A DNA stretch of 64,000 nucleotides. It comes from Spirochaetia bacterium. GTDB lineage: Bacteria; Spirochaetota; Spirochaetia; SZUA-6; Fen-1364. Below are positions 1-64,000 of the stretch, piece after piece (position 1 is the first letter of the stretch; each line of letters starts with the position of its first letter). The stretch spans positions 37,504 through 101,503 of the forward strand of contig JBEKQU010000005.1 in assembly GCA_049519415.1 (NCBI GenBank), read 5' to 3'. The position numbers and the translations under genes were made by a program. Under the pieces are notes generated by a model that ran no database searches, was not told the origin of the DNA, and saw nothing but the letters and a program-made list of their open reading frames with translations.

Positions 1-882
1 CACTACCCGCTCATCATGGGCCACGAGTTTTCCGGCACGGTTGAGGAGCCTGCCAAGGGAGGAACTCACCCCAGCGGCGCCCGGGTTGCGGTCTTTCCCC
101 TCATTCCCTGCAGGAGATGCATCCCCTGCCAGACCGGAGACTTCGCCCAGTGCGTGGACTACGACTACCTGGGGTCCAGACGTGATGGAGCGTTTGCTGA
201 GCGCGTGTGGGCGCCGGACGCGAACCTGGTGACTGTCCCTGACGGAGTGAGCATGCAGGACGCCGCGCTCACGGAACCCTGCGCCGTTGCCCTGCATGGA
301 GTGGGCAGGCTGTCCATCGGGCCCGGCCTCACCGGCGCCGTGTTCGGGGCGGGGCCCATCGGGTGCATGGCGGCGCAGTGGATGCGGCTTCGCGGATGCG
401 ACGCTGTTCTGGTAGTCGACATTGATGAGCGCAAGCTCTCACTTGCCGCTGGCATGGGCTTCATCCCCATTGATGCCCGGGCCGGAGATCCCGTTCAATT
501 GATCAAGGACACAACGCATGGGGCAGGCGCTGACAGGGTGGTGGAAGCCGTTGGTTTGCCCGGCACATTTCTGCAGGCCGTACAGTGCGCCGCGCGCATG
601 GGTGAAGTCGTTTTCCTCGGCAACATTCGGGGGACCCTGGAAATCCCGGAGAAGGACGTTTCCTCCCTGTTGAGGCGCGAGCTGTCCATCAAGGGCACGT
701 GGAACTCCCGCATCGTCCCTGTTGAAAGGAACGAATGGACCACGGTCGTGTCGAGCCTTGGCAAACGGATGGAGGTTGCACGGCTGGTGAGCCACACCCC
801 CCGGCTCTCCGAGGGCGCAGATATATTCCGCCGCATGCTGGCCCGCAGGGAGTTTTTCAACAAGGTGGTGTTCGTGCCATGA
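1..882 (+). CDS. Zn-dependent medium-chain dehydrogenase (sorbitol/threonine DH-like), 5' end truncated by window edge
   Basis: The reading frame is open from nt 1 (HYPLIMGHEFSG, the GHE zinc-ligand motif). There is a GxGxxG Rossmann stretch (VFGAGPIG). The stop overlaps the next start as ATGA. Confidence 0.75.
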   Translation, partial: HYPLIMGHEFSGTVEEPAKGGTHPSGARVAVFPLIPCRRCIPCQTGDFAQCVDYDYLGSRRDGAFAERVWAPDANLVTVPDGVSMQDAALTEPCAVALHGVGRLSIGPGLTGAVFGAGPIGCMAAQWMRLRGCDAVLVVDIDERKLSLAAGMGFIPIDARAGDPVQLIKDTTHGAGADRVVEAVGLPGTFLQAVQCAARMGEVVFLGNIRGTLEIPEKDVSSLLRRELSIKGTWNSRIVPVERNEWTTVVSSLGKRMEVARLVSHTPRLSEGADIFRRMLARREFFNKVVFVP

Positions 883-1790
883 CGGTGCATCTAGGCGTGA
901 AGAGCGATCCCATCGAAAGCAGGTACAGCTTCGATTGGCTGTTCGACATCATGAAGGCGCGCGGCGCGCATCATCTGCAGCTCGGAAGCTCCTTTCCCGT
1001 GTTTTTCGCGGATGACCAGTATTTCCACGGACTGCGGCGCTCGGCTGAGGCGAAAGGGATCCGCATTAAGAGCCTGTTTTCCTCCCACCGCGAGCTTGGC
1101 GGATTCTCCAGCGGCGACCCGCTTCTGGAAGATGCCACGCGAAGGGGGTGGGAAAGGCTCATCCACGTGGCAGCGCTCGTTGGCGCGGATTCCGCCGGTT
1201 CCAATGCCGGCATCGTTTTGCGCGACCAGCCCCACTTGCGGGAGCCGGGCAACCGCTGTTTTTTCCAGAAGATGAAATCCATCCTTCGCACGGCCCGAGC
1301 CGCGGGCCTGAAAGCACTTACCGTCGAGCCCATGTCTTCCGTGTACGAGATGCCTTCCACGCCTGATGAGGTGCGAATGATCGCGGCCGAGCTGGGCCCG
1401 TACCATGCCGCACACCCGGATACCACGGTCCCGCTTCTCCTATGCGGCGACATCTCCCACGGCGTGGCGGATGAAGAGGGCAGAGTGGTGCACGACAATT
1501 GGAGTCTTTTCGAAATGGAGATCCCGTGGATGTGGGAGTTTCATTTCAAGAACACGGATGCGATCTTCAACACCACATTCGGCTTTAGCCCCGAGGAGCG
1601 GGAGAGGGGCATCGTGGACCTCCCGCGATTGAAGAGGCTTATTGATGGCAATGCTGATCGATTCCCTGTCCGCGAAATCACCGGCTACCTGGAAATTGCA
1701 GGCCCGAAAACCGGCCGGGAATACGCTGACAGGCGCCTTGAGCGCATGCTCGTGGATTCACTGGAAGCGCTGAAAGCAGTTTTCCGGTAA
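879..1790 (+). CDS. sugar phosphate isomerase/epimerase (xylose-isomerase-like TIM barrel) family protein
   Basis: 303 aa with the composition and length of a TIM-barrel AP-endonuclease/xylose-isomerase-like fold. It is translationally coupled to the upstream dehydrogenase. Confidence 0.5.
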   Translation: MTVHLGVKSDPIESRYSFDWLFDIMKARGAHHLQLGSSFPVFFADDQYFHGLRRSAEAKGIRIKSLFSSHRELGGFSSGDPLLEDATRRGWERLIHVAALVGADSAGSNAGIVLRDQPHLREPGNRCFFQKMKSILRTARAAGLKALTVEPMSSVYEMPSTPDEVRMIAAELGPYHAAHPDTTVPLLLCGDISHGVADEEGRVVHDNWSLFEMEIPWMWEFHFKNTDAIFNTTFGFSPEERERGIVDLPRLKRLIDGNADRFPVREITGYLEIAGPKTGREYADRRLERMLVDSLEALKAVFR

Positions 1791-1832
1791 AAAAGGGGGG
1801 CAAAGAAAACGGCCGCCTCGCAAGAGGCGGCC
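1789..1832. terminator. bidirectional rho-independent terminator between convergent genes
   Basis: GGCCGCCTC-gcaa-GAGGCGGCC hairpin flanked by A6/G6 on the plus strand, which gives a T-tract for the minus-strand transcript. Confidence 0.6.
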
Positions 1833-1857
1833 GCAGTAATGCGGGAAGATTCCTGAC

Positions 1858-3258
1858 CTAGATGTAAGGATAGCCCGGGCCACCATTCTTAAAGAAGCGG
1901 GCAAAATAGGGATATGCATTGTTGGTCCAATCGCCGAAGGTCAGTGTTCCATCCAGCAAACCCGGGAAAGTCAGGATGTAATAGTTATGAGGAGTGTAGG
2001 TAATAACACCAGTAGGACTAGTATGCTTATCCCATTTCTGCTGATACGCTGGATCCAGCACAAGCTGGATGGTATCGTTGGCAGCAGACGTTGCATAGAC
2101 CGAGCTTGTTGTCCAGGGCACAAATTTTTCTGCGGTCATGTCCCAGATCTTGATATTGTCAGCAGTCACGGTTGTTGAATCGATTCCTGCTGCTGAAAGA
2201 CTACTGTTGAATATGATTGTGACGGATCCGTGGTAGCCGTTGTCATCAAATTGCGTGTAGCTGCTAAGGACTGTGGCCAGGGTTTCAGTGGCGGCCGGGG
2301 ACGGTCCGACGGGCTCATTTGCGTCAACCACTTCCAGATTCAATTTTTGATCGTAGGAAGCCCTGTGTTGGTATCCGTTGACGCTCTTTGTCTCCTGCAA
2401 ATTGTAGGGGTTGTTAAGGATCAGGCGGTAGATCTCACTGGCCTTCATGGCGGTGGCAAGTGTCATTGTATACGTCGGGGCGCTAAACGTGCCGGTAAAA
2501 GACACATTGTCCCACCCCTTGCTCGTGGCATTGAACTTCTGAAGACCTACGCATGCATTGATCAAAGCTGCGGTGAAATTCGCATCCATCATATTCACGG
2601 TCAGCTCGGTTGCCCCGACTGCAAATCCCCCCCCCCCTGAAAGCACTCCAGCCTGGTGATTCCTCTCGTTTCCTGCCGCAGCTACGGTTACGGGAGCGCC
2701 ACTGACATTAACATAACAGATAACGTCGTCGTCCAGCGCTTCGCCAGGCGTCGCATCGCCATCCGTATTCAGCTTGAGCGTGCCGCCCGCACCGGTAAGC
2801 GCGGACCCATCGATGTAGATCTCAAGTAAATTTGATATGCTGGTCTCGCTCAGGTCGAGGGTGTATTGCAGGTTGCTTCCAGTACCGTTCGAGAGAATGG
2901 CGGGGGTGACACCTGCCGCAATGTCGGTGTTCCTTGTATACGCACCGTCAGTATCCGCGGTGTTTTTCAGAGTGTAGATGTGTATGGCACCCATACTTGA
3001 GCTGTCGACCGGATAGCTGAAGCTGAGCGTGAGGACCTGCTTCGTGGCTGCGGCGAGTGTGGTACGCGAGGGGATAGGGCTGTTGATAGGGCTAGTAAGC
3101 TTAAACCCGCCATTTGCGCTCACGACCGCGTTTGTGTTGGTTTGCGAAGCAGTTTTGTTCGCGTCCGAGACCTGAGTACTGGTCAGGCTCGGAAATGGGC
3201 AGCCGCACAGCGCAATGGCGATGAACGCGGCCGCTAGTAGTGCAAGATATCTTCTCAT
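1858..3258 (-). CDS. putative lipoprotein, Thr/Ser/Gly-rich exported protein
   Basis: N-terminal signal with lipobox-like LCGC. There are no enzymatic motifs. The gene is tandem with the upstream outer-membrane-like gene. Confidence 0.5.
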   Translation of the reverse strand: MRRYLALLAAAFIAIALCGCPFPSLTSTQVSDANKTASQTNTNAVVSANGGFKLTSPINSPIPSRTTLAAATKQVLTLSFSYPVDSSSMGAIHIYTLKNTADTDGAYTRNTDIAAGVTPAILSNGTGSNLQYTLDLSETSISNLLEIYIDGSALTGAGGTLKLNTDGDATPGEALDDDVICYVNVSGAPVTVAAAGNERNHQAGVLSGGGGFAVGATELTVNMMDANFTAALINACVGLQKFNATSKGWDNVSFTGTFSAPTYTMTLATAMKASEIYRLILNNPYNLQETKSVNGYQHRASYDQKLNLEVVDANEPVGPSPAATETLATVLSSYTQFDDNGYHGSVTIIFNSSLSAAGIDSTTVTADNIKIWDMTAEKFVPWTTSSVYATSAANDTIQLVLDPAYQQKWDKHTSPTGVITYTPHNYYILTFPGLLDGTLTFGDWTNNAYPYFARFFKNGGPGYPYI

Positions 3259-3277
3259 CGTTATTCTCCTTTCCTTC

Positions 3278-5032
3278 CTACAATTTCACGTTGAGCTGCA
3301 CGGTGAATTCATAGATGGGGATGTATTGGACAGCGTTGGCGGCAAAGAGAAGATCGAGGGTCACTGCCGGTGTGATGAACCAGGTGCCACCCAAAGAAAC
3401 ATCCAGGGTGGCATTGTCGAATATTGAGCTGCCGTTCTGAGACGTCCAGCCGCCCCTCCAGCTAAGGCTGTCAGAATAATTCGTGTCTATAGTTCCGTCC
3501 GCATAGGTTTTAACACTCTGGTCCGTGTTGAGACCCGAGTTCGTGGTCGTAGTGAGAGAGTATGTGTATGTAGGCAGATCTACCGTGACTCCGCCGTTCA
3601 GCCTAAGGATGGAAGGAATCATGTAGTACTGCAGCCCTGCGTTGAGAGGCAGTTTGACCGTGAGTTTTGAAACACTGACCGTATTTCCTACAAGGGTTTT
3701 ATTCTCGACCTCCGTGTAATCGCCACTGAGGCCGTAGGTCACGGTATCAGGATTATAGCGATAGGCTGTCGTCTGTCGTTCGCTTTCAGTGGTGGCCAGG
3801 GTCGAATTGCTGAACTGAACCGTCGGCAGGAAGGAGAAGCCGAAGCTGAAGGCTTCGGAAACCTTGGTCCTCATAAGGAAGCCCGGTGACACCATCTGCT
3901 GTGAGTAAGAATGCGTCGTGATCTCGATGGCATCAGTGGTGGTGGTTGTAGTCGACAGGTTCAATGGATCGGCTGTGTAGTTCGTTTCCGAATAGGTCCA
4001 AACCTCTCCTGCCGCGGTTGCCGCATTTCCATCAAGGTCTGTATAGGCATTGTTGTAGAGGGGCAATGACTGGAGGACGTAGCCAATCGAAAACTCCATC
4101 TGGCTCGGGCTGCTTGAACCAAGAATGAGCGTTGCCCCGACGCCGCCGTTCAAATCCGTGTAGCCGCCTGAGTAAGTTGCGGATTTTTGGTGATAACTCT
4201 TGACGTCGTTAATGCTTTGATAGGCGGGAAGGTTATTTCCAATCTGTGTAGTGTATGTGGTGACGCCTGCAGAGGCCGTGCCATTGACGAATCGAGCAGA
4301 GAAGCCAAGGGATGGCTTGAGCACGAGGCTTCCCAAGGAGAGATCCATTCCTACGTTTATCCAAGGCGAGATGACATTTTGGAGATCACCACTGCCATTC
4401 ACCACGGGGACCCATGTCCCATTATCATACGTTGTGGATGTTTCAGCGATCACGTTTCCGCTCGCGTCAGTGGTTTGCGACACGGAATTATTTCCGGTAG
4501 TACCAGGATCGATGACACTGGTTACATCGTCCCAACCCGATCCGCTTGTGAAGGTAAAAGAAGGAACGTATGTATCAGATTGCGTATTTGTGGTTTCCCA
4601 AATACCTGGGTTGATGCCGATTGTCCCGAATCCAACAAGCAGGCTGAACCAATTCCAATGTCCCGAGCTATCGCTAGGTTCCGATCCGGTATTTTGCGTG
4701 GTTCCGACGATCGCTTGTGTAGCGTCCAGGATATACTGGGTATCGGTTGACTGAGAATTCCAGGCCCAATTCCCGAAGATATTGCCCTTATAGCCCGCTG
4801 CAAGGTACAGACCGCCAAAGTGGTCGCCGAAGCCCAAATTGAGATAACTGTTGTCTAGCATCCCATAGGCTATTCCTCCTTGAATTTCACTGAAGTCAAT
4901 GACACTCAGCGATTTGTCCACGTCCGATTTGAAGATGCCGGCCGTGGAAATGAAGGTGTTCGACTGTGCGAACAGTCCGATTGGCGCGATCACCATGATC
5001 GCAAGGAAGACAACGCATAGAAACCTTCGCAT
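3278..5032 (-). CDS. putative outer membrane (beta-rich) exported protein
   Basis: Signal peptide ending LFAQ and Gly/aromatic-rich alternating composition typical of beta-barrel/surface proteins. 584 aa. Confidence 0.5.
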
Positions 5033-5201
5033 GGAGACCTCCTCACTGGAACTGATAGAAATAAGTCCTCTTGATAGGACATCAGATTATACTCCCACTG
5101 TCTTAGAAACGCAACAAATTTTTTTCGGGGTACGCAGGCGTCGGGTTGCCCCTCGACATTCCACGGTTTATACTTCCCCCCACAGCGCAAGGAGGAAAGC
5201 C

Positions 5202-6707
5202 GTGATCGACCTTTCGAAGCTCGAAGCCTGGTTCGTCACCGGAAGCCAGCACCTGTATGGCAAGGAAACGCTGGATAAAGTAGAAGAGCATGCGCGAGAG
5301 ATGATCAAGGGATTGTCTGATTCAGCCGCCATGCCGGTCGCCGTGGTTTTCAAGCCGGTAGTGACAACTCCGGACGCGATCCTCCAGGTGTGCCGGGAGG
5401 CGAATGCCGCGAAGAATTGCATTGGCATAGTCGCATGGATGCACACTTTCTCCCCCGCTAAGATGTGGATCGCGGGACTTGCGGCACTGAAAAAGCCGCT
5501 CGCGCACTTACATACCCAATACAACCGGGACATCCCCTGGTCCGGGATCGACATGGACTTCATGAACCTCAACCAGTCCGCGCACGGTGACCGCGAGTTC
5601 GGCTTTATCGGCGCCCGGATGCGCAGGGAGCGCGCGGTCATAGTCGGGCATTGGAAGGAAAAGGACGTGCAGGAGGAGCTTGCCGTCTGGATGCGCGCTG
5701 CCTGCGCCTGGCACGACTGGCAGGGGCTGCGCGTTGCCCGGTTCGGGGACAACATGCGCGAGGTCGCGGTCACCGAAGGGGACAAGGTGGAGGCACAGAT
5801 CCGGTTCGGCTACTCGGTGAATGGGTTCGGCGTGGGCGACCTTGCGGCCCGGGTCAGGGAGGTGAGCGACTCCGAGGTCGATAAACTGGTGATTGAATAC
5901 GATCAACGTTATGCCGTGGCAAAGGACCTGCGCGCCGGCGGAGCAAGCCGTCAGGCGCTGAAGGAAGCGGCCCGCATCGAGCTAGGCCTGCGCCATTTCC
6001 TGGAAGCAGGCGGCTTCAATGCATTCACCACGACCTTCGAGGACCTGCACGGCCTCGCGCAGCTACCGGGGCTCGCCGTGCAGAGGCTCATGGCCGACGG
6101 GTACGGGTTCGGGGCTGAAGGAGACTGGAAAACAGCGGCGCTTGTCCGCGCCATGAAGGTCATGGCGTCAGGCCTTCCGGGCGGCACCTCTTTCATGGAG
6201 GACTACACGTACCACCTGGATGCCGCGGGAATGAAGGTGCTCGGCGCCCACATGCTGGAGGTGTGCCCCACCATCGCTGAGGGAAAGCCCTTGCTGGAGA
6301 CGCACCCCCTGGGGATCGGCGGAAAAGACGATCCTGCCCGGCTGGTGTTCACCGCGGCCAAGGGCCCTGCCCTGAACGCGTCGATCATCGACATGGGCAC
6401 AAGGTTCCGGCTGGTGGTGAACGAGGTCGACGTCGTGGAGCCGGATGCGCCGCTGCCGAAGCTTCCCGTGGCCCGTGCGCTCTGGATTCCTCGACCCAAC
6501 CTGAAGGTTGCCGCTGCCGCCTGGATCCTTGCCGGCGCAGCGCATCATTCGGGATTCAGCCAGGCGGTCACGGCGCGTCACATGGAGGACTTCGCGGAGA
6601 TGGCCGATATTGAGTGCCTGCTTATTGACGCCAAAACCGACGTCTCGCAGTTCAAGAAGGAGCTGCGGTGGAACTCCGCCTACTGGCACCTTGCAGGCGG
6701 GGTGTAG
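5202..6707 (+). CDS. araA: L-arabinose isomerase
   Basis: Strong full-length similarity to AraA. Matching stretches include [60 protein letters not shown] and [38 protein letters not shown] start preceded by AGGAGG. Confidence 0.92.
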
Positions 6708-8092
6708 AGGCGCGCGGGCCCGGACGCGGCGCCGAACACCGCGCGCACAGCGTCCTTGATGAGAAGCACACCGGTGAAAGACGCTCCTTCCGGCTTTTCT
6801 CCTTCGGAATTGGCCGGGCCGATCAACGTCTCAAACCCCATCTCCCGGCAGGCGCGGAATCGCTTTTCCAGCGATGGCACTGGCCTCACCTCGCCCGTGA
6901 GGCTCACCTCCCCGATCACCGCGGTGCGGACAGGGAGGGGCGCGTTGACGCGCGCCGAATACAGCGCCAGCGCAAGCGGCAGCTCGACCCCCACCTCGGC
7001 AATGCGGATCCCTCCTGCCACGTTCACGTAGATGTCGTGCTCAGCCAGGTGAAGGCCCAGGTGCTTTTCCAGGACCGCTGCCATGCGCGCCACCCTGCCG
7101 GAGTCGATCCTGTCCGAATAGATCCTGCTGATTCCGCTTTTTGCTGGCACGGTAAGCGCCTGTATCTCAATGAGCAGAGCCCGGGATCCTTCGAACACGG
7201 GCGCCACAGCCACCCCGGCCGGGATCTCCCCCTCCCGCCGGGTCAGGAAAAGGCTGGACGCGTCATCCACCTCAGCCAGTCCATTTTCTGTCATGCGGAA
7301 AAACCCGATCTCGTCGACTGACCCGAACCTGTTTTTCACGGCCTGGAGCGTCCGCACCTCGGCGCTCGCCTGCTCAAAGGCGAGCACGGTGTCCACGAGG
7401 TGCTCCACAAGCTTCGGCCCCGCGATGGCGCCCTCCTTGGTCACGTGCGCCACAAGGAAAATTCCCGCGCCGCGCGATCTGGCCCATTCCACCATTTCCT
7501 GCGTGCACACCTTGATCTGGTTCACCGTCCCGGGCAGCGCATTGACCTCCCGGGTGTAAAGGGTCTGGAGGGAATCAACAATGATCAGGACGGGCTTGAC
7601 CTGCTCCAGCACCTGCATGATCGCGGTCAGCTCCGTTTCCGCGAGCACCTCGATGCGCTGTGAGGAGACGGCCAGCCTGTCCGCGCGCATGCGAAGCTGC
7701 CCCGGGGACTCCTCGCCTGATACGTAGAGGCTCCTTCCCGGCGTTGCGATGCGCGCTGCCACCTGGAGCATCAGCGTGGACTTGCCGATGCCCGGCTCTC
7801 CGCCCACGAGCACAGAGGACCCGCGCATGAGACCGCCGCCGAGCACCCGGTTCATCTCCGCGATCCCCGTATCCATCCTCATTCCGTCACGCGTTTCGAT
7901 GGAGGAGAGGGGGATCGGCAGGGCTGTTTTCTTCCCCTTTGAGGAGGCGCTCCGGGACGCCGGCGCTTCAGCCGGAACCTCGGCGAAGCTGTTCCACGTG
8001 CCGCATTCCGGACACCGCCCGAGCCATCGCGGCTCCTGGTGCCCGCAGCCCGAACACTCGAAGAGGCTCTTCGATTTCGACACTGGGCTCAT
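6680..8092 (-). CDS. radA: DNA repair protein RadA/Sms
   Basis: N-terminal C4 zinc finger ([23 protein letters not shown]), Walker [15 protein letters not shown] motif and C-terminal Lon-like domain. 470 aa. Confidence 0.92.
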
Positions 8093-8146
8093 CCTCCCCC
8101 TGCGAGGATAGGGGGCGCCTCCCGCGCTGTCAACGGCGCGATGGGA

Positions 8147-8629
8147 TTACGGTTCTATGGCGCGGAGGAACGCGATGAATCGCGTCAGGTCTTGCTTGAC
8201 AACGGGATGGGCCGTGGTGAGCTTCTTGACGAGGAGGTCGAGCCTGTCCCAGTCGTACCCTGTTTCGAAGTAGTAACGCCGAAAGTGACGGAACTTCAGG
8301 AGCTCCCATAGGTTTCCATGATTCCCCTCGGAAACCGCTGGTATCCGCACCCCCTCGATGTGTATGGTCATTTTTTCAAGCAGCTCTGCGTGCCATCTTT
8401 GCCCAGAAAGGCTGTTTTCGAAGAACTGCGAGATGCGAAGAAACACGGTCTCCAGGCAGGTGTAGTAATTTTCCAGCAGGCCGGCGATGATGAGGGCTGC
8501 GTTCTCGGTTCTTCCCAGAACCTGAACATCATGTTTGAGCGCGGTGGCGAGGGACGCCTGGAGCTTATCCAAAGTTCGCTCGTTTTTCTCGATACCGGCT
8601 ATCAGCTCAGCGATCTTCGCTTCGTTCAT
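8147..8629 (-). CDS. HEPN-domain / nucleotidyltransferase substrate-binding family protein, putative toxin of an MNT-HEPN TA pair
   Basis: 160-aa helical protein immediately downstream of the minimal nucleotidyltransferase, overlapping it by 23 nt. It has an R/H-rich motif region (KFRHFRRYY). The call rests mainly on gene pairing. Confidence 0.5.
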   Translation of the reverse strand: MNEAKIAELIAGIEKNERTLDKLQASLATALKHDVQVLGRTENAALIIAGLLENYYTCLETVFLRISQFFENSLSGQRWHAELLEKMTIHIEGVRIPAVSEGNHGNLWELLKFRHFRRYYFETGYDWDRLDLLVKKLTTAHPVVKQDLTRFIAFLRAIEP

Positions 8630-8999
8630 GAACGAGCCTCCCTCGGCGCCTGATCCCGTCTGCCGTGTCAGGATCGACCCTTTCCAGCTCGATGATATCG
8701 ATGGGGAACGAGGTCATGCCCATGGCCTCACCGATTATAGCAAACCAATCCTCGACACGCGCGAGACCCTCGATGGCGATATCGATGTCCGAGATCTCCG
8801 AGAAGTGATCCGTGTCCACGAGCGATCCCCATTGCCAGATGCGGCGAGGATTGTATGTCGCCGCGATGTGAGTGATGATCATGTGCGCGTCCCTCTGGGC
8901 GGCTATGAGGCGGGTCGCCACTTTCACGTTTCTTTTCTCCGTCTTTTTCCTGAGGAAATCCCTGACTTTCACAAGATCGATCGTTTGTTCAGCACCCAC
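8607..8999 (-). CDS. minimal nucleotidyltransferase (MNT/MntA-like) antitoxin
   Basis: GS-x(n)-D-x-D nucleotidyltransferase signature (WGSLVDTDHFSEISDIDIAIEG). 130 aa, overlapping the HEPN partner. Confidence 0.65.
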   Translation of the reverse strand: MGAEQTIDLVKVRDFLRKKTEKRNVKVATRLIAAQRDAHMIITHIAATYNPRRIWQWGSLVDTDHFSEISDIDIAIEGLARVEDWFAIIGEAMGMTSFPIDIIELERVDPDTADGIRRRGRLVHERSEDR

Positions 9000-9062
9000 G
9001 TCTCAAGTGTATGAGATTGTGTACTCAAGGACAAGACTTGCCCCGTCCAACCGGTCTGTACT

Positions 9063-11048
9063 ATGATCCCCACGCAGGCAAACCCCGGTATGACGGTCAT
9101 CCAACCCAGCTCCCGCAGCATCAGCGTTCATTCGGATTCCGGAGTTGTTTTCCACGTTCCCTACCTGTTTTTCTGGAACGGCCATGAGCGGCAGGCGGAG
9201 AGCATCGTGCTGTCGGCGCCTGCCCGAAGTGCACGTGCAGCCCGGGGCGCCTATGAGGTGCGGGGCACCTATGAGGTGCGCGCCTTTTTCCTGTTCGGCG
9301 AGGTCAGGGACAGGATTTCTGCCGATGCTTGGGGGATCACGTTGGAGCGAACCTGGTCGGTGAAAACCCCCGGCGCCGTGCACCTGTCCATCGACATGGA
9401 GTTCGACGCTCCAAAGGACGTGCGGCTTCTTTTCCCCGGCGTGCATGCGGCCCGGGGATTGCCGGCAACCCCCCTCTCTTTTCTCGGAGAAAAAACCAGC
9501 TACCCTTTAAGCCTCATCCTCTCCCTGGGGAAAAGAGGCGCGCTGCTGTTCTCACGGTCCGCCCTCTGCGAGGGAGAGGCGGCGGGGATCGGCATCAGCC
9601 GGACGGAAGGCGATGACGAGCCTTCCCGATTGCGCGTGCAGATGCGGTTTCCCGGCATCGAGGAGCCCGCGGGGCGCACAGGACCCCGGCCGCAGGACAT
9701 ACAGGCGCCAGAGGATGCGGCGATCGAATCGCCGGGGAGCCTGGAGCGGACGCACAAGGTGTTCCTTGCTTTTTCCTCAAGCGATGAGATTCTCGTGAAG
9801 GGAGCCGCAGCCGTGCTGGCAAGGCTCATGCCGCGGCCTGGTCGCAAGGCTCCCCCCAAAAGGTCGATCGATCAGGGATTCCTTGCGGAAGCCTTGCATG
9901 CCTCTCTTTCCACTCACCTGTATGAGCGCGGGGGCGTGGTCGGGCTGCGGGAGGCGCCCGGCAGTCCGTGGCTTTCCTCCACGGCCGGGCTGGGGTGCGC
10001 CATCGCGGCGCGCAGGCTCTTTCCCTCTGACGGCCGCCTGCACGAGCTGGCGCTTCGACTGGCTGATTTCACCCTCAAGGGCCAGATCCCCTCGGGATTC
10101 TTCCACGAGAGCTACCACGTCGACTCGGGGCAGTGGCGGGGCGTCCATGGCCAGGCCGCGCGCACGCATCTCTCCGTTCCGCAATCATCGCGCATAGCGG
10201 AGCTTCTCCTCATGTTTTCAGATGACCTTGCCCGGGACGGCCATCCGCACGAGAAGTACTTCCTGGCCGGGCTTCGGTTCGTCGAGTTTTTCCTTGATGA
10301 AAAGGGCAGGCTCAGCATGCCGGGAACCCTCCACCTCCCGGCGGACCGGGTCCCGGTTCCCGAATCCGGCTCGGCGCTCGGAGGGTTGGAGCTTTTTTTC
10401 CCCGCGGCGGCGATCCTCGAGCGAACGGGACGCGACAGGTACAGGAAGGCGCTCGACCTGCTGGTGAAGCGTTTTTCCCAACTTCCGTGGGACGCATTCC
10501 AGCCGCCGTGCTCCCGTGAAGGCCGCGGTTCCGATGCTGCCGGCGCGCTTCTAGCGGCGCGGCTTTTCGTGCGCATGCGCGCAAGAGGATACAAGCCCGT
10601 TGAGCCGCCGGTCAGCACCGCCGCGGCAGCCGCGGCGCGCGCGGCCGAGAGCGTGCGGTTGTTTGCGTCGCTCCTGGTTCCCTGGATCCGCGTGCACACG
10701 GAGACGGGGGATCAGCGGCGGGCCCCGGCGCTGCCCGGCAGCCTTGTGGACTCCTTCGCGCGCCAGCGGCTCATTTTTGCTGGATACCAGACCAGCCTTC
10801 TTCTCCTGGAGCTGGCCGCGCTCACGCCAGATGCTTCTCTTAAAACTCTGTTGAAATCCCTGGTCGGTCTCTGCCTGGATGCGGCGCGCGCCGCGCCGCT
10901 GGGAACGGCCTTTCTCCAGCACACAGTGTGGGACGGCGAGGGCAGGATCGCGGAAGCTCGGGGCAGGCGCGGGCCCGTGGACGCGCGGCGCCTTGCCGGC
11001 GAACTCCTTGCGGGCATTGCCATCGCCGAAAAGTTCCCGAAGGTTTGA
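9063..11048 (+). CDS. large uncharacterized cytoplasmic protein (661 aa)
   Basis: Long ORF with protein-like composition. No Walker, nuclease or signal-peptide motifs were recognised. It contains an in-frame 15-bp tandem duplication (YEVRGTYEVR) at 9250-9279. Confidence 0.5.
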   Translation: MIPTQANPGMTVIQPSSRSISVHSDSGVVFHVPYLFFWNGHERQAESIVLSAPARSARAARGAYEVRGTYEVRAFFLFGEVRDRISADAWGITLERTWSVKTPGAVHLSIDMEFDAPKDVRLLFPGVHAARGLPATPLSFLGEKTSYPLSLILSLGKRGALLFSRSALCEGEAAGIGISRTEGDDEPSRLRVQMRFPGIEEPAGRTGPRPQDIQAPEDAAIESPGSLERTHKVFLAFSSSDEILVKGAAAVLARLMPRPGRKAPPKRSIDQGFLAEALHASLSTHLYERGGVVGLREAPGSPWLSSTAGLGCAIAARRLFPSDGRLHELALRLADFTLKGQIPSGFFHESYHVDSGQWRGVHGQAARTHLSVPQSSRIAELLLMFSDDLARDGHPHEKYFLAGLRFVEFFLDEKGRLSMPGTLHLPADRVPVPESGSALGGLELFFPAAAILERTGRDRYRKALDLLVKRFSQLPWDAFQPPCSREGRGSDAAGALLAARLFVRMRARGYKPVEPPVSTAAAAAARAAESVRLFASLLVPWIRVHTETGDQRRAPALPGSLVDSFARQRLIFAGYQTSLLLLELAALTPDASLKTLLKSLVGLCLDAARAAPLGTAFLQHTVWDGEGRIAEARGRRGPVDARRLAGELLAGIAIAEKFPKV

Positions 11049-11076
11049 TTCGCGCGCGGGAGCGGGGCGCGCCGCG

Positions 11077-12711
11077 CTAGAACAGCTTTCGCGCGATCGG
11101 AATCCGCCGGCCCGTGCCGAACGCCTTGGGTGACACCTTGAGCACGGGCGGCGCCTGCCTGCGCTTGTATTCCGCCTTTTCCACCATGGTGATGATGGAC
11201 CGCACCAGCGCTGGATCGAAACCGCTTGCCGCTATCTGGGCGGCTGACAGGTTCTGGACAAGGTATTTTTCCAGTATCGCGTCGAGGGTCTCGTACGGTG
11301 GGAGGGAGTCCTGGTCCGTCTGGTCCGGACGCAGCTCTGCGGAGGGCGCCTTTTCAATGATCGCCTTGGGGATGAGGGGTTTCCTCGCGTTAATTGCCCG
11401 GGCCAGGGCATACACCTGCATCTTCAGCAAATCACCGATGACTGCGAGGCCGCCGCTCATGTCGCCGTACAGCGTGCAGTACCCGGTGGCCAGCTCCGAC
11501 TTGTTTCCCGTGGTGAGGAGGAGGGAGTTGAACTTGTTGGAATACGCCATGAGGAGCGTCCCTCGGATCCGGGCCTGGATGTTCTCCTCGGCGATGTCGG
11601 GTTTTCGCCCGGCGAACACCGGCGCGAGGGTGCTCAGGTACGACCCGAAGATGTCCTCTATGGACAGAAGGTTCAGAGGCAGGCCCAGTGCGTCGGCCAG
11701 CGCGCGCGCGTCGGACACGCTGCCGTCGGAGGAATAGCGCGAGGGCAGGCCGAACACCTGTACACGCTCTGGCCCCAGGGCCTCGACCGCGAGCACGGCA
11801 ACAAGCGCGGAGTCGATCCCGCCGGACAGCCCCAGGTGCACTCGGGTGAAGCCGCACTTGCGCACGTAGTCCCTGATGCCCAGCACCAGCGCCCCCTCGA
11901 TCTGGGCAACCGGATCGGATGGCAGCGTGATCTCGGGCCCGCGCGCCGCCGTATCCACGAAGCCAAGCTCCTCCTCGAACGCCCTGCCCAGGAACACGAG
12001 CCTGCCCTCCGCCGAGGTGACCATGGACTGGCCGTCGAAGACGATATTGTCGTTGGCGCCGACCGTGTTGACGTAGACCACCGGCACCCCCGAAGTGGTG
12101 CCGATGCGCGATAGGAGGTCCAGGCGGAGCCGAGGCTTGCCAGCGTAGAAGGGCGACGCCGAGGGGGAGACGATGAGCGTGGCGCCCGCGTCCAGCAGCT
12201 CGGCCACGGGGTCCACCGGGTAGCGCAGCCCGGGGGCGGGCTCTCCCTCCCACCAGATGTCCTCGCAGATCGCTATGCCCAGCCGCTCCCCCTCGAAGGG
12301 GACGACGGCGCGGGCTTCCGCGCTTTCAAACCAACGGGCTTCGTCAAACACGTCGTAGGTGGGGAGGAGGGTCTTCGCCTGCGTATGAAGAATTTTTCCG
12401 TCCTTGATCAGGGACGCCACGTTTTGGAGCGCTTTGCCGGGGCGCGAGCGGTTCCTGTCCACGTATCCCACGATGATGCCGATTCCCGTTGGCGCGCTGG
12501 CCTGCAGGCGGCGCAGCGTTTTCAGGTTCTCCTCCACGAACAGGTCGTAATCCAGGAGGTCCATCGGGGGATAACCGCAGAGGCACAGCTCGGGAAAGAC
12601 GATGAGCCGGCACCCTGCCGCGCGCGCCTCGGAAGAGAGCGCCACGATCCGCGCGCGGGTGCCTTCGAAATCCCCGATCGTGGGATTGATCTGCGCGCAG
12701 GCCACCTTCAT
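11077..12711 (-). CDS. nadE: glutamine-dependent NAD(+) synthetase
   Basis: N-terminal CN-hydrolase domain (VFPELCLCGYP) plus a C-terminal NAD synthetase domain with the SGGIDS PP-loop. 544 aa. Confidence 0.9.
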   Translation of the reverse strand: MKVACAQINPTIGDFEGTRARIVALSSEARAAGCRLIVFPELCLCGYPPMDLLDYDLFVEENLKTLRRLQASAPTGIGIIVGYVDRNRSRPGKALQNVASLIKDGKILHTQAKTLLPTYDVFDEARWFESAEARAVVPFEGERLGIAICEDIWWEGEPAPGLRYPVDPVAELLDAGATLIVSPSASPFYAGKPRLRLDLLSRIGTTSGVPVVYVNTVGANDNIVFDGQSMVTSAEGRLVFLGRAFEEELGFVDTAARGPEITLPSDPVAQIEGALVLGIRDYVRKCGFTRVHLGLSGGIDSALVAVLAVEALGPERVQVFGLPSRYSSDGSVSDARALADALGLPLNLLSIEDIFGSYLSTLAPVFAGRKPDIAEENIQARIRGTLLMAYSNKFNSLLLTTGNKSELATGYCTLYGDMSGGLAVIGDLLKMQVYALARAINARKPLIPKAIIEKAPSAELRPDQTDQDSLPPYETLDAILEKYLVQNLSAAQIAASGFDPALVRSIITMVEKAEYKRRQAPPVLKVSPKAFGTGRRIPIARKLF

Positions 12712-12824
12712 GCCATGTTCCTCATGGCCGTGAGCTTACCAGGGAAGGGAAGGCGCGGCAATCGGGTCAGCGGCCGGGCGATGCGCGGCAATAGGTCGGG
12801 TCGGCAGCCGGGCGATGCGCGGCG

Positions 12825-12853
12825 TTGACCGCGCCCATACCCCGCGATAGTAT
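12825..12853 (+). promoter_or_regulatory. sigma70-like promoter (TTGACC-N17-TAGTAT) ending 6 nt before the ATG, giving a leaderless transcript
   Basis: Spacing and hexamers are near consensus. They are preceded by a roughly 2.3-copy, 31-34-bp tandem repeat at 12752-12824. Confidence 0.45.
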
Positions 12854-12859
12854 GGGGCG

Positions 12860-13555
12860 ATGCCGCGCACCATGCTCATCACCGAAGGATCCTCTCCATT
12901 GGGAGGAGCGCTCATCCGCCTGTTCGTCGCCCGCGGCTGCACGGTGGCCGCGACTCGTGAAGCCGCGCGGGAGGGCGCGCCCCACGAACAGACGCCCAAC
13001 ACCGGGGCGGCTCCCGGAGCTTCCGGCCGCTCAATTCTCAACGTGCCATGGAACCGGCGCTCCCCCGCATCGGCGCGAACGGTGCTCCTCACGGTGCTGA
13101 ACAGCCTTGAAAACATCGACGAGGCGGTCATCCTGGAGCCTCCCTCTCCTACGGCCGCGCCGCTGCACGAGGCGTCGAGCTCTGACATCGAGCGCGCGTT
13201 CGATGACGCAAAGGGCCCCGCGTTCATTGCTCGGGAGGTCCTCTCCTGGTTTTTACGCAGCGGCGCCGGAGTGCTCTGCATGGTGAGCGGGGGCCCCCCG
13301 GCGGGGCCCCTGGAGAGCGGGGCGCGTGAATGCTTCCGCGGCTTCGCCTCCTCCCTTCTCGCGGGTCCCGGAGGCGCGGGGATCGTGGCGAACGGATTCC
13401 AAAACGGAGGCGGAGTGGACGTGGAGGAGTACGCCGCCTTCATCGACAGGACTCTAGAGGAGAAGGCGCGAAAGATTTCCGGACGGTGGTTCACCTGCCA
13501 GCCAAGGACAGGATTCTTCCAGGGCGTGCTTGCCGGCCAGCCGCGCAGGGGATAA
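12860..13555 (+). CDS. NAD(P)-binding Rossmann-fold (SDR-like) protein, divergent
   Basis: N-terminal TEGSSPLGGALI glycine-rich motif. No clear YxxxK catalytic motif. Confidence 0.35.
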   Translation: MPRTMLITEGSSPLGGALIRLFVARGCTVAATREAAREGAPHEQTPNTGAAPGASGRSILNVPWNRRSPASARTVLLTVLNSLENIDEAVILEPPSPTAAPLHEASSSDIERAFDDAKGPAFIAREVLSWFLRSGAGVLCMVSGGPPAGPLESGARECFRGFASSLLAGPGGAGIVANGFQNGGGVDVEEYAAFIDRTLEEKARKISGRWFTCQPRTGFFQGVLAGQPRRG

Positions 13556-13562
13556 AGGCGGC

Positions 13563-15356
13563 TTAGAACATCATCGATTCCATGAAGCGCTCCTGGAACT
13601 CAGGTTTCCCTCCCAACTCCACGAAACGGGCATGCCGCGCGGCGCTCTCCGCTTTCCGCCAGCACTCCCGGGAAAGCAGAACCATAACGGCGCCCCGCAG
13701 GGCGGCGTTTCCCACGACCTGCACCTTGCCGAGGTCCATTTCCGGAATCAGTCCGATGCGCATGGCGGCGCGGGCATCCAGCCCTGCGCCGAAGTTGCCT
13801 GCCAGGCGGAGCGAATCGAGGCGATCCTTCGATGTGCCGGTTGCTTCCAGGAGGGTCTCGATGCCGGTGCGCACCGCGCCCTTGGCAAGCTGCAGCTTGC
13901 GGATGTCGTTCTGGGAGATGAAGACGCTCCCGTCGTCGGACAGCGCAAAGACGGACTCCCCACCCCGGGAGAGCATGCGGGCACGGAGCGCGGGAAGGGG
14001 CACCTCCGCGGAATCGACTATCCGGCCCGTGGCGTCAACCACGCCGCGCTCCAGAAGCTGCGCGATTCCCGCGATGAGCCCCGTGCCGCAGATGCCCTTG
14101 GGCGCCGTGTCCCCCACGACTTGCAGCCACAGCTCGCCGTTGTCTGAAATCGTGGCATCGTAAATGGCCCCCTCCAGCGCGCGCATGCCGCAGGAGATCT
14201 GCGCGCCCTCAAAGGCCGGTCCTGCCGCGGTGGAGGTCGCGACCAGCTCCCCTTGCCGGGCGAGAACAATTTCGCCGTTGGTGCCGATGTCGATTGAAAG
14301 GGTGGTGCGGCGTTCCTTCTCCAGATCGAGCGCCACGATCATGCCGATGGTGTCCGCCCCGACGTAGGCCGACACGAGCGGGAGAGTCTCCACATAGCCG
14401 TTCTCCTGGAAGGTCCACCCGAAGTCGCGGGGCGACGAGCGCAGGAAGCCAGCCGTCACGGGGATGTAGGGAACGTGCGTGAGCTGATAGGGATCGATCC
14501 CGTTGAGGATGTGGATCATGATGGGATTGCCCACCACCACGGTCTTCACGATGTGGGCTGCGGAGATGCCGGTCTCTGAAAGGATCTCGCAGGCGCCTTC
14601 CAGGATGGTGCGCAGAGCGGCCGCGCGCACGGGATCCCGGTCCTCGTGGAAGCTCTGCGCGCGGCTGATCACGTCCGCGCCAAAGGCCACCTGGCCGTTG
14701 AGGAATGCCTTGCGCGCCAGCCGTTCACCGGATTCCAGGTCGAAAAGCGCGATGTCCACCGTGGTGGTTCCCAGGTCCACGGCGAAGCCATAGCAGCGGC
14801 CTCTCTCACTGGCGTCCAGCCAAAGGAAATCGTTCTCTTCGCACAGGGCTTCAGCTCTCCATTCGTTGCCGCGGAGGATTCGCGAGAGCCGCTCAAGGGA
14901 GAGGGAATCGGGCCGCGCCGCGCTGATGCCGTGCCTTGCCAGTCCCTCGGAAAGCCTCTCCCAATCGGCGCGCTGGTCCTCCAGGGAGGGTGGTGAGAGT
15001 TGAATCTCCACCCGGCGCATGGTGCCGCTGCCGATCGAGGTGCTGATATCCTCGTCACGCAGGCCCTGCGTCCAGGACTTGCGGGACAATCGACTTTCGG
15101 GAATCGTTACGGTGCAGTCCTCGGTGAGAGGAAGCTGGCAGGCCAGACGAACGCCGTCGGACGCCTCAGTCTCCTTCAAGCCTCCCTTTCCTGCCGCGGG
15201 AGCCGGATCGACGTGGACCCTGCACTGCCGGCATCTTCCCTTGCCGCCGCAGGGGTAGTCCAGCAGGATTCCCGCCGTGTGCAGCGCGTCGCGAAGGAGA
15301 GTGCCTTCAGCCGCTGTGATGACACTGTCGAAGGGGTGCACTCTGATCCTGGGCAT
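13563..15356 (-). CDS. ASKHA-domain protein with N-terminal 2Fe-2S ferredoxin domain (RACo-like corrinoid activation family)
   Basis: Ferredoxin Cys cluster (CGGKGRCRQCRV) and ASKHA phosphate-1 motif (YGFAVDLGTTTV). The ORF extends to 15428, but the conserved N-terminus begins at the ATG at 15356. Confidence 0.75.
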   Translation of the reverse strand: MPRIRVHPFDSVITAAEGTLLRDALHTAGILLDYPCGGKGRCRQCRVHVDPAPAAGKGGLKETEASDGVRLACQLPLTEDCTVTIPESRLSRKSWTQGLRDEDISTSIGSGTMRRVEIQLSPPSLEDQRADWERLSEGLARHGISAARPDSLSLERLSRILRGNEWRAEALCEENDFLWLDASERGRCYGFAVDLGTTTVDIALFDLESGERLARKAFLNGQVAFGADVISRAQSFHEDRDPVRAAALRTILEGACEILSETGISAAHIVKTVVVGNPIMIHILNGIDPYQLTHVPYIPVTAGFLRSSPRDFGWTFQENGYVETLPLVSAYVGADTIGMIVALDLEKERRTTLSIDIGTNGEIVLARQGELVATSTAAGPAFEGAQISCGMRALEGAIYDATISDNGELWLQVVGDTAPKGICGTGLIAGIAQLLERGVVDATGRIVDSAEVPLPALRARMLSRGGESVFALSDDGSVFISQNDIRKLQLAKGAVRTGIETLLEATGTSKDRLDSLRLAGNFGAGLDARAAMRIGLIPEMDLGKVQVVGNAALRGAVMVLLSRECWRKAESAARHARFVELGGKPEFQERFMESMMF

Positions 15357-15452
15357 CGGCACGGATACTAAACGGATTGGAGCGTTCCGGGCAAGGGGCT
15401 GGCGCGGATGGGAAACTTGACGCTCCACACGGTACAGGCTACCTTGTGGCCC

Positions 15453-16190
15453 ATGCCATACACCATTCGGACGGGCGCGCGCGCAAGCCTCGCCGTTCTG
15501 TTCAGCCTTTTCATTATTGTCTCCTGCACCATGAACCAGACCATCGCGATCAAGAATGACGGATCAGGCACCCTTGTGATGCACGCCGAAGTTTCCAAGC
15601 TCCTCCACGATTACATCGCGAGCCTCGCCGAAGTGTCGGGGAAGACCGATGTGATGAAAGGCGGCAAGGTCTTTGACGCCGCATCGATCAGGAAGGACTT
15701 CGAATCCCGGCCAGGCATCACCGTGAAGAAGGCGGTAACGCCGACGCCTGATTCTCTGGACCTGGAGCTTGCCTTCACCTCCCTGCAGGACGTTTTTGCG
15801 CGGGATGCGAAGTTGAAGAGCACGGGCGCGTTCGTGTACAGCGAATCCGGCGGAGTAAAGTCCGTGAAGCTGCACCTGGATCGCACCAACTACACCCAGC
15901 TCTCGTCCCTGTTCCCCCTGTTGAATGATCCCGTATTCGCGGAGCTCGGGCCCCAGGTGAACGATACGATCACGGACGACGAATACCTTGAGATGATACG
16001 CTTCTCCATCGGCGATGACGGCCCCGGACTTCTCAAGAAATCCTTCATAACGCTGACCATCGATCCCGAGGGGGAGATCGTGTCCCAATCCGGCGGCACG
16101 ATAAGCGGCGGCGCCGTGGCGTTCCGCATCCCCCTGCTCCGGCTTCTCGTGCTGGACAAGCCGCTGGATTATTTGGTGACGTTCAAATGA
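15453..16190 (+). CDS. hypothetical lipoprotein
   Basis: Signal peptide with lipobox-like IIVSC. No known domain recognised. Confidence 0.45.
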   Translation: MPYTIRTGARASLAVLFSLFIIVSCTMNQTIAIKNDGSGTLVMHAEVSKLLHDYIASLAEVSGKTDVMKGGKVFDAASIRKDFESRPGITVKKAVTPTPDSLDLELAFTSLQDVFARDAKLKSTGAFVYSESGGVKSVKLHLDRTNYTQLSSLFPLLNDPVFAELGPQVNDTITDDEYLEMIRFSIGDDGPGLLKKSFITLTIDPEGEIVSQSGGTISGGAVAFRIPLLRLLVLDKPLDYLVTFK

Positions 16191-16237
16191 GAAGGGGGCG
16201 GCGTGACGGCAGGTCCGAATATGGCTAGAATAGCCAA

Positions 16238-16519
16238 GTGAAAAAGGCTAGTGTATCAGAAACTAAGAACCACTTGAGCAGATTTTTACAGGCGGTGAAA
16301 AAAGGAGAGACGATTCTCATCCAAGACCGCAAAAAGATAGTCGCCAAGACTGTGCCTTATCTCGATTCGGACGTGCGTGATCTGGCAAGAGAGGGGATCG
16401 CCTCGCCTCCTCAGGAACATCTGGATGTGGAGGCATTCTTAAGTCAGACCGGCCCAAAGCTGCCTGCCGGGATCAGCGCATCGTTGGCCGTCAGCGCCGA
16501 GCGCGAAGAGGGACCGTGA
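16238..16519 (+). CDS. type II antitoxin, Phd/YefM family
   Basis: The N-terminus (SETKNHLSRFLQAVKKGETILI) is typical of Phd/YefM. 93 aa. Confidence 0.7.
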   Translation: MKKASVSETKNHLSRFLQAVKKGETILIQDRKKIVAKTVPYLDSDVRDLAREGIASPPQEHLDVEAFLSQTGPKLPAGISASLAVSAEREEGP

Positions 16520-16602
16520 GGTACTGGGATTCATCGGCTCTGGCTGCTTGCGGTGATGAGCCGGCTGCGATGCCGATGGTATACAGCGACGCGCGTTAAG
16601 CG
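16516..16602 (+). pseudogene. truncated vapC (PIN-domain toxin) remnant, only 28 codons before stop
   Basis: A GTG overlapping the phd stop encodes VRYWDSSALAACGDEP, the canonical PIN N-terminus (xxYLDTSALVxxxxxEP), and is then terminated. Confidence 0.45.
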
Positions 16603-16668
16603 AGGCGGCAACAATAGAAGGCTTCGTGATTTTCTGACTTGCCCGGGGGCGGGGAATCGCAGCAGCCT

Positions 16669-17565
16669 TTATCCCTTGACCGCGCCGATGGTCAGCCCGG
16701 TGACAAAATACCTCTGCACGAAGGGATAGAGAAGAAGGATGGGACCCGTTACGATCAGTGCGGTCGCCATCTTGAAGGATTCCTGCGGAAGCGACGCCGT
16801 GGAGTTGGCGCTCATGGCCACGCTGGCCATCTCTCGCATCGCCTGGGCGCTCATGAGGAGGTTGTAGAGGTAGAACTGCAACGGATACTTGCTCGTGGTG
16901 CGGATGTAGAGGCTGCCCTGGAACCAGTCGTTCCAGTAGCCCAGGGCGGTGAAGAGGCCGATGGTGGCCAATGCTGCCGTGGACAGCGGAAGGATGAGCT
17001 TGCGGTAGATGAGGAAGTCGCTCGCCCCGTCGATCTTGGCTGATTCCACTATGGAATCCGGAACCGCCGTGCGGATGAAGGTCCGCATGAGGATGATCAG
17101 GAAGGGGCTCAGGAGCGGTGGAAGGATCAGGGCAAGGAGGCTATCGGTGAGACCGAGAAAGCGGGTCACCAGGATGTACTGCGGGATGATCCCAACGGAG
17201 AAGAGCTGCGTGAAGTAGATGATGAACGAGAGACGGTTGCGGTACTTGAAGTCCCTTCTCTGCAAGACGTATCCCGCCATGGAAACGAAGAACAGCGAGA
17301 AGAAGGTTCCTACGGCCGTCACGGTAACGGTGACCATGTAGGCGGATAGGATCCTCCCCGGGATCTGAAACGTGAACGTGTAGGCCTCCAGGGAGAACTT
17401 CAGCGGCAGAAACGAGAAACCGTGTTTGACGATCTCGGACTCCTGCGTGAACGACGAGGAGATCAGCATGAGAAAGGGGAGGACGCAGGCGACCGCAGCC
17501 AGGGTCACGACGAAATAGGCGATGATCCTGAGAGCCGTATAGTCGGGACCCTTCTTCACCGCCAT
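16669..17565 (-). CDS. carbohydrate ABC transporter permease (MalG-like)
   Basis: Six TM segments and the EAA-loop region (IDGASDFLIYRKLILPL). Confidence 0.85.
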   Translation of the reverse strand: MAVKKGPDYTALRIIAYFVVTLAAVACVLPFLMLISSSFTQESEIVKHGFSFLPLKFSLEAYTFTFQIPGRILSAYMVTVTVTAVGTFFSLFFVSMAGYVLQRRDFKYRNRLSFIIYFTQLFSVGIIPQYILVTRFLGLTDSLLALILPPLLSPFLIILMRTFIRTAVPDSIVESAKIDGASDFLIYRKLILPLSTAALATIGLFTALGYWNDWFQGSLYIRTTSKYPLQFYLYNLLMSAQAMREMASVAMSANSTASLPQESFKMATALIVTGPILLLYPFVQRYFVTGLTIGAVKG

Positions 17566-17574
17566 GGCATACCT

Positions 17575-18549
17575 CTAGAACAGCGCATACTCGGGATCGA
17601 TCTGCTTGATGATGAAGTTCGTCACGAGGATCACCGCGAGACCGAACACGGACTGGAAGAGGCCGGCCGCCGTCCCGAGCTGGATCTCCGCCGTCACCGT
17701 CAGGGCCCGATAGACATAGGTATCAATGATGTCGGTGGCGTTGTAGAGCTGTCCGTTCCGACCCACCATCTGGTAGAACAACTCGAACTGGCCTCGGAGG
17801 ATCCCACCGATGCTAAAGAGCAGCAGGATGATGATGGTGGGCTTGAGCATGGGGAGCGTGACGGCGGTGATCTGTCGGAACGCGTTGGCTCCGTCGATGG
17901 CTGCCACGTCGTACAGCTCGTTGTTGATGGACATGATGGCAGCCAGGTAGATGACCGATCCGTACCCCAGCCACTTCCAGACGTGCGCGATGGTGAGGAT
18001 GTACTTCCAGTACCCCGGCGTTGTGTAGAAGCTGACCGCCTTGAACCCCAGCGCCTCCAGGCCGTGGTTGATGATGCCGTAGTCGAAGTTCAGAAGCCCG
18101 TAAGCGAACAGACCTACCAGGACAAAGGAGATGAAGTAGGGGAGGAAGATGAAGGTCTGCGCCAGCCGCTTGTAGAACGGGCTGGTGATCTGGCTGATCA
18201 GGATTGCCACCATGATCTGGAAGAAGTTCCCGACGATGATGAACGCCACGTTGTACAGCAGCGTGTTGATGGTCAGCTTGGTGATGATGTTGCCGAGGAA
18301 GAGGAACCGGAAGTACCGGAATCCGACGAAGGGGCTGCGGAAGAGCCCCAACGCGTACTTGTAGTCGACGAACGCGTAGTACGCGCCGACAAAGGGAATG
18401 TAGAAGAACAGGAGGAAGTACAGGAACGTCGGCAGGAGCATCACGAACAGAACCTTGTTCTTCTTGAGCTCGAAGAAAAAACCCCGGTTTGGAGGCAAGC
18501 GGAGCGGTTCCACAGGCACACTTCCTGACGAGTTCACATTTGCAGCCAT
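17575..18549 (-). CDS. sugar ABC transporter permease (LplB/MalF-like)
   Basis: LplB-type N-terminus (FELKKNKVLFVMLLPTF) and an EAA region (IDGANAFRQITAVTLPMLKP). Confidence 0.85.
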   Translation of the reverse strand: MAANVNSSGSVPVEPLRLPPNRGFFFELKKNKVLFVMLLPTFLYFLLFFYIPFVGAYYAFVDYKYALGLFRSPFVGFRYFRFLFLGNIITKLTINTLLYNVAFIIVGNFFQIMVAILISQITSPFYKRLAQTFIFLPYFISFVLVGLFAYGLLNFDYGIINHGLEALGFKAVSFYTTPGYWKYILTIAHVWKWLGYGSVIYLAAIMSINNELYDVAAIDGANAFRQITAVTLPMLKPTIIILLLFSIGGILRGQFELFYQMVGRNGQLYNATDIIDTYVYRALTVTAEIQLGTAAGLFQSVFGLAVILVTNFIIKQIDPEYALF

Positions 18550-18656
18550 CAGCGCTTCCGTGTGGGCCGCACTATAAGTCACGCACGGACTAGTGTCAAG
18601 CAATTCCTTGCGCCGGGGCGGGCCCGCGGCTCACGCCGGGGTCATGCGGGGCGCAT

Positions 18657-20108
18657 CTACTCCACGACCACCGGCTTGATGTCCAGGAACTTGCAGGCGA
18701 GGCTCAGCTCGCGGGTCTGGTCTCCGTGGATCATGCTCGCGTGATGCACGAACCCTTCCTCCACGAGAGTCCGATACAGCCTGGCGTGGTCCCGCACCCG
18801 CACCCACGCCCAGGTTCCAGCCAGCGTCTCCTCGGAGGGCACGATCTCTCCGGAGGCGATCAGCATCTTCCACTGGTTGTCGTACTCCACCAGGCGGTTA
18901 AAGGTAACTCGCCCTGGTTTGATCTGGAACTGTGCCAGGCCAGCCTGGGCATCGTCCTCTACGACGGGAAGCGTACCGGTCATGTCCATGCGGGAGCGGA
19001 GCGCCGTCTGCGCTGGATCCCGGGCCAGGCAGCTTGGCGCATTCCCGCAGTGCCACGCCAGGAGCCGGTTGGGATCCTGACGATGCTGGATGGTCCAGTC
19101 GATGAAGTGCGGGACCGTCTCGCCCAGGACCGACTGGTAGCTTACGAGCATTCCCACGGCACCCAGGACATCCGCCTCGCACGACGTGAGCATGCTCTCC
19201 GCGGTCAACCGTCCCTGCACCGCGCACATGGAGATTCCTATCTCGGACTGGAGCGAGGGCCAGCACTGCACGGCGAGCGCGGAGAGCCGGGATCCTGTCC
19301 AGAAGTCCGCGAGGGCCGCCTCCAGGCGGGCGGTCTTGACCATCGACGACTGGGAGATAGTGATCTGCGCGGCGCTGGCCTTGAGCCGCTGCATTGCCGC
19401 CAGGACTCGGGGGTCGTCCTCCCGAAGCCCCTGCGCGGCGCGCACGACGTCCGCCAGCTCCGTGTAGATCACCGACTGCCCGAACTTCTGGATGAGCGCC
19501 GCCTCGTTATAGCCCACCGTCTCGAAGGTGACCGGCCGGACCCCCACCTGGCCGAGGCGCGCGCCGCGCAGGCCCTTGACCACCGCCACGGCCGCCGCAA
19601 ATGTGCTGACCTCCTCCTGAAACGCCGGCTCGTCTGGGAAGAAGATGCCCGCGAAGTGGAACGGGATCTTTCGGCGATAGAGGGCGGAGGCCATGGAGAG
19701 ATTGCCGCAGTACGAGTCTGAGACGCGTCCCATGAGCGGGCTATCCGGCGCAGGCGGCTCCTTGGTGGCGTACAGGAGGACCGGCACTCGCAGCCTCTCC
19801 GCTACTTTGGCCGCGGACCGCTCGTCTCCGAAGTCCAGCGGGCACAGGATCAGGGCATCGACCTTCTCCGCGAAAAAGTATTCCGCCATGGCGTCCGCCT
19901 GATCGAGGCTGGCCACCATGCCATGCGGGGACCATCCCTTCTGCGCGTCCAGCTCCGTCCCCTGCGGTCCTGGCTGGGGGACCACTACCTCCAGTCCGCG
20001 GACCCGAGAGAAAGCGGCCAGACTGTCGCTCCTCATCTTCTCGCACCACGGCGTGCAGCGGAAACGGAACGACGGCACGAACCCGACCTTGACGGTGACC
20101 TTGCGCAT
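18657..20108 (-). CDS. L-fucose/L-arabinose isomerase family protein
   Basis: 483 aa. The N-terminus (VKVGFVPSFRFRCTPW) and the overall pattern are characteristic of the short FucI-like isomerase family. First gene of the minus-strand operon with the two permeases. Confidence 0.55.
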   Translation of the reverse strand: MRKVTVKVGFVPSFRFRCTPWCEKMRSDSLAAFSRVRGLEVVVPQPGPQGTELDAQKGWSPHGMVASLDQADAMAEYFFAEKVDALILCPLDFGDERSAAKVAERLRVPVLLYATKEPPAPDSPLMGRVSDSYCGNLSMASALYRRKIPFHFAGIFFPDEPAFQEEVSTFAAAVAVVKGLRGARLGQVGVRPVTFETVGYNEAALIQKFGQSVIYTELADVVRAAQGLREDDPRVLAAMQRLKASAAQITISQSSMVKTARLEAALADFWTGSRLSALAVQCWPSLQSEIGISMCAVQGRLTAESMLTSCEADVLGAVGMLVSYQSVLGETVPHFIDWTIQHRQDPNRLLAWHCGNAPSCLARDPAQTALRSRMDMTGTLPVVEDDAQAGLAQFQIKPGRVTFNRLVEYDNQWKMLIASGEIVPSEETLAGTWAWVRVRDHARLYRTLVEEGFVHHASMIHGDQTRELSLACKFLDIKPVVVE

Positions 20109-20189
20109 GAAGCTCCCCTTGATAAAAGGATCCGAACGGCCCCTGCAGGCTGTGTCGTGATGACGCAGTATAGGGCGATATTAAAAAAC

Positions 20190-20219
20190 TTGACAGATCC
20201 GGGAGCCAGGGCTTATAGT
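20190..20219 (+). promoter_or_regulatory. sigma70-like promoter TTGACA-N17-TTATAGT for the substrate-binding protein gene
   Basis: Consensus -35 and a good -10 in the divergent intergenic region. Confidence 0.5.
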
Positions 20220-20322
20220 TCTGCGGAACCAAGCCCATCCAAGGAGAGGCTCCGTGTATTCACATCACGTCTAGCGAAGGGGCCGGATGGCCCAGGAGCG
20301 CTGGGCAAGAAAGGAGTCAGGA

Positions 20323-21870
20323 ATGAAGAGACAGGTCCTCGTGTTCTGCGTCGTCCTTCTCGCCTGCGGCGGCATGCTGTTCGCCTCCGGCAAGACGGAA
20401 GGCGCCGCCTCGTCGGGAGGCCCGGCACCACAGCTCATCGTGCAGCTCATGGACAACGAGCAGCCGGACGTTCCCGCGGTCACGGCGGAGATCAACAAGA
20501 TCCTGTTGAAGAACCTCAACGTCACGGTGAAGTTCCAGCACTTTACCTGGACGGACTGGCAGCAGAAGTACAAGCTGCTGGTGACGTCCGGTGAGCCGGC
20601 CGACCTTCTCTACGCCGCCAACTGGAACAACTACGCCCAGTACGCGCGAGACGGAGCCTACAAGCAGCTCGACGATATGCTCCCCAAGGTTGCGCCGGAG
20701 CTTATCAAGGCCATCCCCAAGACGAGCTGGGACGGCGTGAAGATCCAGGGCAAGATCTGGGCGGTTCCTCCGCTCCGCTACGGCTACTCGGGAACGGGCC
20801 ACCTCCTGTATCGCGCGGACCTGCAGAAGAAGTGGGGCGTGGCGCCGGTGACCGATTGGAACTCGTTCTACGCGTACCTGGATGCGGTCAAGAAGAACGC
20901 GCCGGACATGGTCCCGTGCGAGGACTTTGGCAACACCTCTGAGTGGGTCAGCTCGCTACTGCTCAACACCATTGCCAAAGACAATCCCCAAAACGCGTGG
21001 TTCACCGCCTTCCTCACCCAGAGCCAGCTCTTATGGTTCGACTTCCGCAACCAGAAGCCGGACAACATCAAGGCTATCTACGAGTTCCCGGAGTACAAGC
21101 CTTTCCTCCAGACCATGCATGACCTTGCCGGACGGGGTTACTGGTCTCCCGATGTCCTGGCGGAGAAGAGCATCGGCTCCGAGATTTTCGAGGCCGGAAA
21201 GTCTGCTGCCACCGCCGGCGGCGCCGGAACGCAGAACATCGACAAGACCCAGGAGCTGATTCAGCGCGTTGCAAAGAACAATCCCACCTGGGAGGTCGGT
21301 GAGCTGAGCTGGGACAAGGTCCGCGGGTGGGCCATCCCTGCGGCAGCACAGCAGGACCTGACCACGGTTCCCATCCAGTCCAAGTATCCCGAGCTGGCCC
21401 TCAAGGTCACCTCGGCCATGCTCCTGGACAAGGACCTGCAGTTCCTCATCGACTACGGCATCAAGGGAGTCCATTACGACATCGGCACCAAGGGTGAGTA
21501 CGTCCAGCTCCCCGGCGCCAAGAACTACATGCTGTTCGGCATGGCCGCATGGGCCTGGAAGAACCAGAGCATGTTCCTGGCGGACGGGAGCGTGTGGGGA
21601 CCCCAGCACGACGCTTACCTGAAGTACTACGACACCATTGCGGTGCCCAACACCGGCTTCGCGCTGGACACGAGCCCCATCAACGCGGAGCTCACGGCGT
21701 GCATCCAGGTGGAGCAGCAGTACGGCTGGCCGCTCTGGTTCGGTCTTGTCCCCAACATCGACGACGCGGAGAAGACCTTCGAGCAGCAGCTTCAGGCCGC
21801 AGGCATCGAGAAGGTCCGCGCGGAGATCAAGAAGCAGCTCGCCCAGTACCAGAAGGAGATCGGGCAGTAG
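20323..21870 (+). CDS. extracellular solute-binding lipoprotein (LplA-like) of oligosaccharide ABC transporter
   Basis: Lipoprotein signal (LLACGG). About 515 aa, the size typical of LplA-type binding proteins. It is divergent from the permease operon. Confidence 0.8.
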   Translation: MKRQVLVFCVVLLACGGMLFASGKTEGAASSGGPAPQLIVQLMDNEQPDVPAVTAEINKILLKNLNVTVKFQHFTWTDWQQKYKLLVTSGEPADLLYAANWNNYAQYARDGAYKQLDDMLPKVAPELIKAIPKTSWDGVKIQGKIWAVPPLRYGYSGTGHLLYRADLQKKWGVAPVTDWNSFYAYLDAVKKNAPDMVPCEDFGNTSEWVSSLLLNTIAKDNPQNAWFTAFLTQSQLLWFDFRNQKPDNIKAIYEFPEYKPFLQTMHDLAGRGYWSPDVLAEKSIGSEIFEAGKSAATAGGAGTQNIDKTQELIQRVAKNNPTWEVGELSWDKVRGWAIPAAAQQDLTTVPIQSKYPELALKVTSAMLLDKDLQFLIDYGIKGVHYDIGTKGEYVQLPGAKNYMLFGMAAWAWKNQSMFLADGSVWGPQHDAYLKYYDTIAVPNTGFALDTSPINAELTACIQVEQQYGWPLWFGLVPNIDDAEKTFEQQLQAAGIEKVRAEIKKQLAQYQKEIGQ

Positions 21871-21891
21871 GGATCGTTTCGTGTGGATGAG

Positions 21892-21916
21892 GGGGCTGCT
21901 CGGCGTGGGCAGCCCC
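21892..21916. terminator. hairpin terminator between convergent genes
   Basis: GGGGCTGC-N8-GCAGCCCC stem-loop. Confidence 0.45.
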
Positions 21917-21919
21917 TAT

Positions 21920-23023
21920 TCATTTCCGGATCAATCCGATCAGTGGATTGCATCCACGCTCGCCACCCAGAGCGATGATGTCACGGTCCTGGATCTGGGC
22001 CCGTCGAAGTGGTTCGATGATATCTCGGACGAGATCCGGGACGTACGCCTTGAGCAAGGAGCAAGGACCGTTGGGGGCAACTGCGACGTTCCCAAGGCTC
22101 GCAGGCAGGAGGCAGGATTGGCCTGGGCCCAGGTTCTCCGAGCCGGTTCCGCCCTCCACCGAGGAATTGCCTTCGATCTGGGTGAGAACATAGAACCTTT
22201 CGCCCGCGCAGGCTATGTCGTGGGGTGAAACCAGGTCGAGGCGCTCCAGCGCGAAAAAGCGGCACGCGAAGATATAGGAGATGCGATTCATCCCTAAAGC
22301 GACGATCACGGGCTGAACTCTACATTCACTGCCCGGCGCCAATCGTACCGCACGGATCGTCTTCTCAGCCCACTTTTTCCGTCCCTCCGTCCCGGGGAGG
22401 AACTCATGGCTCCGCAGCATCATTATGACATCCGAGTTCTGCATGATCTCGTAAAAGAGAACTCCGCCATGGCTATAGTGCATGGTGCCGGCGTGGAGGA
22501 GAAACGCATCCCCGGAACGCGCCTGCTGCTCCTCCATGACGTCACGGATCGTGCCGTCAACCAAAGCCTTCAATACCTCGTCGCGGCCGATCCCTTCACG
22601 CGTTCCGCAATGGATGGTGGCCCCGGGCCGGGTCCTGAGCATGTACCAGGCTTCGGTCTTCCCTGGATCCTTCAGTCCCTGTTCCTTGGCAAGGGAATTG
22701 TCCTGATGCACCTGTTCTCCAAGGGGATTGGTAGCGTCCAGGAGTTTGATCAGAAGAGGGAACCGGGAGCCGGATTCGGCGGTTACGGCATGTCCGAGAA
22801 GCTCCTCACCGTACGTTTCTATCAGGTCGTGAAGGCTGCTGCCGGCAAGCGCTCCATTCTTCACCACGCTGGATTCCCCGGGCCTGTCGCAGACCTCCCA
22901 TGTTTCCGAGAGCCTGTGCTCCTCGGGAAGTCCCTGCTTGTCGAACTCCTCCGCGATCCATCTGCCGCCGAAGTCGTAGTTCCTGAGAATCTCCTTGAAC
23001 CGAAGCGGATAAAGACCGGGCAT
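21920..23023 (-). CDS. manA: mannose-6-phosphate isomerase, class I
   Basis: FPLLIKLLDA motif and the QVHQD region match the type I PMI cupin signature. Confidence 0.75.
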   Translation of the reverse strand: MPGLYPLRFKEILRNYDFGGRWIAEEFDKQGLPEEHRLSETWEVCDRPGESSVVKNGALAGSSLHDLIETYGEELLGHAVTAESGSRFPLLIKLLDATNPLGEQVHQDNSLAKEQGLKDPGKTEAWYMLRTRPGATIHCGTREGIGRDEVLKALVDGTIRDVMEEQQARSGDAFLLHAGTMHYSHGGVLFYEIMQNSDVIMMLRSHEFLPGTEGRKKWAEKTIRAVRLAPGSECRVQPVIVALGMNRISYIFACRFFALERLDLVSPHDIACAGERFYVLTQIEGNSSVEGGTGSENLGPGQSCLLPASLGNVAVAPNGPCSLLKAYVPDLVRDIIEPLRRAQIQDRDIIALGGERGCNPLIGLIRK

Positions 23024-23032
23024 CGTTATCGG

Positions 23033-24688
23033 CTATCTCCATGACTCGACGAGCCTTTTCAGCCGACGGTAGCCTTCCTTGGGCCGGAGCTGCTCGTCCA
23101 CGAGACCCCCGTGCGGAATAAAAGCGGGGTCGGCGAAGTCCCACCACGTCAGGGCTTCAACCTCGGGCTTGGCGTAGCAGATCGTGTAGAACCCTTCGAT
23201 CCAGTCCGCCTGCTCCTGCTCGGACCAGGGGCGTCCGTGCCAGCGCATGCGGTTGGGGACGTAGACCTGAGTCGGCGTGACAATGGGATCTTCCGCTGAG
23301 CTTATTCCTGCCTCGGTGATGTGCACCTTCTTGCCGAGCCGGCAGAAGGTCTCTATGTGTCGATCGATCTCGAAGAGGTCCCGGGAAGGATCGTACATCT
23401 GGAGCCCTATGGCCTCGAACTGGACGCCGGCGGCAAGAAGGTCCCGACAGTATTCAAGAGTGCTCCTGGCACGATCGTCGGAGATATTGCTCCACCCCCA
23501 CCCGGTGGCAGCGTACTCGCTCCAGGTAAAGCATAAGTTGACGACACGCTGGGCCTTGGAGTTGCGGGCCTTGACTGCTTTGGACGCGAGATCGGTGATT
23601 TCCACGAGCCGGGCGTAGGGCCACCGGTGGATGTTGTTCCAGCTATGCGCCTCGTTGATGATGTCCCACCGGTCGATCCTGCCAGCGAACCTCCCCACGG
23701 CGTCGCTCACGTAGTCGAGGTGCGATGCGAGTATCTCCTCGTAGCTCTTGCCCCGCAGCCAGTCCGGCGTGCCCGCGTCGAACAGCCAGATCAGGGGATG
23801 GCCCTTCACCTGCATCCCCGCGCGCGCCGCCCATGCCACGATGGTCTCGGCCGCGGAGTAGTCGCGAACGCCCTGCACCGGCTCTACCGTGATTTTCCTG
23901 TAGAACGGCGCCGTTACATAATTGAGCACGCCCTGGAAGAGCTCCGCGTAGCGCTCGCCAAGCTTGGCGTAGTTGAAGCCGTTGCAGCCGAAGAGGAAGT
24001 CCTTCCGGTGCCCTCGTGAAGCGATGAGAGACCGCGCGTGCTCGAGCGCGAGCATTTCGCCCGCCTGCATGGACCGGGCCAGGGAAGACACGGCCCGCCG
24101 CGCTTGCTTGATGGGATCGCTCGCCCGTTCCGCGTCTTCGAGAAGCATCGCGGACTCGGCAACCGCCTCGCTGCATGCAAGAGAGGGCTTGAAGGTCTTG
24201 GCGCCCCATTGGACGGCTGCCGTCTTCACCGCGGAGAGCCGGGAACGGGCGAACTCGAGGTTCAGGTTCAGCCGCTTTCCCCCGACTTCCCGACGGTCGT
24301 ATCCCCTGCCTTCGTTGTCCGCGTAGACGTGGACATGCCCGAAGCCGTCGACGTTCAGGGGCATGCCGATGGAGAAGGGCGCATCCGCACAGGGCAGCCG
24401 GACGCAGCCAAAGCCGATGGTCATGATCATGGGCCGCTGCTCGAATGCCGGCATGTGCTCCATGTCGAGGACCATTATTTCGTTCTGCGGCGCCCAGTCC
24501 AGAGGAGACCCGTCGCTGGAAAAAACTACGGCTTCAAAATAATCGTCTGTCCGCTGCATGACACGCCACTCCTTTCCTTCAAGAGATAGCACATACCATA
24601 GCTCTCCTTCAGCCCGGCGCCAAGGCCGCGCATTTGGGGAAGATTCTTGATGAGGGCACGCGTCCTCTGGATTACTGATCGCGCTCAC
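23033..24688 (-). CDS. glycoside hydrolase family 10 (xylanase-like) protein with ~200-aa N-terminal extension, no signal peptide
   Basis: GH10 catalytic motifs WDIINEA (acid/base Glu) and HITEAG (nucleophile Glu), plus GHPLIW. The start is uncertain; an internal Met is at 24559. Confidence 0.65.
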   Translation of the reverse strand: MSAISNPEDACPHQESSPNARPWRRAEGELWYVLSLEGKEWRVMQRTDDYFEAVVFSSDGSPLDWAPQNEIMVLDMEHMPAFEQRPMIMTIGFGCVRLPCADAPFSIGMPLNVDGFGHVHVYADNEGRGYDRREVGGKRLNLNLEFARSRLSAVKTAAVQWGAKTFKPSLACSEAVAESAMLLEDAERASDPIKQARRAVSSLARSMQAGEMLALEHARSLIASRGHRKDFLFGCNGFNYAKLGERYAELFQGVLNYVTAPFYRKITVEPVQGVRDYSAAETIVAWAARAGMQVKGHPLIWLFDAGTPDWLRGKSYEEILASHLDYVSDAVGRFAGRIDRWDIINEAHSWNNIHRWPYARLVEITDLASKAVKARNSKAQRVVNLCFTWSEYAATGWGWSNISDDRARSTLEYCRDLLAAGVQFEAIGLQMYDPSRDLFEIDRHIETFCRLGKKVHITEAGISSAEDPIVTPTQVYVPNRMRWHGRPWSEQEQADWIEGFYTICYAKPEVEALTWWDFADPAFIPHGGLVDEQLRPKEGYRRLKRLVESWR

Positions 24689-24724
24689 TATATACTCATT
24701 CAGGCAACAATCGAGAGGCTATCG

Positions 24725-27112
24725 ATGAGTGAAAGAACCGGACAGCTGCAGCAAACCATCAAGGCCATGCTGAATGCGGGCGTGCGTCGGACCACTTTCT
24801 ATCCTCTGGTAAGCGAATCGCTGGATCAAACCCAGGGAAAACCTAGGCCACTACGGCGTGCCATGGCTTTTGCCTACTTGCTGGATCACGTTGAGCAGGT
24901 TGTTCTGCCCCATGAGCTCTTGGCCGGCTCCATCACCGGGATGTGGCCGTTGGCGGAAGATCATGCCACCATCGAACAGCAGTTGATGGAAGGACGCCAG
25001 GCGATTGAAGAGTACCTGCGGCAGCGCCAGCACAACCCTCCCGCCCAAGCGGTGGAGCGCTGGGCGCTGATGGCGCGCGACCACTACGATGCCCGAATTC
25101 GCTTCTCCGATCTGCAGCAGGTCGCTCAAACACTTTCGCACGAGTTCAACGGCAGCCACCAGCTCCCCTATGCCGAGCTGTACCGGGTTTTGGAAAATCA
25201 TTTTGTATTCGATTACGGGGAGCGGGTGCGTAAGAACTTTGCGGAGCTGCCATGGTTCACCGCCAATCATCTCTCTCTGAGCTTCAAGAAAGCACTGGAG
25301 CGCGGCCTGGGAGACATCAGGCAGGAAATCCTTTCCCGTCGATCGCAGGCCGGAGAACCCGCTCAACAAGAGTTCTATGACTCGACCCTCATCGCCATGG
25401 ATGCCGCCATGCGCTTCATTCACCGCTACGCTGGCACCCTGCAGCAAGCGGCCAGCCAGGTTCACACGGTGCGGGCACAAGAGTTGCTTGAGATGGCCGG
25501 CCTCTGCGATCGGATCGCGGAAAACGCGCCGCGGACCTTCCGCGAGGCAATCCAACTGGTCTGGATGATCCACCTGATCAGCAACATCGGCGGCGGGGCG
25601 GCCATGTCCTTTGCCCGATTCGACCAGTACTTGGGGCCTTTCTATCAACGTGACCTGGCCGCGGGAATAGTCACGCCCGAACAAGCCAAAGAGCTGATCG
25701 CCCACCTGTGGCTGAAGACCAACGAAGCAAAGATGCGCACGGTGCAGAGCCTGGCGCTCTCCGGGATCGACCGCAGCGGCCGGGATGGCACCAATGACCT
25801 GACGTACCTCTGTCTTGATGTCATTGCCGAGGTCCGCGAGCCCTATCCCAATACCTGCGTGAGGATGCACAAGGACAGCCCTGCCAAGCTGTGGGAGAAG
25901 GTGATCGACACGCTGCTGATCGGCATAGGGCAGCCGCAGATCTTCAATGATGACGCCATGCTGCGCGGCATGGCGCGGGCGGGTCTCCCGGTGGAGGACG
26001 CGCGCGACTATTACCCGATGGGCTGTGTTGAGGTGATGCTGGAGGGGGTGCAGCCCACCTACCAGGGCATTGGCGGTGTGGTCTTTGCGGGGCTGCTTGA
26101 GGCGGTCTTCAACAACGGCGGCGCGAATACCGCCGGCGAAACCGGCTGCCCCACGGGCGAGCTTTCCTCCTTCCCGACTTTTGATGCTTTCCTCAACGCC
26201 TACCTGACCCAGGTCCGCTGGCGGCTCACCAATTCGATCCATGAGGCCGAAGAGCGCAGCCTGCATGGGGCCAGGGAGCTGTACGATCCTTTCGCGTCGA
26301 TCTTCGTGGAAGACTGCCTGAAAAAAGGCAAGGATGTCTGTCAGGGCGGAGCGCGCTACCCGGCGTGCTTCACAATGAACGGGTTAGGATTCGGAACGGC
26401 GATCGACTCTCTGGCTGCCATCAAGACGGTCGTCTATGGACGCAAGCAGTACTCCCTGCAGCAGGTCAAGGCGATGCTGGATAAGGACTTTGCCGGCGAT
26501 GAGTCGGCCCGGGTGCTGCTTGTCAGCCACCCCGCGGCCTACGGGAATGATCTGGAGGAAGCGGATTCCATCGCGCGCCAGGTGTACAGCGCCTTTGTCG
26601 ATACCGTCCTGGATTACCGTTCTCCCATCGGCGCATTCTTTTTCCCGCAGATGTTCAGCTATAACTCGCACGTCAATCGCGGTGAAATCACCGCCGCCAC
26701 TCCCAACGGGCGGCGGCGCGCTGAGGCGCTCAGCGACGGCCCTGGGCCGACGCAAGGCCGGGACGTGAGCGGGCCGACGTGCCTGATCAACTCGGTGACG
26801 GGCATGGATGGGAGCAAATTGATCGGCGGCTGCGGCTTCAACATGAAGATCAGCCCGGATTTCGTCCGCGGTCCAGAGGGCAGGAAAATATTGAAATCAT
26901 TGCTCCTTACATACTTGCGGAAAAATGGGATGCAGATCCAGGTCAACCTGATTGACCAGGAGACCTTGCGCAAAGCCCAGCAGTTCCCCGAGCAGTACCG
27001 CAACATCATCGTGCGGGTGGCAGGGTATTGCGAATATTTTGGCAACTTGGATCGCAAGCTGCAGGACGAGATCATCCGCCGCACGGCCCAGCTTGCCCCC
27101 GCCGCGACGTGA
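24725..27112 (+). CDS. glycyl radical enzyme (PFL2/glycerol-dehydratase clade)
   Basis: C-terminal glycyl radical motif RVAGYCEYF and active-site GCVE. About 795 aa. Confidence 0.85.
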   Translation: MSERTGQLQQTIKAMLNAGVRRTTFYPLVSESLDQTQGKPRPLRRAMAFAYLLDHVEQVVLPHELLAGSITGMWPLAEDHATIEQQLMEGRQAIEEYLRQRQHNPPAQAVERWALMARDHYDARIRFSDLQQVAQTLSHEFNGSHQLPYAELYRVLENHFVFDYGERVRKNFAELPWFTANHLSLSFKKALERGLGDIRQEILSRRSQAGEPAQQEFYDSTLIAMDAAMRFIHRYAGTLQQAASQVHTVRAQELLEMAGLCDRIAENAPRTFREAIQLVWMIHLISNIGGGAAMSFARFDQYLGPFYQRDLAAGIVTPEQAKELIAHLWLKTNEAKMRTVQSLALSGIDRSGRDGTNDLTYLCLDVIAEVREPYPNTCVRMHKDSPAKLWEKVIDTLLIGIGQPQIFNDDAMLRGMARAGLPVEDARDYYPMGCVEVMLEGVQPTYQGIGGVVFAGLLEAVFNNGGANTAGETGCPTGELSSFPTFDAFLNAYLTQVRWRLTNSIHEAEERSLHGARELYDPFASIFVEDCLKKGKDVCQGGARYPACFTMNGLGFGTAIDSLAAIKTVVYGRKQYSLQQVKAMLDKDFAGDESARVLLVSHPAAYGNDLEEADSIARQVYSAFVDTVLDYRSPIGAFFFPQMFSYNSHVNRGEITAATPNGRRRAEALSDGPGPTQGRDVSGPTCLINSVTGMDGSKLIGGCGFNMKISPDFVRGPEGRKILKSLLLTYLRKNGMQIQVNLIDQETLRKAQQFPEQYRNIIVRVAGYCEYFGNLDRKLQDEIIRRTAQLAPAAT

Positions 27113-27146
27113 GCCGCACGATGCTCCCAGAGGAGACGCGAATCTC

Positions 27147-28160
27147 ATGAAAGCCGTTGCCGCTACCGCCCGGGGAAAAGTCGAAGTCGTTGAAATCCCA
27201 ATGCCTGAAATACAGGACTACGAGTGCCTGGTCAAAGTAAGAGCCTGCGGGTTTTGCAATGGCACCGACATGAAGATCATTGACGATGAGGTGAGCACTA
27301 CTCCGGTCGAATTCCCAGTCATCCTGGGCCATGAAGGGGTCGGAGAGGTGGTCCAGGTGGGGAAAAAGGTCAAGAACATCCATGTGGGGGAGGTCTACCT
27401 CAATCCTCATGGCCGGATCATGCCCGGCACGCCATTCAAAGGCATGTGGACCAACATGGTGGAGTATGGCTTCCTGCCCGATTACCAGGTCATGGACGAA
27501 CTGGGCATTGGCGGCCCGCGCTGGGGAGCCAATCTCTCCATCCCGCCGGAGATTGACCCGCTGGATGGCGGGGTCATCCTGACGCTCAAAGAGTGCTTCA
27601 GCGGCGTCCGCAATTTTGGCGTCCAGCAAGGCCAGTCCGTCCTGGTCTACGGGGACGGCCCGGTGGGCCTGGCGCTGGTAAATTTCCTGCGCATGGCAGG
27701 CGCGGCGTGGGTCGGTTGCGTGGGGCACCAGCCCCAGCGCATGGAGTGGATCGCCAGCCATTCCCAGCCGGACCTGCTGCTCAATTCGCATGTGGAGTCC
27801 GTCCCGGAACGTATAGGAGAGCGGCGCCTGGACTTGGTGATTGACGCGGTGGGCTCAACCGCCATCATCCGGCAGGCTTCTCGCCTGCTCAAGCCAGGCG
27901 GCAAGGTGGGCGTTTTGGGCGTGATCAAAAACAAGGACGCATCCCTGTCGCTGCTGGACCTCGCCAACCACACTTCGCTGCACATGCTCAATTGGCCCTA
28001 TCGGGAACACGCGTCTCATGATGAAATTGTTGGCTTGATTCTGCAGGGCAAGATCAAACCCAAAGATTATTACAGTCACGTCATATCGATAGATGAGGCT
28101 CCCCGAGCGATGGAGATGATCAGGACGCGGCAGGCTTTCAAGGTAGTGCTGAAAATGTGA
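27147..28160 (+). CDS. zinc-dependent alcohol dehydrogenase (MDR family)
   Basis: GHEGVGEV zinc site, CGFCNGTD structural zinc region and a GxGxxG motif (VYGDGPVGLA). Confidence 0.85.
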   Translation: MKAVAATARGKVEVVEIPMPEIQDYECLVKVRACGFCNGTDMKIIDDEVSTTPVEFPVILGHEGVGEVVQVGKKVKNIHVGEVYLNPHGRIMPGTPFKGMWTNMVEYGFLPDYQVMDELGIGGPRWGANLSIPPEIDPLDGGVILTLKECFSGVRNFGVQQGQSVLVYGDGPVGLALVNFLRMAGAAWVGCVGHQPQRMEWIASHSQPDLLLNSHVESVPERIGERRLDLVIDAVGSTAIIRQASRLLKPGGKVGVLGVIKNKDASLSLLDLANHTSLHMLNWPYREHASHDEIVGLILQGKIKPKDYYSHVISIDEAPRAMEMIRTRQAFKVVLKM

Positions 28161-28246
28161 TTGCCGGTCAGCGCTAGGGGCTCGCTCACGCGGCACGCGG
28201 CCTGTCGATTGACAAGGCGGGATCCTGCAGCTACGCTCGAATCGGC

Positions 28247-28597
28247 ATGATGCAGGCGAAGACCGAGCTGGCAAGAGATCCCGTTCTCCTCTCGTTGTTG
28301 GAGCGGATCAGGAGCACCCTCGATCCCGAGCGTGTCTACCTGTTCGGTTCGAGGGCACGGGGTCAGGCAACTCCGGACAGCGACTACGATTTTCTCGTCG
28401 TCGTCCCGCATTCGGACAAGCCCCGCTATCGACGGGATCAGGAGGCGTACCTGGCGCTGTGCGGAAGTGGCGTCGCAAAGGACATCATTGTGCTCACCCG
28501 AGCAGAGTTCGAGTCGTCTCGTCGGGCTGTCTCATCGTTGACCTCCGCGGTCCTCAGCGAGGGGATCCTTCTGCATGAATCAGGAAACGCGAGCTGA
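28247..28597 (+). CDS. nucleotidyltransferase-domain protein (MNT-type antitoxin)
   Basis: LFGSRARGQATPDSDYDFLVVV is the GS...DxD nucleotidyltransferase motif. Confidence 0.7.
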   Translation: MMQAKTELARDPVLLSLLERIRSTLDPERVYLFGSRARGQATPDSDYDFLVVVPHSDKPRYRRDQEAYLALCGSGVAKDIIVLTRAEFESSRRAVSSLTSAVLSEGILLHESGNAS

Positions 28598-28745
28598 AGC
28601 TGCAGCGTGGCTCGCCAAGGCGCGGACGGATTTACGCGCAGCCCTGGCTGATCTGAACGCATCTCCGCCGATCACCAGCGATGCGCTGTTTCACTGCCAG
28701 CAGGCGGTTCGCCGGAACCCGATCTGGCCACGGCAGAGGCGGGCA
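28575..28745 (+). pseudogene. HEPN-domain toxin gene, disrupted (frameshift into Arg-rich nonsense)
   Basis: The N-terminus (AAAWLAKARTDLRAALADL...ALFHCQQAV) matches HEPN. It loses the expected EKALKA continuation. Confidence 0.5.
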
Positions 28746-29022
28746 TGGGAACCGAGGTCCGCCTCCCTGTTCCGCTCGCGCCGATCGCCTCGACGGTCCC
28801 GGCGGCGTCGGCCCCGAGTATCCGCATCTTGGGCCGGAAGAGCCCGCCTGCCATGAAGCGGATGAAGAAGGGATTCGCCCTCATCCTGCGATCATCGCTT
28901 GAGTTGATCGAGGAGGCGCGGACCTTGATCAGGATCTCGTCCTCCGCCGGGGCGGGTTTCTCGACGTCCCTCAAAATGAGGACTGACGGCGATCCGTAGC
29001 TGTCATACACTATTGCTCTCAC
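28672..29022 (-). pseudogene. quinone oxidoreductase/Zn-ADH family N-terminal fragment
   Basis: RAIVYDSYGSPSVLILRDVEKPAPAEDEILIKVRASSIN...ILGADAAGTVEAIG is a classic QOR N-terminus. It breaks down after about 110 aa and overlaps the HEPN fragment. Confidence 0.5.
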
Positions 29023-29129
29023 GCTCGCTGCCTCGCTTGGAAAAACCCATGCCTTGGAATATAGGGCAAGCCGCGCGCTCGGACGCACACACTTAAGTGT
29101 GGTTTCGAGTGTGTTCTTTCGATCGGTTG

Positions 29130-29291
29130 CGGGTCAGGTGCGCGGAAGGGCTCTCCAATCAGGAAATAGGCAAGCGCCTCTTCCTCGCCCTGGACACGAT
29201 CAAGGGCTACAACCGGAGAATCTTCGAGAAGCTTGAGGTCAAGCGGCGCACGGAAGCCATCGCCCGCGGCCGCGAGCTGGGCATGCTGTAG
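29130..29291 (+). pseudogene. C-terminal LuxR-type HTH fragment of a MalT-like regulator
   Basis: LSNQEIGKRLFLALDTIKGYNRRIFEKLEVKRRTEAIARGRELGML is very similar to the C-terminus of the intact regulator at 35817-38540. Confidence 0.6.
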
Positions 29292-29400
29292 CAACCTTCC
29301 CGCCTGTACCGATCTCCCGCATCCCTGAAAACAACACTCAGAACGACACTTTCGTGTCTGCGCGCCGCGGGGCGGAATGGGCATGCTTGCACTATCAAAG
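29235..29400 (+). repeat. left copy of inverted repeat (LuxR 3' end plus downstream leader)
   Basis: About 95% identical to the reverse complement of 35406-35561. Confidence 0.8.
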
Positions 29401-29401
29401 G
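29379..29401 (+). promoter_or_regulatory. conserved 23-bp element GGGCATGCTTGCACTATCAAAGG, copy 1, about 15 nt upstream of the start codon
   Basis: One of three identical copies, each upstream of an RBS and start codon. Confidence 0.45.
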
Positions 29402-29416
29402 TGAAAGGAGAAAATC

Positions 29417-30106
29417 ATGGGAACAACAGAGAAAAAATCGCGGATCCTCGGGCTGGCTTTTCTGATCCAGTTCGTCACATCGTTCACGGGCGGTGTGCTC
29501 GTGCTCCCCATGGCGACCGGGGTGGGGGGCTTCGGTCGGATGGAGAACATCGGCCAGACCATGGCCACCATTGCGAAAAACGCAGGGCTTGTCCGTTTCG
29601 ACATCCTCCTGGAGCTGGTCACCGCGGCCGCCATCATCTTCCTCGGCGGGATGCTGTACGCGGCGGTGAAAAAACAGAACAAGGGACTGGCTTTGACCGC
29701 TTTTGGTCTCTACGTCATGGAAGGCGTCATGATCGCGGTCACAAAACTCGTGCTCTTTGCACTCCTGGCAATCAGCCAGCAGTACATGGCCGCGGGCAAC
29801 CCCGTCTCGCTGGAGCCGACAGCCAGGATGGCATACGAAGTGATGTCGTACTCCTCCAAGATGTTCAATTTCGCCGCCTGCCTGGGCATCACGATCTTCT
29901 ACGCCCTGCTTTACAAGGCCCGCACAGTGGCGCGGCCCTTGACGCTGTGGGGACTGGTGAGCATCCAGGGCGTTTTCGCGGGATTACTGATGGGTCTCTT
30001 CGGCCTCGAGGCACCCATCTACCTCTACGTCCTCTACATCCCCTTCGAGCTCGTGATTGGCGTCTGGATTCTCATCAGAGGCGTGAACAGGGAAGCGGTG
30101 AACTAG
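29417..30106 (+). CDS. DUF4386-family membrane protein
   Basis: 229 aa, multi-TM. N-terminus SRILGLAFLIQFVTSF. RBS AAAGGAG. Confidence 0.6.
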   Translation: MGTTEKKSRILGLAFLIQFVTSFTGGVLVLPMATGVGGFGRMENIGQTMATIAKNAGLVRFDILLELVTAAAIIFLGGMLYAAVKKQNKGLALTAFGLYVMEGVMIAVTKLVLFALLAISQQYMAAGNPVSLEPTARMAYEVMSYSSKMFNFAACLGITIFYALLYKARTVARPLTLWGLVSIQGVFAGLLMGLFGLEAPIYLYVLYIPFELVIGVWILIRGVNREAVN

Positions 30107-30112
30107 CGCAAT

Positions 30113-30135
30113 GGGCATGCTTGCACTATCAAAGG
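30113..30135 (+). promoter_or_regulatory. conserved 23-bp element copy 2
   Basis: Identical 23-mer upstream of the second DUF4386 gene. Confidence 0.45.
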
Positions 30136-30152
30136 ATCACAGGAGGCATTTC

Positions 30153-30845
30153 ATGGACACCTATCGACGATCAGGAATTGTGACGGGGATCTTGTTCATC
30201 GCAGCGGACGCAGCCGGTTTCCTGTCATTGTTCGCGCAACCGCTTCTCAACGCCCCGGACTACCTGACAAAAATCTCCGCGAATGAACTGACGGTCCTCG
30301 CGGGGGCGTTGCTTGTCTTCATCATGGGCTGGGCCGATGCCGGCATCGGGATTTCGATGTATCCGATTCTGCGGAGGCACAACGAAGGCCTCGCCCTGGG
30401 CGCTGCCGGATTCAGGATCATCGACGGGGTCTTCCATTGCATCGGCGCCGTTCTCATCCTCCTGTTGGCGACCTTAAGCCGGGAGTTCATCACGGCGGGA
30501 CCTGCCGATCTGGCGCAGTTCCAGAACCTCGGCGCGCTGCTGAGGGAAGGGCGCACTTGGGTGGGCGATGTGGCGGCTCTGCCCGCCTGGTGCATCGGCG
30601 CGTTCCTGTACTATTCGCTGTTCTTCAAGACGCGGCTGGTCCCTCGCTGGCTGTCCCTGTGGGGGCTCGTCGGGATCACCCTGACTCTAGCCGGCAGCAT
30701 CCTGGTCTTGTTCCGCCAGATCGCCTCCCTGTCGTCCATCCAGATGCTGATGTACCTGCCCGCCGCTCTGCAGGAAATAGTGCTGGCGATCTGGCTCATC
30801 GTGAAGGGATTCAATCCCTCCGCAATCGCCTCGCCGCAGCGCTGA
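30153..30845 (+). CDS. DUF4386-family membrane protein (tandem paralog)
   Basis: Same architecture as the upstream gene. AGGAGG RBS. Confidence 0.6.
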   Translation: MDTYRRSGIVTGILFIAADAAGFLSLFAQPLLNAPDYLTKISANELTVLAGALLVFIMGWADAGIGISMYPILRRHNEGLALGAAGFRIIDGVFHCIGAVLILLLATLSREFITAGPADLAQFQNLGALLREGRTWVGDVAALPAWCIGAFLYYSLFFKTRLVPRWLSLWGLVGITLTLAGSILVLFRQIASLSSIQMLMYLPAALQEIVLAIWLIVKGFNPSAIASPQR

Positions 30846-30875
30846 TGGCTGCGCGGTGCGGCGACGAAGAGCCTC

Positions 30876-31109
30876 ATGAAGTATCAGATAAGGATCGAGG
30901 GCGAGTTGGGGCAGGAATGGGCAGACTGGTTCGGAGGCCCTGCCATCTCTCGAGAGGGAGACGGCATCACGCTCCTGACCTGCGCCGTGGCCGACCAGGC
31001 TGCGCTGCATGGCCTGCTCAGGAAACTGCGCGATCTGGGCCTGCCCTTGCTTTCGGTCAATCGCATCGACGACTACCCCGAGGGGAAGCCCGAGGGAAAG
31101 TCAAAATAA
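30876..31109 (+). CDS. small hypothetical protein (77 aa)
   Basis: ORF with protein-like composition. No motif recognised. Confidence 0.35.
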   Translation: MKYQIRIEGELGQEWADWFGGPAISREGDGITLLTCAVADQAALHGLLRKLRDLGLPLLSVNRIDDYPEGKPEGKSK

Positions 31110-31152
31110 CCATCGCGGCATGGCGAGACCACCGCGACAACAGGAGGTTGCA

Positions 31153-31611
31153 ATGAAATCCAGGGATGTTCTCAGGGTGGCAGGGCCGGCGGCCGTGCTC
31201 TTCGCCGTCGCGCTGCTGATCTCGTGCACCACGACCAATCTGGCGAGCAACAGGACCGGGTGGTCGGATTACGCGACCATCGCGATCAAAGACTACACCC
31301 CCGTCGGAATCGTAAGCGTCGTGAGCGAGGAGGTCACCCAGCGCGGCTTTCTTGGCATCGCCAATTCCCACACGGGTTCGCAGATCACGTACGACTTGCT
31401 CATCAGTGAGGCGAAGAAGCTCGGGGCCGACGACATCATCAACGTCAGGATCGATCGCACGGACGCGAGCCTTCACGGAATCTTCGATTGGCTCATCGGG
31501 TACACCGAGAGGTACGCGTACAACGGCAACGCGCTGGCGATCAAGTACACACAGGCCGCTGCGGGATACATCGCCGACGGTGCCAGCGGTCCCTCCGGCA
31601 TGGGACTGTAG
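31153..31611 (+). CDS. hypothetical lipoprotein
   Basis: Signal peptide with lipobox LLISC. RBS CAGGAGG. Confidence 0.5.
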   Translation: MKSRDVLRVAGPAAVLFAVALLISCTTTNLASNRTGWSDYATIAIKDYTPVGIVSVVSEEVTQRGFLGIANSHTGSQITYDLLISEAKKLGADDIINVRIDRTDASLHGIFDWLIGYTERYAYNGNALAIKYTQAAAGYIADGASGPSGMGL

Positions 31612-31708
31612 CACCAGAGCAGGGACGGCTAGAACAGGATGGCGAATAATCAACATTGAGAGCACGGGTGGCGTGCCTCGGAGGGCGACCTTGGAAAGCA
31701 GAATTGCG

Positions 31709-32557
31709 ATGAAACGGGCGACCACTGGCGAACAGGACAGCATGGGTCTTTACCTGCGGGAGCTGCGCGGGATCCCCCGACTGAACGCCGAGGAGGAACA
31801 GGGCTGCGCGCGGCTCGCGGCCCAGGGTGACCAGAAGGCACGGGAGCGGCTGATCCGGGCGAACCTTCGGTTCGTGATCCTGGTGGCCAAGCGGTACCGC
31901 AACCGCGGCGTTCCGCTGGAAGACCTCATCAACGAGGGCAACATCGGGCTCATCCAGGCGGCGAAACGGTTCGACCCCGAGCGGGGCATCCGGTTCGTAA
32001 CCTACGCGGTCTGGTGGATCCGTCAGGCGATCCTGAAGGCGATTCCAGAGAACAGCCGCCTGGTCCGCGTGCCCAGGAGCCGCGCGGGAGAGCTCGCGCG
32101 TATCGAGACGCTGCGTCACGACGGGCTGATGGAAAGCGGCAGCGAGCCTCGCCTGGCGGAGATCGCCCGGTCCCTGATGGTCGAGGAAGGGGAACTGGTG
32201 GCGCTGATTCGGGCTGGCCAAAGGACGCTCTCGCTGGACAGCCCGGTCACGAACGTGGAGGACTCCGAGTCCATCGGCTCCTGCCTTGAGGACCGGAATG
32301 CTCCGAATCCGGAGGAGGTCCTGGTCGGCGCACTGCTGAAGGACGAGCTCGGTTCGGCCCTGGCCGGGCTTTCAGACCGCGAAGCGGTCATCCTCCAGGA
32401 CCTCTTCGGGCTCGCCGGCCGCGAACGGACCTCGCTGCTGGAGGCCGGCAGGAAGCACGGGTTGAGCAAGGAGCGCGTGCGCCAGATCGAGATGAAGGCC
32501 TTGCGCAGGATCCGCGCCTCGGACAGCGCGTGGCAGCTCGAGGCATACGCGAACTGA
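31709..32557 (+). CDS. sigma-70 family RNA polymerase sigma factor (regions 1.2-4)
   Basis: Region 1.2 (LYLRELRGIPRLNAEEE), region 2 (LIRANLRFVILVAKRY...DLINEGNIGLIQAAKRFD...FVTYAVWWIRQAI) and region 4 (LSDREAVILQDLFGL...LEAGRKHGLSKERVRQIEMKALRRI). Confidence 0.8.
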   Translation: MKRATTGEQDSMGLYLRELRGIPRLNAEEEQGCARLAAQGDQKARERLIRANLRFVILVAKRYRNRGVPLEDLINEGNIGLIQAAKRFDPERGIRFVTYAVWWIRQAILKAIPENSRLVRVPRSRAGELARIETLRHDGLMESGSEPRLAEIARSLMVEEGELVALIRAGQRTLSLDSPVTNVEDSESIGSCLEDRNAPNPEEVLVGALLKDELGSALAGLSDREAVILQDLFGLAGRERTSLLEAGRKHGLSKERVRQIEMKALRRIRASDSAWQLEAYAN

Positions 32558-32758
32558 TGGAGGGCGAAGTCATGATTCGAGTGCTGGGCGTTCATGTTTG
32601 AGCAAACCTTGATGATTCCTGTCGGTGATCCGAAAGGGGTGACGCTTTCGTGGGTTATCAACTGCGAAGGTCATCAGGGAAAGGAGGACTATGGACAGAA
32701 CCTATCTCGTTGCTTGGTCATGGGTGTTTCTTTCAGCATCTCGTAGAGGAGGAAAAAG

Positions 32759-33100
32759 ATGAACGGTATGTTGAAACGGGTGATATTGCTTTTGATCCTT
32801 GTCTTGGCTGTAGTAGCTTGCGCAAGCACCCCTCCTGTCGTTGATTCCGCGCTCATAGGAAAGTGGGGGATACCTGACCCAACAACCGGCAAGGCTTTGA
32901 GACCCATGCTGGAATTTCAGGCAGACGGTACCTATATCATTGGTACCATGGCTTACCGGTTTGAAGCACGTCAAAAACAGGGGTCGTACTGGAATCCGAG
33001 CATTCCATTCATGAAAACGAAGTTCACCTACACGATCACCGGTTCGGATATGAGGATAATTACTGGCGTTGTAGTCTCCGACGTAACCAAGATGGAGTAG
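32759..33100 (+). CDS. small hypothetical lipoprotein
   Basis: Signal and lipobox (VVACAS). 113 aa. Lies in the lower-GC patch. Confidence 0.45.
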   Translation: MNGMLKRVILLLILVLAVVACASTPPVVDSALIGKWGIPDPTTGKALRPMLEFQADGTYIIGTMAYRFEARQKQGSYWNPSIPFMKTKFTYTITGSDMRIITGVVVSDVTKME

Positions 33101-33674
33101 CCATCCAAACATCTGTTTAACAAGGAGAGTCTATGAGAAGCCTTTTGAGCAGAAAGAGGTTGTTGCCTGCCAGGGTCCGTTTCGTAATCCCGCCCGCTGA
33201 GGCTGCGCATCGCTCGCCAGGCTGAGATGCGCTGATCCGCCAGGCAGGTGGCGCATGCTCGTGACAGCTATACGTTCCCTGCGCGGGATTGTGCGTGGTA
33301 GTGGATGGGAATGCCCCGGCCCGGAGCATTCCGACCCATCCGTCCGGCTATCGGAGCCCCTGCCGTTGGGAAAGCCGGCGCCAGGAGGGGTGATCGTGCA
33401 ATCGGGCGTCTCGGAGGGAGCCGGATAATGTGACCTACGTGTTCAAGGACTTGGGGAATGGCCAGGTGGAAACGGCCGTAAGCTCGAAGATGACTCCCGC
33501 GATCACGGTACCTCTCTGGATGATAGAGGCGGCCTTTCCTGGCGCGGGAGCCAATGTCATCCGGAGAATCGTGAAGCTCGCCAAAAACAATCAGCACAAT
33601 GGTTCAAATAGTGTACTTGATATTTTGTCCGAACGATTGCGCGGATATCGCAGAGAACCGGAAGGGAGGAAGCC

Positions 33675-34430
33675 ATGGGCAAGATGGTAAGAATTGGGGA
33701 GGATGTCGAGGGATATGCCGTCCCCGTCCTGAATGAAAGGGAGATACGGGCATCGGCAGGAATGCTGTTTTTAGCCATGCTGCTATCTTATTTGCTGATC
33801 ATATTCAAGGGGAATTTCTTGCTGATCAAGTACGTGATAACCATCTTTCTCGCGGATATGACCATACGCGTATGCGTCAACCCCGGATTTTCTCCATCGC
33901 TAATAATCGGTCGTTTGATAGTAAGGAATCAGACCCCCGAATATGTCGGGGCAAGACAAAAGAGGTTCGCATGGACAATATGCATGGCTTTGTCCGCCAC
34001 CATGTTCGCTTTGATGGTTGTGGCAAACACATATAGCCCGATAACGGGAATCACCTGCTTGATTTGCCTAACTTTCCTTTTCTTCGAGTCGGCTTTTGGC
34101 ATCTGTCTGGGATGCAAGTTCTATCCCTTGTTTTTCAAGAATAAGGCTCACTACTGTCCTGGCGAAGCGTGTGAGGCGAAATCAAGGAAGGGCATTCAAA
34201 AAACATCCAAAGCCCAGATGCTTGTCGTTCTCGGATCCATCGCCTTCATTTTCCTTGCGGTCTTCCTGTTCAATGGAAGCTTCAGCAAGAAGCCCCATGC
34301 CTTGTTTGGAATGGGCAGTTCTATAGGGTCCGATTTGCCCCCTTATGGGCAACCAGCGCTCCGGCTGCCCCCAGGTGCTGCATTGCCCGGTCCGCATAAT
34401 GAATCAACGCGGCGAGGAGAGGCGCTTTGA
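33675..34430 (+). CDS. integral membrane protein, possibly DUF4395 family
   Basis: N-terminus with AVPVLNEREIRASAG followed by 4-5 TM segments. Cys-rich C-terminus. Confidence 0.4.
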   Translation: MGKMVRIGEDVEGYAVPVLNEREIRASAGMLFLAMLLSYLLIIFKGNFLLIKYVITIFLADMTIRVCVNPGFSPSLIIGRLIVRNQTPEYVGARQKRFAWTICMALSATMFALMVVANTYSPITGITCLICLTFLFFESAFGICLGCKFYPLFFKNKAHYCPGEACEAKSRKGIQKTSKAQMLVVLGSIAFIFLAVFLFNGSFSKKPHALFGMGSSIGSDLPPYGQPALRLPPGAALPGPHNESTRRGEAL

Positions 34431-34616
34431 TCACCGGCCGCCGCGGCCATTGCCGCACTACAGCTCGATAATGCTAACATGCAAAATCTCCTGCCTGTTT
34501 CGCGACTCCCCCGGCCTTGCCGCCCAGGGGCTCTACAATGCCGCGCGTATAGCGCGCGCTCGGGGAGAGAAGGACCGGGCTGCCAGGATGGAGCGGAGCT
34601 TCCGCAAGCTCGATGC

Positions 34617-35345
34617 TCAGAGCTCTCCGCAGTAGCGCGCCGAAGTCAGGTCATTCTCAAGCTGGCGCGCCACGGAGCGCGCGGACCTGAGGGCGAGTTC
34701 TGTGAATCCGCGCGCAAGGTCCTCCTCCGACATTTCCGAAAGTATGGTCGCCGTCACCATGTTGCCGACGATCCGTCCCAGGCCGAACATGGCGGGGCTG
34801 GCGGGATCGTTCACGATAATGTCGCGACGCCATATAAGTTCACCGCCGGCGCTGCGAGCCAGACCTGCAGTCAGGTGGATGCGCAGGGACACCGCACTCC
34901 CGAAAGAGTGCGCCCGGATGCCCCAATCCTGGATCGAAAGCACGAGCACATAGTCGGCCCGCATTCCCTCCGGTTCCTGCTCTGCATCGAGTGCCGCTGC
35001 GCACGCTGCGTAGGATTCCCTTAAAAGAATCTCCGGCACGTCGACAGACGCCAGGGCGCTGCGCATCGTCCCCGCGGCTTTTTCCGCCTGCCCCGCCTTT
35101 GCAAGATTGGTCATCACGCTGAGTGCGCTGTAGACCGGCGTGTGTTTGTCCAGCGCCACGTAATAGGAGACATCCACCCGCGGCTCGGGAGGGGTCTGCA
35201 TGTCGGCGGCAAGTGTCGCGCCCTTGAAATCGTACCTTTCAAGCCTGTTGACCGTTGAGCATGAGGCGAGCAGGGCTGCCAAAGTCGCACACGCGGCAGC
35301 GGCCAGGATTTTTTTTACGGCGTTCATGATACGCTTCTTTTCCAT
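34617..35345 (-). CDS. hypothetical lipoprotein
   Basis: Signal and lipobox LLASCS after MEKKRIMNAVKK. The ORF extension upstream (to 35453) covers a duplicated leader remnant. Confidence 0.5.
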   Translation of the reverse strand: MEKKRIMNAVKKILAAAACATLAALLASCSTVNRLERYDFKGATLAADMQTPPEPRVDVSYYVALDKHTPVYSALSVMTNLAKAGQAEKAAGTMRSALASVDVPEILLRESYAACAAALDAEQEPEGMRADYVLVLSIQDWGIRAHSFGSAVSLRIHLTAGLARSAGGELIWRRDIIVNDPASPAMFGLGRIVGNMVTATILSEMSEEDLARGFTELALRSARSVARQLENDLTSARYCGEL

Positions 35346-35561
35346 TTCACAATCCCCGATCGTCGATAGGTGTCCATGACATGCCTCCTGTGATTCTTTG
35401 ATAGTGCAAGCATGCCCATTCCGCCCCACGGCGCGCAGACACGAAAGTGTCATTCGGAGTGTTGTTTTCAGGGATGCGGGAGATCGGTACAGGCGGGACG
35501 GCCGCTACAGCAAGCCCAGCTCGCGGCCGCGGGCGATGGTTTCCGTGCGCCGCTTGACCTC
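35343..35561 (-). repeat. right (inverted) copy of LuxR-3'/leader repeat, extended by a duplicated 5' end of the second DUF4386 gene
   Basis: The reverse complement matches 29235-29400 and then 30113-30185. It includes the remnant start MDTYRRSGIV. Confidence 0.8.
35405..35427 (-). promoter_or_regulatory. conserved 23-bp element copy 3 (minus strand)
   Basis: Reverse complement of GGGCATGCTTGCACTATCAAAGA. Confidence 0.45.
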
Positions 35562-35726
35562 GAGTTCGCGCCGGCTCAACGGATCGGTGAGCGATGGCGA
35601 GAGAGAGGAAGCGGATTCGGTGATGGCGCGCTTGCGCGTCTGCTTCTCCGCCGCGAAGGCCGTCAGCAGCTTGCCCGCATAGGCCGGCATTATTTCCGTT
35701 GGAGCCACGGAGAGGAGCCTGGCCAT
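35505..35726 (-). pseudogene. LuxR-type HTH C-terminal fragment with internal deletion
   Basis: ...PLSRRELEV|KRRTETIARGRELGLL. The core HTH between the two 'LEV' repeats is deleted relative to the intact gene. Confidence 0.55.
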
Positions 35727-35816
35727 CGGGGCTCCCTCAGATTGTCCGGGAGATACTGGCCGACAAAGGCGTAGGGATCAGCGATCCGAGCGGCAGGGGA
35801 AGTGAATCGTTAGGTT

Positions 35817-38540
35817 TTGCCGCTTTATAAATTCTGGGGCGTGTCTTATAATGGATTTGTGCCTGCGCCAATTTTGGCCACGAAACTATATATCCCACCA
35901 CTGCGACCTAAAATTGTCCTCCGTCCCCGCCTGATCGAGCGGCTGAACGAGGGTCTCTCTTCGAATCGCAAGCTGACGCTCATCTCTGCCTCCGCTGGCT
36001 TCAGCAAAACCACGCTGGTCAGCGAATGGATTGCTGATTCCAAGCGACCAACTGCCTGGCTATCGCTGGATGAAGGGGATAACGATCCAGCATGCTTCCT
36101 GACGTACCTCGCCGCTGCCTTGCAGACGATTGCACCGAATATTGGAGCAGGGGCGATTGCTGTGTTCCAATCCCCTCAGCCACCCTCCACCGAGTCGATT
36201 TTGACAGCCCTGCTCAATGAAATCACCACCATCCCGGACACTTTCATCCTCGTCCTTGACGACTACCACGTGATTGACGCCAAACCTGTTGACCAGGCCC
36301 TCACTTTTCTGCTCGAGCACCTGCCGCCGCAAATGCACCTGGTCATCGCCACCCGTGAAGACCCGCCACTGCCCCTGGCCCGCCTGCGTGCCCGAGGCCA
36401 ACTCACCGAGCTGCGCGCCGCCGACCTGCGTTTTACCCCCACTGAAGCCGGCGATTTTCTCAACCAGGTGATGGAGCTGAACCTCACGGTGGAAGACATT
36501 GCCGCACTCGAAGCCCGCACAGAAGGCTGGATCGCCGGTCTGCAATTGGCTGCGCTTTCAATGCAGGGATGTCAGGATGCCGCCAGTTTCATCAAATCGT
36601 TCACCGGCAACCACCATTTCGTGCTGGACTATCTGGTAGAAGAAGTCCTGCAACGCCAGTCCCAAAGCATCCAGACTTTTCTGCTGCGCACTTCAATCCT
36701 CGACCGCCTGTGCGGCCCGCTGTGTGATGCTGTTCTGCGTTCTCCTTCCGCTTCCGGGCAGGAGACCTTGGAAAATCTCGAACGCGCCAACCTGTTCATT
36801 GTCCCTTTGGATAATGAGCGGCGTTGGTACCGCTATCACCATCTTTTTGCCGAATTGCTGCGGCAGCGGTTGCAGCAAAGCGCATCTTCAGGGAATGAAG
36901 ACATGGCCGAATACCACATCCGTGCCAGCCGGTGGTATGAAGACCATGGCCTGGAGATTGAAGCGTTTCAGCATGCGGCTGCGGGCAACGATATTGTGCA
37001 CGCCGCGCGGATCATTGAAGGAAACGGCATCCCTCTGCACTTTCGTGGTGCGGTGGCCTCCATGCTGGACTGGCTGGCGTCGTTGCCGACAACGGTGCTG
37101 GATGCGAAACCCTCGTTGAGGGTGAGGTTTGCCACGTTGTCGCTGGTTGCCGGACAACCGACCGGTATCGAAGAAAAACTGCAAGCGGCTGAGGCGTCCT
37201 TGGCTGCCGTTCTGCAAGGCGCCGAGCCAGACAACAAGACCCGCGATCTGATTGGACAAATTGCTGCCTCAAGGGCTACCCTGGCGCTCACCCGCTACCA
37301 GCCGGCAGCCATGATCACCCAGGCTCGCCGTGCCCTGGAGTATCTGCCCCCCGACAACCAGCTTTCCCGTTTCAGGGCAAGTTGGACGATGGGGATGGCC
37401 TACCAATTCCGGGGAGAACGCACGGCAGCCAGCCAGGTCTATGCAGAAGCATTGTCCATCGCCCAGGCCGCCGGGAATGTTCTCAACACCAGTTTGGCTA
37501 CACTCTGCCTGGGCCAACTGCAGGAACTGGACAACCAGCTCCATCCGGCGGCCGAGACCTACCAGCGTTCCCTGCAGCTGCTTGGCGATCATTATTTACC
37601 CCCCAGCGCCAGCGAAGCCTATCTTGGCATGGCCCGCATATTCTACGAATGGAACGACCTGGAGGCCGCTGAGCAGCACGGGCAGCAGGCCTTGCAGTTG
37701 GCGCGACAGTATGACCGCGTGATTGACAGATATATTCTCTCTGAGGTGTTTCTGGCCCGCCTGAAACTGGCCTGTGGCGATGTGGCCGGCGCGGCCGCCA
37801 TGTTGGCGGAGACCGCGCAGTCCGTGCGACAGAATAACTTTGTGCATCGGATACATGAGGTGGCTGCCGCGCAGGTGCTTGTCCTGCTTCGACAGGGCGA
37901 TCTGGCGACGGCCGCTCAGTTGGCCAAGACCCACGAACTCCCCAGCAGCCAGGCCAGGGTACATCTGGCCCTGGGAGACCCGTCCGCAGCGTTGGCTTTG
38001 CTTTCGCCATTGCGCCAGCAGATGGAAGCCAAGGATTGGCAGGATGAACGGCTCAAGGTGATGGTTCTACAGGCGGTCGCGCTCCATGCGCGTGGAGAAA
38101 AGGAAAAGGCAATTCAACTGCTGGGTGAGGCCCTGGCACTGGCAGAGCCGGGCGGCTTTATCCGCCTCTTTGTTGACGAAGGCGAGCCAATGCGAATGAC
38201 GATTTCTGATTTTCGATTGTCGATTGAAAAGCAACCGCACGGCCAGGAGCATAATCTGCTCGGTTACGTAGATAAGCTCCTGGCTGCTTTTGCACAACCG
38301 GCGGCCTTGCCGCAATCGAAAATCGAAAATCAAAAATCCAAAATGCTTGAGCCATTGAGCCAACGCGAGTTGGAAGTACTGCAGCTTATTGCCCAGGGAC
38401 TCTCGAATCATGAGATTGGTGAGCGGCTTTTCCTTGCCCTGGACACGGTCAAAGGGCACAACCGCAATATTTATAGCAAACTACAGGTTCAAAGACGTAC
38501 CGAAGCCATAGCCCGAGCCCGCGAGCTGGGTTTGCTGTAA
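35817..38540 (+). CDS. MalT-like STAND NTPase / LuxR-family transcriptional regulator
   Basis: The N-terminus (ATKLYIPPLRPKIVLRPRLIERL) and Walker A (SASAGFSKTTL) are followed by TPR-like repeats and a C-terminal LuxR HTH. The start is ambiguous (TTG 35817, GTG 35859 or TTG 35874). Confidence 0.85.
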   Translation: MPLYKFWGVSYNGFVPAPILATKLYIPPLRPKIVLRPRLIERLNEGLSSNRKLTLISASAGFSKTTLVSEWIADSKRPTAWLSLDEGDNDPACFLTYLAAALQTIAPNIGAGAIAVFQSPQPPSTESILTALLNEITTIPDTFILVLDDYHVIDAKPVDQALTFLLEHLPPQMHLVIATREDPPLPLARLRARGQLTELRAADLRFTPTEAGDFLNQVMELNLTVEDIAALEARTEGWIAGLQLAALSMQGCQDAASFIKSFTGNHHFVLDYLVEEVLQRQSQSIQTFLLRTSILDRLCGPLCDAVLRSPSASGQETLENLERANLFIVPLDNERRWYRYHHLFAELLRQRLQQSASSGNEDMAEYHIRASRWYEDHGLEIEAFQHAAAGNDIVHAARIIEGNGIPLHFRGAVASMLDWLASLPTTVLDAKPSLRVRFATLSLVAGQPTGIEEKLQAAEASLAAVLQGAEPDNKTRDLIGQIAASRATLALTRYQPAAMITQARRALEYLPPDNQLSRFRASWTMGMAYQFRGERTAASQVYAEALSIAQAAGNVLNTSLATLCLGQLQELDNQLHPAAETYQRSLQLLGDHYLPPSASEAYLGMARIFYEWNDLEAAEQHGQQALQLARQYDRVIDRYILSEVFLARLKLACGDVAGAAAMLAETAQSVRQNNFVHRIHEVAAAQVLVLLRQGDLATAAQLAKTHELPSSQARVHLALGDPSAALALLSPLRQQMEAKDWQDERLKVMVLQAVALHARGEKEKAIQLLGEALALAEPGGFIRLFVDEGEPMRMTISDFRLSIEKQPHGQEHNLLGYVDKLLAAFAQPAALPQSKIENQKSKMLEPLSQRELEVLQLIAQGLSNHEIGERLFLALDTVKGHNRNIYSKLQVQRRTEAIARARELGLL
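38201..38347 (+). repeat. intragenic inverted repeat (~20 bp arms) with 4x heptamer TCNAAAA tandem array
   Basis: tgattttcgattgtcgattg matches the reverse complement of caatcgaaaatcgaaaatca. It lies in the linker before the HTH domain. Confidence 0.5.
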
Positions 38541-38762
38541 GCGCGATGATAGAGGGTGCGGGCGTACGAATGGGCAGGCAGGCCGACTGCGGTTGCCACA
38601 CGTAGGGACAATGCGGCGAATGGCAGGGCCGCTTGAAAAGTAGCGGGATTCCGTCCCGTGGTAGACGCCAACCTGGCCTCTATCCTCCATCCCTGGGCCG
38701 CCCTGGGCGGCTGGCGGGCTTCCACTCCCCTTGAGGAGATGGGGAACTTCTGCCTGAGACCT

Positions 38763-38791
38763 TTGACCCTTGCCGGCGCCCATGGTAGAAT
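38763..38791 (+). promoter_or_regulatory. sigma70-like promoter TTGACC-N17-TAGAAT upstream of giant OmpA-family gene
   Basis: Good hexamers and spacing, about 65 nt upstream of the ATG at 38855. Confidence 0.45.
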
Positions 38792-38854
38792 TTCAATGCC
38801 CCGGGTGCGACCTTCCTGGCCATCCGTGGTACATTGACGGAATCGAGGTGCAAG

Positions 38855-41800
38855 ATGAAGAACGCCCGAGTTTGCATGGGGCCGCGGTATGCCGCGGCAT
38901 GCCTGTTCGCCCTTCTTGCGGCGGCTGCAGTTCCAGCCTTCTCGCAGAACGCGTCCATGGACCTTTATGATCCCGGAACGCTCGCCTCCCTTGGCAGTGG
39001 CGCCGCAGCCGGTGCCCTTGGGGGAATCCCTGGCTTGCCAGGCGCGTCCGTGTTCTCCCTTGCCGTATCTCCGGGCGCTAGCGCGCTCAACCCGGCCGCT
39101 GCCGGCTGGCTGGAGCGCATCACGATCGACGCCAGCTACCTCGGTCTGGCCGGCCTCGGGCCCAGCACGGGGTGGGGCAACCTGGCCAACCTGGGCGCCA
39201 GCTTCCCCACACCGTACGGCGTGATCACGGCGAGCGGGCGCTACCTCGGCTCCACCTTCCCCACCCTGAACGTGGGATCGATGGGGTCATTCAACCTTTC
39301 CTTTGCGAAGGACGTCTATCGCGATCTTTCCGTAGGCGCCGGCCTTGGCTTCCAGATCGGCCAGGACTGGGGACTCGGGCTGGACCTCGGGTTCGTTCAT
39401 GCTCCGGGTGACCTCGGCTTCCTGCGGAACTTCCGCTGGGGAGCCGCGATACGGGGGATCGGGAAGGGCTACAACACCACCAGCATCACCGACGGAGAAG
39501 GCACCGTTCCGCCGTGGTTCACCCCGGACATCGGCACCAGCTTCGACCTGGTCTCCACGGTCCCCTTCTCCCTCTCCGTTGCATCGGACCTGAGCTTCCC
39601 GGCTTTCAGCGACGTGCGCTTCGCCCTGGGTCTGGGGATCGGCATTCTCAACACGGTCAGCGTCCAGGCGTCCTATGCCTTTGACCTGAACGACACGCTG
39701 GCGGGTACCGCCAACTCGTTCCCATTCGGCTTTGGGCTGTTTGCCACCATCCCCATTCAGGGTGCCGGCGACATGGCTGTCACTTCGGCCGGGGCGCCGC
39801 TCTCGGGCGGGGTCTGGGGCTTTGGGCTCGGGACAACCTTCAGCTTGGGAAAGATCGATCGCTCAGCGCCGGCCATCACCCTGGCGAGCACGGAGGATGC
39901 GTACATCTCGCCGGGAACGCAGAGCGCTGACCAGATGCTCTCCGTTCCCCTGACCATCACGGACAGCCGATACCTCAAAGGGTACCGCCTGATCATCTAC
40001 GACAGCACCAGCAAGGTGGTGCGAACCATCGAGACGGTGGATCAGGGACCCACCAGCTCTGGCATCCGCAACTTTTTTGACCGGCTGTTCAGCGCAAAGA
40101 AGAGCATCCCCGTGCCTCAGGCGCTCACCTGGGACGGCAAGGATGACTCAGGCCAGCAGGTTCCGGATGGGACGTACACCTACGCGGTTGAGGCCTGGGA
40201 CGACAACGGGAACCAAGCCCGCATCGACCCCAAGGTCATTGTAAAGACGGTGCCTCCGCAGGTCAGCGTGAGCGCGCCGTACCTGGAGTTCTCCCCAACC
40301 GGCGAAGGAACCAGAGGAAGCCTCACCATCGAGCAATCGGGTACCTCGGAAGACCTCTGGGTTGGGACCATCTACGATTCTTCCGGCAACGAGGTCCGCC
40401 AGTTCCGCTGGACCAACGAACCGCCGCAGACCTTCACTTGGCAGGGCAAGGATACCAACGGCAAGCTCCTTCCGGACGGGACCTACACCTACAAGATCAC
40501 CAGCACGGACCGGGCCGGTAACACGGGAACCGCTACCCTTGAAGGGATCGTCATCAACACCCAGGCGACCCCCATAGATCTCACGACCGATCTGCCGGCG
40601 TTCTCTCCCGGTGGGCAGAGTCCCAAACAAGTCATCCATCTGATACCCACCGTCAAGGTAAAGGACGGCATCGACCACTGGTCCCTGGTGGTGACGGATC
40701 TAGCAGGCTCGGTGAAGCGGACGTACACCGGAACCACGCTGGCGCCCGAGACCATTGCCTTCGATGGCAAGGATAACGAGGGTACGGTGCTGCCGGAGGG
40801 CATGTACCGCGCAACGCTGAACGTCAACTATCGCAATGGGCACAACCCCACGTTGGATTCTCCCGATTTCCTGCTCCGCGTCACTCCTCCCTCGGCAACG
40901 GTCAAAGCGCAGTACCTGGAGTTCTCGCCGGATGGGGTAGGTACGCAGACAAAGCTGCCCCTGGAGCAGAACGGCTCCACGGAGATCCTCTGGCAGGGCT
41001 CCATGGCGGACAGCACAGGCAATACCGTCCGGTCCTACCAATGGAATGAGAGCGCGCCGAAGAGCTTCTCCTGGGACGGCCGGGACGACAACGGAAAGCT
41101 CGTGCCGGATGGCGCCTATACCTATCAGCTCACCAGCACGGACCCCGCGGGCAATACGGGCGGCGCGGAGGTTGCGGGCATCGTGGTGAACACGGTCCCC
41201 ACGCCCGTATCCTTGGCGGTGGATTACTCCGCTTTCTCTCCGACCGGCAATAGCTCCAAGAACATGTTGACCTTCTCTTTGACCGCGCCGGTCAGCCGCG
41301 GCATGACGCGCTGGACTTTGGCAGTCCGGGATCGAACCGGCAAGACCCGGCGCAACTTCTCGGGCACCAGCCCCCTGCCGGCCACGCAGGTCTTTGACGG
41401 CAAGGACGACGACGGCGTTGTCCTTCCCGAGGGGCCTTACAGCGCCACGCTTGCCGTGGTGTACGCGAACGGGCACGCTCCATCTGGAGACTCGCCGCAG
41501 TTCGTCATCGACGTGACTCAGCCGACCGCAACGGTCAGCTCTGACTACGCGGTGTTCTCCCCGATCGGGCAGGGCACCCGGAACCTGGTCACCTTCACCC
41601 AGAGCGCGACAAAGGACGCGGCCTGGACCGGCGTCGTCAAGGATGCGAAGGGGACACCGGTGCGCACGGCAAGCTGGAAGGGCAGGCCGGACGTGAAGTT
41701 CGTTTTCGATGGCCACGGGGATGACGGGAAGCTCTTGCCGGACGGGAAGTATACCTACACGCTCGCCGGGATCGACAACGCCGGCAACATAGGCGGCGCA

Positions 41801-43507
41801 CCCCCCCTGGCCCTGGAGATCGACACCACGGCTACTCCGGCGATCGTTTCCACGGACCTCACCGCGTTCTCACCGAACGGCGACGGCGTGAAGGACACCA
41901 TCAAGATCATTCCCTCCCTCAAGGTCACGACGGGGATCGATTCCTGGGAGCTTCGAGTCAAGGATTCCAAGAGCACGGTGATCCGGCGCGTTTCGGGCAC
42001 CAACTCGGCGCCCGGCGAGTTCACCTGGGATGGCCTGGATGACTCGAAGATCAAGGCGCCGGACGGCACCTACACTTCGGAGCTGGAGGTGCTGTACCGA
42101 AACGGCAACCGCCCGATAGCCCGGACCAACCCGTTCGTCATCGACACGCACTATCCGGCGATCACCGTGACGGCGGACACGCTCCTGTTTGCCCCGACTC
42201 CTGACAGCGCGGTCCAGTCCATCACGATCCACCAGGACTCCAGCGTCGAAGATCAGTGGACCGGGCAGATCCAGGACTCCTCCGGAAAGCCGGTCCGCGC
42301 GTTCTCCTGGAAGGGCAAGGCAGCAGACTTATCCTGGGACGGCACGGATGACAACGGCAATATCATGGCCGACGGCGTGTACCAATACGTGGTCACCTCG
42401 ACCACCCTGGCCGGCAGCAAGACCGAGAAGACGCTGACCGGTCTCACAATCGATACCCGTCCCACCCCGATCTCCATCCAGGCCGCCTCGGAGGGGCTGT
42501 CGCCCAACGGCAACGGAATCCGCGATACCATCGGGCTGAACCTGTCGGTGGGGCTCGCCGACGGGATCAAGAGCTGGAAGCTGTCGATGGTGGAGGCTTC
42601 CAAGGGGGTGCAGAAGACGTTCAACGGACTTCCTCCGGTGCCTGCCTCTATTGTCTGGGACGGCAAGACCGATAGGGGAACCGTGGTCGAAGGGACGTAC
42701 ACGGCCCAGTTCGAAGTACGGTACAGCAAGGGCAGCCACCCCACGGCATCCTCGCAGTCCTTCCTGCTCTCCGTGAGTCCCCCGAAGATCGACCTGCAGG
42801 CCGCGCCACTTCCGTTCTCCCCTGATGGAGACGGCTCCAATGATACGATCACCCTTACGCTGAACGTCACCGACCCGTCGCCCGTGGATTCCTGGGATAT
42901 CACGGTGAACGACCCGGAGGGACACTTCTTCTCCGACTTCTCGGGCAAGGGCGCTCCGACTCCGATCACCTGGGACGGAATGTCGTCGAACGGCGAGCTG
43001 GTGCAGGCCGCGTCGGACTACACGATGAAGGTCACGGTCAGGGACGCGCTGGGCAACGTGGGCACGCTCACCCAGACGCTCCCCGTCGACGTGCTGGTAT
43101 TCCGTGAAGGAGACAAGCTGAGAGTCCGCGTGAGCAGCATCATCTTCAAGGCGGATACCGCGGACTACGTGAACGTACCCGCGGACCAGGCCCAGAAGAA
43201 CATGCAGACCCTGGCCCGGCTGGCCCAGATCTTCCAGAAGTACGGCCAGTACAAGATCCGCATCGAGGGCCACGCCGTCATGGTGAACTGGGACAAGCCC
43301 GAGGCAGGGAAGAAGGAGCAGGACGCCGTCCTGATCCCGCTCTCCAAGGCTCGCGCCGAAGCCGTCAAGGCGGCGCTGGTCAAGCTGGGGATTGACGCAA
43401 GCCGAATGACCACCGACGGTCTGGGCGGGGCTGTACCGATCGTGCCCTTCAGCGATCTGGAGAACCGGTGGAAGGACCGACGCGTGGAGTTTATCCTGGT
43501 GCGATAG
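38855..43507 (+). CDS. giant exported OmpA-family protein with Gly-rich N-terminal domain and ~10 FlgD-Ig-like repeats
   Basis: Signal peptide (AAAAVPAFSQ). The repeats are FSP(N/T/D)GDG...WDGKDDxGxxLPDGTYTY...TDxAGN. The C-terminal OmpA-like peptidoglycan-binding domain ends RRVEFILVR. Confidence 0.75.
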   Translation: MKNARVCMGPRYAAACLFALLAAAAVPAFSQNASMDLYDPGTLASLGSGAAAGALGGIPGLPGASVFSLAVSPGASALNPAAAGWLERITIDASYLGLAGLGPSTGWGNLANLGASFPTPYGVITASGRYLGSTFPTLNVGSMGSFNLSFAKDVYRDLSVGAGLGFQIGQDWGLGLDLGFVHAPGDLGFLRNFRWGAAIRGIGKGYNTTSITDGEGTVPPWFTPDIGTSFDLVSTVPFSLSVASDLSFPAFSDVRFALGLGIGILNTVSVQASYAFDLNDTLAGTANSFPFGFGLFATIPIQGAGDMAVTSAGAPLSGGVWGFGLGTTFSLGKIDRSAPAITLASTEDAYISPGTQSADQMLSVPLTITDSRYLKGYRLIIYDSTSKVVRTIETVDQGPTSSGIRNFFDRLFSAKKSIPVPQALTWDGKDDSGQQVPDGTYTYAVEAWDDNGNQARIDPKVIVKTVPPQVSVSAPYLEFSPTGEGTRGSLTIEQSGTSEDLWVGTIYDSSGNEVRQFRWTNEPPQTFTWQGKDTNGKLLPDGTYTYKITSTDRAGNTGTATLEGIVINTQATPIDLTTDLPAFSPGGQSPKQVIHLIPTVKVKDGIDHWSLVVTDLAGSVKRTYTGTTLAPETIAFDGKDNEGTVLPEGMYRATLNVNYRNGHNPTLDSPDFLLRVTPPSATVKAQYLEFSPDGVGTQTKLPLEQNGSTEILWQGSMADSTGNTVRSYQWNESAPKSFSWDGRDDNGKLVPDGAYTYQLTSTDPAGNTGGAEVAGIVVNTVPTPVSLAVDYSAFSPTGNSSKNMLTFSLTAPVSRGMTRWTLAVRDRTGKTRRNFSGTSPLPATQVFDGKDDDGVVLPEGPYSATLAVVYANGHAPSGDSPQFVIDVTQPTATVSSDYAVFSPIGQGTRNLVTFTQSATKDAAWTGVVKDAKGTPVRTASWKGRPDVKFVFDGHGDDGKLLPDGKYTYTLAGIDNAGNIGGAPPLALEIDTTATPAIVSTDLTAFSPNGDGVKDTIKIIPSLKVTTGIDSWELRVKDSKSTVIRRVSGTNSAPGEFTWDGLDDSKIKAPDGTYTSELEVLYRNGNRPIARTNPFVIDTHYPAITVTADTLLFAPTPDSAVQSITIHQDSSVEDQWTGQIQDSSGKPVRAFSWKGKAADLSWDGTDDNGNIMADGVYQYVVTSTTLAGSKTEKTLTGLTIDTRPTPISIQAASEGLSPNGNGIRDTIGLNLSVGLADGIKSWKLSMVEASKGVQKTFNGLPPVPASIVWDGKTDRGTVVEGTYTAQFEVRYSKGSHPTASSQSFLLSVSPPKIDLQAAPLPFSPDGDGSNDTITLTLNVTDPSPVDSWDITVNDPEGHFFSDFSGKGAPTPITWDGMSSNGELVQAASDYTMKVTVRDALGNVGTLTQTLPVDVLVFREGDKLRVRVSSIIFKADTADYVNVPADQAQKNMQTLARLAQIFQKYGQYKIRIEGHAVMVNWDKPEAGKKEQDAVLIPLSKARAEAVKAALVKLGIDASRMTTDGLGGAVPIVPFSDLENRWKDRRVEFILVR
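39935..43060 (+). repeat. diverged tandem array of ~330-bp coding repeats (alternating A/B FlgD-Ig subtypes)
   Basis: Ten protein-level repeats in an A-B-A-B pattern. The DNA is not identical. Confidence 0.65.
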
Positions 43508-43809
43508 TGGATCCGGACGGCCGGGCGTTCTGCAGGCCGTGAGGGGCAACGCCGGTCTTGATGAGGTGCAGGAGGATCCCTCGGAGCTCGGGTGAACGTG
43601 CATTCTGACGCAGGTGCCCATCGGCGTGTCCTCTCTGCTCGTCATACTCGTGTGCCGCACGAACCGAGAGGGGAAGCGCCGCGGTTCCGCGTGTCCCAAC
43701 GGCAGCGCGCGCGATGGGAAAAACGCCATCGTCCCAGCGCCCGGAACGGATGATCAGCGTATTCATCACGCTCAAAAGTGAGTGGTGCTTCTCCGGCGCG
43801 CTTTTTTTC

Positions 43810-43838
43810 TTGACGGCTGAAAATGAATGATATATGAT
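43810..43838 (+). promoter_or_regulatory. sigma70-like promoter TTGACG-N17-TATGAT for ABC transporter operon
   Basis: Upstream of the GAGGAGG RBS and the ATG at 43886. Confidence 0.5.
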
Positions 43839-43885
43839 GACCCGATATTCAATCATTCCTTTATTATTTAAGAGGAGGTTTCTGC

Positions 43886-45214
43886 ATGAAGCGAAAATGG
43901 GGTATTGGAATTGCTCTTCTGGTGTTGTTCAGCTTCAGCATGCCGCTGTTCGCACAGAAGAAGGTAATCAATCTTTGGAGCTTCACTAACGAAGTTCCCC
44001 AGATGCTCGTGAAGTACATGCAGATGAATCCGAAGGTCGATGCGGCGTATGAGATCAAGACGACCATCGTCGCCACGACGAACGGCGCCTACCAGCCCGC
44101 CCTTGACCAGGCGCTGATGGGCGGCGGCAAGGACGCACCTGATATCTACACCGCTGAGTCCGCGTTCGTGCTCAAGTACACACAGGGCGACGCTGGCCAG
44201 TTCGCCGCTCCCTACAAGGATCTCGGCATCGACGTGGCCACCCTTCTGAAGAAGGCCGACATCGCCCAGTATACGATCGACATCGGCAGCAACAAGGCGG
44301 GACAGCTCGTCGGTCTGGGCTACCAGGCCACGGGCGGTGCGTTCATCTACCGCCGCTCCATTGCGAAGGACGTCTTTGGCACGGACAATCCGGCCGTGAT
44401 CAAAACAAAGGTCGGACCGGGGTGGGACAAGTTCTTCCAGGCGGCTGCCGCGCTGAAGGCCAAGGGCTACGGCATCGTTTCCGGCGACGGAGACATCTGG
44501 CACGCCATCGAAGGCGGCTCCAAGCAGGGCTGGATCGTCAACGGCAAGCTCTTCATCGACAAGGACCGCGAGGCCTTCCTGGATCTTTCCAAGAAGCTGA
44601 AGGACAACGGCTACCACAACGACACGCAGGACTGGACTGACGCCTGGTTCGCCGACATGAAGGATGCCAGTCCCAAGAAGATCTTCGGTTTCTTCGGCCC
44701 CGCGTGGCTCATCAACTACGTCATGGCGGGAAACTCCGGCGGCAAGCAGCCTGGGGAAGGCACCTACGGTGACTGGGCCGTGTGCGAACCGCCGGTTGGC
44801 TTCTTCTGGGGCGGCACGTGGGTCATCGCCAACAAGAACAGCAAGCTGAAGAGCGTCATCGGCGACATCATCGAGTGGATCACCCTCGACAGCTCCGAGA
44901 CCGGTCTGCAATACTACTGGGCGAACGGCACTCTGAGCGGGCCCGGTGGCACCAAGGACACCGTCGCTTCCGGAACCGTTATGAAGATCTCCAACGGCAC
45001 GCTGCCGTTCCTGGGCGGACAGAACATGTTCGACGTGTTCGTTCCCGCGGGCAAGTTCGCCACGGGGAAGAACAAGACCCAGTATGATGAGACCATCAAC
45101 AACATCTGGCGCGGTCAGGTGCGCGAGTACACCGCTGGCAACAAGACCCGCGACCAAGCCATCGCTGACTTCAAGCAGCAGGTCAAGGACCAGCTCGACC
45201 TCGACTCCAATTGA
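43886..45214 (+). CDS. sugar ABC transporter substrate-binding protein (CUT1 family)
   Basis: Signal peptide ending LFAQ. 442 aa with the typical composition of a family-1 solute-binding protein. Confidence 0.85.
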   Translation: MKRKWGIGIALLVLFSFSMPLFAQKKVINLWSFTNEVPQMLVKYMQMNPKVDAAYEIKTTIVATTNGAYQPALDQALMGGGKDAPDIYTAESAFVLKYTQGDAGQFAAPYKDLGIDVATLLKKADIAQYTIDIGSNKAGQLVGLGYQATGGAFIYRRSIAKDVFGTDNPAVIKTKVGPGWDKFFQAAAALKAKGYGIVSGDGDIWHAIEGGSKQGWIVNGKLFIDKDREAFLDLSKKLKDNGYHNDTQDWTDAWFADMKDASPKKIFGFFGPAWLINYVMAGNSGGKQPGEGTYGDWAVCEPPVGFFWGGTWVIANKNSKLKSVIGDIIEWITLDSSETGLQYYWANGTLSGPGGTKDTVASGTVMKISNGTLPFLGGQNMFDVFVPAGKFATGKNKTQYDETINNIWRGQVREYTAGNKTRDQAIADFKQQVKDQLDLDSN

Positions 45215-45225
45215 CCTGATTTCCG

Positions 45226-45257
45226 CTGTGGGCGGACACTGTCCGCCCACAGCTTTT
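45226..45257 (+). terminator. intra-operon hairpin (attenuating terminator) after binding-protein gene
   Basis: CTGTGGGCGGA-cactg-TCCGCCCACAG, an 11-bp perfect stem followed by CTTTT. Confidence 0.65.
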
Positions 45258-45452
45258 CAATACGCTCGGAAAAGACGGTCATCCTTGCTTCTCAATCTTT
45301 CGCAATAAGATGAAACATTGCCGATATTCGATGGAGCCTGAGTTTCGCGGCGAATTGCAAGCCATGGAACGGAAGGCATGCCGGATGGGAAAAAGTCGGC
45401 ACGGGAGTGTCGAGGATGGAAACGCTCGCTCTGTGACGGGAGGTGCACGCTC

Positions 45453-46436
45453 ATGCGGCACAAAAGCGTAAGCTACGCAAAGTACGGCTACTTGTTTTCC
45501 CTACCCTTTGTACTGGCTTTTTTGGTCTTCTCTCTCTACCCCTTGATCTATACACTTGTGATCGGCTTCACGGACCTTCGCGGCCTTGCAAAGACGACCT
45601 TCACGTTCCTGGCAGATCCCTTTCTGAATTACAAAACAATGCTTCAGACGGCAGCGTTCAGGCTCTCCTTGTCCAATACGGCCATTATTTGGGGTGTCAA
45701 CTTCATTCCACAAGTCCTTCTCGCACTTCTGCTCGCTGCCTGGTTCACGAACCGGCGCCTCAAAGTAAGGGGTCAAGGTGCTTTCAAGGTCCTGATCTAT
45801 ATGCCCAACATCATAACGGCAGCAACGATCGCCGTCTTGTTCAACACACTGTTTGGCTACCCCAAAGGGCCGGTGAATGACATTCTCCAGAGCCTGGGCT
45901 GGATCCACGCTCCGCTCAATTTCACCCTCCAAAAATGGACGTCTCGCAATGTCGTGTCCTTCATCCAATTCTGGCTCTGGTACGGGAACACCATGATTGT
46001 GCTGATCGCGGGTATCCTGGGGATCAGTCCGACGCTCTTTGAAAGCGCTGAAATAGACGGTGCGAGCTCGTTCCAGACGTTTTTCAGAATAACGCTGCCG
46101 CGCATACGGACCATAATTCTGTATACCCTGGTGACGAGCCTCATCGGCGGCCTGCAGATGTTCGACATTCCCTGGCTCTACCAATTCGGCGGCCCCGACC
46201 AGGCGACCATGACGGCCGCCGTGTTCATCTACCGACAGGCTTTCAGCGGCAGCTACCTGTACAACCGCGCGGCCGCCGCGAGCATGATCCTGTTTGTTAT
46301 CATCGCAATTCTCTCAAGCATCATCTTCTACATTCTGCGTGACAGGGACGCCATTTTGTTGAAGAAACAGAAGAAAGCCCTGCTCAAGGAAGCAAAATCT
46401 GCGGCGAGACTGGCCGGGGAAGGCGCAGCGATATGA
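45453..46436 (+). CDS. sugar ABC transporter permease (MalF-like)
   Basis: Six TM segments and the EAA region IDGASSFQTFFRITLPRIR. Confidence 0.85.
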   Translation: MRHKSVSYAKYGYLFSLPFVLAFLVFSLYPLIYTLVIGFTDLRGLAKTTFTFLADPFLNYKTMLQTAAFRLSLSNTAIIWGVNFIPQVLLALLLAAWFTNRRLKVRGQGAFKVLIYMPNIITAATIAVLFNTLFGYPKGPVNDILQSLGWIHAPLNFTLQKWTSRNVVSFIQFWLWYGNTMIVLIAGILGISPTLFESAEIDGASSFQTFFRITLPRIRTIILYTLVTSLIGGLQMFDIPWLYQFGGPDQATMTAAVFIYRQAFSGSYLYNRAAAASMILFVIIAILSSIIFYILRDRDAILLKKQKKALLKEAKSAARLAGEGAAI

Positions 46437-47281
46437 GAAGGAATACCGGCATCTCCCGGAACGCTGCGAAGACCGTCATCTTTGTGGTCTGCATTTTTCT
46501 GTCGCTCCTGAGCATCTTCCCATTCTGGGTCATGTTCATAAACGCGACCCGGGGAACCTACGAGATCCAGCAGAGCTCCATCGCTTTGCTCCCCTCGTCA
46601 CATTTCATAGACAATATCAGGATCCTCCTGGGCAAGAGCTTCAACCCTTTGACCGGGTTGGTGAACTCCTTGATAATTTCCTGCAGCGCGACCCTCCTCG
46701 CGGTCTATTTTTCCTCCCTCACCGCCTATGGCCTGGTGGCTTATAGCTGGAAATTGCGCCAGCCTTTTTTCACTTTCATCATGGCGGTTCTCATGATTCC
46801 TGCCCAGGTTGCAGCCATCGGTTTCTATAAATTCATCTATGCGATCCATTTGACGAACACCTTCTGGCCGTTGATATTGCCCGCCATAGCCTCTCCGGCG
46901 ATGGTTTTCTTCATGCGGCAATATCTGCTGGGGACATTGTCTCTCGACATCGTCAATTCGGCAAGAATTGACGGCGCGAGGGAACTCTATACATTCAACC
47001 GGATCATTTTACCCATCATGAAACCGGCCCTGGCAACGCAGGCCATTTTTTCATTCGTATTCAGTTGGAACAATTTTTTCATACCCCTGATCCTCCTTAC
47101 CGACAGCAGGAAATACACGATGCCGATCATGGTGAGTCTTCTCAGGGGAGATATCTACAGGACCGAATATGGTTCCGTGTACCTGGCATTGTCTCTTACC
47201 GTTCTGCCCCTTTTCATCTTCTACTTCGCCCTGTCAAAATACATCATTGGCGGCGTCGCGCTTGGAGCATTGAAGGAATGA
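46433..47281 (+). CDS. sugar ABC transporter permease (MalG-like)
   Basis: EAA region IDGARELYTFNRIILPIMKPAL. Start overlaps the upstream stop. Confidence 0.85.
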   Translation: MRRNTGISRNAAKTVIFVVCIFLSLLSIFPFWVMFINATRGTYEIQQSSIALLPSSHFIDNIRILLGKSFNPLTGLVNSLIISCSATLLAVYFSSLTAYGLVAYSWKLRQPFFTFIMAVLMIPAQVAAIGFYKFIYAIHLTNTFWPLILPAIASPAMVFFMRQYLLGTLSLDIVNSARIDGARELYTFNRIILPIMKPALATQAIFSFVFSWNNFFIPLILLTDSRKYTMPIMVSLLRGDIYRTEYGSVYLALSLTVLPLFIFYFALSKYIIGGVALGALKE

Positions 47282-47531
47282 AATGATAGGCGAAGTTATA
47301 GCCCCCTGCTTCGTCGCCGACCCCCATCCCTCGACGATCTGCTGCGGTACTTCGGGGCACACGCGACACCAACCGGGGATCGAACAATCGGGATCGAACG
47401 GCTGATCGCTGCCTCCGAGCGTCGTTTTCGCCCCATGTTCCCAGAACCCGCGAACTTCTGAGCATGCTCGTCCCCCTCAGAGTGCACCCACCGACTCCGC
47501 CGGCACGTGAGAACCGTGGTTGTCTGCCCGC

Positions 47532-48576
47532 TCAGCCCAGAAGAGGCGGTCCCCTCCGGTGACGCTCCAGGCAGGCGATGATCTTGCAGATCTGAGTCGG
47601 ATCGACGATGACGGCGAGCACCGCCATTCTGCTTCCGCACCTTGGGCAGGCCATCATGTGCAGCTTGTGAACCTTGGCCGGCAGCCGCGCCCAGGCCTTA
47701 CTGCGCGAGAGCACGCCGAGCTGGCGGTGCAGTGGCCCGCCCTGGGCCTGGTCCTTCGGGGCATCGGGGAGCAGGGGATCTTCGGCCGCCTTCCTGCCGT
47801 AGCAGTTGGCGGGCGCGTGCGATCGGAGGGCAGGCCGGTCCTTCCAAGTTCCGCGACCCCAAGCCTCCCGCCGTTTGCTTCGCAACCGAAATGTCGCCAG
47901 GAGCGACGGCGCTGCCGGCCCAGGGAGGAATACAACCCGTAGCGGCGCACGAGGTGCTTTCCCCGAGGAGGGACGTGGAGGGTCAGCTGGGCGATGAAGC
48001 CCAGCGAGGAGTACCTGCGCTGCCTGCCCTTTTGAAGTACCCCGAGGGGGAGGAGGACCAGGTGACGGCGTCCTGCTGCTCGTCCCAGCGGATGCGCTGC
48101 AGGGAAAGCGGGGCACGCACGATGTACTGACACAGCGCCTCGCGCGGTTCCTGGTCCCAGATGCGAGCACCGCTCTCGATGGAGAACCCGGAGTGCTCCC
48201 GGCCGAGGAGCTTGCGGGCGAAGTCGGGATTCAGAAAGCCCTTCTGGAGGAATAGGGCGACCACGCTGCGGCGCCAGATCTCGGAGAGGCCATCGGTGGC
48301 CCCCAGGGGGATGAAGAAGAATCGGTCGTGGCGGTCGAAGCCGCCTTCCAGGACGATGCAGTGCCAGTGGGGATGCCACACGCCGAACTCGCCGAAGCTC
48401 TGGTGGCTGGAGACCATGGCGCAGCGCAGCGTCCTGCCGGCGGCCTGGCTGTAGACGCCCTGCATCATGCGGTAGACGAGCCTGCTTAACGGATGTAAAC
48501 GAAACGCACGTGACCGCCGAATGCAAGGAGGGAATGCTTTACCTGCATGTGCCAAAGGCAGAAAAGGCCAAGGCAA
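47532..48576 (-). mobile_element. IS91-family (rolling-circle, Y2) transposase relic, frameshifted
   Basis: Three consecutive minus-strand frames carry WHPHWHCIVLEGGF...RIRWDEQQDAVTW, then an Arg-rich bridge, then the C-terminal CPRCGSRMAVLAVIVDPTQICKIIACLERH. The N-terminal roughly 100 aa are absent. Confidence 0.6.
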
Positions 48577-48932
48577 AAGCGATAGACGTGAAGGTTGGCT
48601 GATGAAGGTTCAAGATTCAATTGGTGACGCTTTTTCATCCGATTGTGGCAGTCTCGTAAAATGGGCCCTTGAAACCGCTCCCGTGGGTCCGCTGTACTTT
48701 CTGGAACCTTTTCGATCATAGCAGAAGAGGGTGCAGGTCGATCCCGCCCCGGGGGATCTTCACACGCGCTGGACCAAAACTCTGTTTCACGCAATAATTG
48801 CGGCATGGCAAAGATGCGGAGAGGCGCAACAAAAGAGAAAGCCACGATGTCGCCAGCGCGTAGACGGAATTGCGGAAATGCGATGAGGACAGCCGCGGCC
48901 AGCAGGACGCACGGAAAGGAGCGGGCTCCAAA

Positions 48933-49478
48933 ATGAAAACAAATCTGCCGATTCTCGTCTCTTCCCTTGCCGCCCTGGCGCTGTTCGGCTGCGCGGGCGT
49001 TCCCCGAGGCCTAGGACCGCTGCCGCTCGTGGAGAGTGTTGATACCCAGAGGTATCTCGGCCGCTGGTACGAGATCGCCCGGTACACGCACAGCTTTGAG
49101 AGGTCCCTCGTCGGGGTCACCGCAGAATACAGCGTTCGCGGTGACGGCAGGATTCAGGTGATCAACAGCGGTTTCAGAAACAGCCTGGACGGACGGTACA
49201 CAGACGCGAAGGGTGTCGCATGGATTCCCGATCCGCGTCGGCCCGCGGCGCTGAAGGTGAGCTTCTTCTGGCCGTTCGCTGCGGACTACCTCATTTTTGG
49301 CCTCGACCGGGAGAACTACTCCTGGGCCCTGGTCGGCGACAACTCACGGGGCTATCTCTGGTTTCTGGCCCGGACGCCCGAGATCAGCGACGAGCTGTTT
49401 CAGAAAATGCAGCAGATAGCGCGGGACCAGGGCTACGACCTGTCGAAGCTGGACAAGGTTCCGCAGAAACCGAGGTAG
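48933..49478 (+). CDS. blc: bacterial lipocalin Blc (outer-membrane lipoprotein)
   Basis: Lipobox LFGCAG, the YLGRWYEIAR lipocalin motif and YLWFLARTP. Confidence 0.8.
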   Translation: MKTNLPILVSSLAALALFGCAGVPRGLGPLPLVESVDTQRYLGRWYEIARYTHSFERSLVGVTAEYSVRGDGRIQVINSGFRNSLDGRYTDAKGVAWIPDPRRPAALKVSFFWPFAADYLIFGLDRENYSWALVGDNSRGYLWFLARTPEISDELFQKMQQIARDQGYDLSKLDKVPQKPR

Positions 49479-49808
49479 ACGAGGCCGTTCGGGATACAAA
49501 GTGCTGGAACCTTCGAGATAATGCACGGAAGATCGCGACACGGCATGTCACGCGCGAGTCTTATTGCGCAGGATCAAGACTCGGCAGACGGCGCCAGTGG
49601 CGTAGAATTAGCACGCGCTATTCGATGAGATAGAGCATGTGCGCCGGTGCAGGTTGAACTCGGGGCAGGCAAATGAAGACCAAGTATCAGCCTGACTTCC
49701 CCAGCCGCCTGCGGACACCAGCAATGAGGACTTGGAGCTAATCGCCAACAACCTCAAGCGGCTCATTCCTTAACTCTTCGATGGCAAATAGTGCGCGGGA
49801 AAAGACAC

Positions 49809-49950
49809 GATGATGGAGGGCTTTCCTGCCATCGCGGGGGTCCTTATGATGGTCCTCCTCTGCTTCTATCGCCTCGACCGGTGGTTGTTCCGGAAGATCA
49901 TGGGCGAGTTCGAGGAGCGGAAGAAGCCTTTCGTGGCGGTGACGGAATGA
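49809..49950 (+). CDS. possible small membrane protein (~46 aa)
   Basis: ATG-initiated short ORF with a hydrophobic core (IAGVLMMVLLCFY). Below the ORF-track size cut-off. Confidence 0.2.
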
Positions 49951-49984
49951 TAGTGGAACAGCACTACTGAACGAAGGAGATGCA

Positions 49985-50959
49985 ATGGAAATAGAGATTC
50001 GTCCGGGCCCGAATGGCCTCGAGGGCGGCCAGCCCTGGCCAGCCGTGGCAGCCTTGCTGAAGAACGTGGAGAAGGCGAACTTCCCTACGGTGAAAGCACT
50101 GAAGCTCCTGCCGAGGCGCATGCTGGCGCGCATCATCCGCCCGATGATGGGTTCCGGGAACCGGGATATCGCCCGCGGTGTCCTCGTGACGGAGCGCTTC
50201 CACGTGGCGGGCCCGAATGGCCCAGTGCCTGTCCGCAGCTACCGTCCTGAGGGTCTGGTTTCTGGCCTGCCGGTCTTCGTCTATTACCACGGAGGTGGCT
50301 GGCTCGGTGGAACGGTGGATGTCGTCGAGAACGTCTGCAGGGCGGTGGCTGACTGCGCCCACTGTGTGGCCCTCAACGTCGACTACCGCCTGGCCCCCGA
50401 GCATCCCTTCCCTGCGGGTCTCGAGGACTGCCGGGCAGTGGCCGAATGGGCAGTCGCGCACGCGAAGAAGCTCGGCGGCGATCCCTCGAAAGTCTTCCTT
50501 GCAGGGGACTCTGCGGGGGGCAACCTGGCCACTGTCTGCACCCTGCTCGCGAAGGAGGCGAAGAGGCCGAAGTACAGGGGACAAGTTCTCCTGTATGCCG
50601 CGGTCGACCTTGGCCCCCCTGTCGGCGGACAAGGCGTGTCATGCAGCCCTCTCGGAGACATTGCTCCCAAATGGTACCTGAATGGGGACGAGAGGCTTGT
50701 GGACGACCCGCGGGTATCACCCGCCCGGGCCAAAGACCTTTCGGGTCTCCCTGCGGCCCTTGTCATCACCGCCGAGTTCTGCTTCGTCAGGGATCAGGGC
50801 GAGACCTACGCAAAGAAGCTTGCCGCGGCGGGTGTGCCCGTCAAGGCCATACGCTACAACGGGATGTGCCACGGCTTCCTCGACAATGTCGGCCTCTGGC
50901 CCGAGACCGACGCCATCATCGAGGACGTCGCGGCCTGGATCGGGGAGACCTGCAGATAG
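49985..50959 (+). CDS. alpha/beta hydrolase, HSL-family esterase/lipase
   Basis: HGGGW oxyanion motif, GDSAGG nucleophile elbow, and a DPxxD...HGF catalytic His region. Confidence 0.8.
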   Translation: MEIEIRPGPNGLEGGQPWPAVAALLKNVEKANFPTVKALKLLPRRMLARIIRPMMGSGNRDIARGVLVTERFHVAGPNGPVPVRSYRPEGLVSGLPVFVYYHGGGWLGGTVDVVENVCRAVADCAHCVALNVDYRLAPEHPFPAGLEDCRAVAEWAVAHAKKLGGDPSKVFLAGDSAGGNLATVCTLLAKEAKRPKYRGQVLLYAAVDLGPPVGGQGVSCSPLGDIAPKWYLNGDERLVDDPRVSPARAKDLSGLPAALVITAEFCFVRDQGETYAKKLAAAGVPVKAIRYNGMCHGFLDNVGLWPETDAIIEDVAAWIGETCR

Positions 50960-51235
50960 GCGGAACGGCTCACGGGTGTTGAGGGTCCTCAGGCCCTCCG
51001 CAAGGCCGGCCAGCCACGTCCCTGGGAAGCATCTTCGTCTCCATGAGCTGGATCCCCGCGATCGGCTGCGTTTTCTCCCTCACCCGCATCGCCTTTGTGG
51101 CTTGACGGTTCGAGGTTCCTATCGCATCCGATGGAAAATACTGACTAAATACGACCCCCGCTTCCGACAAAGGCGAATTCTCTTCGCGGCAGCCGACTAT
51201 CTCCAGCCACGCGGTCACGTCCTTTCGGGCGGACC

Positions 51236-51672
51236 TCACGTTTCGGCCCTGACTGCAAGATCGTCCACGATGATAAACTTCGGGCAGAGATCGCTGATAT
51301 CCCTGACGCTTCGCCACAATCCACTGCCCTCGTGCGTGCAGAAGGGCACGACCTTCATTCCTGAAAGATCGTGATTTTCCAGGAACGCGAATACTGCCAT
51401 CGGCATCGTCGCCCACCAGATAGGACAGCCGATAGAGATGACCATGTACGATACAAGGTCCGTGACGTCCTCCGCCAGCCGCGGCCGGACGTTTGCCCTC
51501 AGTTCCGTCCTCGCAACCTCGACCGCGGCATCGTAATCCTGTGGGTACGAGTCTACGGTCTCGATCCGAAAGAGGTCGCCGCCCGTGACAGCACGGATGT
51601 GCTCGGCGATAACCCTGGTGTTGCCGGAATGCGTGAAGTAACCAACGAGTGTGGACTCCTTCGCTATCCGCT
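51236..51672 (-). pseudogene. flavodoxin-family (Flavodoxin_4-like) gene lacking a canonical start codon
   Basis: The in-frame translation (ESTLVGYFTHSGNTRVIAEHI...VVPFCTHEGSGLWRS) is flavodoxin-like. There is no ATG/GTG/TTG between the upstream stop and the internal Met at 51445. Confidence 0.5.
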
Positions 51673-51710
51673 TTGTTTTCCCTCAGTTCCCTTGACGACC
51701 GGGCCACTGT

Positions 51711-52034
51711 TCAACGACCGGTCAGCCCATTCATCTGCGGCCGGCCGTTGTCGTCATAGTTGAAGCCGAACTTGGTGGCGATGACGACCCGGCCTCGGAA
51801 CGGCTGCAGGACTTCGCCCACCAGCTCTTCGTTGACGAATGGGCCATAGAGCTCCGCGGTGTCGAAAAGCGTCACGCCGCGATCCACTGCGGACCAGATC
51901 AGGGAGATCATCTCCTGCTTTTGCGCGGGCTGATCATGGCCCGGGATCAGGCCCATGCAGCCAAGGCATATGGCGCCACTTCCCATACTTCCAAGGTAAA
52001 AACCAGATCTGACATACCACGAGAAAGCAGCCAA
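51711..52034 (-). pseudogene. aldo/keto reductase N-terminal fragment
   Basis: GCMGL...AVDRGVTLFDTAELYGPFVNEELVGEVL...VVIATKFG is an AKR N-terminus that terminates after about 107 aa. Confidence 0.5.
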
Positions 52035-52131
52035 TCAGGAACCTCGGCCACGGCGCACCTCTATTCGGAATCTGCCCACATAGGCCATACTCTCTATTCA
52101 CCTGCGGAAATCCAAACCAAGGATAGGGACT

Positions 52132-53034
52132 ATGAAATCCATCAATAGCGAAGACTTTCTCAACGTCCGCATCTTGGACAACTTCTACCAGACCTCTTCG
52201 TTCTTCCCCATGCCTGTCGTTTTAATCTGCACGATCGCGGAGACGGGTCAAATGAATCTCGGACCGTACTCACTCTGCTTCCCCTACACCGTGGCCGGGG
52301 GGAGCTACCAGATGGTCTTCAACTGCCGTGATAACAGCAACACTGGAATCAATTTGCGCCGTACTGGGTTCTGCACGCTGAACTTCATCCCCGACAATCG
52401 CCGCTACATGCGCAATTGCGTGATGCTGGGCTATCCCGGAGAGACGACGGAGGAGAAGATGCGGAACTCGATTTTCACGCTCCTGCCGTCCCGCCGCACC
52501 CAGGAAGAGCGGACAGTCGGGGTCGTCTACCCCGACGTTGTGGGGCAAGCACTTCAAGTCTTCGAGTGCCATCTGGATTCCTTCGAGATCAAAGAAGAGA
52601 TTCACTCCATGCGCTCCGTTCTCACGATTGACAAGGTGTTGCTCAAGGAACGTTGGCACAGGGTTCTCCTCGAGGGCCGCAAGCCCCGGTGGGCACGACG
52701 GGCAGAGTTCCCTCCGCTGCCCGTGGACTACGGCTTTCGCAACAACGCCCATTTCTGGTTCACGAAGCACAGGCCGCCCTACCGCGAGCCGATCCCGAAG
52801 AGCAAGGCGGTTTCCGTGGATTCGGTGATGTGGGGGATCACCCGCGGAGGCTTCGCAGAGGATTTCGAGTGGAAGCCCGAGGCAGCGGCCAGGCTGGTCA
52901 ACGTGCCTCGTGTCTTCCTGGGCATGGTGCTCAAGGGCATTGCCGAAGAAGCACGGCGGGAAGGGATAACGACAATCACGCCTGAGTTCCTGGATGCGGT
53001 TCGAGACAAACGCTCTCTGGAAAAGGGGCGGTAA
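52132..53034 (+). CDS. flavin reductase-like (FMN-binding) domain protein with C-terminal extension
   Basis: N-terminal FFPMPVVLICT...motif of flavin-reductase-like domain family. The C-terminal roughly 140 aa are uncharacterized. Confidence 0.5.
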   Translation: MKSINSEDFLNVRILDNFYQTSSFFPMPVVLICTIAETGQMNLGPYSLCFPYTVAGGSYQMVFNCRDNSNTGINLRRTGFCTLNFIPDNRRYMRNCVMLGYPGETTEEKMRNSIFTLLPSRRTQEERTVGVVYPDVVGQALQVFECHLDSFEIKEEIHSMRSVLTIDKVLLKERWHRVLLEGRKPRWARRAEFPPLPVDYGFRNNAHFWFTKHRPPYREPIPKSKAVSVDSVMWGITRGGFAEDFEWKPEAAARLVNVPRVFLGMVLKGIAEEARREGITTITPEFLDAVRDKRSLEKGR

Positions 53035-53168
53035 ATCTCACACGTTAATGGCGAAAGCCACAAAGCGCGAAGCGGAAATGCTCCGAGTATCGCCAATAGC
53101 TTTCTCTGATGGGCGAAGAAGCTGCGAGCTGCGGTCGTGAGAGCCTGGTCGAGGGAAAAGTGAGTATC

Positions 53169-54407
53169 TCACTGTTCAAAATGAGTCTCATTTTTCGCAG
53201 CGTCGTCTTTGGGAAGTAGGCAATGGCTGCCTTGTCGAAGTGACCGCTGCCCTGACTTTAAGCGGAAGGATTTGTTGCGCACATCGATCCGCCGGCCACG
53301 CCACATAGCGCTGCCGCGGACCTTCGCCAGCCAAACAGAATGCGCGAAGATCGTATGGAAGAACGCAAGCGGCAGGGGGAAGAAAAGCGCAGTAAGAGGT
53401 CCAAAGCCCCCAATTCTTCGGAACATCCACCAGAGCTGGGCGGCGTACAGCGCATAGAGGCCGATTGCAGCTTTGCCGAACGCCACACGAGCCCCGCCTT
53501 CGGTCAGAGAAACGATTCCCAGGCAGCCGGTGATGACGCTCGTGGTGGCGCCCGTGAGCCACGCGCCCATCAGCGCCCGCGGCAGCGGCGGTGAGTACCC
53601 CGCCCCGGTTGCAATGTTTTTGTTCCAGCCCTCGACCATGCTTCGGATGCCGTCGGGATACATGCGGAAGTGCACAGCGCTCCGGCCGCCGAGGCACGCA
53701 ACGGGCAGGCCACGGTGGCGGGCCACTTCTCCAAGGGCGAAGTCCTCAACCACCTGGTCGCGCACTGTGGCGTGGCCGCCGCAGGAGAAGTAATCGTCCC
53801 GAGCCACGGCGATACAGGGGCCAAAGGTGCCGGCCGCGCGAAGCCGGTCGCCCAGAGGAGTAAAGGCGCCGAGGCTGCCCATCATCACGACATTGCAGAA
53901 AGCGGACAACCGTTCATATGCCCGGGGCACCTCATGGTATGGCTGCACGGACACCAGACCACCCATCTCCGCATGCGCGGCCAGCAGGCGCGCTATGGCT
54001 CCATCCTCCAGACGAACGTCGGCATCCAGGAATACCAGCAGGTCGCCCGTCGCCTCCCGCGCGCCGGTCCAGCAGGCCCAGGTCTTGCCGACCCAGCCCT
54101 CGGGCCTTGCCGGGGCCGAGATGACCCGTGCTCCGAGCCTGCGGGCCAGGGCTGCGGTGCCGTCCGTGGAGTCGTCATCCACCACGAGAATCTCGTCGGC
54201 GCGCCGGCTCTGCCGTGCCAGCGACTCCATCAGCGGAGTGAGACGCCGCTCTTCGTCACGGGCAGGAACGATCACCGAGACTCGGCGCGACTGGCACATG
54301 GTATTGATGCGCACGGCCGGACACCGCGGCACCCGCCAGAGGCAGAATATCCCCGGCAGCCATAACGCGCCGGTGTACGCAAGCAGTGCAATCTCGAGCG
54401 CGGTCAT
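53169..54407 (-). CDS. crtQ: family-2 glycosyltransferase, CrtQ-like (diaponeurosporenoate glycosyltransferase family)
   Basis: VSVIVPARDEE...DDDSTDGT...DAD...SVQPYH matches the CrtQ pattern. C-terminal TM segments. Confidence 0.7.
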   Translation of the reverse strand: MTALEIALLAYTGALWLPGIFCLWRVPRCPAVRINTMCQSRRVSVIVPARDEERRLTPLMESLARQSRRADEILVVDDDSTDGTAALARRLGARVISAPARPEGWVGKTWACWTGAREATGDLLVFLDADVRLEDGAIARLLAAHAEMGGLVSVQPYHEVPRAYERLSAFCNVVMMGSLGAFTPLGDRLRAAGTFGPCIAVARDDYFSCGGHATVRDQVVEDFALGEVARHRGLPVACLGGRSAVHFRMYPDGIRSMVEGWNKNIATGAGYSPPLPRALMGAWLTGATTSVITGCLGIVSLTEGGARVAFGKAAIGLYALYAAQLWWMFRRIGGFGPLTALFFPLPLAFFHTIFAHSVWLAKVRGSAMWRGRRIDVRNKSFRLKSGQRSLRQGSHCLLPKDDAAKNETHFEQ

Positions 54408-55504
54408 CGCGTCCTCTCATAGCGGAATGTCAGCACCGTGAGGAGAAGAAAGCCGCCGAAAAAGGCCGCCAGGGCACCAAGGTCCGTGCTCATTTCAAGC
54501 GGCCCCCGACCGAGCACCATAGAAGAGAAGACAGCGCGAGAAAAGTACAGCACTGGATTGACGACCGCAAGATCGACGAATGGAGGGGGAATGAGCTCCA
54601 CTGGCACGAACAGCCCCGAGGTGAACAGGAACAGCATGGCGAGAATCTGCGCAACCGCGACAGCCGCTTCCACCGTGGACAGCACCCCCGCGAGAAAGAA
54701 ACCTGCCGCGGCAAAGGCCGCAGTGCCCAGAAGGAAGACGGGCAGGAATGATAGGGGCGCGGCGGCGAAGCGCAGGCCAAAAACCAGCGCCCCGGTTGCC
54801 GCGAGCAGTCCGATCTGCACGAGACCGATCACAACGCGCTGCAGCACGAGACCCAGCGTGAAATGCACCCGCCGCAGGGGCGTACAGGCGAAGCGCTTCA
54901 GGAATCCTTGCCGCCGGTATCCGATGATGATCTGAGGAATGGCGAAAAAGCAGTTCAGCATCACCGAAAGGCCGAGGGTTCCGGCAAAGAGAAAGTAGAG
55001 GTACGTGAGCCGACGGCCGCCGACCGCCAGCACCTCCAGACGGTAGTCAAAGAGCGACGGACCAGCGATGAATCGCCGCACAGCCTCCACGCTCGCCTGA
55101 TCAAGGACCGAGGAGAGCACCATGCCGAAAGGCTTGTCCTTTTCCGTAACCAGGACTGTATACGCTCCCTCGCCCGTAGCGCGAGTGACAAATGCGTACA
55201 GCTTGCCCTCGGCGAGCAGCCGGCGGCCCGAGGCTTCGTCCATCCAGGCGATCTGAATGATGGAGCTCGCTTCCAGCGCGTGACGCATGACTCCCGCGGA
55301 GGTCTCGTTGGAGAATTCCAAGGCTTGTTCAATGCCGACGCGGAAGGAGCGGGGACGGAACTCGCTCTCGCCGAACAGAAAACCGAAAAGCACGAACAGG
55401 AACGCCGGAAAAAGCAGCATCCAGAACAGCCCCGCCGGCGAGCGGGCCTCCTCCAGCAGCAGTGACCCCGTCATCTTCCCGACGACCCGCCACCCGCCCG
55501 CCAT
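54404..55504 (-). CDS. ABC-2 family transporter permease
   Basis: N-terminal periplasmic segment followed by 6 TM segments. Directly downstream of an ABC ATPase on the same strand. Confidence 0.7.
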   Translation of the reverse strand: MAGGWRVVGKMTGSLLLEEARSPAGLFWMLLFPAFLFVLFGFLFGESEFRPRSFRVGIEQALEFSNETSAGVMRHALEASSIIQIAWMDEASGRRLLAEGKLYAFVTRATGEGAYTVLVTEKDKPFGMVLSSVLDQASVEAVRRFIAGPSLFDYRLEVLAVGGRRLTYLYFLFAGTLGLSVMLNCFFAIPQIIIGYRRQGFLKRFACTPLRRVHFTLGLVLQRVVIGLVQIGLLAATGALVFGLRFAAAPLSFLPVFLLGTAAFAAAGFFLAGVLSTVEAAVAVAQILAMLFLFTSGLFVPVELIPPPFVDLAVVNPVLYFSRAVFSSMVLGRGPLEMSTDLGALAAFFGGFLLLTVLTFRYERTR

Positions 55505-56451
55505 CAGCGCGCCTCCGTCGCGGGCTCTTCGCTGGGCCACGCGCGACCCGTGCGAAAAAGGTACACGTCTTCGAGGGTCGGTGCGTGCACATCAAGCTCG
55601 CGCACCGATGTGCCGGCAGCCCGGGCAATCTCGAAGATCTGGTGGAGGTCGTCCTCGAACCGGACGCTTGCCACGCGCGCGCTGGCCCCGCTGACCACGG
55701 CGTTCGGAAATGTTGCCGCGATCCTTTCCGTCAAGCCGGGTGGCTCGGCTTCGAAGGTGAAAATGATCAGACCGGCAAGGCCTGAGGCCCCCACCAAGGC
55801 GGCAGGCGAGTCAAGAGCGGCGATCGTTCCCCGGTAGAGGATGGCCACCCGATCGGACAAACGCTCCGCTTCCTCCAGGTAGTGGGTGGTGAGCACCACC
55901 GTCTTGCCCCGGGCGCGCAGGTCCTGAATGATGCCCCACACCTCCCGGCGCACGGCAGGGTCAAGACCCGTGGTCGGCTCGTCGAGGAACACGAGATCGG
56001 GGTCGTTGACGATCGCCAGGGCAACGAGAAGGCGCTTGCGCTGCCCGCCGGACAGTTCGCGCACCAGCGCACGGCGGGGCGGGTCCAGGGATACACGGTC
56101 GAGCGCCTCCCGAGGTTCCAGGCCCCGGGAGTAGAATGATCTGAAGAGGGCAAGCACCTCCATGGGCCTAAGGTTCTGCATTACCTCGGCCTCCTGAAGC
56201 TGCACGCCGATTGATTCGCGCACGCGCAGGTCGCTCGGTCGGCCGCCCAGCACCCGAAAGGTGCCGCCATCGTGCCTCCGGATTCCTTCAAGAATCTCCA
56301 TGATTGTCGTCTTTCCGGACCCATTGGGTCCGACGATCGTGAAGATCTCCCCCCGGGGGACCGTGAAACTCACACCGCGCAGCGCCGGCAGGCCCTTGTA
56401 GGACTTCCGAAGGTCGTGTACCTCAAGGGCGAAGCTGTTCGAGCTATCCAT
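55504..56451 (-). CDS. ABC transporter ATP-binding protein
   Basis: Walker A GPNGSGKTT, ABC signature LSGGQRKR, Walker B LVFLDEPTTGLD and H-loop TTHYLEE. Confidence 0.85.
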   Translation of the reverse strand: MDSSNSFALEVHDLRKSYKGLPALRGVSFTVPRGEIFTIVGPNGSGKTTIMEILEGIRRHDGGTFRVLGGRPSDLRVRESIGVQLQEAEVMQNLRPMEVLALFRSFYSRGLEPREALDRVSLDPPRRALVRELSGGQRKRLLVALAIVNDPDLVFLDEPTTGLDPAVRREVWGIIQDLRARGKTVVLTTHYLEEAERLSDRVAILYRGTIAALDSPAALVGASGLAGLIIFTFEAEPPGLTERIAATFPNAVVSGASARVASVRFEDDLHQIFEIARAAGTSVRELDVHAPTLEDVYLFRTGRAWPSEEPATEAR

Positions 56452-56520
56452 GGCCGGGGAGCATACAATAGAGCGCCGATGGCGTACAGACTTGACCCGG
56501 CGACGGGCCCGGAGTAATTT

Positions 56521-58401
56521 TTGCGAATGCAGCGCGGCGACTATGACGTCATCGTCGTTGGAGCGGGGGTCGGCGGCCTGACTGCGGCGAGCCTGCTTGC
56601 GAAAAGCGGCCTTGCCGTCCTGGTTGTCGACAGGAACTACATGCCCGGCGGCGCCCTCGGCTCCTTTCGGCGCGACGGGATAACTCACGACCTGGGCGCA
56701 GCCATGCTCTTCGGCTTTGGAGAGCACGGGTTCAGCCCGCACCGGTTCCTCATGAACGAGTTGGAGGAGCCGGTGACCGTGATCCGTCACCGTGCCCTGT
56801 ACCGGCTCAACTACGGCGAGGACCCCATTGTGTTCTGGCCGGAGATGGATCGCTACCTCGGCGAGCTTGCCCGGGTCTTTCCAGCCGAACGGGCCGAGCT
56901 GGCCGCTTTCTATCAAGCAATTGCCGAGCTTTTCGAGAACGTCATCCGGGCCGACCCCGTGTACGTGTCTCCCTCGGAGATGCGGCCTCAGGATCTTCGC
57001 GGGCAGTTCTTCTCCCGGCCGCTGCAGCAGCTGGCCACCCTCCGGTTGCTCTCCACCTCTGCGGAGCGCCTTATCCGCCGGCACGTACGTTCCGAGCGGG
57101 CGATCAGGTTCTTCGACAAGCTTACCTCAACCTACTGCTACACCACCATGGCCGAGACGCCGGCAATACTTGCGGCAACGATGTTCGTCGACAATCACGC
57201 CGGCGGCAGCTATTATCCCGTCGGGTCGCCTGCCATCCTGGCGGGCAGGCTCGAGCGCTCAATCGAGCGCCACGGCGGGACCTTCCGCTATGAGACTGAA
57301 GTGACAGGCATACTCTTCGACGACGGCGGCCGGGTCAGGGGCGTATACACCGCAGGCGGAGAGGAAATCACTGCCCCCCAGGTCGTGTATGCGGGGGCGA
57401 TCCATCCACTCTTCCGTAAGCTGCTGCCTGCGGCGCGCGTGAGGGCCCGGGAGCGCGCCCGGATCGAATCGCTGGTCCTGACGCACCCCAGCATCGTGCT
57501 CTACGGTCAAGTGAAAGCGGACGCCGTGCCCAACGGCACCTTTCCTGTGGAGATGTTCGTAGACAACAAGACGACCCTCGATGAGAGCGAGGTCACGCTG
57601 TACCTGTCGTCGCTGGAGGAGCCGAACCTTGCCCCCGAGGGCACATACGTCTTTACGCTTATTGGCCCCTCGTTCTCCAACTGGCCCGCCCCGGGCGACA
57701 CCGCCTACCAGGGTCCGGCCTACCTCGAGCGCAAAGAGGCCGAGGCCCGGCGGATGCTCGCCATTCTCGAGCGTCGTATGCCGGGGTTTTCCAGAGGGAT
57801 CGTGCGCTGGGAGATCGGAACCCCTTCCACTATTGAGCGCTACCTCGGCAAGCCGGGAGGCACAGTGGCTGGGCCCAAGCAGGCAATCGGACAGGAGCTG
57901 CTGCGCCGTCCCCATGCCAGGACCCGGTGGCCGGGGCTGTACCTTGCAGGAGAATCGACGGTGATGGGCACGGGCACGCCGGCGGTGACTGTCTCAGGCA
58001 TCAGCGCTGCCGATGTTGCGCTGCGCGACCGGGGAATGCCGGAATACCGGTGGCGCCCGGGGCAACGCGATTTTGTCACCGTGGTTGAAGGACCGGTGCC
58101 ACGCCTGCCTGCGCCAAAAACGGCACCGGGCACCGCCTCATTCTGCGGGTGGTGCGAGATCGCAACGTGCCGGGCTGCGTGCCCCTCCCGCATCGATATC
58201 CGAGGCGTGCTCCGGCGCATCGAAATGGAGAACTTCGAAGGTGCTCGGCGCAGGCTCGCTGAAACAGGTGGCAGGCCGCTGCCCTGTCCCGGCTGTGCGG
58301 GACACCCATGCGAGCAGGCCTGCCAGCGCACCAGGTGGGCAGGAAATCCGGTTCCCATCGTGGAAAACCTTGTCTGGGCGGACAGGCAGACTCCACCGTG
58401 A
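56521..58401 (+). CDS. phytoene-desaturase-family FAD oxidoreductase (CrtI/CrtN/CrtP-like) with Cys-rich C-terminal extension
   Basis: N-terminal YDVIVVGAGVGGLTAA FAD site and a CrtI-family body. The C-terminal roughly 100 aa carry CxxCx4Cx3CP and CPGCx3PCx3C motifs. Confidence 0.75.
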   Translation: MRMQRGDYDVIVVGAGVGGLTAASLLAKSGLAVLVVDRNYMPGGALGSFRRDGITHDLGAAMLFGFGEHGFSPHRFLMNELEEPVTVIRHRALYRLNYGEDPIVFWPEMDRYLGELARVFPAERAELAAFYQAIAELFENVIRADPVYVSPSEMRPQDLRGQFFSRPLQQLATLRLLSTSAERLIRRHVRSERAIRFFDKLTSTYCYTTMAETPAILAATMFVDNHAGGSYYPVGSPAILAGRLERSIERHGGTFRYETEVTGILFDDGGRVRGVYTAGGEEITAPQVVYAGAIHPLFRKLLPAARVRARERARIESLVLTHPSIVLYGQVKADAVPNGTFPVEMFVDNKTTLDESEVTLYLSSLEEPNLAPEGTYVFTLIGPSFSNWPAPGDTAYQGPAYLERKEAEARRMLAILERRMPGFSRGIVRWEIGTPSTIERYLGKPGGTVAGPKQAIGQELLRRPHARTRWPGLYLAGESTVMGTGTPAVTVSGISAADVALRDRGMPEYRWRPGQRDFVTVVEGPVPRLPAPKTAPGTASFCGWCEIATCRAACPSRIDIRGVLRRIEMENFEGARRRLAETGGRPLPCPGCAGHPCEQACQRTRWAGNPVPIVENLVWADRQTPP

Positions 58402-58883
58402 CCACCGCTCAATTCCCCGTCGGCTGGAACATCCTGCTTAACGCTGGAGCCTGGTTTGTGATACACGTCGGAGCCTCATTCTTCACGAGCCGGCTTCCCC
58501 TGGACTCGTTTGATACAGCGGGCTGGCTCTACCGTACTAGGAGCTGGGAGCTCGGCGGCAGGCTCTATGAACGGGTCTTCTTCATCCGTGGATGGAAATG
58601 GATGCTGCCGGACGGTGCGGCGGCTTTCCGATCAGGGTTTCGCAAACGGCATATGACCGGGCGTTCACCGGAGTACTGTCGGACCTTTGCGAGGGAGACC
58701 TGCCGGGCGGAACTCTCTCACTGGCTCGTATTCATGCTCGTGCCGCTGTTCTTTCTCTGGGATCCATGGTGGGTGGCCTGGCCGATGGTGCCCTACGCAG
58801 TTGCAGTGAACGCTCCCTGCATCATGGCACAGCGATACAATCGGCCACGCCTCGCTGCGCTGGCTGCGCGCGGCGCTATCTGA
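58399..58883 (+). CDS. crtO: glycosyl-4,4'-diaponeurosporenoate acyltransferase
   Basis: Strong match to CrtO conserved blocks: FIRGWKWMLPDG, RAELSHW and QRYNRPRL. GTG start overlapping the upstream stop. Confidence 0.8.
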
Positions 58884-58930
58884 AAAAGAGAGTTACCCTC
58901 CATGTACCGTTGTAAACGGGGGAAGAAGAC

Positions 58931-59458
58931 ATGAAGTCCTGGATTGCATCGGTGGGAATCTTGGCTATGGCCGCTCACGCCATGGGTCAAGGCGACGCGC
59001 TCCCAATTTTCCCGAAATCGTTGGGAAAGAACCTGAATGGCCGCGCACTGTCACTGCCGGACGATTTCGCAGGCCGTGCGAACCTCGTATTCATCGCCTT
59101 CGAGATGCGCCAACAACAGGAAGTCGACACCTGTAAGTCATTCACACAGGGGATGCGTCAGGCCCATGAATGGCTGCACGCCTATGAGCTTCCCACGATC
59201 GGCAGAGGCTACGGCCTCATACGCGGTTTCATCGACGGCGGGATGAGATCCGGCATTCCGGACAGCGAGACCCGGGCGTCCACTATTACCCTCTATCTCG
59301 ACGTCGATGCGTTTGCACGCGCGCTCGGAATCGAATCCACCGGTACCATCACCATCCTGCTGGTGAAATCCTCGGGAGAGATCATGGCCCATGCTTCCGG
59401 ACCCTATTCCAAGACAGCGGCAGCTCCACTGATCTCCGCGCTGGATGCCATGAAATGA
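58931..59458 (+). CDS. secreted hypothetical protein
   Basis: Signal peptide (ILAMAAHAMGQG). No catalytic motif. Confidence 0.45.
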   Translation: MKSWIASVGILAMAAHAMGQGDALPIFPKSLGKNLNGRALSLPDDFAGRANLVFIAFEMRQQQEVDTCKSFTQGMRQAHEWLHAYELPTIGRGYGLIRGFIDGGMRSGIPDSETRASTITLYLDVDAFARALGIESTGTITILLVKSSGEIMAHASGPYSKTAAAPLISALDAMK

Positions 59459-59556
59459 AGCATTGCAGAGGCAGTAATGGATTCATCCGCTCAGCCACCT
59501 TGGCACTTCCACCGGAGCGTCGCCCACTAACGTAGACGTGCAGCCGCCGGTATCTC

Positions 59557-60650
59557 TCAGCGCAAGTCCTTGATCACTTTATCGGCGGCCAGTTTGCCCG
59601 TCAGAATCGAGACTGGCAGACCAGAGGGACTGAATGACCACTGCCCTGCCTGGCAGACGTCGGGTATCGGCGTAAGGATCGACTTCGCGACCGAAGGAAG
59701 GTCGGAAATCGCCGGCAGGGGCTTGTTTGTCAAGGCCCAACTGGTGATTGCGCCGTCGGAATTGCCTGTTCTCTCTTCCAGCGTAAGGGGGCCCGAAGTG
59801 AAAGCGTCGATGGTCGATCCCCTGGGTCCGGGGAAAATGGTGGAGCCCAGCACCTCGATGATGCAGTTGCTGCACAGCTGCTGGTACTCCTCGTGCCAAC
59901 CCATCTCCCGGATATGCCTGTGGAGCGAATGCTCCATCAGCGTGCTGATGGCAAAACCCGTTTTCCCCGGGGGGCCAAGGCGGGATCATGCAAGGCCGGG
60001 CAGGAGATTTCATAGCTCGTAAGCTCGAAGAACCGCCTCGTCCAGGCTAGATGAGCCGGGCCTTGTCCTGTGTGTACCCGCCCTTCGCGGGATCGTCGCC
60101 GGTGAGCTCGCGAAGGTCAAGGGCTGACAGCCCAATTGTGTAAGTCGTGCAGAAAAGATGCGCGGTGGCTCTTTCCGAGAAGCAGCTTTTGTCGATGTCC
60201 AGCGCAAGGTACAGTGTGAAAACCGAGTCTCCTCCCCTTTTGTCGAGAAGCGCAGCCTGCCTCTCTTCCGCGCTCCTCCGCACCTTCCCGTTCGGAATCG
60301 ATCCTGCATCGAGGATGCGGTAGAACGTCTTCTGGTCCGCTGCCCAGACGAGCTTCCGCCAGGAGCACTCCCGGCCACGCGCGTCGAGATGCGTCCGTCT
60401 TCCCGGGGCGACGCCGACGATGCCGCCCCTCGGGTAGCGGTAGTCGAGATAGAGGCCGAAATAGCTTAACGCAAAATGGGCCGGGGTCTTCTTGAAGAAA
60501 TGCTGGTCGATGATGTCGATCAGCGCCTGACTGCCGGATAGTTTCGCAAGGTGCTCGTCGACGGGGAGAAGCAGCTTGCGGACCTTCGGCATGGTGAGGA
60601 TGTAGCGCAGCAGCCATGGCAGCATCGTCCTGATGATATCGTGGGGATCC
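59557..60650 (-). pseudogene. second phytoene-desaturase-family oxidoreductase, frameshifted and N-terminally truncated
   Basis: The C-terminal CrtI-like part is split between two frames (59557-59937 and 60047-60650). No FAD-binding N-terminus. Confidence 0.5.
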
Positions 60651-60758
60651 TTCCTGGGCTCTAGGAAGAGCGGATTGTCGATCCCATAGAATACATCCAT
60701 GTAGCCGATGACCCGGCGCACCTCGTCGATCTGTCGTCCAGAGCTATCGAGGGACTGG

Positions 60759-61412
60759 TTACCTCGTCCGCCGCGTGAGGAGCAGGGAACGCAGCGCCGC
60801 CACCGCGATACCGACGACGACGACCGCAGCGGCGACCACGGCAACGGTCCATACCTTGGGTGCAACGCCAAACCGGTTCCACCCAGCTTTCACGAGCAGC
60901 GCCGTCACGTTGGCGATCATGGCGACGGTGATCCATCCCAGGTAAACGCTGAAGGGAATGCGGGCGAACCACCTCTCTGCGGGACTCGCAGAAGCCCTTC
61001 CCATGCCCAGCCGAAGGTAGATGCCGATGAGGCAGGTGAGCAGGGCGAGCATGGCAAGGAGGGAGAAGCCGACCTGCCGCCAGTGCCAGAGTAGCAGCCA
61101 TCCGATGTTCGCCGCGGAGGAGAGGACCATCAGCCACCCGATCCTCTCCACGGACGCCGGCGCTTCCCTCCGGGTGGAAAACAACCCTCGCGACTGGGCC
61201 ACGGTGAAAAGAAGCAGGAAGATGTAGATCACCCCCCAGATGGAGAAAGTAAGGCCTGATGGAACGAAAAGATTTGGAATGGCATCTGAGAGAACTCCGG
61301 TCTGGCTGCCGTTGAGCCCGATGGTTGAGGCGAAGGTGTTCACGACGAGAGTGGCCAGGAAGACCACGATGTTGACGGCCTGCAGGACTCGCGCCGATTG
61401 CCTGGTCTCCAT
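60759..61412 (-). CDS. tspO: TspO/MBR (CrtK-like) tryptophan-rich membrane protein
   Basis: LNGSQTGVLSDAIPNLFVPSGLTFSIWGVIYIFLL matches the TspO signature. Five TM segments. Confidence 0.65.
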   Translation of the reverse strand: METRQSARVLQAVNIVVFLATLVVNTFASTIGLNGSQTGVLSDAIPNLFVPSGLTFSIWGVIYIFLLLFTVAQSRGLFSTRREAPASVERIGWLMVLSSAANIGWLLLWHWRQVGFSLLAMLALLTCLIGIYLRLGMGRASASPAERWFARIPFSVYLGWITVAMIANVTALLVKAGWNRFGVAPKVWTVAVVAAAVVVVGIAVAALRSLLLTRRTR

Positions 61413-61548
61413 GCGAGCACACTATCACCTGGGCGGCCGCACTGCCACCCCACTTCGTCCGCGCGCTCGAGCCGATGCGGCCGGATGTTTGCAATAAGGC
61501 GCCATTCACGTTAATCTCGTTCATCGGGCCGCCGGGCAGACTGTCCCA

Positions 61549-62616
61549 ATGGCACACGCGCTACGAAAGCTCACCCACCCACTCCTCTTTCAGGGCAGCA
61601 CAGCGAAAAAGCGATATTTCGAAGGGTGGTACTTTAAACAGGTGTCGGCGGATGGCAGATCTGTTTTTGCGCTCATACCCGGAATCTCCCTGTCCCCACG
61701 GGGTTCGCATTCGTTCGTGCAGGTGATCGACGGAACCACGGGTGCCACACGCTGGTTCTCCTACCCGCTCGACGCGTTTCGCTGGTCACGGAACCGGTTC
61801 GAGATCCAGGTGGGCGAGAACCGGTTCAGCGATACGTCGGCGGATGTCCAGCTCACTGACGGTGCAGGTTCGATCGAGGCCCACCTGCGCTACCATGGCC
61901 TGACCCCCCTGCCGTTTTCCCTTGGAAGTCCCGGCGTCATGGGGCGCTACACGTATGCGCCCTTTATGGAATGCTACCATGCAATTGGCAGCCTGGATCA
62001 CCGGGTTGAGGGCAGCGTCACGGTTGACGGAAGCAGGTTCGACTTCTCGGATGGTCGTGGATATATCGAGAAAGACTGGGGGACTTCTTTTCCTCGCGCC
62101 TGGATCTGGGCGCAGTCAAACAGCTTCGAAGAGCCGGGCACGTCGTTCGTGTTCTCACTTGCGCGAATCCCATGGCTCGGGCGTTTCTTTCCGGGATTCT
62201 TCTCCCTGCTTCTCGAGCGAGGACGGCTTCATCGAATGGCAACGTACACAGGGGCGCGCATCGTGGCAGCGCGGTTGAGCGGACGGGAGCTGGCGCTGGA
62301 CATCAGCGACCGCGAATCGGTCATCTTGCTGAGGGCAGAGCGCTCACACGAAGGAGTGCTCCTGGCACCAGAGCAGGGAGCCATGGATCGACGCATTGGG
62401 GAGAGCATCGACGCGCGCCTGCATGTCACCATGACAGACCTATCCGGGAAGGTGCTCTTCAACGGGTCGGGATCGGCGGCAGGCTTGGAGGTCGTCGGGG
62501 ACATGTCTATACTCGGAGTGCTGACAGAGGGCGCTCTCAATTCGCAGGCGCAGAATCCGGACTCTGCTCCCACCTCGGGCATGCCAGGCAAGACAAGCGA
62601 GCCGCCGTTTCCATGA
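61549..62616 (+). CDS. tocopherol-cyclase-family protein
   Basis: RYFEGWYFKQV motif and 'IEKDWG...WIWAQSN' resemble the VTE1/SXD1 cyclase family. Confidence 0.6.
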   Translation: MAHALRKLTHPLLFQGSTAKKRYFEGWYFKQVSADGRSVFALIPGISLSPRGSHSFVQVIDGTTGATRWFSYPLDAFRWSRNRFEIQVGENRFSDTSADVQLTDGAGSIEAHLRYHGLTPLPFSLGSPGVMGRYTYAPFMECYHAIGSLDHRVEGSVTVDGSRFDFSDGRGYIEKDWGTSFPRAWIWAQSNSFEEPGTSFVFSLARIPWLGRFFPGFFSLLLERGRLHRMATYTGARIVAARLSGRELALDISDRESVILLRAERSHEGVLLAPEQGAMDRRIGESIDARLHVTMTDLSGKVLFNGSGSAAGLEVVGDMSILGVLTEGALNSQAQNPDSAPTSGMPGKTSEPPFP

Positions 62617-63172
62617 GAACGGATATCTGGAAGCGGGTACCGACGGCCGAACATTCGAACGCTGATGCACTTGCACTTCTAGGCGTGGGACACTAGATTT
62701 TCAATATGAATGCCATATACGAATTTAAAGGCTAGCCGCAGCAGTTGCGACCTCATAGCGCGCGATGGTGTTGGGACGGCGGTGGGGTGCCCCTACTGGA
62801 GTGGCAATTGCGCGGAGTTGTTTTCCGCTGGCCGTTGTGGTTGAATAATGGACAAGGGCACGAAAACCTTGGTGGTCATCAATCTCTGCCTGGCGTTCTA
62901 CAACGTCGGAACAATATGAGCGAACGAGGTCGACATCTTCCGCTCGTGGAAGCTCCTCGACAACGTTACGTTCCATAAGGTGCACGCGGTCCACTGGCAC
63001 AAGATCCCGTTCTGGATCTTCATCCCCTACGGACTATTCTTCGCTCTCTCGACTCTCTTGATTTGGTGCCACCCGGCGGGCTCGCCGACATGGGCCATCT
63101 GTCGTGCTCGTTAACGCTTCCGCCGGCTTCCATCCGGATCCATGTGGGGCCTACGAGGGGCACGATCGGAGA

Positions 63173-63804
63173 ATGGAGGATTCCATGGAAACTGTCGAGC
63201 TCCCTAAACCAAGGTTTGGCCGAGGCCGCACCACCCAGTCGGTCTTTCTGAAGCGAAGAACGGTCCGCGAAATCGGCAACAAGAAGCTCTCTCTGCAGAT
63301 GTTGTCGAATCTTCTGTGGTCCGCCTGCGGGGTAAACCGGAAGCAAGTTCCCTTCGGCCTTCCGGGAATAGCGGCTGCTTCGGCCAGCAATTCGCAGGAA
63401 ATCGATCTCTATGTTGCCTTGGAGTCTGGCGTCTACTTCTCCGAGAGGGCGGATCATCGTCTGGCGCTGGTGGCTGGGGGGATTTTCGCTTGTTCGCGCT
63501 CGGACAGGCTCAGGGGAAGACTGGGTCAAAGGCTCCCGTACGCCTGATCTACGTCGTGGACATCGACAAATTCAGCAAGACCTGCTATCAGGAGCCGGGG
63601 CTGAAGACCCCCGAGACGCAGAAGGCTTATTACTATGTGGATACAGGCTTGATCGCGGGAAATATTTATCTTTTCGCGGCTTCGCACGGCCTAGCGGCAT
63701 GGTTTCACAACTGTAACAAGGCGGAGCTTTCGAAAATCCTGAAACTCAGGTCCGATCAGCATGTGCTCTTCGGTCAGACCGTCGGCTATCAAGAAAAGAA
63801 CTAG
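63173..63804 (+). pseudogene. nitroreductase-family protein with apparent frameshift near 63470-63530
   Basis: The N-terminal part (63173-63460) and the C-terminal part (63540-63804; YYYVDTGLIAGNIYLFAASHGLAA) are in different frames. Confidence 0.5.
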
Positions 63805-63841
63805 CCCTACAGCGCCCCTCATCCCGGCGATGTAGGAGAAG

Positions 63842-64000
63842 ATGGCGATCGAAGCAGCACTGGCTCGAGCGCTGCCGCTATTTCTGGCCCTGACTTTTTC
63901 GCAGCCTCGAAAAGGCTACTCTGCAATTTACTCCTCTCAAATGGAGGACTTCCACGCCATTTTTGGTGTCACCATGAGTGTCACCCTGAGAGGATACAAG
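63842..64000 (+). CDS. start of an unidentified gene running off the window
   Basis: ATG-initiated ORF (MAIEAALARALPLF...) that continues to the window end. Confidence 0.25.
   Translation, partial: MAIEAALARALPLFLALTFSQPRKGYSAIYSSQMEDFHAIFGVTMSVTLRGYK

Follow-up and report, generated by a model that had tools for sequence, protein, structure and literature searches.

In the crtOPQMN operon of S. aureus and in the planctomycete and Bacilli C30 operons with crtQ and crtO (PMC9907078), a CrtO-family acyltransferase and a membrane GT2 glycosyltransferase are encoded with two CrtI-superfamily flavoenzymes, and a chain is modified and glycosylated before its sugar is acylated. We describe a gene module with the same composition, and with what appears to be the same logic, in strict anaerobes with no known pigment. 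It differs from those operons in having no CrtM/HpnCDE/Sqs, CrtN, CrtP or AldH, in including a TspO-like gene, and in the nature of one flavoenzyme, which resembles CrtISO/RetSat and has two [4Fe-4S] clusters fused to it. The gene set is widely conserved yet undescribed, and is related to carotenoid sugar-ester pathways.

CrtISO/CrtH isomerases and RetSat use FAD and, with the flavin reduced, act on the C=C bonds of polyenes. Their clade (TIGR02730) is the best profile match of the module's flavoenzyme, over its full length at 253.6 bits, but this score is less than half the equivalog cutoff of 586.9, a C-terminal Fer4_20 di-cluster is added, and the genomic context is GT2, CrtO and ABC-2 genes rather than a carotenoid backbone pathway. 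The CrtC-CruC-CruD pathways of green sulfur bacteria, myxobacteria and Salinibacter, which make hydroxy-carotenoid glucoside esters, employ an AttH/CrtC-fold isoprenoid hydratase, then a GT2 and then an acyltransferase, a series that the module would match together with a tocopherol-cyclase-family protein (TocCyc) of that fold. However, TocCyc belongs to Pfam Tocopherol_cycl rather than CrtC, it is linked to the module only occasionally, and carotenoid backbone genes are not found nearby except beside TocCyc at one locus, L091. IsrA, a putative isoprene reductase of Acetobacterium wieringae proposed to hydrogenate an isoprenoid C=C bond (PMC10134865), is likewise an anaerobe flavoprotein with a Fer4_20 two-[4Fe-4S] wire, but it is a 901-aa GltD/NfnB-type Pyr_redox_2 enzyme with HypA/HypB partners, outside the CrtI superfamily and without GT2/CrtO context. 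Lastly, heliorhodopsin neighbourhoods with DegV, DUF1295, DUF2177, SOUL, tocopherol cyclase and ABC transporters (Chazan et al. 2021 preprint) resemble gene strings at L141, L173 and L045, although the CrtISO-FeS/GT2/CrtO module is not described there.

A rearranged and partly decayed module in a peat spirochaete

The locus belongs to an anaerobic peat Spirochaetia MAG. A glycyl-radical enzyme and RACo encoded in the window, the whole 64-kb stretch analysed, indicate that the host is an anaerobe. By ORF list, Pfam and NCBIfam, the genes listed in the first-pass annotation lie at or very near the positions given there (Table 1). The window copy is a rearranged, partly decayed version of a conserved module, putatively for lipid tailoring, that occurs in anaerobic bacteria.

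Table 1. Features of the locus, in window coordinates.
Feature	Position	Strand	Evidence
GT2 lipid glycosyltransferase (CrtQ/HpnB/CruG-like, C-terminal membrane region)	53169..54407	-	PF00535 80 bits, PF13506 48 bits
ABC-2 family permease (DrrB-like)	54404..55504	-	PF12698 102 bits, PF01061 70 bits
ABC transporter ATPase (DrrA/NodI-like)	55504..56451	-	PF00005 87 bits; TIGR01188 drrA 209 bits (below cutoff 312)
Divergent intergenic region with putative sigma-70-like promoter of the flavoenzyme-CrtO operon	56452..56526	.	Alignment of window, L012, L173, L174
CrtISO/RetSat-like FAD enzyme with C-terminal two-[4Fe-4S] (Fer4_20) domain	56527..58401	+	PF01593, PF13450, PF14691
CrtO-family membrane acyltransferase	58398..58883	+	PF18927 108.7 bits (cutoff 27.3)
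175-aa protein with signal-peptide-like N-terminus; lineage-specific passenger	58931..59458	+	Signal peptide by eye only
Pseudogene of the module's second CrtI-family flavoenzyme (CrtI2)	59560..60748	-	tblastn with intact 529-566-aa CrtI2 proteins
TspO-like membrane protein, C-terminus altered and shortened	60759..61412	-	
Tocopherol-cyclase-family protein (TocCyc), AttH/CrtC-like double beta-barrel fold; facultative accessory	61549..62616	+	PF14249 62 bits (cutoff 26.6)
Nitroreductase-family pseudogene (single frameshift)	63104..63804	+	Frames 63104-63547 and 63316-63804

Profile searches, named beforehand as the test that could refute the glycosyltransferase and CrtO assignments, upheld both. 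In NCBIfam the GT2 matches HpnB over its full length at 97 bits and CruG at 81 bits; like its scores for every other curated terpenoid-glycosyltransferase family, these fall far under the cutoffs. A further Pfam match is to GT21, the type of ceramide/DAG glucosyltransferases. Its start is overlapped by the permease stop, and the ATPase and permease overlap in the same way. The embedded ABC-2 exporter pair reported earlier is both present and translationally coupled to the GT2. The permease was also called as a gene by JGI in L001. In L012, an 88% relative, the GT2 is 70% identical (dN/dS 0.24) and the permease 84% identical (dN/dS 0.11), with a dN/dS of 0.18 for the ATPase; the ATPase-permease-GT2 string is common to the window, L012 and L173. 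At six Clostridium-type loci, a DrrA-like ATPase and two ABC-2 permeases follow the flavoenzyme; spirochaetes and Clostridium are two independent cases of an ABC-2 transporter linked to this enzyme.

The flavoenzyme had been labelled a CrtI-family oxidase. Its best NCBIfam score is to the carotenoid isomerase profile, against 164 bits for CrtD and 128 for crtI_fam, and it is not of the CrtN/CrtP type; among PDB sequences it comes closest to 4rep and 4dgk, both CrtI-type enzymes. The C-terminal domain carries eight invariant cysteines in two CxxCx4Cx3C motifs, forming the two-[4Fe-4S] wire. An NCBI protein from a "Spirochaetia bacterium" MAG is 100% identical, GTDB species genomes hold 456 relatives, and dN/dS against L012 is 0.09. 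The start of CrtO (dN/dS 0.23) overlaps the flavoenzyme stop; its QRYNRPR, PDG and PC motifs are invariant, the first having been checked across 10 homologues. Upstream of the flavoenzyme, TTGACC is invariant in the four-sequence alignment, with a TAnnnT box, identified by eye, 17 nt further on and ~6 nt before the ATG; an automatic promoter scan, whose counts were at shuffle level, left this region unflagged. The putative promoter and the start/stop overlaps are conserved.

Beyond CrtO, several genes are decayed or loosely associated. The 175-aa gene exists as annotated, but it is hardly a cluster member: it has zero Pfam or NCBIfam matches, is missing from L012 and from 80 genome loci, and recurs only in the close relative L173, as a 50%-identical copy ~4 kb from CrtO. 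The CrtI-family pseudogene is real. It covers residues ~117–538 of intact 538-aa homologues over three frames (117–374 in frame -1, 60748-60053; 373–404 in frame -3; 392–538 in frame -2, 60000-59560), with an internal gap of ~24 aa; at the N-terminus ~116 residues are missing, the FAD fold among them. Intact CrtI2 matches Amino_oxidase (PF01593) at 78 bits. The TspO/CrtK gene is likewise present, in the altered form given in Table 1. With CrtI2 lost and the TspO-like gene lost in part, the pathway may be incomplete here. The nitroreductase reported with the cluster is there as a frameshifted pseudogene that is not conserved with the module and probably lies outside it: PF00881 positions 3–45 match in one frame and 103–167 in another, with the frame change, placed by eye, at a G-run at ~63470-63480. 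The identical split occurs in independent assemblies (L001-L003), and L091 has an intact homologue near its TspO-like and TocCyc genes. Counting decayed AKR fragments at 50970-52034, four decayed genes lie in or adjoin the locus, and relatives 77–88% identical differ in gene order around it. Six genes remain intact (GT2, ABC permease, ABC ATPase, flavoenzyme, CrtO and TocCyc); they show dN/dS of 0.09–0.24 against L012 and are under purifying selection. A transposase-like ORF lies upstream of the locus, and an integrase fragment and toxin-antitoxin genes just downstream.

TocCyc had been described as an unusual cyclase of the cluster. The family assignment stands, but the AttH/CrtC-type fold, which resembles CrtC-domain hydratases and 25-phosphosteroid lyase, and the loose linkage speak against a cluster cyclase. 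TocCyc shares one operon with the module in L040, L084 and L141, but it adjoins the module in few lineages and is absent from most module loci, and across 86 loci surveyed its family has no conserved neighbourhood. In L091 (TocCyc 76% identical), the next gene encodes a bona fide CrtI-type desaturase (crtI_fam 349 bits, cutoff 238; CrtID 489 bits, on a truncated protein); this cluster is seen in part, up to the contig end.

Recurrence of the module across genomes

We surveyed 80 species-level genomes carrying the CrtISO-FeS fusion. The GT2 adjoins the flavoenzyme at 15 of these loci, and GT2 and CrtO together do so in 13, spread over five phyla; CrtI2 occurs at 11 and the TspO-like gene at 6. 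With this recurrence and the start/stop overlaps in the window, the clustering is beyond chance. The commonest order is TspO-like, CrtISO-FeS, CrtI2, GT2, CrtO. In L040 and L028 the acyltransferase slot is taken by a PlsY-like protein (PF02660), and L061 has an additional MBOAT. The flavoenzyme family is found in Spirochaetota, Clostridia, Acetobacterium, Coriobacteriaceae, Dehalococcoidia, Caldisericota and Bacteroidales, strict-anaerobe lineages among them. Since most of the 80 loci have no GT2/CrtO, and in L090 and L175 (77–78% identical relatives) the flavoenzyme stands alone without module partners, it may have a glycosylation-independent function.

Light-associated genes (heliorhodopsin, DUF1722/YbgA-like) adjoin the module in relatives. 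Heliorhodopsin (HeR) lies inside the gene string at two loci, one in a close relative (L173: ABC, GT2, HeR) and one in a distant lineage (L141: TocCyc, TspO, DUF1295, DegV, PlsY-like, HeR, TspO-like, GT2), and SOUL lies within the module in L045. The window and most module loci have no heliorhodopsin.

Candidate pathway and competing readings

CrtO, GT2 and CrtI-family flavoenzymes form a conserved unit, and carotenoid glycoside-ester operons have this same make-up. We tentatively favour reading the locus as a partly decayed copy of an anaerobe lipid-tailoring module that makes glycoside esters from isoprenoid or polyene lipids, as kin of those operons; this is plausible, if short of probable. 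Substrate class, redox direction, step order and export are what we infer here. The fused two-[4Fe-4S] wire would feed electrons to the membrane-associated flavoenzyme or draw them from it, and the enzyme would act without O2 on a long isoprenoid or polyene chain whose C=C bonds would be altered by saturation, isomerisation or desaturation. The GT2 would add a sugar to the lipid, the CrtO-family protein would then acylate that sugar, and in this lineage the GT2-coupled DrrAB-type transporter could move the substrate or the finished lipid through the membrane or release it from there. Where present, TocCyc might protonate an isoprenoid double bond, leading to hydration or cyclisation, and possibly make the hydroxyl that is glycosylated. 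With neither a synthase nor a canonical desaturase, the locus is unable to make the hydrocarbon backbone, and the chain must be made at a different locus or be supplied extracellularly. In line with this reading, Clostridia and Fusobacteria have carotenoid-type amino oxidases without any CrtM/HpnD/Sqs (PMC9907078), and Bacteroides and C. perfringens harbour orphan crtN-like ORFs (PMC11611032).

The first-pass annotation had proposed a staphyloxanthin-like pigment, acylated, glycosylated and possibly exported. At class level, a terpenoid-type lipid that is glycosylated, acylated and possibly exported is a reasonable reading given the CrtO and GT2 profile matches, the conserved unit with CrtI-family flavoenzymes and the GT2-coupled transporter. 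The staphyloxanthin label does not hold. Its remark that no crtM/crtB is visible in the window was borne out: CrtM/CrtB, CrtN, CrtP and AldH are all absent from the 64 kb and the 10 kb past its end (74 kb), and no SQS/PSY-type signature occurs among 89 loci. The ORF starting at 63842 was ruled out as a synthase: it encodes a 131-aa orphan protein, and after it come an integrase fragment and a patatin gene. A C30 pathway in which CrtQ glycosyl-esterifies a carotenoic acid and CrtO acylates it, with crtM (or hpnCDE/sqs), crtN, crtP and aldH elsewhere in the genome, is therefore improbable. CrtP-type terminal oxidation requires O2, at odds with an anaerobic host, and the intact flavoenzyme, which bears Fe-S clusters, resembles CrtISO rather than CrtN/CrtP. 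Clostridia with amino oxidases of this kind lack every trans-IPPS head-to-head synthase (PMC9907078). On the other side, a GT2 with two CrtI-family genes does amount to crtOPQMN minus crtM (PMC9907078), CrtO passes its Pfam cutoff, and an obligate anaerobe, Eubacterium limosum, has functional crtM/crtN (PMC11611032).

A C40 hydroxy-carotenoid glycoside ester, following CrtC-CruC-CruD logic, is unlikely but deserves more weight. TocCyc would be a 1,2-hydratase or cyclase, the GT2 would glycosylate the tertiary OH, CrtO would acylate, and crtB/crtI would lie elsewhere. Pigmented spirochaetes making hydroxytorulene-type glucosides are known, and OH-chlorobactene glucoside laurate is a comparable product. 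The hydratase fold of TocCyc, its desaturase neighbour in L091 and the light-associated genes in relatives point the same way, as do tocopherol cyclase and SOUL, both reported heliorhodopsin neighbours. Against this, neither CrtB nor CrtI was found in the window, L012 or the 80 genome loci, most module loci have no TocCyc, the L091 cluster is partial, and many lineages with the module are believed to have no carotenoid synthases (PMC9907078).

Ordinary fatty acyl chains or glycerolipids could instead be the substrate, the flavoenzyme saturating, isomerising or desaturating acyl chains, and the GT2 and acyltransferase yielding an acylated glycolipid. UfaD, a CrtI-family enzyme acting on acyl chains in furan fatty acid synthesis, offers a precedent. 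The PlsY-like and MBOAT proteins in the acyltransferase position, the L141 string with DegV (fatty-acid binding) and DUF1295, the GT21 match, and the lipid remodelling proposed for heliorhodopsin (10.1101/2021.02.16.431466) are consistent with this. We consider it rather unlikely, however: the flavoenzyme's strongest, full-length similarity is to carotenoid isomerases and desaturases, the best full-length GT2 matches are terpenoid-associated, and the sole characterised CrtO member works on a carotenoid glycoside.

That the locus is a non-functional relic, a rearranging island of unrelated genes and pseudogenes without an operating pathway, would fit the four decayed genes, the mobile-element and toxin-antitoxin genes on its flanks and the variable gene order, yet is very improbable given six intact genes under purifying selection, the conserved overlaps and putative promoter, and a core module that recurs in five phyla.

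Gene content of the locus

ORF listing and profile searches bore out the gene list that the first-pass annotation had drawn up for positions 53169-63804, where it placed a staphyloxanthin-like carotenoid glycosyl-ester cluster. Start and stop codons overlap along the minus-strand trio of ABC ATPase, ABC-2 permease and GT2 glycosyltransferase. The first two form a DrrAB-type pair of adjacent overlapping genes (PF00005 with PF12698/PF01061); because their scores against curated models lie below cutoff (TIGR01188, 209 vs 312 bits; TIGR01247, 35 vs 223 bits), we assign them to DrrAB exporters at family level only. The glycosyltransferase (GT2/GT21) has full-length matches to two terpenoid-associated families, HpnB (97 bits) and CruG (81 bits), both far below cutoff, and no CrtQ-specific profile was among its matches. 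The CrtO assignment survived profile search, with PF18927 scoring 108.7 bits against a gathering threshold of 27.3 over positions 3-123 of 123, and the QRYNRPR motif is invariant across 10 homologues. By its profile match the window protein is a member of Pfam CrtO (glycosyl-4,4'-diaponeurosporenoate acyltransferase family) with a putative substrate. An Rfam scan of 50000-64000 returned no RNA family. The window also holds a PCP_red-like gene, whose product's C-terminus matches PCP_red weakly (28 bits vs a cutoff of 32.5); it is 86% conserved in L173 and missing from L012, two of the homologous loci (L-numbers) that we compared from other genomes and metagenome contigs.

Features of the window and of homologous loci
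Source	Feature	Position	Strand	Remark
Window	RACo-type reductive activator of corrinoid proteins	13563-15428	-
Window	PFL-like glycyl-radical enzyme	24647-27112	+	417 bits
Window	MalT-TPR/LuxR regulator	35817-38540		907 aa
Window	Predicted surface protein	38834-43507	+	1557 aa
Window	Y2-transposase-like ORF	47654-48526	-	upstream of the cluster
Window	Aldo-keto reductase (AKR)	50970-52034	-	at least 2 ORF fragments (107 aa, 245 aa)
Window	PCP_red-like protein	52132-53034	+	300 aa
Window	GT2 glycosyltransferase	53169-54407	-	best full-length curated matches HpnB and CruG
Window	ABC-2 permease	54404-55504	-	middle gene of minus-strand string
Window	DrrA-like ABC ATPase	55504-56451	-	first gene of minus-strand string
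Window	Promoter-like region	56452-56526		before flavoenzyme
Window	CrtISO-FeS flavoenzyme	56527-58401	+	624 aa; divergent from ABC/GT2 string
Window	CrtO-family acyltransferase	58398-58883	+	start overlaps stop of flavoenzyme
Window	Protein with signal-like N-terminus	58931-59458	+	175 aa; no family match
Window	CrtI-family gene remnants (CrtI2)	59560-60748	-
Window	TspO-like membrane protein	60759-61412	-	217 aa
Window	Tocopherol_cycl family gene (TocCyc)	61549-62616	+
Window	Nitroreductase	63104-63804	+	split across two frames
Window	Orphan ORF	from 63842		131 aa
L001	Tyrosine-recombinase-like fragment	12892-13191		by eye; just past window end
L091	CrtI-type phytoene desaturase	11425-12690	+	cut by contig end
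L141	Nine-gene string	188-7652	+	contig end at GT2
L173	Heliorhodopsin (PF18761)	5836-6639	-
L173	DUF523/DUF1722	4873-5823
L174	DUF523/DUF1722	6654-7394
L079	DUF523/DUF1722	~9395-9685
L075	DUF523/DUF1722	3791-4714
L168	DUF523/DUF1722	3817-4734

The flavoenzyme, initially described as a CrtI-family oxidase, is better matched by the carotenoid isomerase model TIGR02730 (253.6 bits, vs 164 for CrtD and 128 for crtI_fam, the last under its cutoff of 238). Residues 8-498 align to profile positions 1-486 of 493, and the equivalog cutoff of 586.9 is not reached. Profile search also identified a C-terminal Fer4_20 domain, and across 14 aligned homologues eight cysteines, arranged as two CxxCx4Cx3C motifs, do not vary. 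Among solved structures, the CrtI-type enzymes 4rep and 4dgk come closest in sequence. As far as sequence comparison goes, the protein is a homologue of CrtISO/CrtH, not an equivalog, carrying an extra Fe-S domain, and we refer to it as CrtISO-FeS. IsrA isoprene reductase was considered as a member of the same family and ruled out by its GltD-type fold, its 901-aa length and its HypAB partners.

The label staphyloxanthin-like fails on four defining genes, namely the synthase, CrtN, CrtP and AldH. The absence of crtM and crtB, already noted at first reading, holds: there was no SQS_PSY match among the window ORFs scanned and none in the 10 kb past the window's end. A crude motif search for YxxxVAGxVG, which we take to be an SQS/PSY signature, gave zero hits in the window and 89 loci. 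Squalene/phytoene synthase, polyprenyl synthase, canonical desaturase and aldehyde dehydrogenase were likewise absent from the window ORFs scanned. By tblastn with the CrtI-type protein of L091, we found no canonical CrtI or CrtN in the window; in the window and the loci other than L091, nothing resembled canonical CrtI beyond weak N-terminal FAD-fold matches. The gene at 63842, unidentified at first reading, proved to be an orphan ORF and not crtM; beyond it lie an integrase fragment, a gene for patatin, and toxin-antitoxin genes. By itself, this locus cannot synthesise a carotenoid backbone.

A module of anaerobes and its copy in the window

Scanning a flavoenzyme alignment against one genome per GTDB species recovered at least 456 relatives, the best 80 of which we examined as loci. 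These 80 belong throughout to anaerobe lineages: Spirochaetota, Clostridia (including Acetobacterium and Clostridium), Coriobacteriaceae, Dehalococcoidia, Anaerolineae, Bacteroidales and Caldisericota. When the window proteins were mapped onto the same best 80 of 456, a same-strand operon recurred, with genes in the order TspO-like, CrtISO-FeS, CrtI2 (a second CrtI-family flavoenzyme), GT2 and CrtO; L053 (Pygmaiobacter) and L089 (an Acetobacterium woodii MAG) are examples of this five-gene operon. This module occurs in Bacillota, Actinomycetota, Chloroflexota, Caldisericota and Spirochaetota. GT2 was present in 15/80 loci and GT2 together with CrtO in 13/80, CrtI2 in 11/80 and the TspO-like gene in 6/80. 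A PlsY-like protein occupies the acyltransferase slot in one Coriobacteriaceae and one Caldisericaceae locus, and one Clostridiaceae locus has an additional MBOAT. Clustering of all ORFs neighbouring the flavoenzyme yielded no further conserved family and no synthase. A short-chain dehydrogenase gene lies near the flavoenzyme in 13 loci, mostly spirochaete.

A second conserved context of the enzyme is found in six Clostridium-type loci, among them Clostridium celatum, C. disporicum and relatives (L050, L058, L067, L068, L078 and L086), where at ~11.8-15 kb per locus genes for a DrrA-like ATPase and two ABC-2 permeases come after CrtISO-FeS, with neither GT2 nor CrtO. From these strings, the link to ABC-2 transport arose at least twice. 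Cultivated carriers include Acetobacterium bakii DSM 8239 (flavoenzyme, CrtI2 and TspO-like genes), and Clostridium celatum DSM 1785 and C. disporicum (flavoenzyme and ABC-2 transporter). The conserved, synthase-less module matches remarks in the literature on carotenoid-type amino oxidases of unclear function in Clostridia and Fusobacteria that lack CrtM, HpnD and Sqs (PMC9907078), and on orphan crtN-like ORFs in gut Bacteroides and C. perfringens (PMC11611032). In literature on CrtO/PF18927 in anaerobes and on phytoene desaturase and glycolipid operons in obligate anaerobes, we did not find a description of the module.

Parts of the window copy have decayed. The proposed CrtI-family pseudogene was confirmed, as it is matched, over three reading frames, by residues ~117 to the last of intact CrtI2 homologues (529-566 aa, Amino_oxidase); nothing is left of the N-terminus that binds FAD. 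Its neighbour, annotated TspO/CrtK, has the five-helix TSPO fold. Neither it nor its 276-aa homologue in L053 matches PF03073 at E<10, whereas the canonical TspO of L141 reaches 91 bits. A search of PDB sequences with the family profile returned nothing relevant. Because the window gene aligns to family residues 1-189 only, its product would lack three C-terminal helices. On the same strand, the shortened gene (to family residue ~189) lies directly against what is left of CrtI2 (from residue ~117), as would be expected after a deletion through the middle of a canonical TspO-like, CrtISO-FeS, CrtI2 string. The nitroreductase is present but not intact, being frameshifted at a G-run, with the same split in independent assemblies. 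Decayed or mobile neighbours comprise this gene, the AKR fragments, the transposase-like ORF and the integrase fragment. The AKR gene is apparently a pseudogene; TocCyc is flanked by intact AKR genes in L009 and L090, and L173 also contains intact AKR. HepT/MNT toxin-antitoxin genes, like the recombinase-like fragment, lie downstream of the cluster. Given its transposase-like, recombinase-like and toxin-antitoxin flanks, the cluster sits in a rearranging region.

Related loci vary in arrangement. L012 (genome MFD01476.bin.2.126; 88% identical) shares the ABC-GT2, CrtISO-FeS-CrtO, TspO-like and TocCyc layout and lacks the secreted protein and the CrtI2 remnant. L173 (86%) has a near full-length CrtI2 and carries a copy of the secreted protein elsewhere in the locus, L174 (85%) has GT2-CrtO divergent from the flavoenzyme with no ABC genes, and L090 and L175 (77-78%) retain the flavoenzyme alone. 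Against L012, intact window genes show dN/dS of 0.09-0.24. By eye, an element of TTGACC, a 17-nt spacer and TAnnnT ends ~6 nt before the flavoenzyme ATG in the window, L012, L173 and L174; automatic promoter and terminator scanning gave counts at shuffle level. The closeness of the element to the ATG suggests a leaderless or near-leaderless transcript. With these dN/dS values and a conserved promoter-like element, the intact genes are probably functional; the window copy is a rearranged, partly decayed variant of the module that is still under selection. An invariant GGGAGCATA adjoins the divergent ABC ATPase start in the same four loci.

The tocopherol-cyclase-family protein and heliorhodopsin

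The "unusual cyclase" of the first-pass annotation is indeed a PF14249 member (62.4 vs 26.6 bits, matched over profile positions 147-335 only). Its linkage to the module is limited. Many of its 4129 homologues are named tocopherol cyclase; we saw no prenylquinol pathway genes in the window. Comparison gave values of 22-23 for the CghA/Fsa2 pericyclases, 21.6 for AttH (2ich), 20.2 for the CrtC-domain kievitone hydratase (7a0q) and 18.2 for 25-phosphosteroid lyase (9fzn), a fold that links TocCyc to isoprenoid C=C hydratases and lyases. Addition to, or elimination at, tertiary isoprenoid carbons is the chemistry of several of these fold relatives, so it is mechanistically plausible that TocCyc hydrates or cyclises isoprenoids at C=C bonds. 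In a Coriobacteriaceae locus (CrtISO-FeS, PlsY-like, GT2, TocCyc) and in one Oscillospiraceae locus, TocCyc shares an operon with the module; in L012 it is adjacent, and in L104, a distant locus, it is paired divergently with a TspO-like gene. Obligate membership was rejected, as the neighbourhoods of 3 homologues and 80 metagenome loci contained no conserved partners; the flavoenzyme is absent from all 80 metagenome loci. In L091 (JGI 3300035696 Ga0374055_0021467), a 76% identical TocCyc is followed directly by the phytoene desaturase, which scores 349 bits against crtI_fam (cutoff 238) and, on the truncated protein, 489 bits against CrtID. Upstream are TspO-like, intact nitroreductase, NmrA and DUF1295 genes.

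Heliorhodopsin accompanies the module in two loci, L141 and L173, which gave the only matches when all loci and the window were searched with the heliorhodopsin HMM. In L173 (ENA ERZ25039480 contig_128092), it lies directly 3' of the ABC ATPase, ABC-2 permease and GT2 genes and is followed by a DUF1722/YbgA-like and an NmrA/3-beta-HSD-like gene; all three are missing from the window and L012. L141 (Ga0114918_10010050), a distant contig, encodes in order TocCyc, the canonical TspO_MBR, a 180-aa protein of no assigned family, DUF1295, DegV, a PlsY-like protein, heliorhodopsin (317 bits), a TspO-like protein and GT2. The string combines parts of the module with the published signature of heliorhodopsin neighbours, which includes DegV, DUF1295, DUF2177, SOUL, tocopherol cyclase and ABC transporters (10.1101/2021.02.16.431466). 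A SOUL gene also lies within the module in L045. The work behind that signature speculates about remodelling of membrane lipids and about where the retinal comes from (10.1101/2021.02.16.431466), and heliorhodopsins are reported as essentially confined to monoderms, with one Spirochaetota exception (10.1101/2021.02.01.429150). L173 may come from Spirochaetota, judging solely by 85-86% identity to window proteins, and would then be another such case. These links, few but cross-lineage, point to a lipid function related to light or oxidative stress. A DUF523/DUF1722 (YbgA/2-thiouracil desulfurase-like) gene recurs beside or near the module or TocCyc in five loci. Its E. coli homologue is co-transcribed with photolyase, which would add another light-related association.

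Proposed function and host

In our best-supported reading, the locus is a carotenoid-operon-derived, oxygen-independent lipid-tailoring module with a putative substrate class. The C=C bonds of a long-chain isoprenoid or polyene would be the target of the Fe-S flavoenzyme, GT2 would add a sugar to the lipid, and CrtO or a substitute acyltransferase would acylate the sugar. In the window's lineage the ABC-2 transporter would move the lipid; hydration or cyclisation by the TocCyc-like protein would be optional. Carotenoid-type amino oxidases of anaerobes that lack a backbone synthase are functionally unexplained in the literature (PMC9907078; PMC11611032); one of them is a CrtISO/RetSat-like protein with a fused iron-sulfur wire, whose gene has repeated neighbours for a CrtQ-like GT2, the acyltransferase CrtO, another CrtI-like enzyme and a TspO-like protein. 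The module is thus a concrete candidate operon for acylated glycolipids made without oxygen, a class that is probably new. Occasional heliorhodopsin, DegV, DUF1295 and tocopherol-cyclase genes tie it to the question of heliorhodopsin function. The main interest lies in this conserved anaerobe module and its heliorhodopsin link, less so in the decayed window copy.

Several other readings are less likely. A pathway to C40 hydroxy-carotenoid glycoside esters is unlikely; were the product simply a carotenoid glycoside ester, the result would still be a useful correction, with an enzyme set unlike the staphyloxanthin pathway and a partly decayed window copy. Acyl-lipid remodelling, which the PlsY-like and MBOAT proteins favour and the carotenoid-type similarity of the flavoenzyme disfavours, is more unlikely again. 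On the widest view, less probable than either of the preceding, anaerobes and monoderm-type bacteria would use the module, together with TocCyc, DUF1295, DegV, PlsY-like and ABC-2 genes, to make polyene or retinoid lipids independently of oxygen and in a functional tie with heliorhodopsin. The pathway would then supply or tailor the chromophore or an antenna or photoprotective glycolipid, or be a lipid-remodelling output under heliorhodopsin control. If true, this would account both for the orphan 'CrtN-like' amino oxidases of Clostridia, Fusobacteria and Bacteroides and for the retinal or lipid partner that heliorhodopsins are missing. That the locus is a relic with no operating pathway, weighed between its pseudogenes and the constraint on its intact genes, is highly improbable.

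An NCBI "Spirochaetia bacterium" MAG (locus tags ABSF77_*) has proteins with 100% identity to the flavoenzyme and to the TspO-like membrane protein; JGI metagenomes and further assemblies from ENA and Logan also contain the window contig. Elsewhere in the window are genes for sugar utilisation and for a GH10 glycoside hydrolase, RadA, NadE and a sigma-70 factor, as well as for the PFL-like glycyl-radical enzyme and RACo, the last two being markers of an anaerobic lifestyle. From this gene content the host looks like a saccharolytic anaerobe. The predicted surface protein has six FlgD-Ig repeats, a CHU_C-type domain and a C-terminal OmpA domain, and is preceded by the MalT-TPR/LuxR regulator.

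Follow-up and report, generated by a model that had tools for sequence, protein, structure and literature searches.

A CrtISO-like flavoprotein with a predicted C-terminal di-[4Fe-4S] domain, widespread in anaerobes

Enzymes of the CrtI superfamily are single-cofactor flavoproteins that pass electrons to O2 or quinones. Retinol saturase (RetSat) is a member of the CRTISO/CrtH clade of this superfamily. To our knowledge, the electron donor of retinol saturase is not known, and the source of reduced flavin in the isomerase/saturase branch is poorly understood. The 64 kb window analysed here, which is the whole 64,000-nucleotide stretch of DNA from a Spirochaetia bacterium, contains a gene, ox1, in which a CrtI-type body is followed by a Cys-rich tail. 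This locus raises the question of whether such a fusion is genuine, what the tail is, and in which direction it would carry electrons. The features of ox1 are as follows.

56521..58401, + strand: ox1, CrtISO-like FAD oxidoreductase with a predicted C-terminal di-[4Fe-4S] domain (ORF, profiles, public gene calls)
56542..56724, + strand: N-terminal Rossmann FAD-binding fold, aa 8-68, DVIVVGAGVGGL...PGG (Pfam NAD_binding_8, E = 1.2e-13)
56572..58020, + strand: amine-oxidase/CrtI-superfamily body, aa 18-500 (PF01593 Amino_oxidase, E = 8e-20)
58120..58359, + strand: Fer4_20 (GltD/DPD/NfnB-type) helical di-cluster domain, aa 534-613 (PF14691)
58144..58185, + strand: Cys motif 1, CGWCEIATCRAACP, aa 542-555, C542/C545/C550/C554, CX2CX4CX3CP
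58285..58323, + strand: Cys motif 2, CPGCAGHPCEQAC, aa 589-601, C589/C592/C597/C601, CX2CX4CX3C

The gene is one unbroken ORF of 626 aa with a TTG start and a TGA stop (58399-58401). Public gene calls begin two codons downstream, at the ATG at 56527, and the resulting 624-aa protein (P0001) is 100% identical to that of ox1. A promoter and terminator scan around ox1 returned counts at chance level. A sequence-only reading of the window, which had described the fusion, raised the concerns that a stop codon or sequencing error might separate the two modules and that the tail might be absent in orthologues. Neither a frameshift nor a stop codon lies between body and tail, and the tail is present in orthologues. 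The notion that the tail is an artefact, whether a product of stop-codon read-through or misassembly or a Cys-rich stretch arisen by chance, draws on one locus (L048) in which the tail is a separate small ORF, probably itself the result of a frameshift or assembly error. Against it, four independently assembled contigs (JGI, Logan samples) encode an identical ox1 protein, the same architecture with its Cys residues kept is found in >100 homologues, and the tail both exceeds the Pfam threshold for Fer4_20 and folds confidently in the structure model. Homologues, independent contigs and Cys conservation together rule out a read-through or sequencing-error origin, and the chance that the tail is an artefact of any kind is negligible.

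The tail alone matches Fer4_20 (PF14691) with 34.6 bits (E = 1.8e-8) and the whole of ox1 with 29.1 bits, the gathering score being 25.8. Both Cys motifs are exactly those given in the sequence-only reading. Eight of the nine Cys residues in the protein fall within one 60-residue stretch of the tail. Among 117 full-length homologues with identities as low as ~44%, 115-116 keep any given one of these eight. Judged from sequence, the motifs are far beyond chance. The tail aligns with the domains of NfnB, GltD, DPD and HylB-type proteins. Set against NfnB and GltD, the four motif 1 Cys fall in matching columns, as do those of motif 2 apart from the second. That one is shifted by the spacing of motif 2, which is tighter in ox1 (CX2CX4CX3C) than in GltD and NfnB (CX4CX5CX3C). 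An AlphaFold2 model of ox1 (mean pLDDT 92.3, pTM 0.93) shows the tail blocks as all-helical with pLDDT 95-98, which would imply a fixed docking of the tail on the body. The ox1 tail should bind two [4Fe-4S] clusters. A classical 2x[4Fe-4S] ferredoxin was considered and rejected, given the spacing CX2CX4CX3C(P) rather than CX2CX2CX3CP and the all-helical tail; a Pfam scan of ox1 with E up to 1 matched no Fer4 family besides Fer4_20. As Fer4_20 is a recognised Fe-S electron-transfer domain, the earlier suggestion that the tail could serve for internal electron transfer gains support. The protein ends 13 residues past Fer4_20, and no FAD plus NAD(P)H domain of the adrenodoxin-reductase-like kind, as would make up a GltD-like module, follows the tail.

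The body spans aa 8-505 and combines a full-length fold match with a GxGxxG dinucleotide motif; G14, P42, G43 and G44 of the FAD fold are invariant. Its best solved relatives in Foldseek are 4REP (E = 2.6e-28) and 4DGK, a CrtI (E = 1e-20). Together with the Amino_oxidase match, these bear out the earlier assignment to the CrtI family at the level of the superfamily. Among curated models the best is TIGR02730, carotenoid isomerase (CrtISO/CrtH), with 253.6 bits against a cut-off of 586.9, ahead of the CrtD model (164 bits) and TIGR02734 crtI_fam (128.3 bits, cut-off 238.1). The protein lies under every curated equivalog cut-off, and its body is nearer to the CrtISO model, the closest, than to CrtI proper. 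With the CRTISO/CrtH and RetSat clade ox1 shares the fold and the FAD-binding N-terminus. Characterised members of the CRTISO/CrtH clade carry FAD alone and no Fe-S domain, in contrast to ox1 with its predicted Fe-S tail. FAD is likewise the only redox cofactor of CRTI (PMC3382138). CRTI desaturation proceeds best with acceptors of ~0 to +100 mV, and the characterised CrtI desaturases depend on O2 or quinones as external acceptors (PMC3382138). CRTISO, on the other hand, needs reduced FAD (PMC3382138), and a requirement of this kind would explain a built-in electron supply in ox1.

Relatives of ox1 were found in 398 species genomes (species representatives), whose hosts, going by taxon names, are mostly named as anaerobes; they include Clostridium and Acetobacterium, with cultured species such as C. 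celatum and A. bakii among these. The predicted architecture is widespread in anaerobes. A full-text literature search found no description of a CrtI-type body fused to a Fer4_20 tail. The remark in the sequence-only reading that the tail is not standard for the family therefore holds for characterised CrtI enzymes, which are without the fusion, but not more broadly, since the fusion is common in genomes, with these 398 species representatives. The relatives form a graded series. Those of ~960-980 aa consist of the body, Fer4_20 and a complete Pyr_redox_2 domain (profile positions 2-291 of 291), and thus hold the whole GltD-like NAD(P)H/FAD module fused to the same body. Those of ~800 aa align over the cluster and FAD domains (NfnB, E = 9e-36; GltD, E = 3e-29) but have no NAD(P)H domain. 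In the ~625-aa forms, ox1 included, the two predicted clusters alone are left of the module. A one-cluster subfamily, to which the L050 protein belongs, makes up 18 of 75 species-level homologues. It always retains C542, C545, C550 and C601, and C554, C589 and C592 are gone via a 4-residue deletion, as would be expected from the loss of one entire cross-ligated cluster.

GltD-like modules, found in the glutamate synthase beta subunit, the DPD N-terminal region, NfnB/SudA and AegA, have the same Fer4_20 domain with Cys at equivalent positions, and in the longer ox1 relatives the module is present in full, its domains arranged in the same order. The function of this class, delivery of reducing equivalents via two low-potential clusters (PMC8097209), is that proposed for the ox1 tail. 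Unlike these modules, ox1 is without the defining FAD/NAD(P)H domain, its module sits C-terminal to the catalytic partner, and a CrtI-superfamily flavoprotein is not on the published list of GltD-like partners (PMC8097209). A parallel is offered by PydAc, the dihydropyrimidine dehydrogenase of Clostridium chromiireducens, a variant, specific to anaerobes, of an Fe-S flavoenzyme that reduces a C=C bond; its NAD(P)H/FAD entry domain is gone (PMC7332683). The ~625-aa forms relate likewise to the ~960-aa forms. PydAc differs in its substrate and in its catalytic domain, an unrelated dihydroorotate dehydrogenase-type FMN barrel. This clostridial enzyme, missing the FAD/NADPH domain, uses reduced ferredoxin (PMC7332683), whereas for the ox1 family we solely infer such use. 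IsrA, a putative isoprene reductase of Acetobacterium wieringae, also places Fer4_20 and Pyr_redox_2 on a proposed isoprenoid C=C reductase in an anaerobe, but has an N-terminal ~270 aa without a predicted domain, extra ferredoxin-type clusters and an operon with HypA/HypB (PMC10134865). It has no CrtI-like domain and was rejected as a member of the ox1 family; its likeness to the body is one of analogy and not of homology (PMC10134865).

The neighbours of ox1 were compared with those at 84 homologue loci by profile searches of six-frame ORFs. The genes concerned in the window are listed below.

53169..54407, - strand: membrane GT2/GT21-type glycosyltransferase, divergent (Pfam Glycos_transf_2, Glyco_transf_21)
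54404..55504, - strand: ABC-2 type permease (PF12698, PF01061)
55504..56451, - strand: ABC transporter ATPase (PF00005)
58398..58883, + strand: CrtO-type membrane acyltransferase, 161 aa (PF18927, E = 1.8e-31, 109 bits)
59563..60730, - strand: ox2, decayed second tail-less CrtI-like flavoprotein (tblastn with the intact L050 ox2)
60759..61412, - strand: TspO-like membrane protein, 217 aa (names of homologues)
61549..62616, + strand: tocopherol-cyclase-like protein (PF14249, E = 4.9e-17)

The called start of the acyltransferase, a GTG at 58398, shares bases with the ox1 stop (GTGA), an arrangement suggestive of translational coupling between the two genes. A CrtO-like gene adjoins homologues in 12 of the 84 loci, on the same strand every time. 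On the other side, the ABC ATPase gene runs the opposite way, with its start 75 bp away from the ox1 ATG, and an ABC ATPase cluster is present in 17 homologue loci. GT2 genes stand beside ox1 homologues in 16 of the 84 loci, in several phyla; the nearest models of the GT2 orthologue in locus L050 are HpnB and CruG, both under cut-off. Intact ox2 adjoins ox1 homologues in 10 loci, and one-cluster forms co-occur with it (10 of 18 loci versus 0 of 56; Fisher p = 6e-8, with no phylogenetic correction). The copy in the window lies in two reading frames and is missing the N-terminal FAD-binding ~124 aa. The TspO-like gene is directly upstream of ox1 homologues in four loci; its homologues are mostly ~265 aa and are named translocator protein or tryptophan-rich sensory protein. 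Neither this protein nor the 175-aa ORF at 58931-59458 has a Pfam or NCBIfam match. A tocopherol-cyclase-like gene is found beside homologues in four loci of three phyla, judged by record titles (Spirochaetota, Coriobacteriaceae, Oscillospiraceae). Conserved neighbours are absent from roughly half of the homologue loci. Called genes covering the window include no SQS_PSY, polyprenyl synthase or other isoprenoid/carotenoid backbone gene. Dehydrosqualene/squalene synthase is absent both from the window and from the recurrent neighbour clusters of the 84 loci. The carotenoid pathway context of CrtISO/CrtH (phytoene synthase, PDS/ZDS-type desaturases) was not found in the window either, and the hosts of the family are anaerobic heterotrophs without carotenoid backbone genes nearby, unlike the setting of CRTISO/CrtH.

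The fullest operon form is L050, which also holds a TspO-like gene and in which the flavoproteins, the GT2 and the CrtO-type acyltransferase are co-directional. It resembles the staphyloxanthin-type set (CrtN, CrtP, CrtQ, CrtO) in combining a pair of CrtI-family flavoproteins with a PF18927 acyltransferase and a GT2 of the membrane type. In the window these parts occur in rearranged form, with PF18927 directly downstream and GT2 upstream of ox1. Several differences from the staphyloxanthin-type set were apparent. The ox1 loci are without a CrtM/HpnCD-type synthase nearby, one of their flavoproteins carries predicted Fe-S clusters, and the partners vary by lineage (TspO-like, tocopherol-cyclase-like, PlsY-like, SDR). 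The hosts are anaerobes, and CrtP requires O2. The recurrent neighbours suggest an uncharacterised glycolipid pathway, which may be partly defunct in the window because ox2 has decayed.

The explanation that fits best, and one that we consider reasonably probable, is that the tail acts as an Fe-S wire feeding electrons to the FAD, for saturation of a lipid C=C bond or for reduced-flavin isomerisation, probably with a glycolipid as product. An external low-potential donor would reduce the outer cluster (C554, C589, C592, C597), from which electrons would reach FAD by way of the inner cluster (C542, C545, C550, C601). Once reduced, the FAD would, like that of retinol saturase, saturate a C=C bond in a hydrophobic lipid of polyene or isoprenoid type or, alternatively, drive a cis-trans isomerisation in the manner of CRTISO. 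Glycosylation of the lipid by the GT2, acylation by the CrtO-type acyltransferase and export by the ABC-2 transporter would probably follow. As donor the cell's ferredoxin or flavodoxin pool seems most likely; this is a guess, since ferredoxin genes are not among the recurrent neighbours of the family, an ORF with CX2CX2CX3CP lying within 5 kb in just 2 of the 84 loci. Metal binding, the direction of flow, the FAD-proximal cluster, the donor and the substrate of ox1 are matters that we infer. The assignment of Cys residues to clusters is based on the analogy with DPD and ferredoxin, a review (PMC8097209), alignment numbering and the pattern of Cys loss. In DPD, electrons move from FAD to nFeS2, then nFeS1, then the partner, and GltD-like modules pass reducing equivalents from NAD(P)H to the partner via clusters of ~-400 mV (PMC8097209). 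Both the gradation in architecture among the relatives and the isomerase-like body point to electron input, and hence to a saturase or reduced-flavin isomerase rather than a desaturase.

Nfn-type modules can also run backwards, which makes electron input the probable rather than the proven direction in ox1. The protein might be a CrtI/CrtN-type desaturase with the clusters as an electron exit to a soluble acceptor, in anaerobes without O2 or quinones. We regard this as unlikely, while giving it more weight than the other alternatives. Characterised CrtI enzymes are desaturases in need of an acceptor such as O2 or quinones (PMC3382138), many of the mainly anaerobic hosts are plausibly without quinones (again going by taxon names), and the neighbourhood is like the staphyloxanthin-type combination of a desaturase with a CrtQ-like GT2 and a CrtO acyltransferase. 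Such a transfer would, however, be strongly uphill, as electrons suited to acceptors of ~0 to +100 mV (PMC3382138) are unable to reduce GltD-type clusters at ~-400 mV (PMC8097209) or NAD(P)+. The longest relatives hold a complete NAD(P)H module, and NAD(P)+ is an infeasible acceptor for C-C desaturation; the top model of the body is also an isomerase, above the desaturase models.

It is improbable that the tail is structural or regulatory (an O2/redox sensor, a dimerisation element or a docking site for a partner) and not a catalytic electron carrier. The GltD clusters are indeed also required for subunit assembly in glutamate synthase (PMC8097209), and one ox1 subfamily manages with a single cluster and co-occurs with the second flavoprotein, ox2. 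Nevertheless, all characterised Fer4_20 domains are redox relays (PMC8097209), and a series reaching up to a full NAD(P)H-FAD-cluster chain is a signature of electron transfer. Less probable again, with only a slight chance, is a reading that takes the JGI annotation of ox1, 'prolycopene isomerase', at face value and makes the protein a true CrtISO/CrtH enzyme working in a carotenoid pathway. TIGR02730 is the top-scoring curated model, and CrtO-type, CruG/HpnB-like and TspO-like neighbours would suit such a role. The score is far under the equivalog cut-off, though, the window has no phytoene/squalene synthase or other carotenoid backbone gene, and the hosts, Clostridium and Acetobacterium among them, are non-phototrophic anaerobes, whereas prolycopene stems from the plant/cyanobacterial PDS/ZDS route (PMC3382138). 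The label 'prolycopene isomerase' on ox1-family genes is unsupported.

With electron input as the preferred reading, the CrtI-superfamily body would be a new partner class for GltD-like electron-input modules. A wider proposal, which we advance tentatively and with less confidence than the wire itself, is that the family forms a new class of Fe-S-wired lipid C=C saturases/isomerases in anaerobes that make, with their neighbour proteins, an undescribed acylated glycolipid. If so, ox1 and its relatives would be bacterial counterparts of retinol saturase and CRTISO, with an electron supply that is legible in the sequence: the long forms would take NAD(P)H via the GltD module, and the short forms would take ferredoxin electrons through two clusters or one. 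The ox2-like enzyme, the TspO-like protein, the GT2 and the CrtO-type acyltransferase would join in making the glycolipid. The series that runs from a full NAD(P)H-FAD-2x[4Fe-4S] chain to a single cluster on one and the same body would offer testable enzymes for the question of where reduced flavin comes from, and the family may be a pointer to an unexplored lipid-modification pathway across many anaerobic phyla.

The gene ox1 encodes a CrtISO-like FAD oxidoreductase with a cysteine-rich C-terminal tail. Its reading frame and the two tail motifs, read from the sequence, are exactly as first noted:

56521-58401, + strand, ox1 ORF, 626 aa from a TTG start
58144-58185, + strand, motif 1, CGWCEIATCRAACP
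58285-58323, + strand, motif 2, CPGCAGHPCEQAC

Public gene calls begin at an ATG two codons after the TTG (56527), giving a 624-aa protein (P0001, 100% identical) that is named 'FAD-dependent oxidoreductase [Spirochaetia bacterium]' at NCBI and 'prolycopene isomerase' at JGI. Four independently assembled contigs encode the identical protein. Body and tail had been taken as one fused protein, and they are joined in one frame, with neither a stop codon nor a frameshift at the junction. A 60-residue stretch of the tail holds eight of the nine cysteines of ox1.

The body (residues 8-505) belongs to the CrtI-superfamily flavoproteins. Pfam Amino_oxidase covers residues 18-500 (E = 8e-20), the N-terminus matches the NAD_binding_8 Rossmann fold (Pfam), and the best solved relatives in both sequence and fold are 4REP (a carotenoid desaturase), 3KA7 and 4DGK (CrtI). 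None of the solved structures carries the fusion, and the alignments of ox1 to these three end at about 530 columns. The top curated NCBIfam model was TIGR02730 carotenoid isomerase (253.6 bits), with CrtD at 164 bits and crtI_fam at 128 bits. All of these scores are far under the respective cut-offs, so ox1 belongs to no named equivalog. By fold ox1 is a CrtI-superfamily member that lies outside the CrtI, CrtD and CrtISO equivalogs, and the scores give no support to the 'prolycopene isomerase' label on proteins of this type. The most conserved motif of the body is KLTSTYCYTT (residues 200-209, window positions 57118-57147), in which K200, T202, S203, Y205 and T208 never vary; C206 occurs in 90 of 117 homologues. 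The motif may mark the active site or a region that donates protons, with Cys671 in DPD as a comparison.

The tail (residues 534-613) matches Pfam Fer4_20 (PF14691), the GltD/DPD/NfnB-type di-cluster domain, scoring 29.1 bits when the whole protein is searched and 34.6 bits for the tail alone, the gathering score being 25.8 bits. The tail also matches GltD-like NCBIfam models in their N-terminal parts, and it can be aligned to the di-cluster domains of DPD, of NfnB and of HylB-type subunits (8OH5 and 9BOV, whose deposited names are formate dehydrogenase or molybdopterin oxidoreductase). In a direct alignment, seven of the eight cysteines, all but the second of motif 2, share columns with cysteines of NfnB and GltD. 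The remaining one is out of register, since motif 2 of ox1 has the tighter spacing CX2CX4CX3C where NfnB and GltD have CX4CX5CX3C. A classical CX2CX2CX3CP ferredoxin was ruled out, as the Pfam search of ox1 matched no Fer4 family besides Fer4_20, and this reading is also contradicted by the all-helical fold of the tail in the model. The AlphaFold2 model of ox1, built on 71 homologues, has a mean pLDDT of 92.3 and a pTM of 0.93. Its tail blocks reach pLDDT 95-98, implying that the tail would dock in a fixed position on the flavoprotein body. The internal electron-transfer domain proposed in the sequence-only reading is supported and sharpened by the above-threshold Fer4_20 match and by a series of GltD-module architectures. 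It is very probable that the tail serves as a cluster-binding redox relay.

PF14691 is present in nearly all of the best 120 homologues (44-100% identity). The tail is likewise present in orthologues, each of its eight cysteines being kept in 115-116 of 117 full-length homologues. When one genome per species was scanned, 398 species had an ox1 relative. The top 80 loci come from Spirochaetota, Chloroflexota, Bacteroidales, Clostridia (among them the cultured Clostridium celatum, C. disporicum and Acetobacterium bakii), Coriobacteriia, Thermotogales, Caldisericia, Marinimicrobia and others; judged by name, these host lineages are essentially anaerobic. Searched exhaustively, 1.84 billion cluster representatives yielded about 25-30 tail-bearing clusters at 50% identity, and tail-less relatives of about 500 aa first appear at about 36% identity. 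At locus L048, the main tblastn match stops at query residue 575 and a separate 72-aa ORF with the motif-1-type CQWCEDAPCLTVCP lies about 190 bp upstream of the match; this split tail is probably a frameshift or an assembly error.

The most informative result is a graded series of architectures. Relatives of about 960-980 aa (P0127, P0133, P0150 and P0167) combine the body with Fer4_20 and a complete Pyr_redox_2 (profile positions 2-291 of 291), a predicted whole GltD/NfnB-like NAD(P)H-FAD-2x[4Fe-4S] module on the C-terminus. Those of about 780-830 aa (P0082, P0086 and others) have Fer4_20 and the FAD domain without the NAD(P)H domain; their alignments to NfnB (E = 9.4e-36) and to GltD (E = 2.6e-29) span chain residues ~35-239 and ~422-461. 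In the forms of about 620-650 aa, including ox1, only the two-cluster domain of the module remains. All eight cysteines are present in 56 of 75 species-level homologues, and 18 of the 75 display a one-cluster pattern (L040, L042, L050, L051, L056-L059, L066, L069, L071, L072, L079-L081 and L083-L085). Here C542, C545, C550 and C601 are always retained, C554 falls within a 4-residue deletion, C589 and C592 are missing, and C597 is sometimes missing too; the one-cluster form at L050 scores 20.1 bits with Fer4_20, under the gathering score.

Cross-ligation in a di-cluster domain would give this pattern. The first three cysteines of motif 1 and the last of motif 2 would bind one cluster, the fourth of motif 1 and the first three of motif 2 the other, and the one-cluster forms would have lost one of them whole. 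The losses provide evolutionary evidence for the tail cysteines as putative cluster ligands. In DPD, electrons pass from FAD through its N-terminal clusters nFeS2 and nFeS1 to the partner domain, and a non-Cys ligand sits on nFeS2 (PMC8097209). By analogy, the always-retained set would be equivalent to nFeS1, the partner-facing cluster, and the dispensable set to nFeS2, beside the GltD-type FAD. This assignment draws on DPD alignment numbering, on the non-Cys ligand of nFeS2 and on what the DPD structure paper reportedly describes. It fits a series in which the entry module is trimmed from outside and the cluster nearest the CrtISO-like flavin goes last.

The clade of CRTISO also includes retinol saturase, which reduces C=C bonds. 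GltD-like modules deliver NAD(P)H reducing equivalents to a second domain via clusters at about -400 mV (PMC8097209). CRTI, whose sole redox cofactor is FAD, desaturates with O2 or quinones as acceptors, best at about 0 to +100 mV, and CRTISO catalyses a non-redox isomerisation with a strict need for reduced FAD (PMC3382138). Given these potentials, electrons from desaturation could not reduce NAD(P)+ or the clusters. We infer that electron flow in the long forms has to be reductive, and that their short homologues (37-45% identical) most probably share this chemistry, using an external donor. Clostridial PydAc, a DPD without the FAD/NADPH domain that is driven by reduced ferredoxin (PMC7332683), offers by analogy a precedent for entry-module trimming in anaerobes. 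Reductive long forms, the reduced-FAD need of CRTISO and the PydAc precedent together favour ferredoxin-type input: a ferredoxin-type donor would reduce the FAD of ox1 through the two clusters, and the reduced FAD would support C=C saturation or reduced-flavin isomerisation. Such inward flow, with ox1 as a saturase or reduced-flavin isomerase, is somewhat favoured. Ferredoxin genes do not recur around family members, turning up in 2 of 84 loci, and the general pool is presumably where the donor comes from.

The genes around ox1 in the window are:

52132-53034, + strand, 300-aa protein adjoining the GT2
53169-54407, - strand, GT2/GT21 glycosyltransferase
54404-55504, - strand, ABC-2 permease
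55504-56451, - strand, ABC ATPase
58398-58883, + strand, CrtO-type acyltransferase (PF18927, E = 1.8e-31)
58931-59458, + strand, 175-aa ORF downstream of the CrtO-like gene
59563-60730, - strand, pseudogene of ox2, a tail-less CrtI-like flavoprotein, in two frames, first ~124 aa (N-terminal FAD-binding) missing
60759-61412, - strand, TspO-like membrane protein, 217 aa versus ~265 aa in most homologues
61549-62616, + strand, tocopherol-cyclase-like protein (PF14249, E = 4.9e-17)

The acyltransferase is called from a GTG that shares bases with the ox1 stop (GTGA). In the pseudogene, residues 125-348 and 300-524 of the intact ox2 of L050 are matched in different frames. The TspO-like protein, probably 3'-truncated at the gene level, has no Pfam or NCBIfam match; its homologues are named translocator protein, benzodiazepine receptor or tryptophan-rich sensory protein. 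The only match of the 300-aa protein, which does not recur in other ox1-homologue loci, is a weak, sub-threshold C-terminal PCP_red domain (28.2 versus 32.5 bits). The 175-aa ORF has no family match, and its homologue adjoins ox1 in only one other locus. Upstream, at ~47980-51960, lie fragments of Y2_Tnp transposase (161 aa), Flavodoxin_4 (69 aa) and Aldo_ket_red (81 aa) genes; these remnants and the ox2 pseudogene suggest a decaying, rearranged neighbourhood. HepT-like/nucleotidyltransferase (MNT-type) toxin-antitoxin pairs flank the region (~8150-9000, - strand, and ~2-3 kb past the window's 3' end, L001 19665-20475) and are unrelated to the ox1 finding. A glycyl-radical enzyme and a RACo-type activase, also in the window, fit an anaerobe.

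Several of these neighbours recur. Within a few kb of an ox1 homologue, a GT2 of the window type occurs in 16 of 84 loci; ABC ATPases are nearby in 17 loci and an SDR in 16, most of the latter in spirochaetes. A CrtO-like gene accompanies 12, without exception on the strand of the ox1 homologue. Coriobacteriia MAGs have the order ox1 homologue, PlsY-type acyltransferase, GT2. The tidiest locus, Pygmaiobacter L050, is entirely co-directional: TspO-like, ox1 homologue, ox2 (529 aa), GT2 (nearest HpnB, 109 bits, and CruG, 78 bits, both under cut-offs), CrtO-like acyltransferase and alpha/beta-hydrolase. The window holds rearranged, partly decayed counterparts of this set. A TspO-like gene lies immediately upstream of the ox1 homologue in L050, L051, L057 and L083. 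Intact ox2 adjoins one-cluster forms only (10/18 versus 0/56; Fisher p = 6e-8, kinship ignored), and the two-cluster ox1 beside a dead ox2 is an unusual combination. A tocopherol-cyclase-like gene recurs at four loci in three phyla, including L009, L037 (Coriobacteriaceae) and L080 (Oscillospiraceae); in the window its host is a non-phototrophic anaerobe. Its product could serve the ox1 lipid pathway as a hydratase- or cyclase-type enzyme. The recurrent context points to a hydrophobic lipid that is modified, glycosylated, acylated and exported, and the chances are about even that ox1 acts on a lipid to which sugar and acyl groups are later added. Carotenoid-glycoside-ester clusters are alike in context, but there is no sign here of a carotenoid backbone; the 64-kb window contains no squalene, phytoene or polyprenyl synthase gene.

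Among known systems, ox1 is predicted to function in the manner of the GltD-module Fe-S flavoenzymes (glutamate synthase, DPD, Nfn, AegA). It lacks, however, the FAD/NAD(P)H domain that defines this class, and the 2021 review (PMC8097209) lists no CrtI-superfamily flavoprotein as a partner. IsrA, a putative isoprene reductase of Acetobacterium, couples Fer4_20 and Pyr_redox_2 to isoprenoid double-bond reduction, but its N-terminal domain is unrelated (PMC10134865). A targeted full-text literature search, covering few subscription journals, found no description of the CrtI-like/Fer4_20 architecture, and database labels are generic or 'prolycopene isomerase'. CrtI-type and GltD-type modules are each well known; here they form an undescribed combination and a sizeable uncharacterised family. 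This family offers a clean, testable system for the electron supply of CrtISO/RetSat-type enzymes, and hints at a possible new glycolipid pathway in anaerobes.

Follow-up and report, generated by a model that had tools for sequence, protein, structure and literature searches.

A tocopherol-cyclase-family protein of an anaerobic spirochaete and its recurrent proximity to CrtI-superfamily flavoproteins in related loci

The 64-kb stretch of spirochaete DNA analysed here, referred to as the window, carries at positions 61549..62616 of the forward strand a real and intact gene with an ATG start for a protein of 355 aa, which belongs to the prokaryotic 'MECYH' branch of the tocopherol-cyclase (TC) family (PF14249). 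The best explanation as a whole, to which we assign a probability of about 0.5, is that this gene encodes a functional, cofactor-independent enzyme that would protonate an isoprenoid C=C bond, with addition of an oxygen nucleophile. The protein is not an enzyme of the tocopherol pathway; a carotenoid substrate is possible. In a sub-clade of Spirochaetota, the gene is recurrently found in proximity to genes for CrtI-superfamily flavoproteins, a context that has not been reported before.

An intact and conserved member of the tocopherol-cyclase family

Purifying selection acts on the TC gene, with dN/dS values of 0.19 in comparison to the sister genome (locus L004) and of 0.06-0.07 in comparison to loci L001 and L005. 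In a full-length alignment with 64 homologues, the protein retains every invariant column. Among these 65 sequences approximately 50 columns are invariant, many of them charged or polar, and the invariant polar set comprises E25, H144, H151, E174-K175-D176, N191, R281, E285 and E314. The N-terminal motif YFEGWYFKQV (residues 23-32; 61615..61644, on the forward strand like all motifs of the gene) contains the invariant positions Y23, E25, G26, Y28 and K30. It is followed by the motif MECYH (residues 140-144; 61966..61980), which is typical of the prokaryotic branch and includes the invariant H144, and by the core motifs GYIEKDWG (residues 171-178) and FPRAWIWAQSNSF (residues 181-193) at 62059..62127, in which W177 and G178 are invariant in addition to E174, K175, D176 and N191. 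The C-terminal tail (residues ~331-355; 62539..62613) is poorly conserved: the alignment of homologues stops at about residue 330, the tail is missing in most of them, and confident disorder is limited to residues 342-355 (pLDDT <50). Promoter and terminator scans of the regions flanking the gene returned nothing exceeding the shuffled background.

An earlier note on this DNA had read YFEGWYFKQV and the blocks downstream of it as signatures of the VTE1/SXD1 family and had proposed a search with the Pfam Tocopherol_cycl profile as a check. This search yields a match to PF14249 with an E-value of 4.9e-17 and 62.4 bits (gathering cut-off 26.6), in which residues 132-317 align with profile positions 147-335 of 335; since the profile match exists, the family assignment is correct. 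The N-terminal motif is visible by eye, though it lies outside the aligned stretch, and the region that follows it differs in length from VTE1. None of the NCBIfam models matches the 355-aa protein. In a direct comparison, it shares 25% identity over 179 aa with Arabidopsis VTE1 (E 2e-11; hhalign probability 97.5%), the VTE1 query being a sequence rebuilt from S2 Fig of PMC4963081. The motifs YxEKNWG and FP+xWxW+QxNxF have been proposed for the catalytic region of tocopherol cyclases (PMC4963081), and the window protein presents YFEGWYF (23-29), YIEKDWG (172-178, with N replaced by D) and the block at residues 181-193. Sequence comparison thus places the protein in the tocopherol-cyclase family far beyond chance.

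The family was described in the earlier note as otherwise known from cyanobacteria and plants, which is wrong. Among the candidates scored, more than 4,000 homologues were obtained at E<=1e-3. Grouping at 50% identity gives 2,115 clusters that span bacteria and archaea, with hosts in Spirochaetota, Bacteroidales, Clostridia, Chloroflexi, Thermoplasmatota, Methanobacterium and Asgard MAGs; most clusters come from anaerobic Bacteroidales, Spirochaetota, Clostridia, Chloroflexi and archaea. All 120 homologues among the matches listed carry PF14249, and 'tocopherol cyclase family protein' is already in use as their NCBI name. Tocopherol cyclase-like proteins of heterotrophic bacteria were described in 2016, when they served as an outgroup (PMC4963081). 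This description of their existence is all that literature searches on the function of the prokaryotic branch retrieved, and the searches found no activity, substrate or product for any of its members.

Relation to characterised enzymes and predicted fold

The characterised members of the family are VTE1/SXD1 of plants and slr1737 of Synechocystis (EC 5.5.1.24), with which the window protein has PF14249 in common. The C-terminal half aligns with VTE1, and the motifs FFEGWYF, YxEK(N/D)WG and FPxxWxWxQxNxF are shared, the N-terminal counterpart in VTE1 being FFEGWYFRV. By analogy, the same type of chemistry would be expected, namely protonation of a prenyl C=C bond and capture by oxygen. However, the core of the window protein comprises only ~325 residues in comparison to ~400 in mature VTE1, a VTE1 segment of ~150 residues between the N-terminal motif and the core is missing, and MECYH takes the place of FEPHW. 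Here, the host represents a further difference: it is an anaerobic spirochaete and not an oxygenic phototroph, and no tocopherol-pathway genes are seen nearby. Neither HPPD nor homogentisate phytyltransferase nor the methyltransferases were detected among the window genes scanned or within 10 kb of the TC gene in 14 other annotated loci. Because the identity of 25% is confined to the C-terminal half and the protein falls into a separate prokaryotic branch with ~325 aa and MECYH, it does not appear to be an ortholog of VTE1 or slr1737. Instead, it is a member of the heterotroph 'tocopherol cyclase-like' group (PMC4963081), with which it shares length and invariant residues; its identity to the copies of Bacteroidales, Clostridia, Anaerolineae and Thermoplasmatota amounts to 41-49%. 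It does not differ fundamentally from the rest of this group, apart from the frequent location of the Spirochaetota sub-clade near CrtI-superfamily genes.

An AlphaFold (AF2) model of the 355-aa protein (pLDDT 92.5) confidently predicts a double beta-barrel of the AttH/CrtC type, common to AttH, kievitone hydratase and CrtC. Among solved structures, those of AttH, kievitone hydratase (CrtC domain), fungal decalin Diels-Alderases and a 25-phosphosteroid lyase come nearest to the model; no solved tocopherol-cyclase structure was found by sequence or fold search. Despite the fold, identity to the AttH/CrtC-type hydratases (carotenoid 1,2-hydratase CrtC, kievitone hydratase 7a0q, AttH NE1406 2ich and the archaeal OH-GDGT synthase Hgs) is only 10-12%, and the PF07143 (AttH/CrtC) profile gives no match at E<=0.01. 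The same range of 10-12% applies to the decalin Diels-Alderases CghA, Fsa2 and Phm7 (6kbc, 7e5t, 7e5u, 7dmo), which act on polyketide-amino acid hybrids within PKS-NRPS clusters. The 25-phosphosteroid lyase of anaerobic sterol degradation (9fzn) reaches 14% identity; its chemistry is the elimination of phosphate, and steroid-degradation genes are not present at the window. With Diels-Alderases and a phosphate lyase among the top structural matches, the predicted fold does not dictate hydration or cyclisation. An acid-base reaction on a terpenoid fits the model.

Carotenoid-type genes in the window

The earlier note had placed the TC gene beside crt genes. Crt-type genes do lie 2.7-8 kb upstream in the window, but crtB, crtI and crtY are absent among the larger ORFs scanned across its 64 kb, and the 'carotenoid cluster' is partial. 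It consists of a CrtO-family acyltransferase, a family-2 glycosyltransferase (GT2), a divergent flavoprotein, a TspO-like gene and a decayed flavoprotein, and core crt genes (crtB/M, crtI/N, cyclase) are not adjacent in the window. The nearest crt-type gene encodes the acyltransferase (58398..58883, forward strand), which belongs to the glycosyl-4,4'-diaponeurosporenoate acyltransferase family (PF18927, 108.7 bits, E 3e-31) and ends 2.7 kb upstream of the TC gene. Its ORF opens at 58308, and the likely start is a GTG at 58398 that overlaps the stop of the upstream gene. This upstream gene (56521..58401, forward strand) codes for a 626-aa fusion of a CrtI/CrtISO/CrtD-like FAD oxidoreductase with a C-terminal 4Fe-4S dicluster domain (Pfam Amino_oxidase and Fer4_20). 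Its NCBIfam scores of 253.6 bits for carot_isom and 128 bits for crtI_fam are both under the cut-offs. Further upstream and on the reverse strand, an ABC transporter ATPase (55504..56451, with a likely start at MDSSNSF at 56451) was recognised through tblastn matches to ABC_tran-annotated genes in other loci, followed by an ABC-2 type transporter permease (54404..55540; PF12698, PF01061) and the GT2 (53169..54407; PF00535). The GT2 shows weak similarity to HpnB (97 bits) and CruG (81 bits), in both cases far under the cut-offs, and over ~100 aa it shares 47-52% identity with the GT2 encoded in the crt cluster of L005. The window also carries GH10, arabinose isomerase and sugar ABC transporter genes.

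The divergent neighbour of the TC gene (60759..61412, reverse strand) encodes a TspO/MBR-like membrane protein that is C-terminally truncated (217 aa in comparison to the usual 265 aa) and identical to one NCBI Spirochaetia MAG protein. It has no Pfam match; translocator protein and tryptophan-rich sensory protein are the names given to its homologues, the distant ones carry PF03073, and the gene is also found in L004 and L001. Between the TspO-like gene and the acyltransferase lies an apparent frameshifted remnant of a CrtI-superfamily flavoprotein without N-terminus (59572..60736, reverse strand; blastx/tblastn). Its ORF fragments (59557-60871) gain no Pfam support as CrtI-like even at E<=5; the homology came via blastx to a flavoprotein encoded immediately upstream of the TC gene in locus L088 (35% identity over 235 aa and 37% over 144 aa, E 9e-65). 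The region of the remnant is missing from the sister genome L004. Split ORFs are also present in the window at 50970-52034 and 63104-63804; like the remnant, they may be true pseudogenes or may reflect long-read indel errors. Because an opposite-strand gene intervenes, the TC gene and the crt-type genes of the window do not form an operon.

Genomic context of homologous loci

All-against-all clustering of six-frame ORFs from 84 loci revealed no conserved neighbour of the TC gene; the only recurrent clusters are generic ABC ATPases and those that reflect synteny inside Bacteroidales. Nevertheless, 8 of the 92 loci have a CrtI-superfamily flavoprotein gene or a full crt cluster no more than 10 kb away from the TC gene. 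These eight are Spirochaetota MAGs or contigs with 58-76% identical TC proteins, and they display at least four arrangements. Orthologs of the 626-aa flavoprotein occur near the TC gene in L004 (88%), L086 (77%) and L006, the latter two in a layout that differs from that of the window and L004. In L088, an SDR, a flavoprotein and the TC gene form an operon-like arrangement in which one junction is a 4-nt overlap and the other a gap of 42 nt, and in L068 another flavoprotein is located nearby. In L005 and L001, bona fide CrtI, CrtD::CruF, GT2, CrtY and CrtB are encoded just downstream of the TC ortholog. Relatives at 54-67% identity sit in unrelated contexts, and crt genes are missing from 9 of the 16 closest loci and from all of the ~70 non-spirochaete loci. 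At the level of the family the carotenoid link is thus weak, yet given the eight loci it is not empty. Many of the hosts, among them Methanobacterium, Peptostreptococcaceae and anaerobic Bacteroidales, have no known carotenoid production; carotenoids can therefore not be the general substrate of the family.

Proposed reaction and alternative explanations

The preferred explanation envisages a cytoplasmic or membrane-peripheral enzyme of the prokaryotic tocopherol-cyclase branch with no obvious cofactor. A trisubstituted C=C bond of an isoprenoid chain would be protonated to a tertiary carbocation, which would then be captured by an oxygen nucleophile; water would give a tertiary alcohol, and a nearby hydroxyl group a cyclic ether or chromanol-type ring. 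For protonation and oxygen capture we infer by analogy from VTE1, CrtC, kievitone hydratase and the archaeal OH-GDGT synthase. VTE1 makes the chromanol ring from prenylquinols (PMC4963081), and in AttH-like enzymes such as CrtC, kievitone hydratase and Hgs the reaction is the hydration of an isoprene double bond to a tertiary alcohol (bioRxiv 10.1101/2025.10.20.683597). On the catalytic residues of VTE1, literature searches retrieved the proposed motif and an engineering study, and no mechanistic mutagenesis was found. In the spirochaete clade, the recurrent proximity of CrtI-superfamily genes suggests, as the weakest step of the explanation, that the enzyme may act on a carotenoid or a comparable polyisoprenoid, at a double bond set up by a CrtI-superfamily flavoenzyme. 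Such a pairing would have analogues among desaturase/hydratase pairs, namely CrtD/CrtC, the CrtD::CruF fusion and Ted/Hgs. Counting against the preferred explanation are the lack of a conserved neighbour across 84 loci, the canonical cyclase and hydratase already encoded in L005, the missing operon link to crt-type genes in the window and the decay of one linked flavoprotein gene there. Extended to its full form, this idea is doubtful: the Spirochaetota enzyme might work as partner of CrtI-superfamily flavoenzymes, among them the flavoprotein/Fe-S fusion and the flavoprotein of the SDR-flavoprotein-TC operon in L088, by adding oxygen or closing a ring, and the two together might make a carotenoid or polyisoprenoid that is hydroxylated or carries a cyclic ether (chromanol-like), with no need for O2.

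The alternative that survives best, although we consider it doubtful, is a dedicated carotenoid-modifying enzyme of a spirochaetal carotenoid glycoside(-ester) pathway, which would serve as 1,2-hydratase, end-group cyclase or cyclic-ether former together with a CrtI-like flavoprotein, a GT2 and a CrtO-type acyltransferase. The crt-type genes of the window, the crt clusters of L005 and L001 and the fold shared with the carotenoid hydratase family CrtC are in its favour, as is the finding that neither CruF nor CrtC is seen in the window or L004. The divergent TspO-like gene also fits, TspO being the CrtK of the Rhodobacter crt cluster. Against it, the flavoprotein and the GT2 of the window score under every curated carotenoid threshold, the core crt genes are missing there, and an operon link to the TC gene is lacking; in addition, most of the closest loci and all distant ones lack crt genes. 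Because in L005 a lycopene cyclase (CrtY-type) and a CruF hydratase domain already adjoin the TC copy, a specifically carotenoid-cyclising role is not supported, and a reading of the protein as the missing 1,2-hydratase or cyclase is weakened. The terpenoid or carotenoid cyclisation proposed in the earlier note therefore stands only in its broader part, a terpenoid acid-base reaction being compatible with the fold.

Rather unlikely is a housekeeping or stress-related role in which the enzyme would modify a membrane isoprenoid other than a carotenoid (a polyprenol, a quinol or a chain of archaeal type), for example to yield a hydroxylated or chromanol-like lipid that acts as an antioxidant. It would account for a very broad spread over bacteria and archaea that have only general isoprenoid lipids in common. 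Additionally, the TC gene is followed immediately by a gene for glutathione peroxidase in L004 (after a gap of 10 nt) and in L005, and in the Rikenellaceae locus L079 the two genes are 0.7 kb apart. Nitroreductase genes are located nearby in the window and L001, and products of VTE1 are lipid antioxidants (PMC4963081). However, the linkage to glutathione peroxidase is restricted to 3 of 92 loci, and prenyltransferase or quinone-synthesis genes are adjacent in none of the loci examined. To our knowledge, isoprenoid quinones are absent from several of the host groups (Clostridia, many spirochaetes, methanogens), which also counts against this alternative.

A catabolic or detoxifying enzyme for exogenous plant-derived prenylated or terpenoid compounds is improbable. 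The fungal kievitone hydratase performs such a reaction on a prenylated isoflavonoid, and in L085, L086 and L087 the TC gene forms part of a conserved block together with abhydrolase, aldo-keto reductase, rhamnose isomerase and AttH-like protein genes, an alpha-L-rhamnosidase being located nearby; the hosts are sediment or gut anaerobes with many glycan-degrading genes, as the GH10, arabinose isomerase and sugar ABC transporter genes of the window illustrate. The block is, however, limited to one sub-lineage, no signal peptide was found in the 355-aa protein, a link to a regulator or transporter is missing in the window, and the strong cross-phylum conservation argues for an endogenous substrate.

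Finally, a function other than alkene protonation, as a lipid-binding or transfer barrel or in the manner of the pericyclases and lyases that share the fold, is highly improbable: the TC gene stands divergently beside a LolCDE-like ABC/FtsX/TP_0789 set in L002, L003 and L084, with MMPL/MacAB transporters nearby in L002 and L003, but the many charged or polar invariant columns would suggest catalysis, by sequence the protein belongs with VTE1, whose cyclase activity is proven, and identity to the Diels-Alderases is low. A Diels-Alderase as the main explanation was rejected because in none of the loci are PKS/NRPS genes found near the TC gene.

Implications

For the tocopherol-cyclase family a single activity has been characterised, in oxygenic phototrophs, and most of its diversity is found in anaerobic bacteria and archaea that are unable to make tocopherols, as was noticed in 2016. 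The window and its spirochaete relatives provide the first recurrent genomic partner for a protein of the prokaryotic branch, namely CrtI-superfamily flavoproteins in several layouts. This proximity is a testable clue and not proof of a role in pigment synthesis; should the link prove spurious, what is left is a further member of an uncharacterised, already catalogued family. If, on the other hand, the partner reading is true, it would give a first function to the prokaryotic branch (~2,000 clusters at 50% identity) and add a third, independent type of carotenoid/isoprenoid hydratase or cyclase beside CrtC and CruF. A real link would also offer a new cofactor-free hydratase/cyclase for terpenoid biocatalysis and would account for some of the pigments or lipids that free-living spirochaetes make.

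Family assignment and conservation of the protein

The open reading frame at 61549-62616 (+) encodes a protein of 355 aa (TC; N-terminus MAHALRKLTHPLLFQGSTAKKRYFEGWYFKQV) that the earlier note had placed in the tocopherol cyclase family, a placement borne out by a profile match, homology to the Arabidopsis tocopherol cyclase VTE1 and shared motifs. A Pfam search returned Tocopherol_cycl (PF14249; E 4.9e-17) at 62.4 bits, above the gathering threshold of 26.6 bits, with residues 132-317 aligned to profile positions 147-335 of 335, while no NCBIfam model matched the protein. For the comparison with VTE1, residues 73-465 of this enzyme were reconstructed from S2 Fig of PMC4963081, which gives them in BLAST panels. 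The rebuilt sequence shares 25% identity with TC over 179 aa (BLASTP, E 2e-11), and hhalign with a 65-sequence profile yields a probability of 97.5%. The motifs YxEKNWG and FP+xWxW+QxNxF, put forward for tocopherol cyclases (PMC4963081), have the counterparts YIEKDWG and FPRAWIWAQSNSF in TC, and FFEGWYFRV of VTE1 corresponds to YFEGWYFKQV. Sequence and fold searches found no solved tocopherol cyclase structure; an AlphaFold2 model using the 65-sequence alignment as input is nearly all beta (mean pLDDT 92.5, pTM 0.88). We assign a probability of about 0.95 to the family and fold assignment. TC thus adds a member to a family that is known and catalogued but functionally uncharacterised, and it is not an enzyme of the tocopherol pathway.

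Several observations show an intact gene that evolves under purifying selection. Its start is consistent with that of its homologues, the protein retains 48 of 48 invariant and 32 of 32 near-invariant columns of the 65-sequence alignment, and only the last ~25 residues are unconserved, with residues 342-355 modelled as disordered by AlphaFold2. The window belongs to a MAG lineage of the Spirochaetota/Spirochaetia; in its sister genome MFD01476.bin.2.126 (locus L004), the TC protein is 93% identical and the flanking DNA 80-87% identical. Nei-Gojobori estimates of dN/dS are 0.19 for this pair and 0.06-0.07 against loci L001 and L005, two comparisons with saturated synonymous sites.

Distribution of the family

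The family had been described as otherwise known from cyanobacteria and plants, which is incorrect, as thousands of homologues occur in diverse bacteria and archaea. A search of a 5.8-billion-protein set identified 4,129 TC homologues among 8,000 candidates scored, and PF14249 was present in all 120 homologues listed; several already bear the name 'tocopherol cyclase family protein' (NCBI) or 'tocopherol cyclase' (JGI). When 1.84 billion representatives were searched exhaustively with phmmer, 2,115 clusters at 50% identity matched with E<=1e-3 and 608 with E<=1e-30. Scanning one genome per GTDB species recovered at least 594 loci, of which the best 80 belong to Spirochaetota, many anaerobic Bacteroidales, Clostridia, Anaerolineae/Chloroflexia, Ignavibacteria, Fibrobacterota, Actinomycetota, Thermoplasmatota, Methanobacterium and Promethearchaeota. 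Tocopherol cyclase-like proteins of heterotrophic bacteria were reported in 2016 with their function left open (PMC4963081), and a search of the later literature found no functional assignment for them.

Genomic neighbourhood

Upstream of TC, a generic GT2 glycosyltransferase (53169-54407, -), an ABC-2 permease (54404-55540, -) and an ABC ATPase (55504-56451, -) are followed by two divergently oriented genes, which encode a 626-aa CrtI/CrtISO/CrtD-like FAD oxidoreductase with a C-terminal Fer4_20 (4Fe-4S dicluster) domain (56521-58401, +) and a CrtO-family acyltransferase (~58398-58883, +; PF18927, 108.7 bits). Among these five, only the acyltransferase exceeds a curated carotenoid-specific threshold; the flavoprotein remains below the cut-offs of carot_isom (253.6 vs 586.9 bits) and crtI_fam (128 vs 238). 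The Fe-S domain of the flavoprotein suggests that it exchanges electrons with partners of the ferredoxin type, which would make it an oxygen-independent desaturase, saturase or isomerase.

The 1.9-kb segment after the acyltransferase gene (58875-60825 in full) is missing in L004. It includes a 175-aa open reading frame (58931-59458, +) whose N-terminus (MKSWIASVGILAMAAHAMG) resembles a signal peptide and which matches no family, as well as the frameshifted remnant of a second CrtI-superfamily flavoprotein (59572-60736, -). This remnant is homologous to the flavoprotein encoded at 8376-9959 of locus L088 (E 9e-65), has lost its N-terminus (first ~119 residues) and shows a frame break near 60003-60104. 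The divergent neighbour of TC, separated from it by 136 bp on the opposite strand, encodes a TspO/MBR-like membrane protein of 217 aa (60759-61412, -) that is unrecognised by Pfam and NCBIfam and identical to a protein of an NCBI 'Spirochaetia bacterium' MAG. It has more than 2,500 homologues, mostly of the usual 265 aa, in spirochaete-like metagenome contigs. The flavoprotein remnant abuts this shortened TspO-like gene, and one deletion or rearrangement that joined them would account for the truncation of each. The TspO-like gene fits a pigment-related neighbourhood, since TspO is known as crtK in the carotenoid cluster of Rhodobacter.

In a Pfam survey of the larger open reading frames across the rest of the window, crtB, crtI, crtY, CruF and CrtC were not found; the genes recognised include regulators, transporters, genes for sugar utilisation, a RACo-type activase and a glycyl-radical enzyme. 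The label 'carotenoid cluster' is therefore overstated, and the crt-type genes upstream do not share a transcription unit with TC. The activase (RACo-type, corrinoid) and the glycyl-radical enzyme (PFL-like) are hallmarks of an anaerobe. Further features are a surface protein of 1,557 aa that combines six FlgD-Ig repeats with CHU_C and OmpA domains, and an open reading frame with weak similarity to Y2 transposases (these four jointly at 13563-15428 (-), 24647-27112 (+), 38834-43507 (+) and 47654-48526 (-)). Two genes, for an aldo-keto reductase (50970-52034, -) and a nitroreductase (63104-63804, +), are each broken into two overlapping frames and represent either true pseudogenes or long-read indel errors; the closest MAGs, which bear MFD isolate names, we assume to be long-read assemblies. 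In either case, apparent pseudogenes in the window call for caution.

Recurrent association with CrtI-superfamily flavoproteins

For comparison, 91 loci besides the window were gathered. All-against-all clustering of open reading frames from 84 loci revealed no conserved partner family of TC apart from generic ABC ATPases and synteny local to the Bacteroidales, and tblastn with the window neighbours and the L005 crt proteins as queries detected crt-type genes in none of ~70 non-spirochaete loci.

CrtI-superfamily genes nevertheless recur beside TC in several distinct layouts. Related spirochaete genomes retain the 626-aa flavoprotein/Fe-S fusion at 77-88% identity: L004 shares the window's layout (orthologue at 6678-8546), L086 carries it 3 kb downstream of TC on the opposite strand (77% identity, 11341-13224, -), and L006 repeats the latter layout at a contig end (match 4421-4546). 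Of the contexts found for the family, that of L088 (7411-10957) most resembles an operon: an SDR gene, a gene for a 527-aa CrtI-superfamily flavoprotein and TC are co-directional, with a 4-nt overlap and then a 42-nt gap. Next to this unit lie genes for an AraC regulator and for a glycyl-radical enzyme and its activase. In L005, the order TC-GPx-(DOMON-like)-CrtI-CrtD::CruF-GT2-CrtY-CrtB places a TC orthologue beside a complete carotenoid cluster (11118-19599, from GPx on), including lycopene cyclase and phytoene synthase. Here, CrtI and CrtD exceed the crtI_fam threshold, and the CrtD::CruF fusion combines desaturase and 1',2'-hydratase in one 705-aa protein. Synthesis of a 1'-hydroxytorulene glycoside, a type of pigment that has been described in Spirochaeta aurantia, would be expected to need this set of genes. 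The same CrtI lies 0.45 kb downstream of TC in L001, and another CrtI-superfamily gene follows TC by 170 nt in the more distant Spirochaetia locus L068 (44% identity). On the crude assumptions of 4-10 flavoprotein genes per ~3.5 Mb genome and about a dozen independent lineages, 0.3-0.7 chance adjacencies are expected vs at least four arrangements observed, an estimate from which relatedness is not fully removed. We read the association as real but lineage-restricted.

Possible functions

An archaeal AttH-like OH-GDGT synthase hydrates double bonds produced by a partner desaturase (2025 preprint, bioRxiv 10.1101/2025.10.20.683597), and VTE1 carries out the intramolecular version of this reaction, in which a phenolic oxygen serves as nucleophile. 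Given the chemistry of such enzymes, TC would protonate a trisubstituted isoprenoid C=C, which water or a hydroxyl would then capture; by analogy, the odds that TC catalyses alkene protonation with oxygen addition appear about even. The many polar residues invariant in the 65-sequence alignment (E25, H144, H151, E174, K175, D176, N191, R281, E285 and E314) would suit a catalytic role better than passive lipid binding.

The interpretation in the earlier note, a terpenoid or carotenoid cyclisation role, is partly right as to the family and the general terpenoid chemistry; the distribution assumed was wrong and the cluster overstated. Across the family, a carotenoid is implausible as the substrate, as many of the hosts are not known to produce carotenoids and have no crt genes close to TC. 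For the spirochaete clade, action on a carotenoid or a similar polyisoprenoid is plausible, a carotenoid-type substrate being rated as rather unlikely. Here, TC may add the oxygen after a partner flavoprotein has created or shifted a double bond, a pairing with precedents in CrtD with CrtC, the CrtD::CruF fusion of L005 and the archaeal desaturase Ted with the OH-GDGT synthase Hgs (bioRxiv 10.1101/2025.10.20.683597).

Contexts differ among the 16 closest loci (54-93% identity), and some hint at other roles, each a weaker lead. A glutathione peroxidase gene directly after TC in L004 (11042-11533, 10-nt gap) and L005 (11118-11609), and another 0.7 kb from TC in the unrelated Rikenellaceae MAG L079 (3037-3501), hint at a role in oxidative stress; this gene is missing in the window. 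In L085, L086 and L087 (TC at 10001 or 7239), abhydrolase-AKR-DUF2807 lies on one strand and TC-RhaA-AttH-like on the other, and this conserved rhamnose/AKR/abhydrolase block hints at catabolism of plant compounds, as by kievitone hydratase. The AttH-like protein has 384-386 aa and shares the double-barrel fold of TC, the two being encoded two genes apart; an alpha-L-rhamnosidase lies near the L085 block. Transporter neighbours in L002, L003 and L084 (a LolCDE-like ABC/FtsX/TP_0789 set) hint at lipid handling, and unrelated genes surround TC in the P0037 contig, L089, L090 and L091. That TC is simply a missing hydratase or cyclase of the carotenoid pathway is argued against by the CruF domain and lycopene cyclase already present in L005, the decay of one of the window's linked flavoproteins and the 9 of 16 close loci without any CrtI-superfamily neighbour.

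The most useful outcome is a shortlist of co-located flavoproteins for co-expression, chiefly that of the L088 operon and the flavoprotein/Fe-S fusion.
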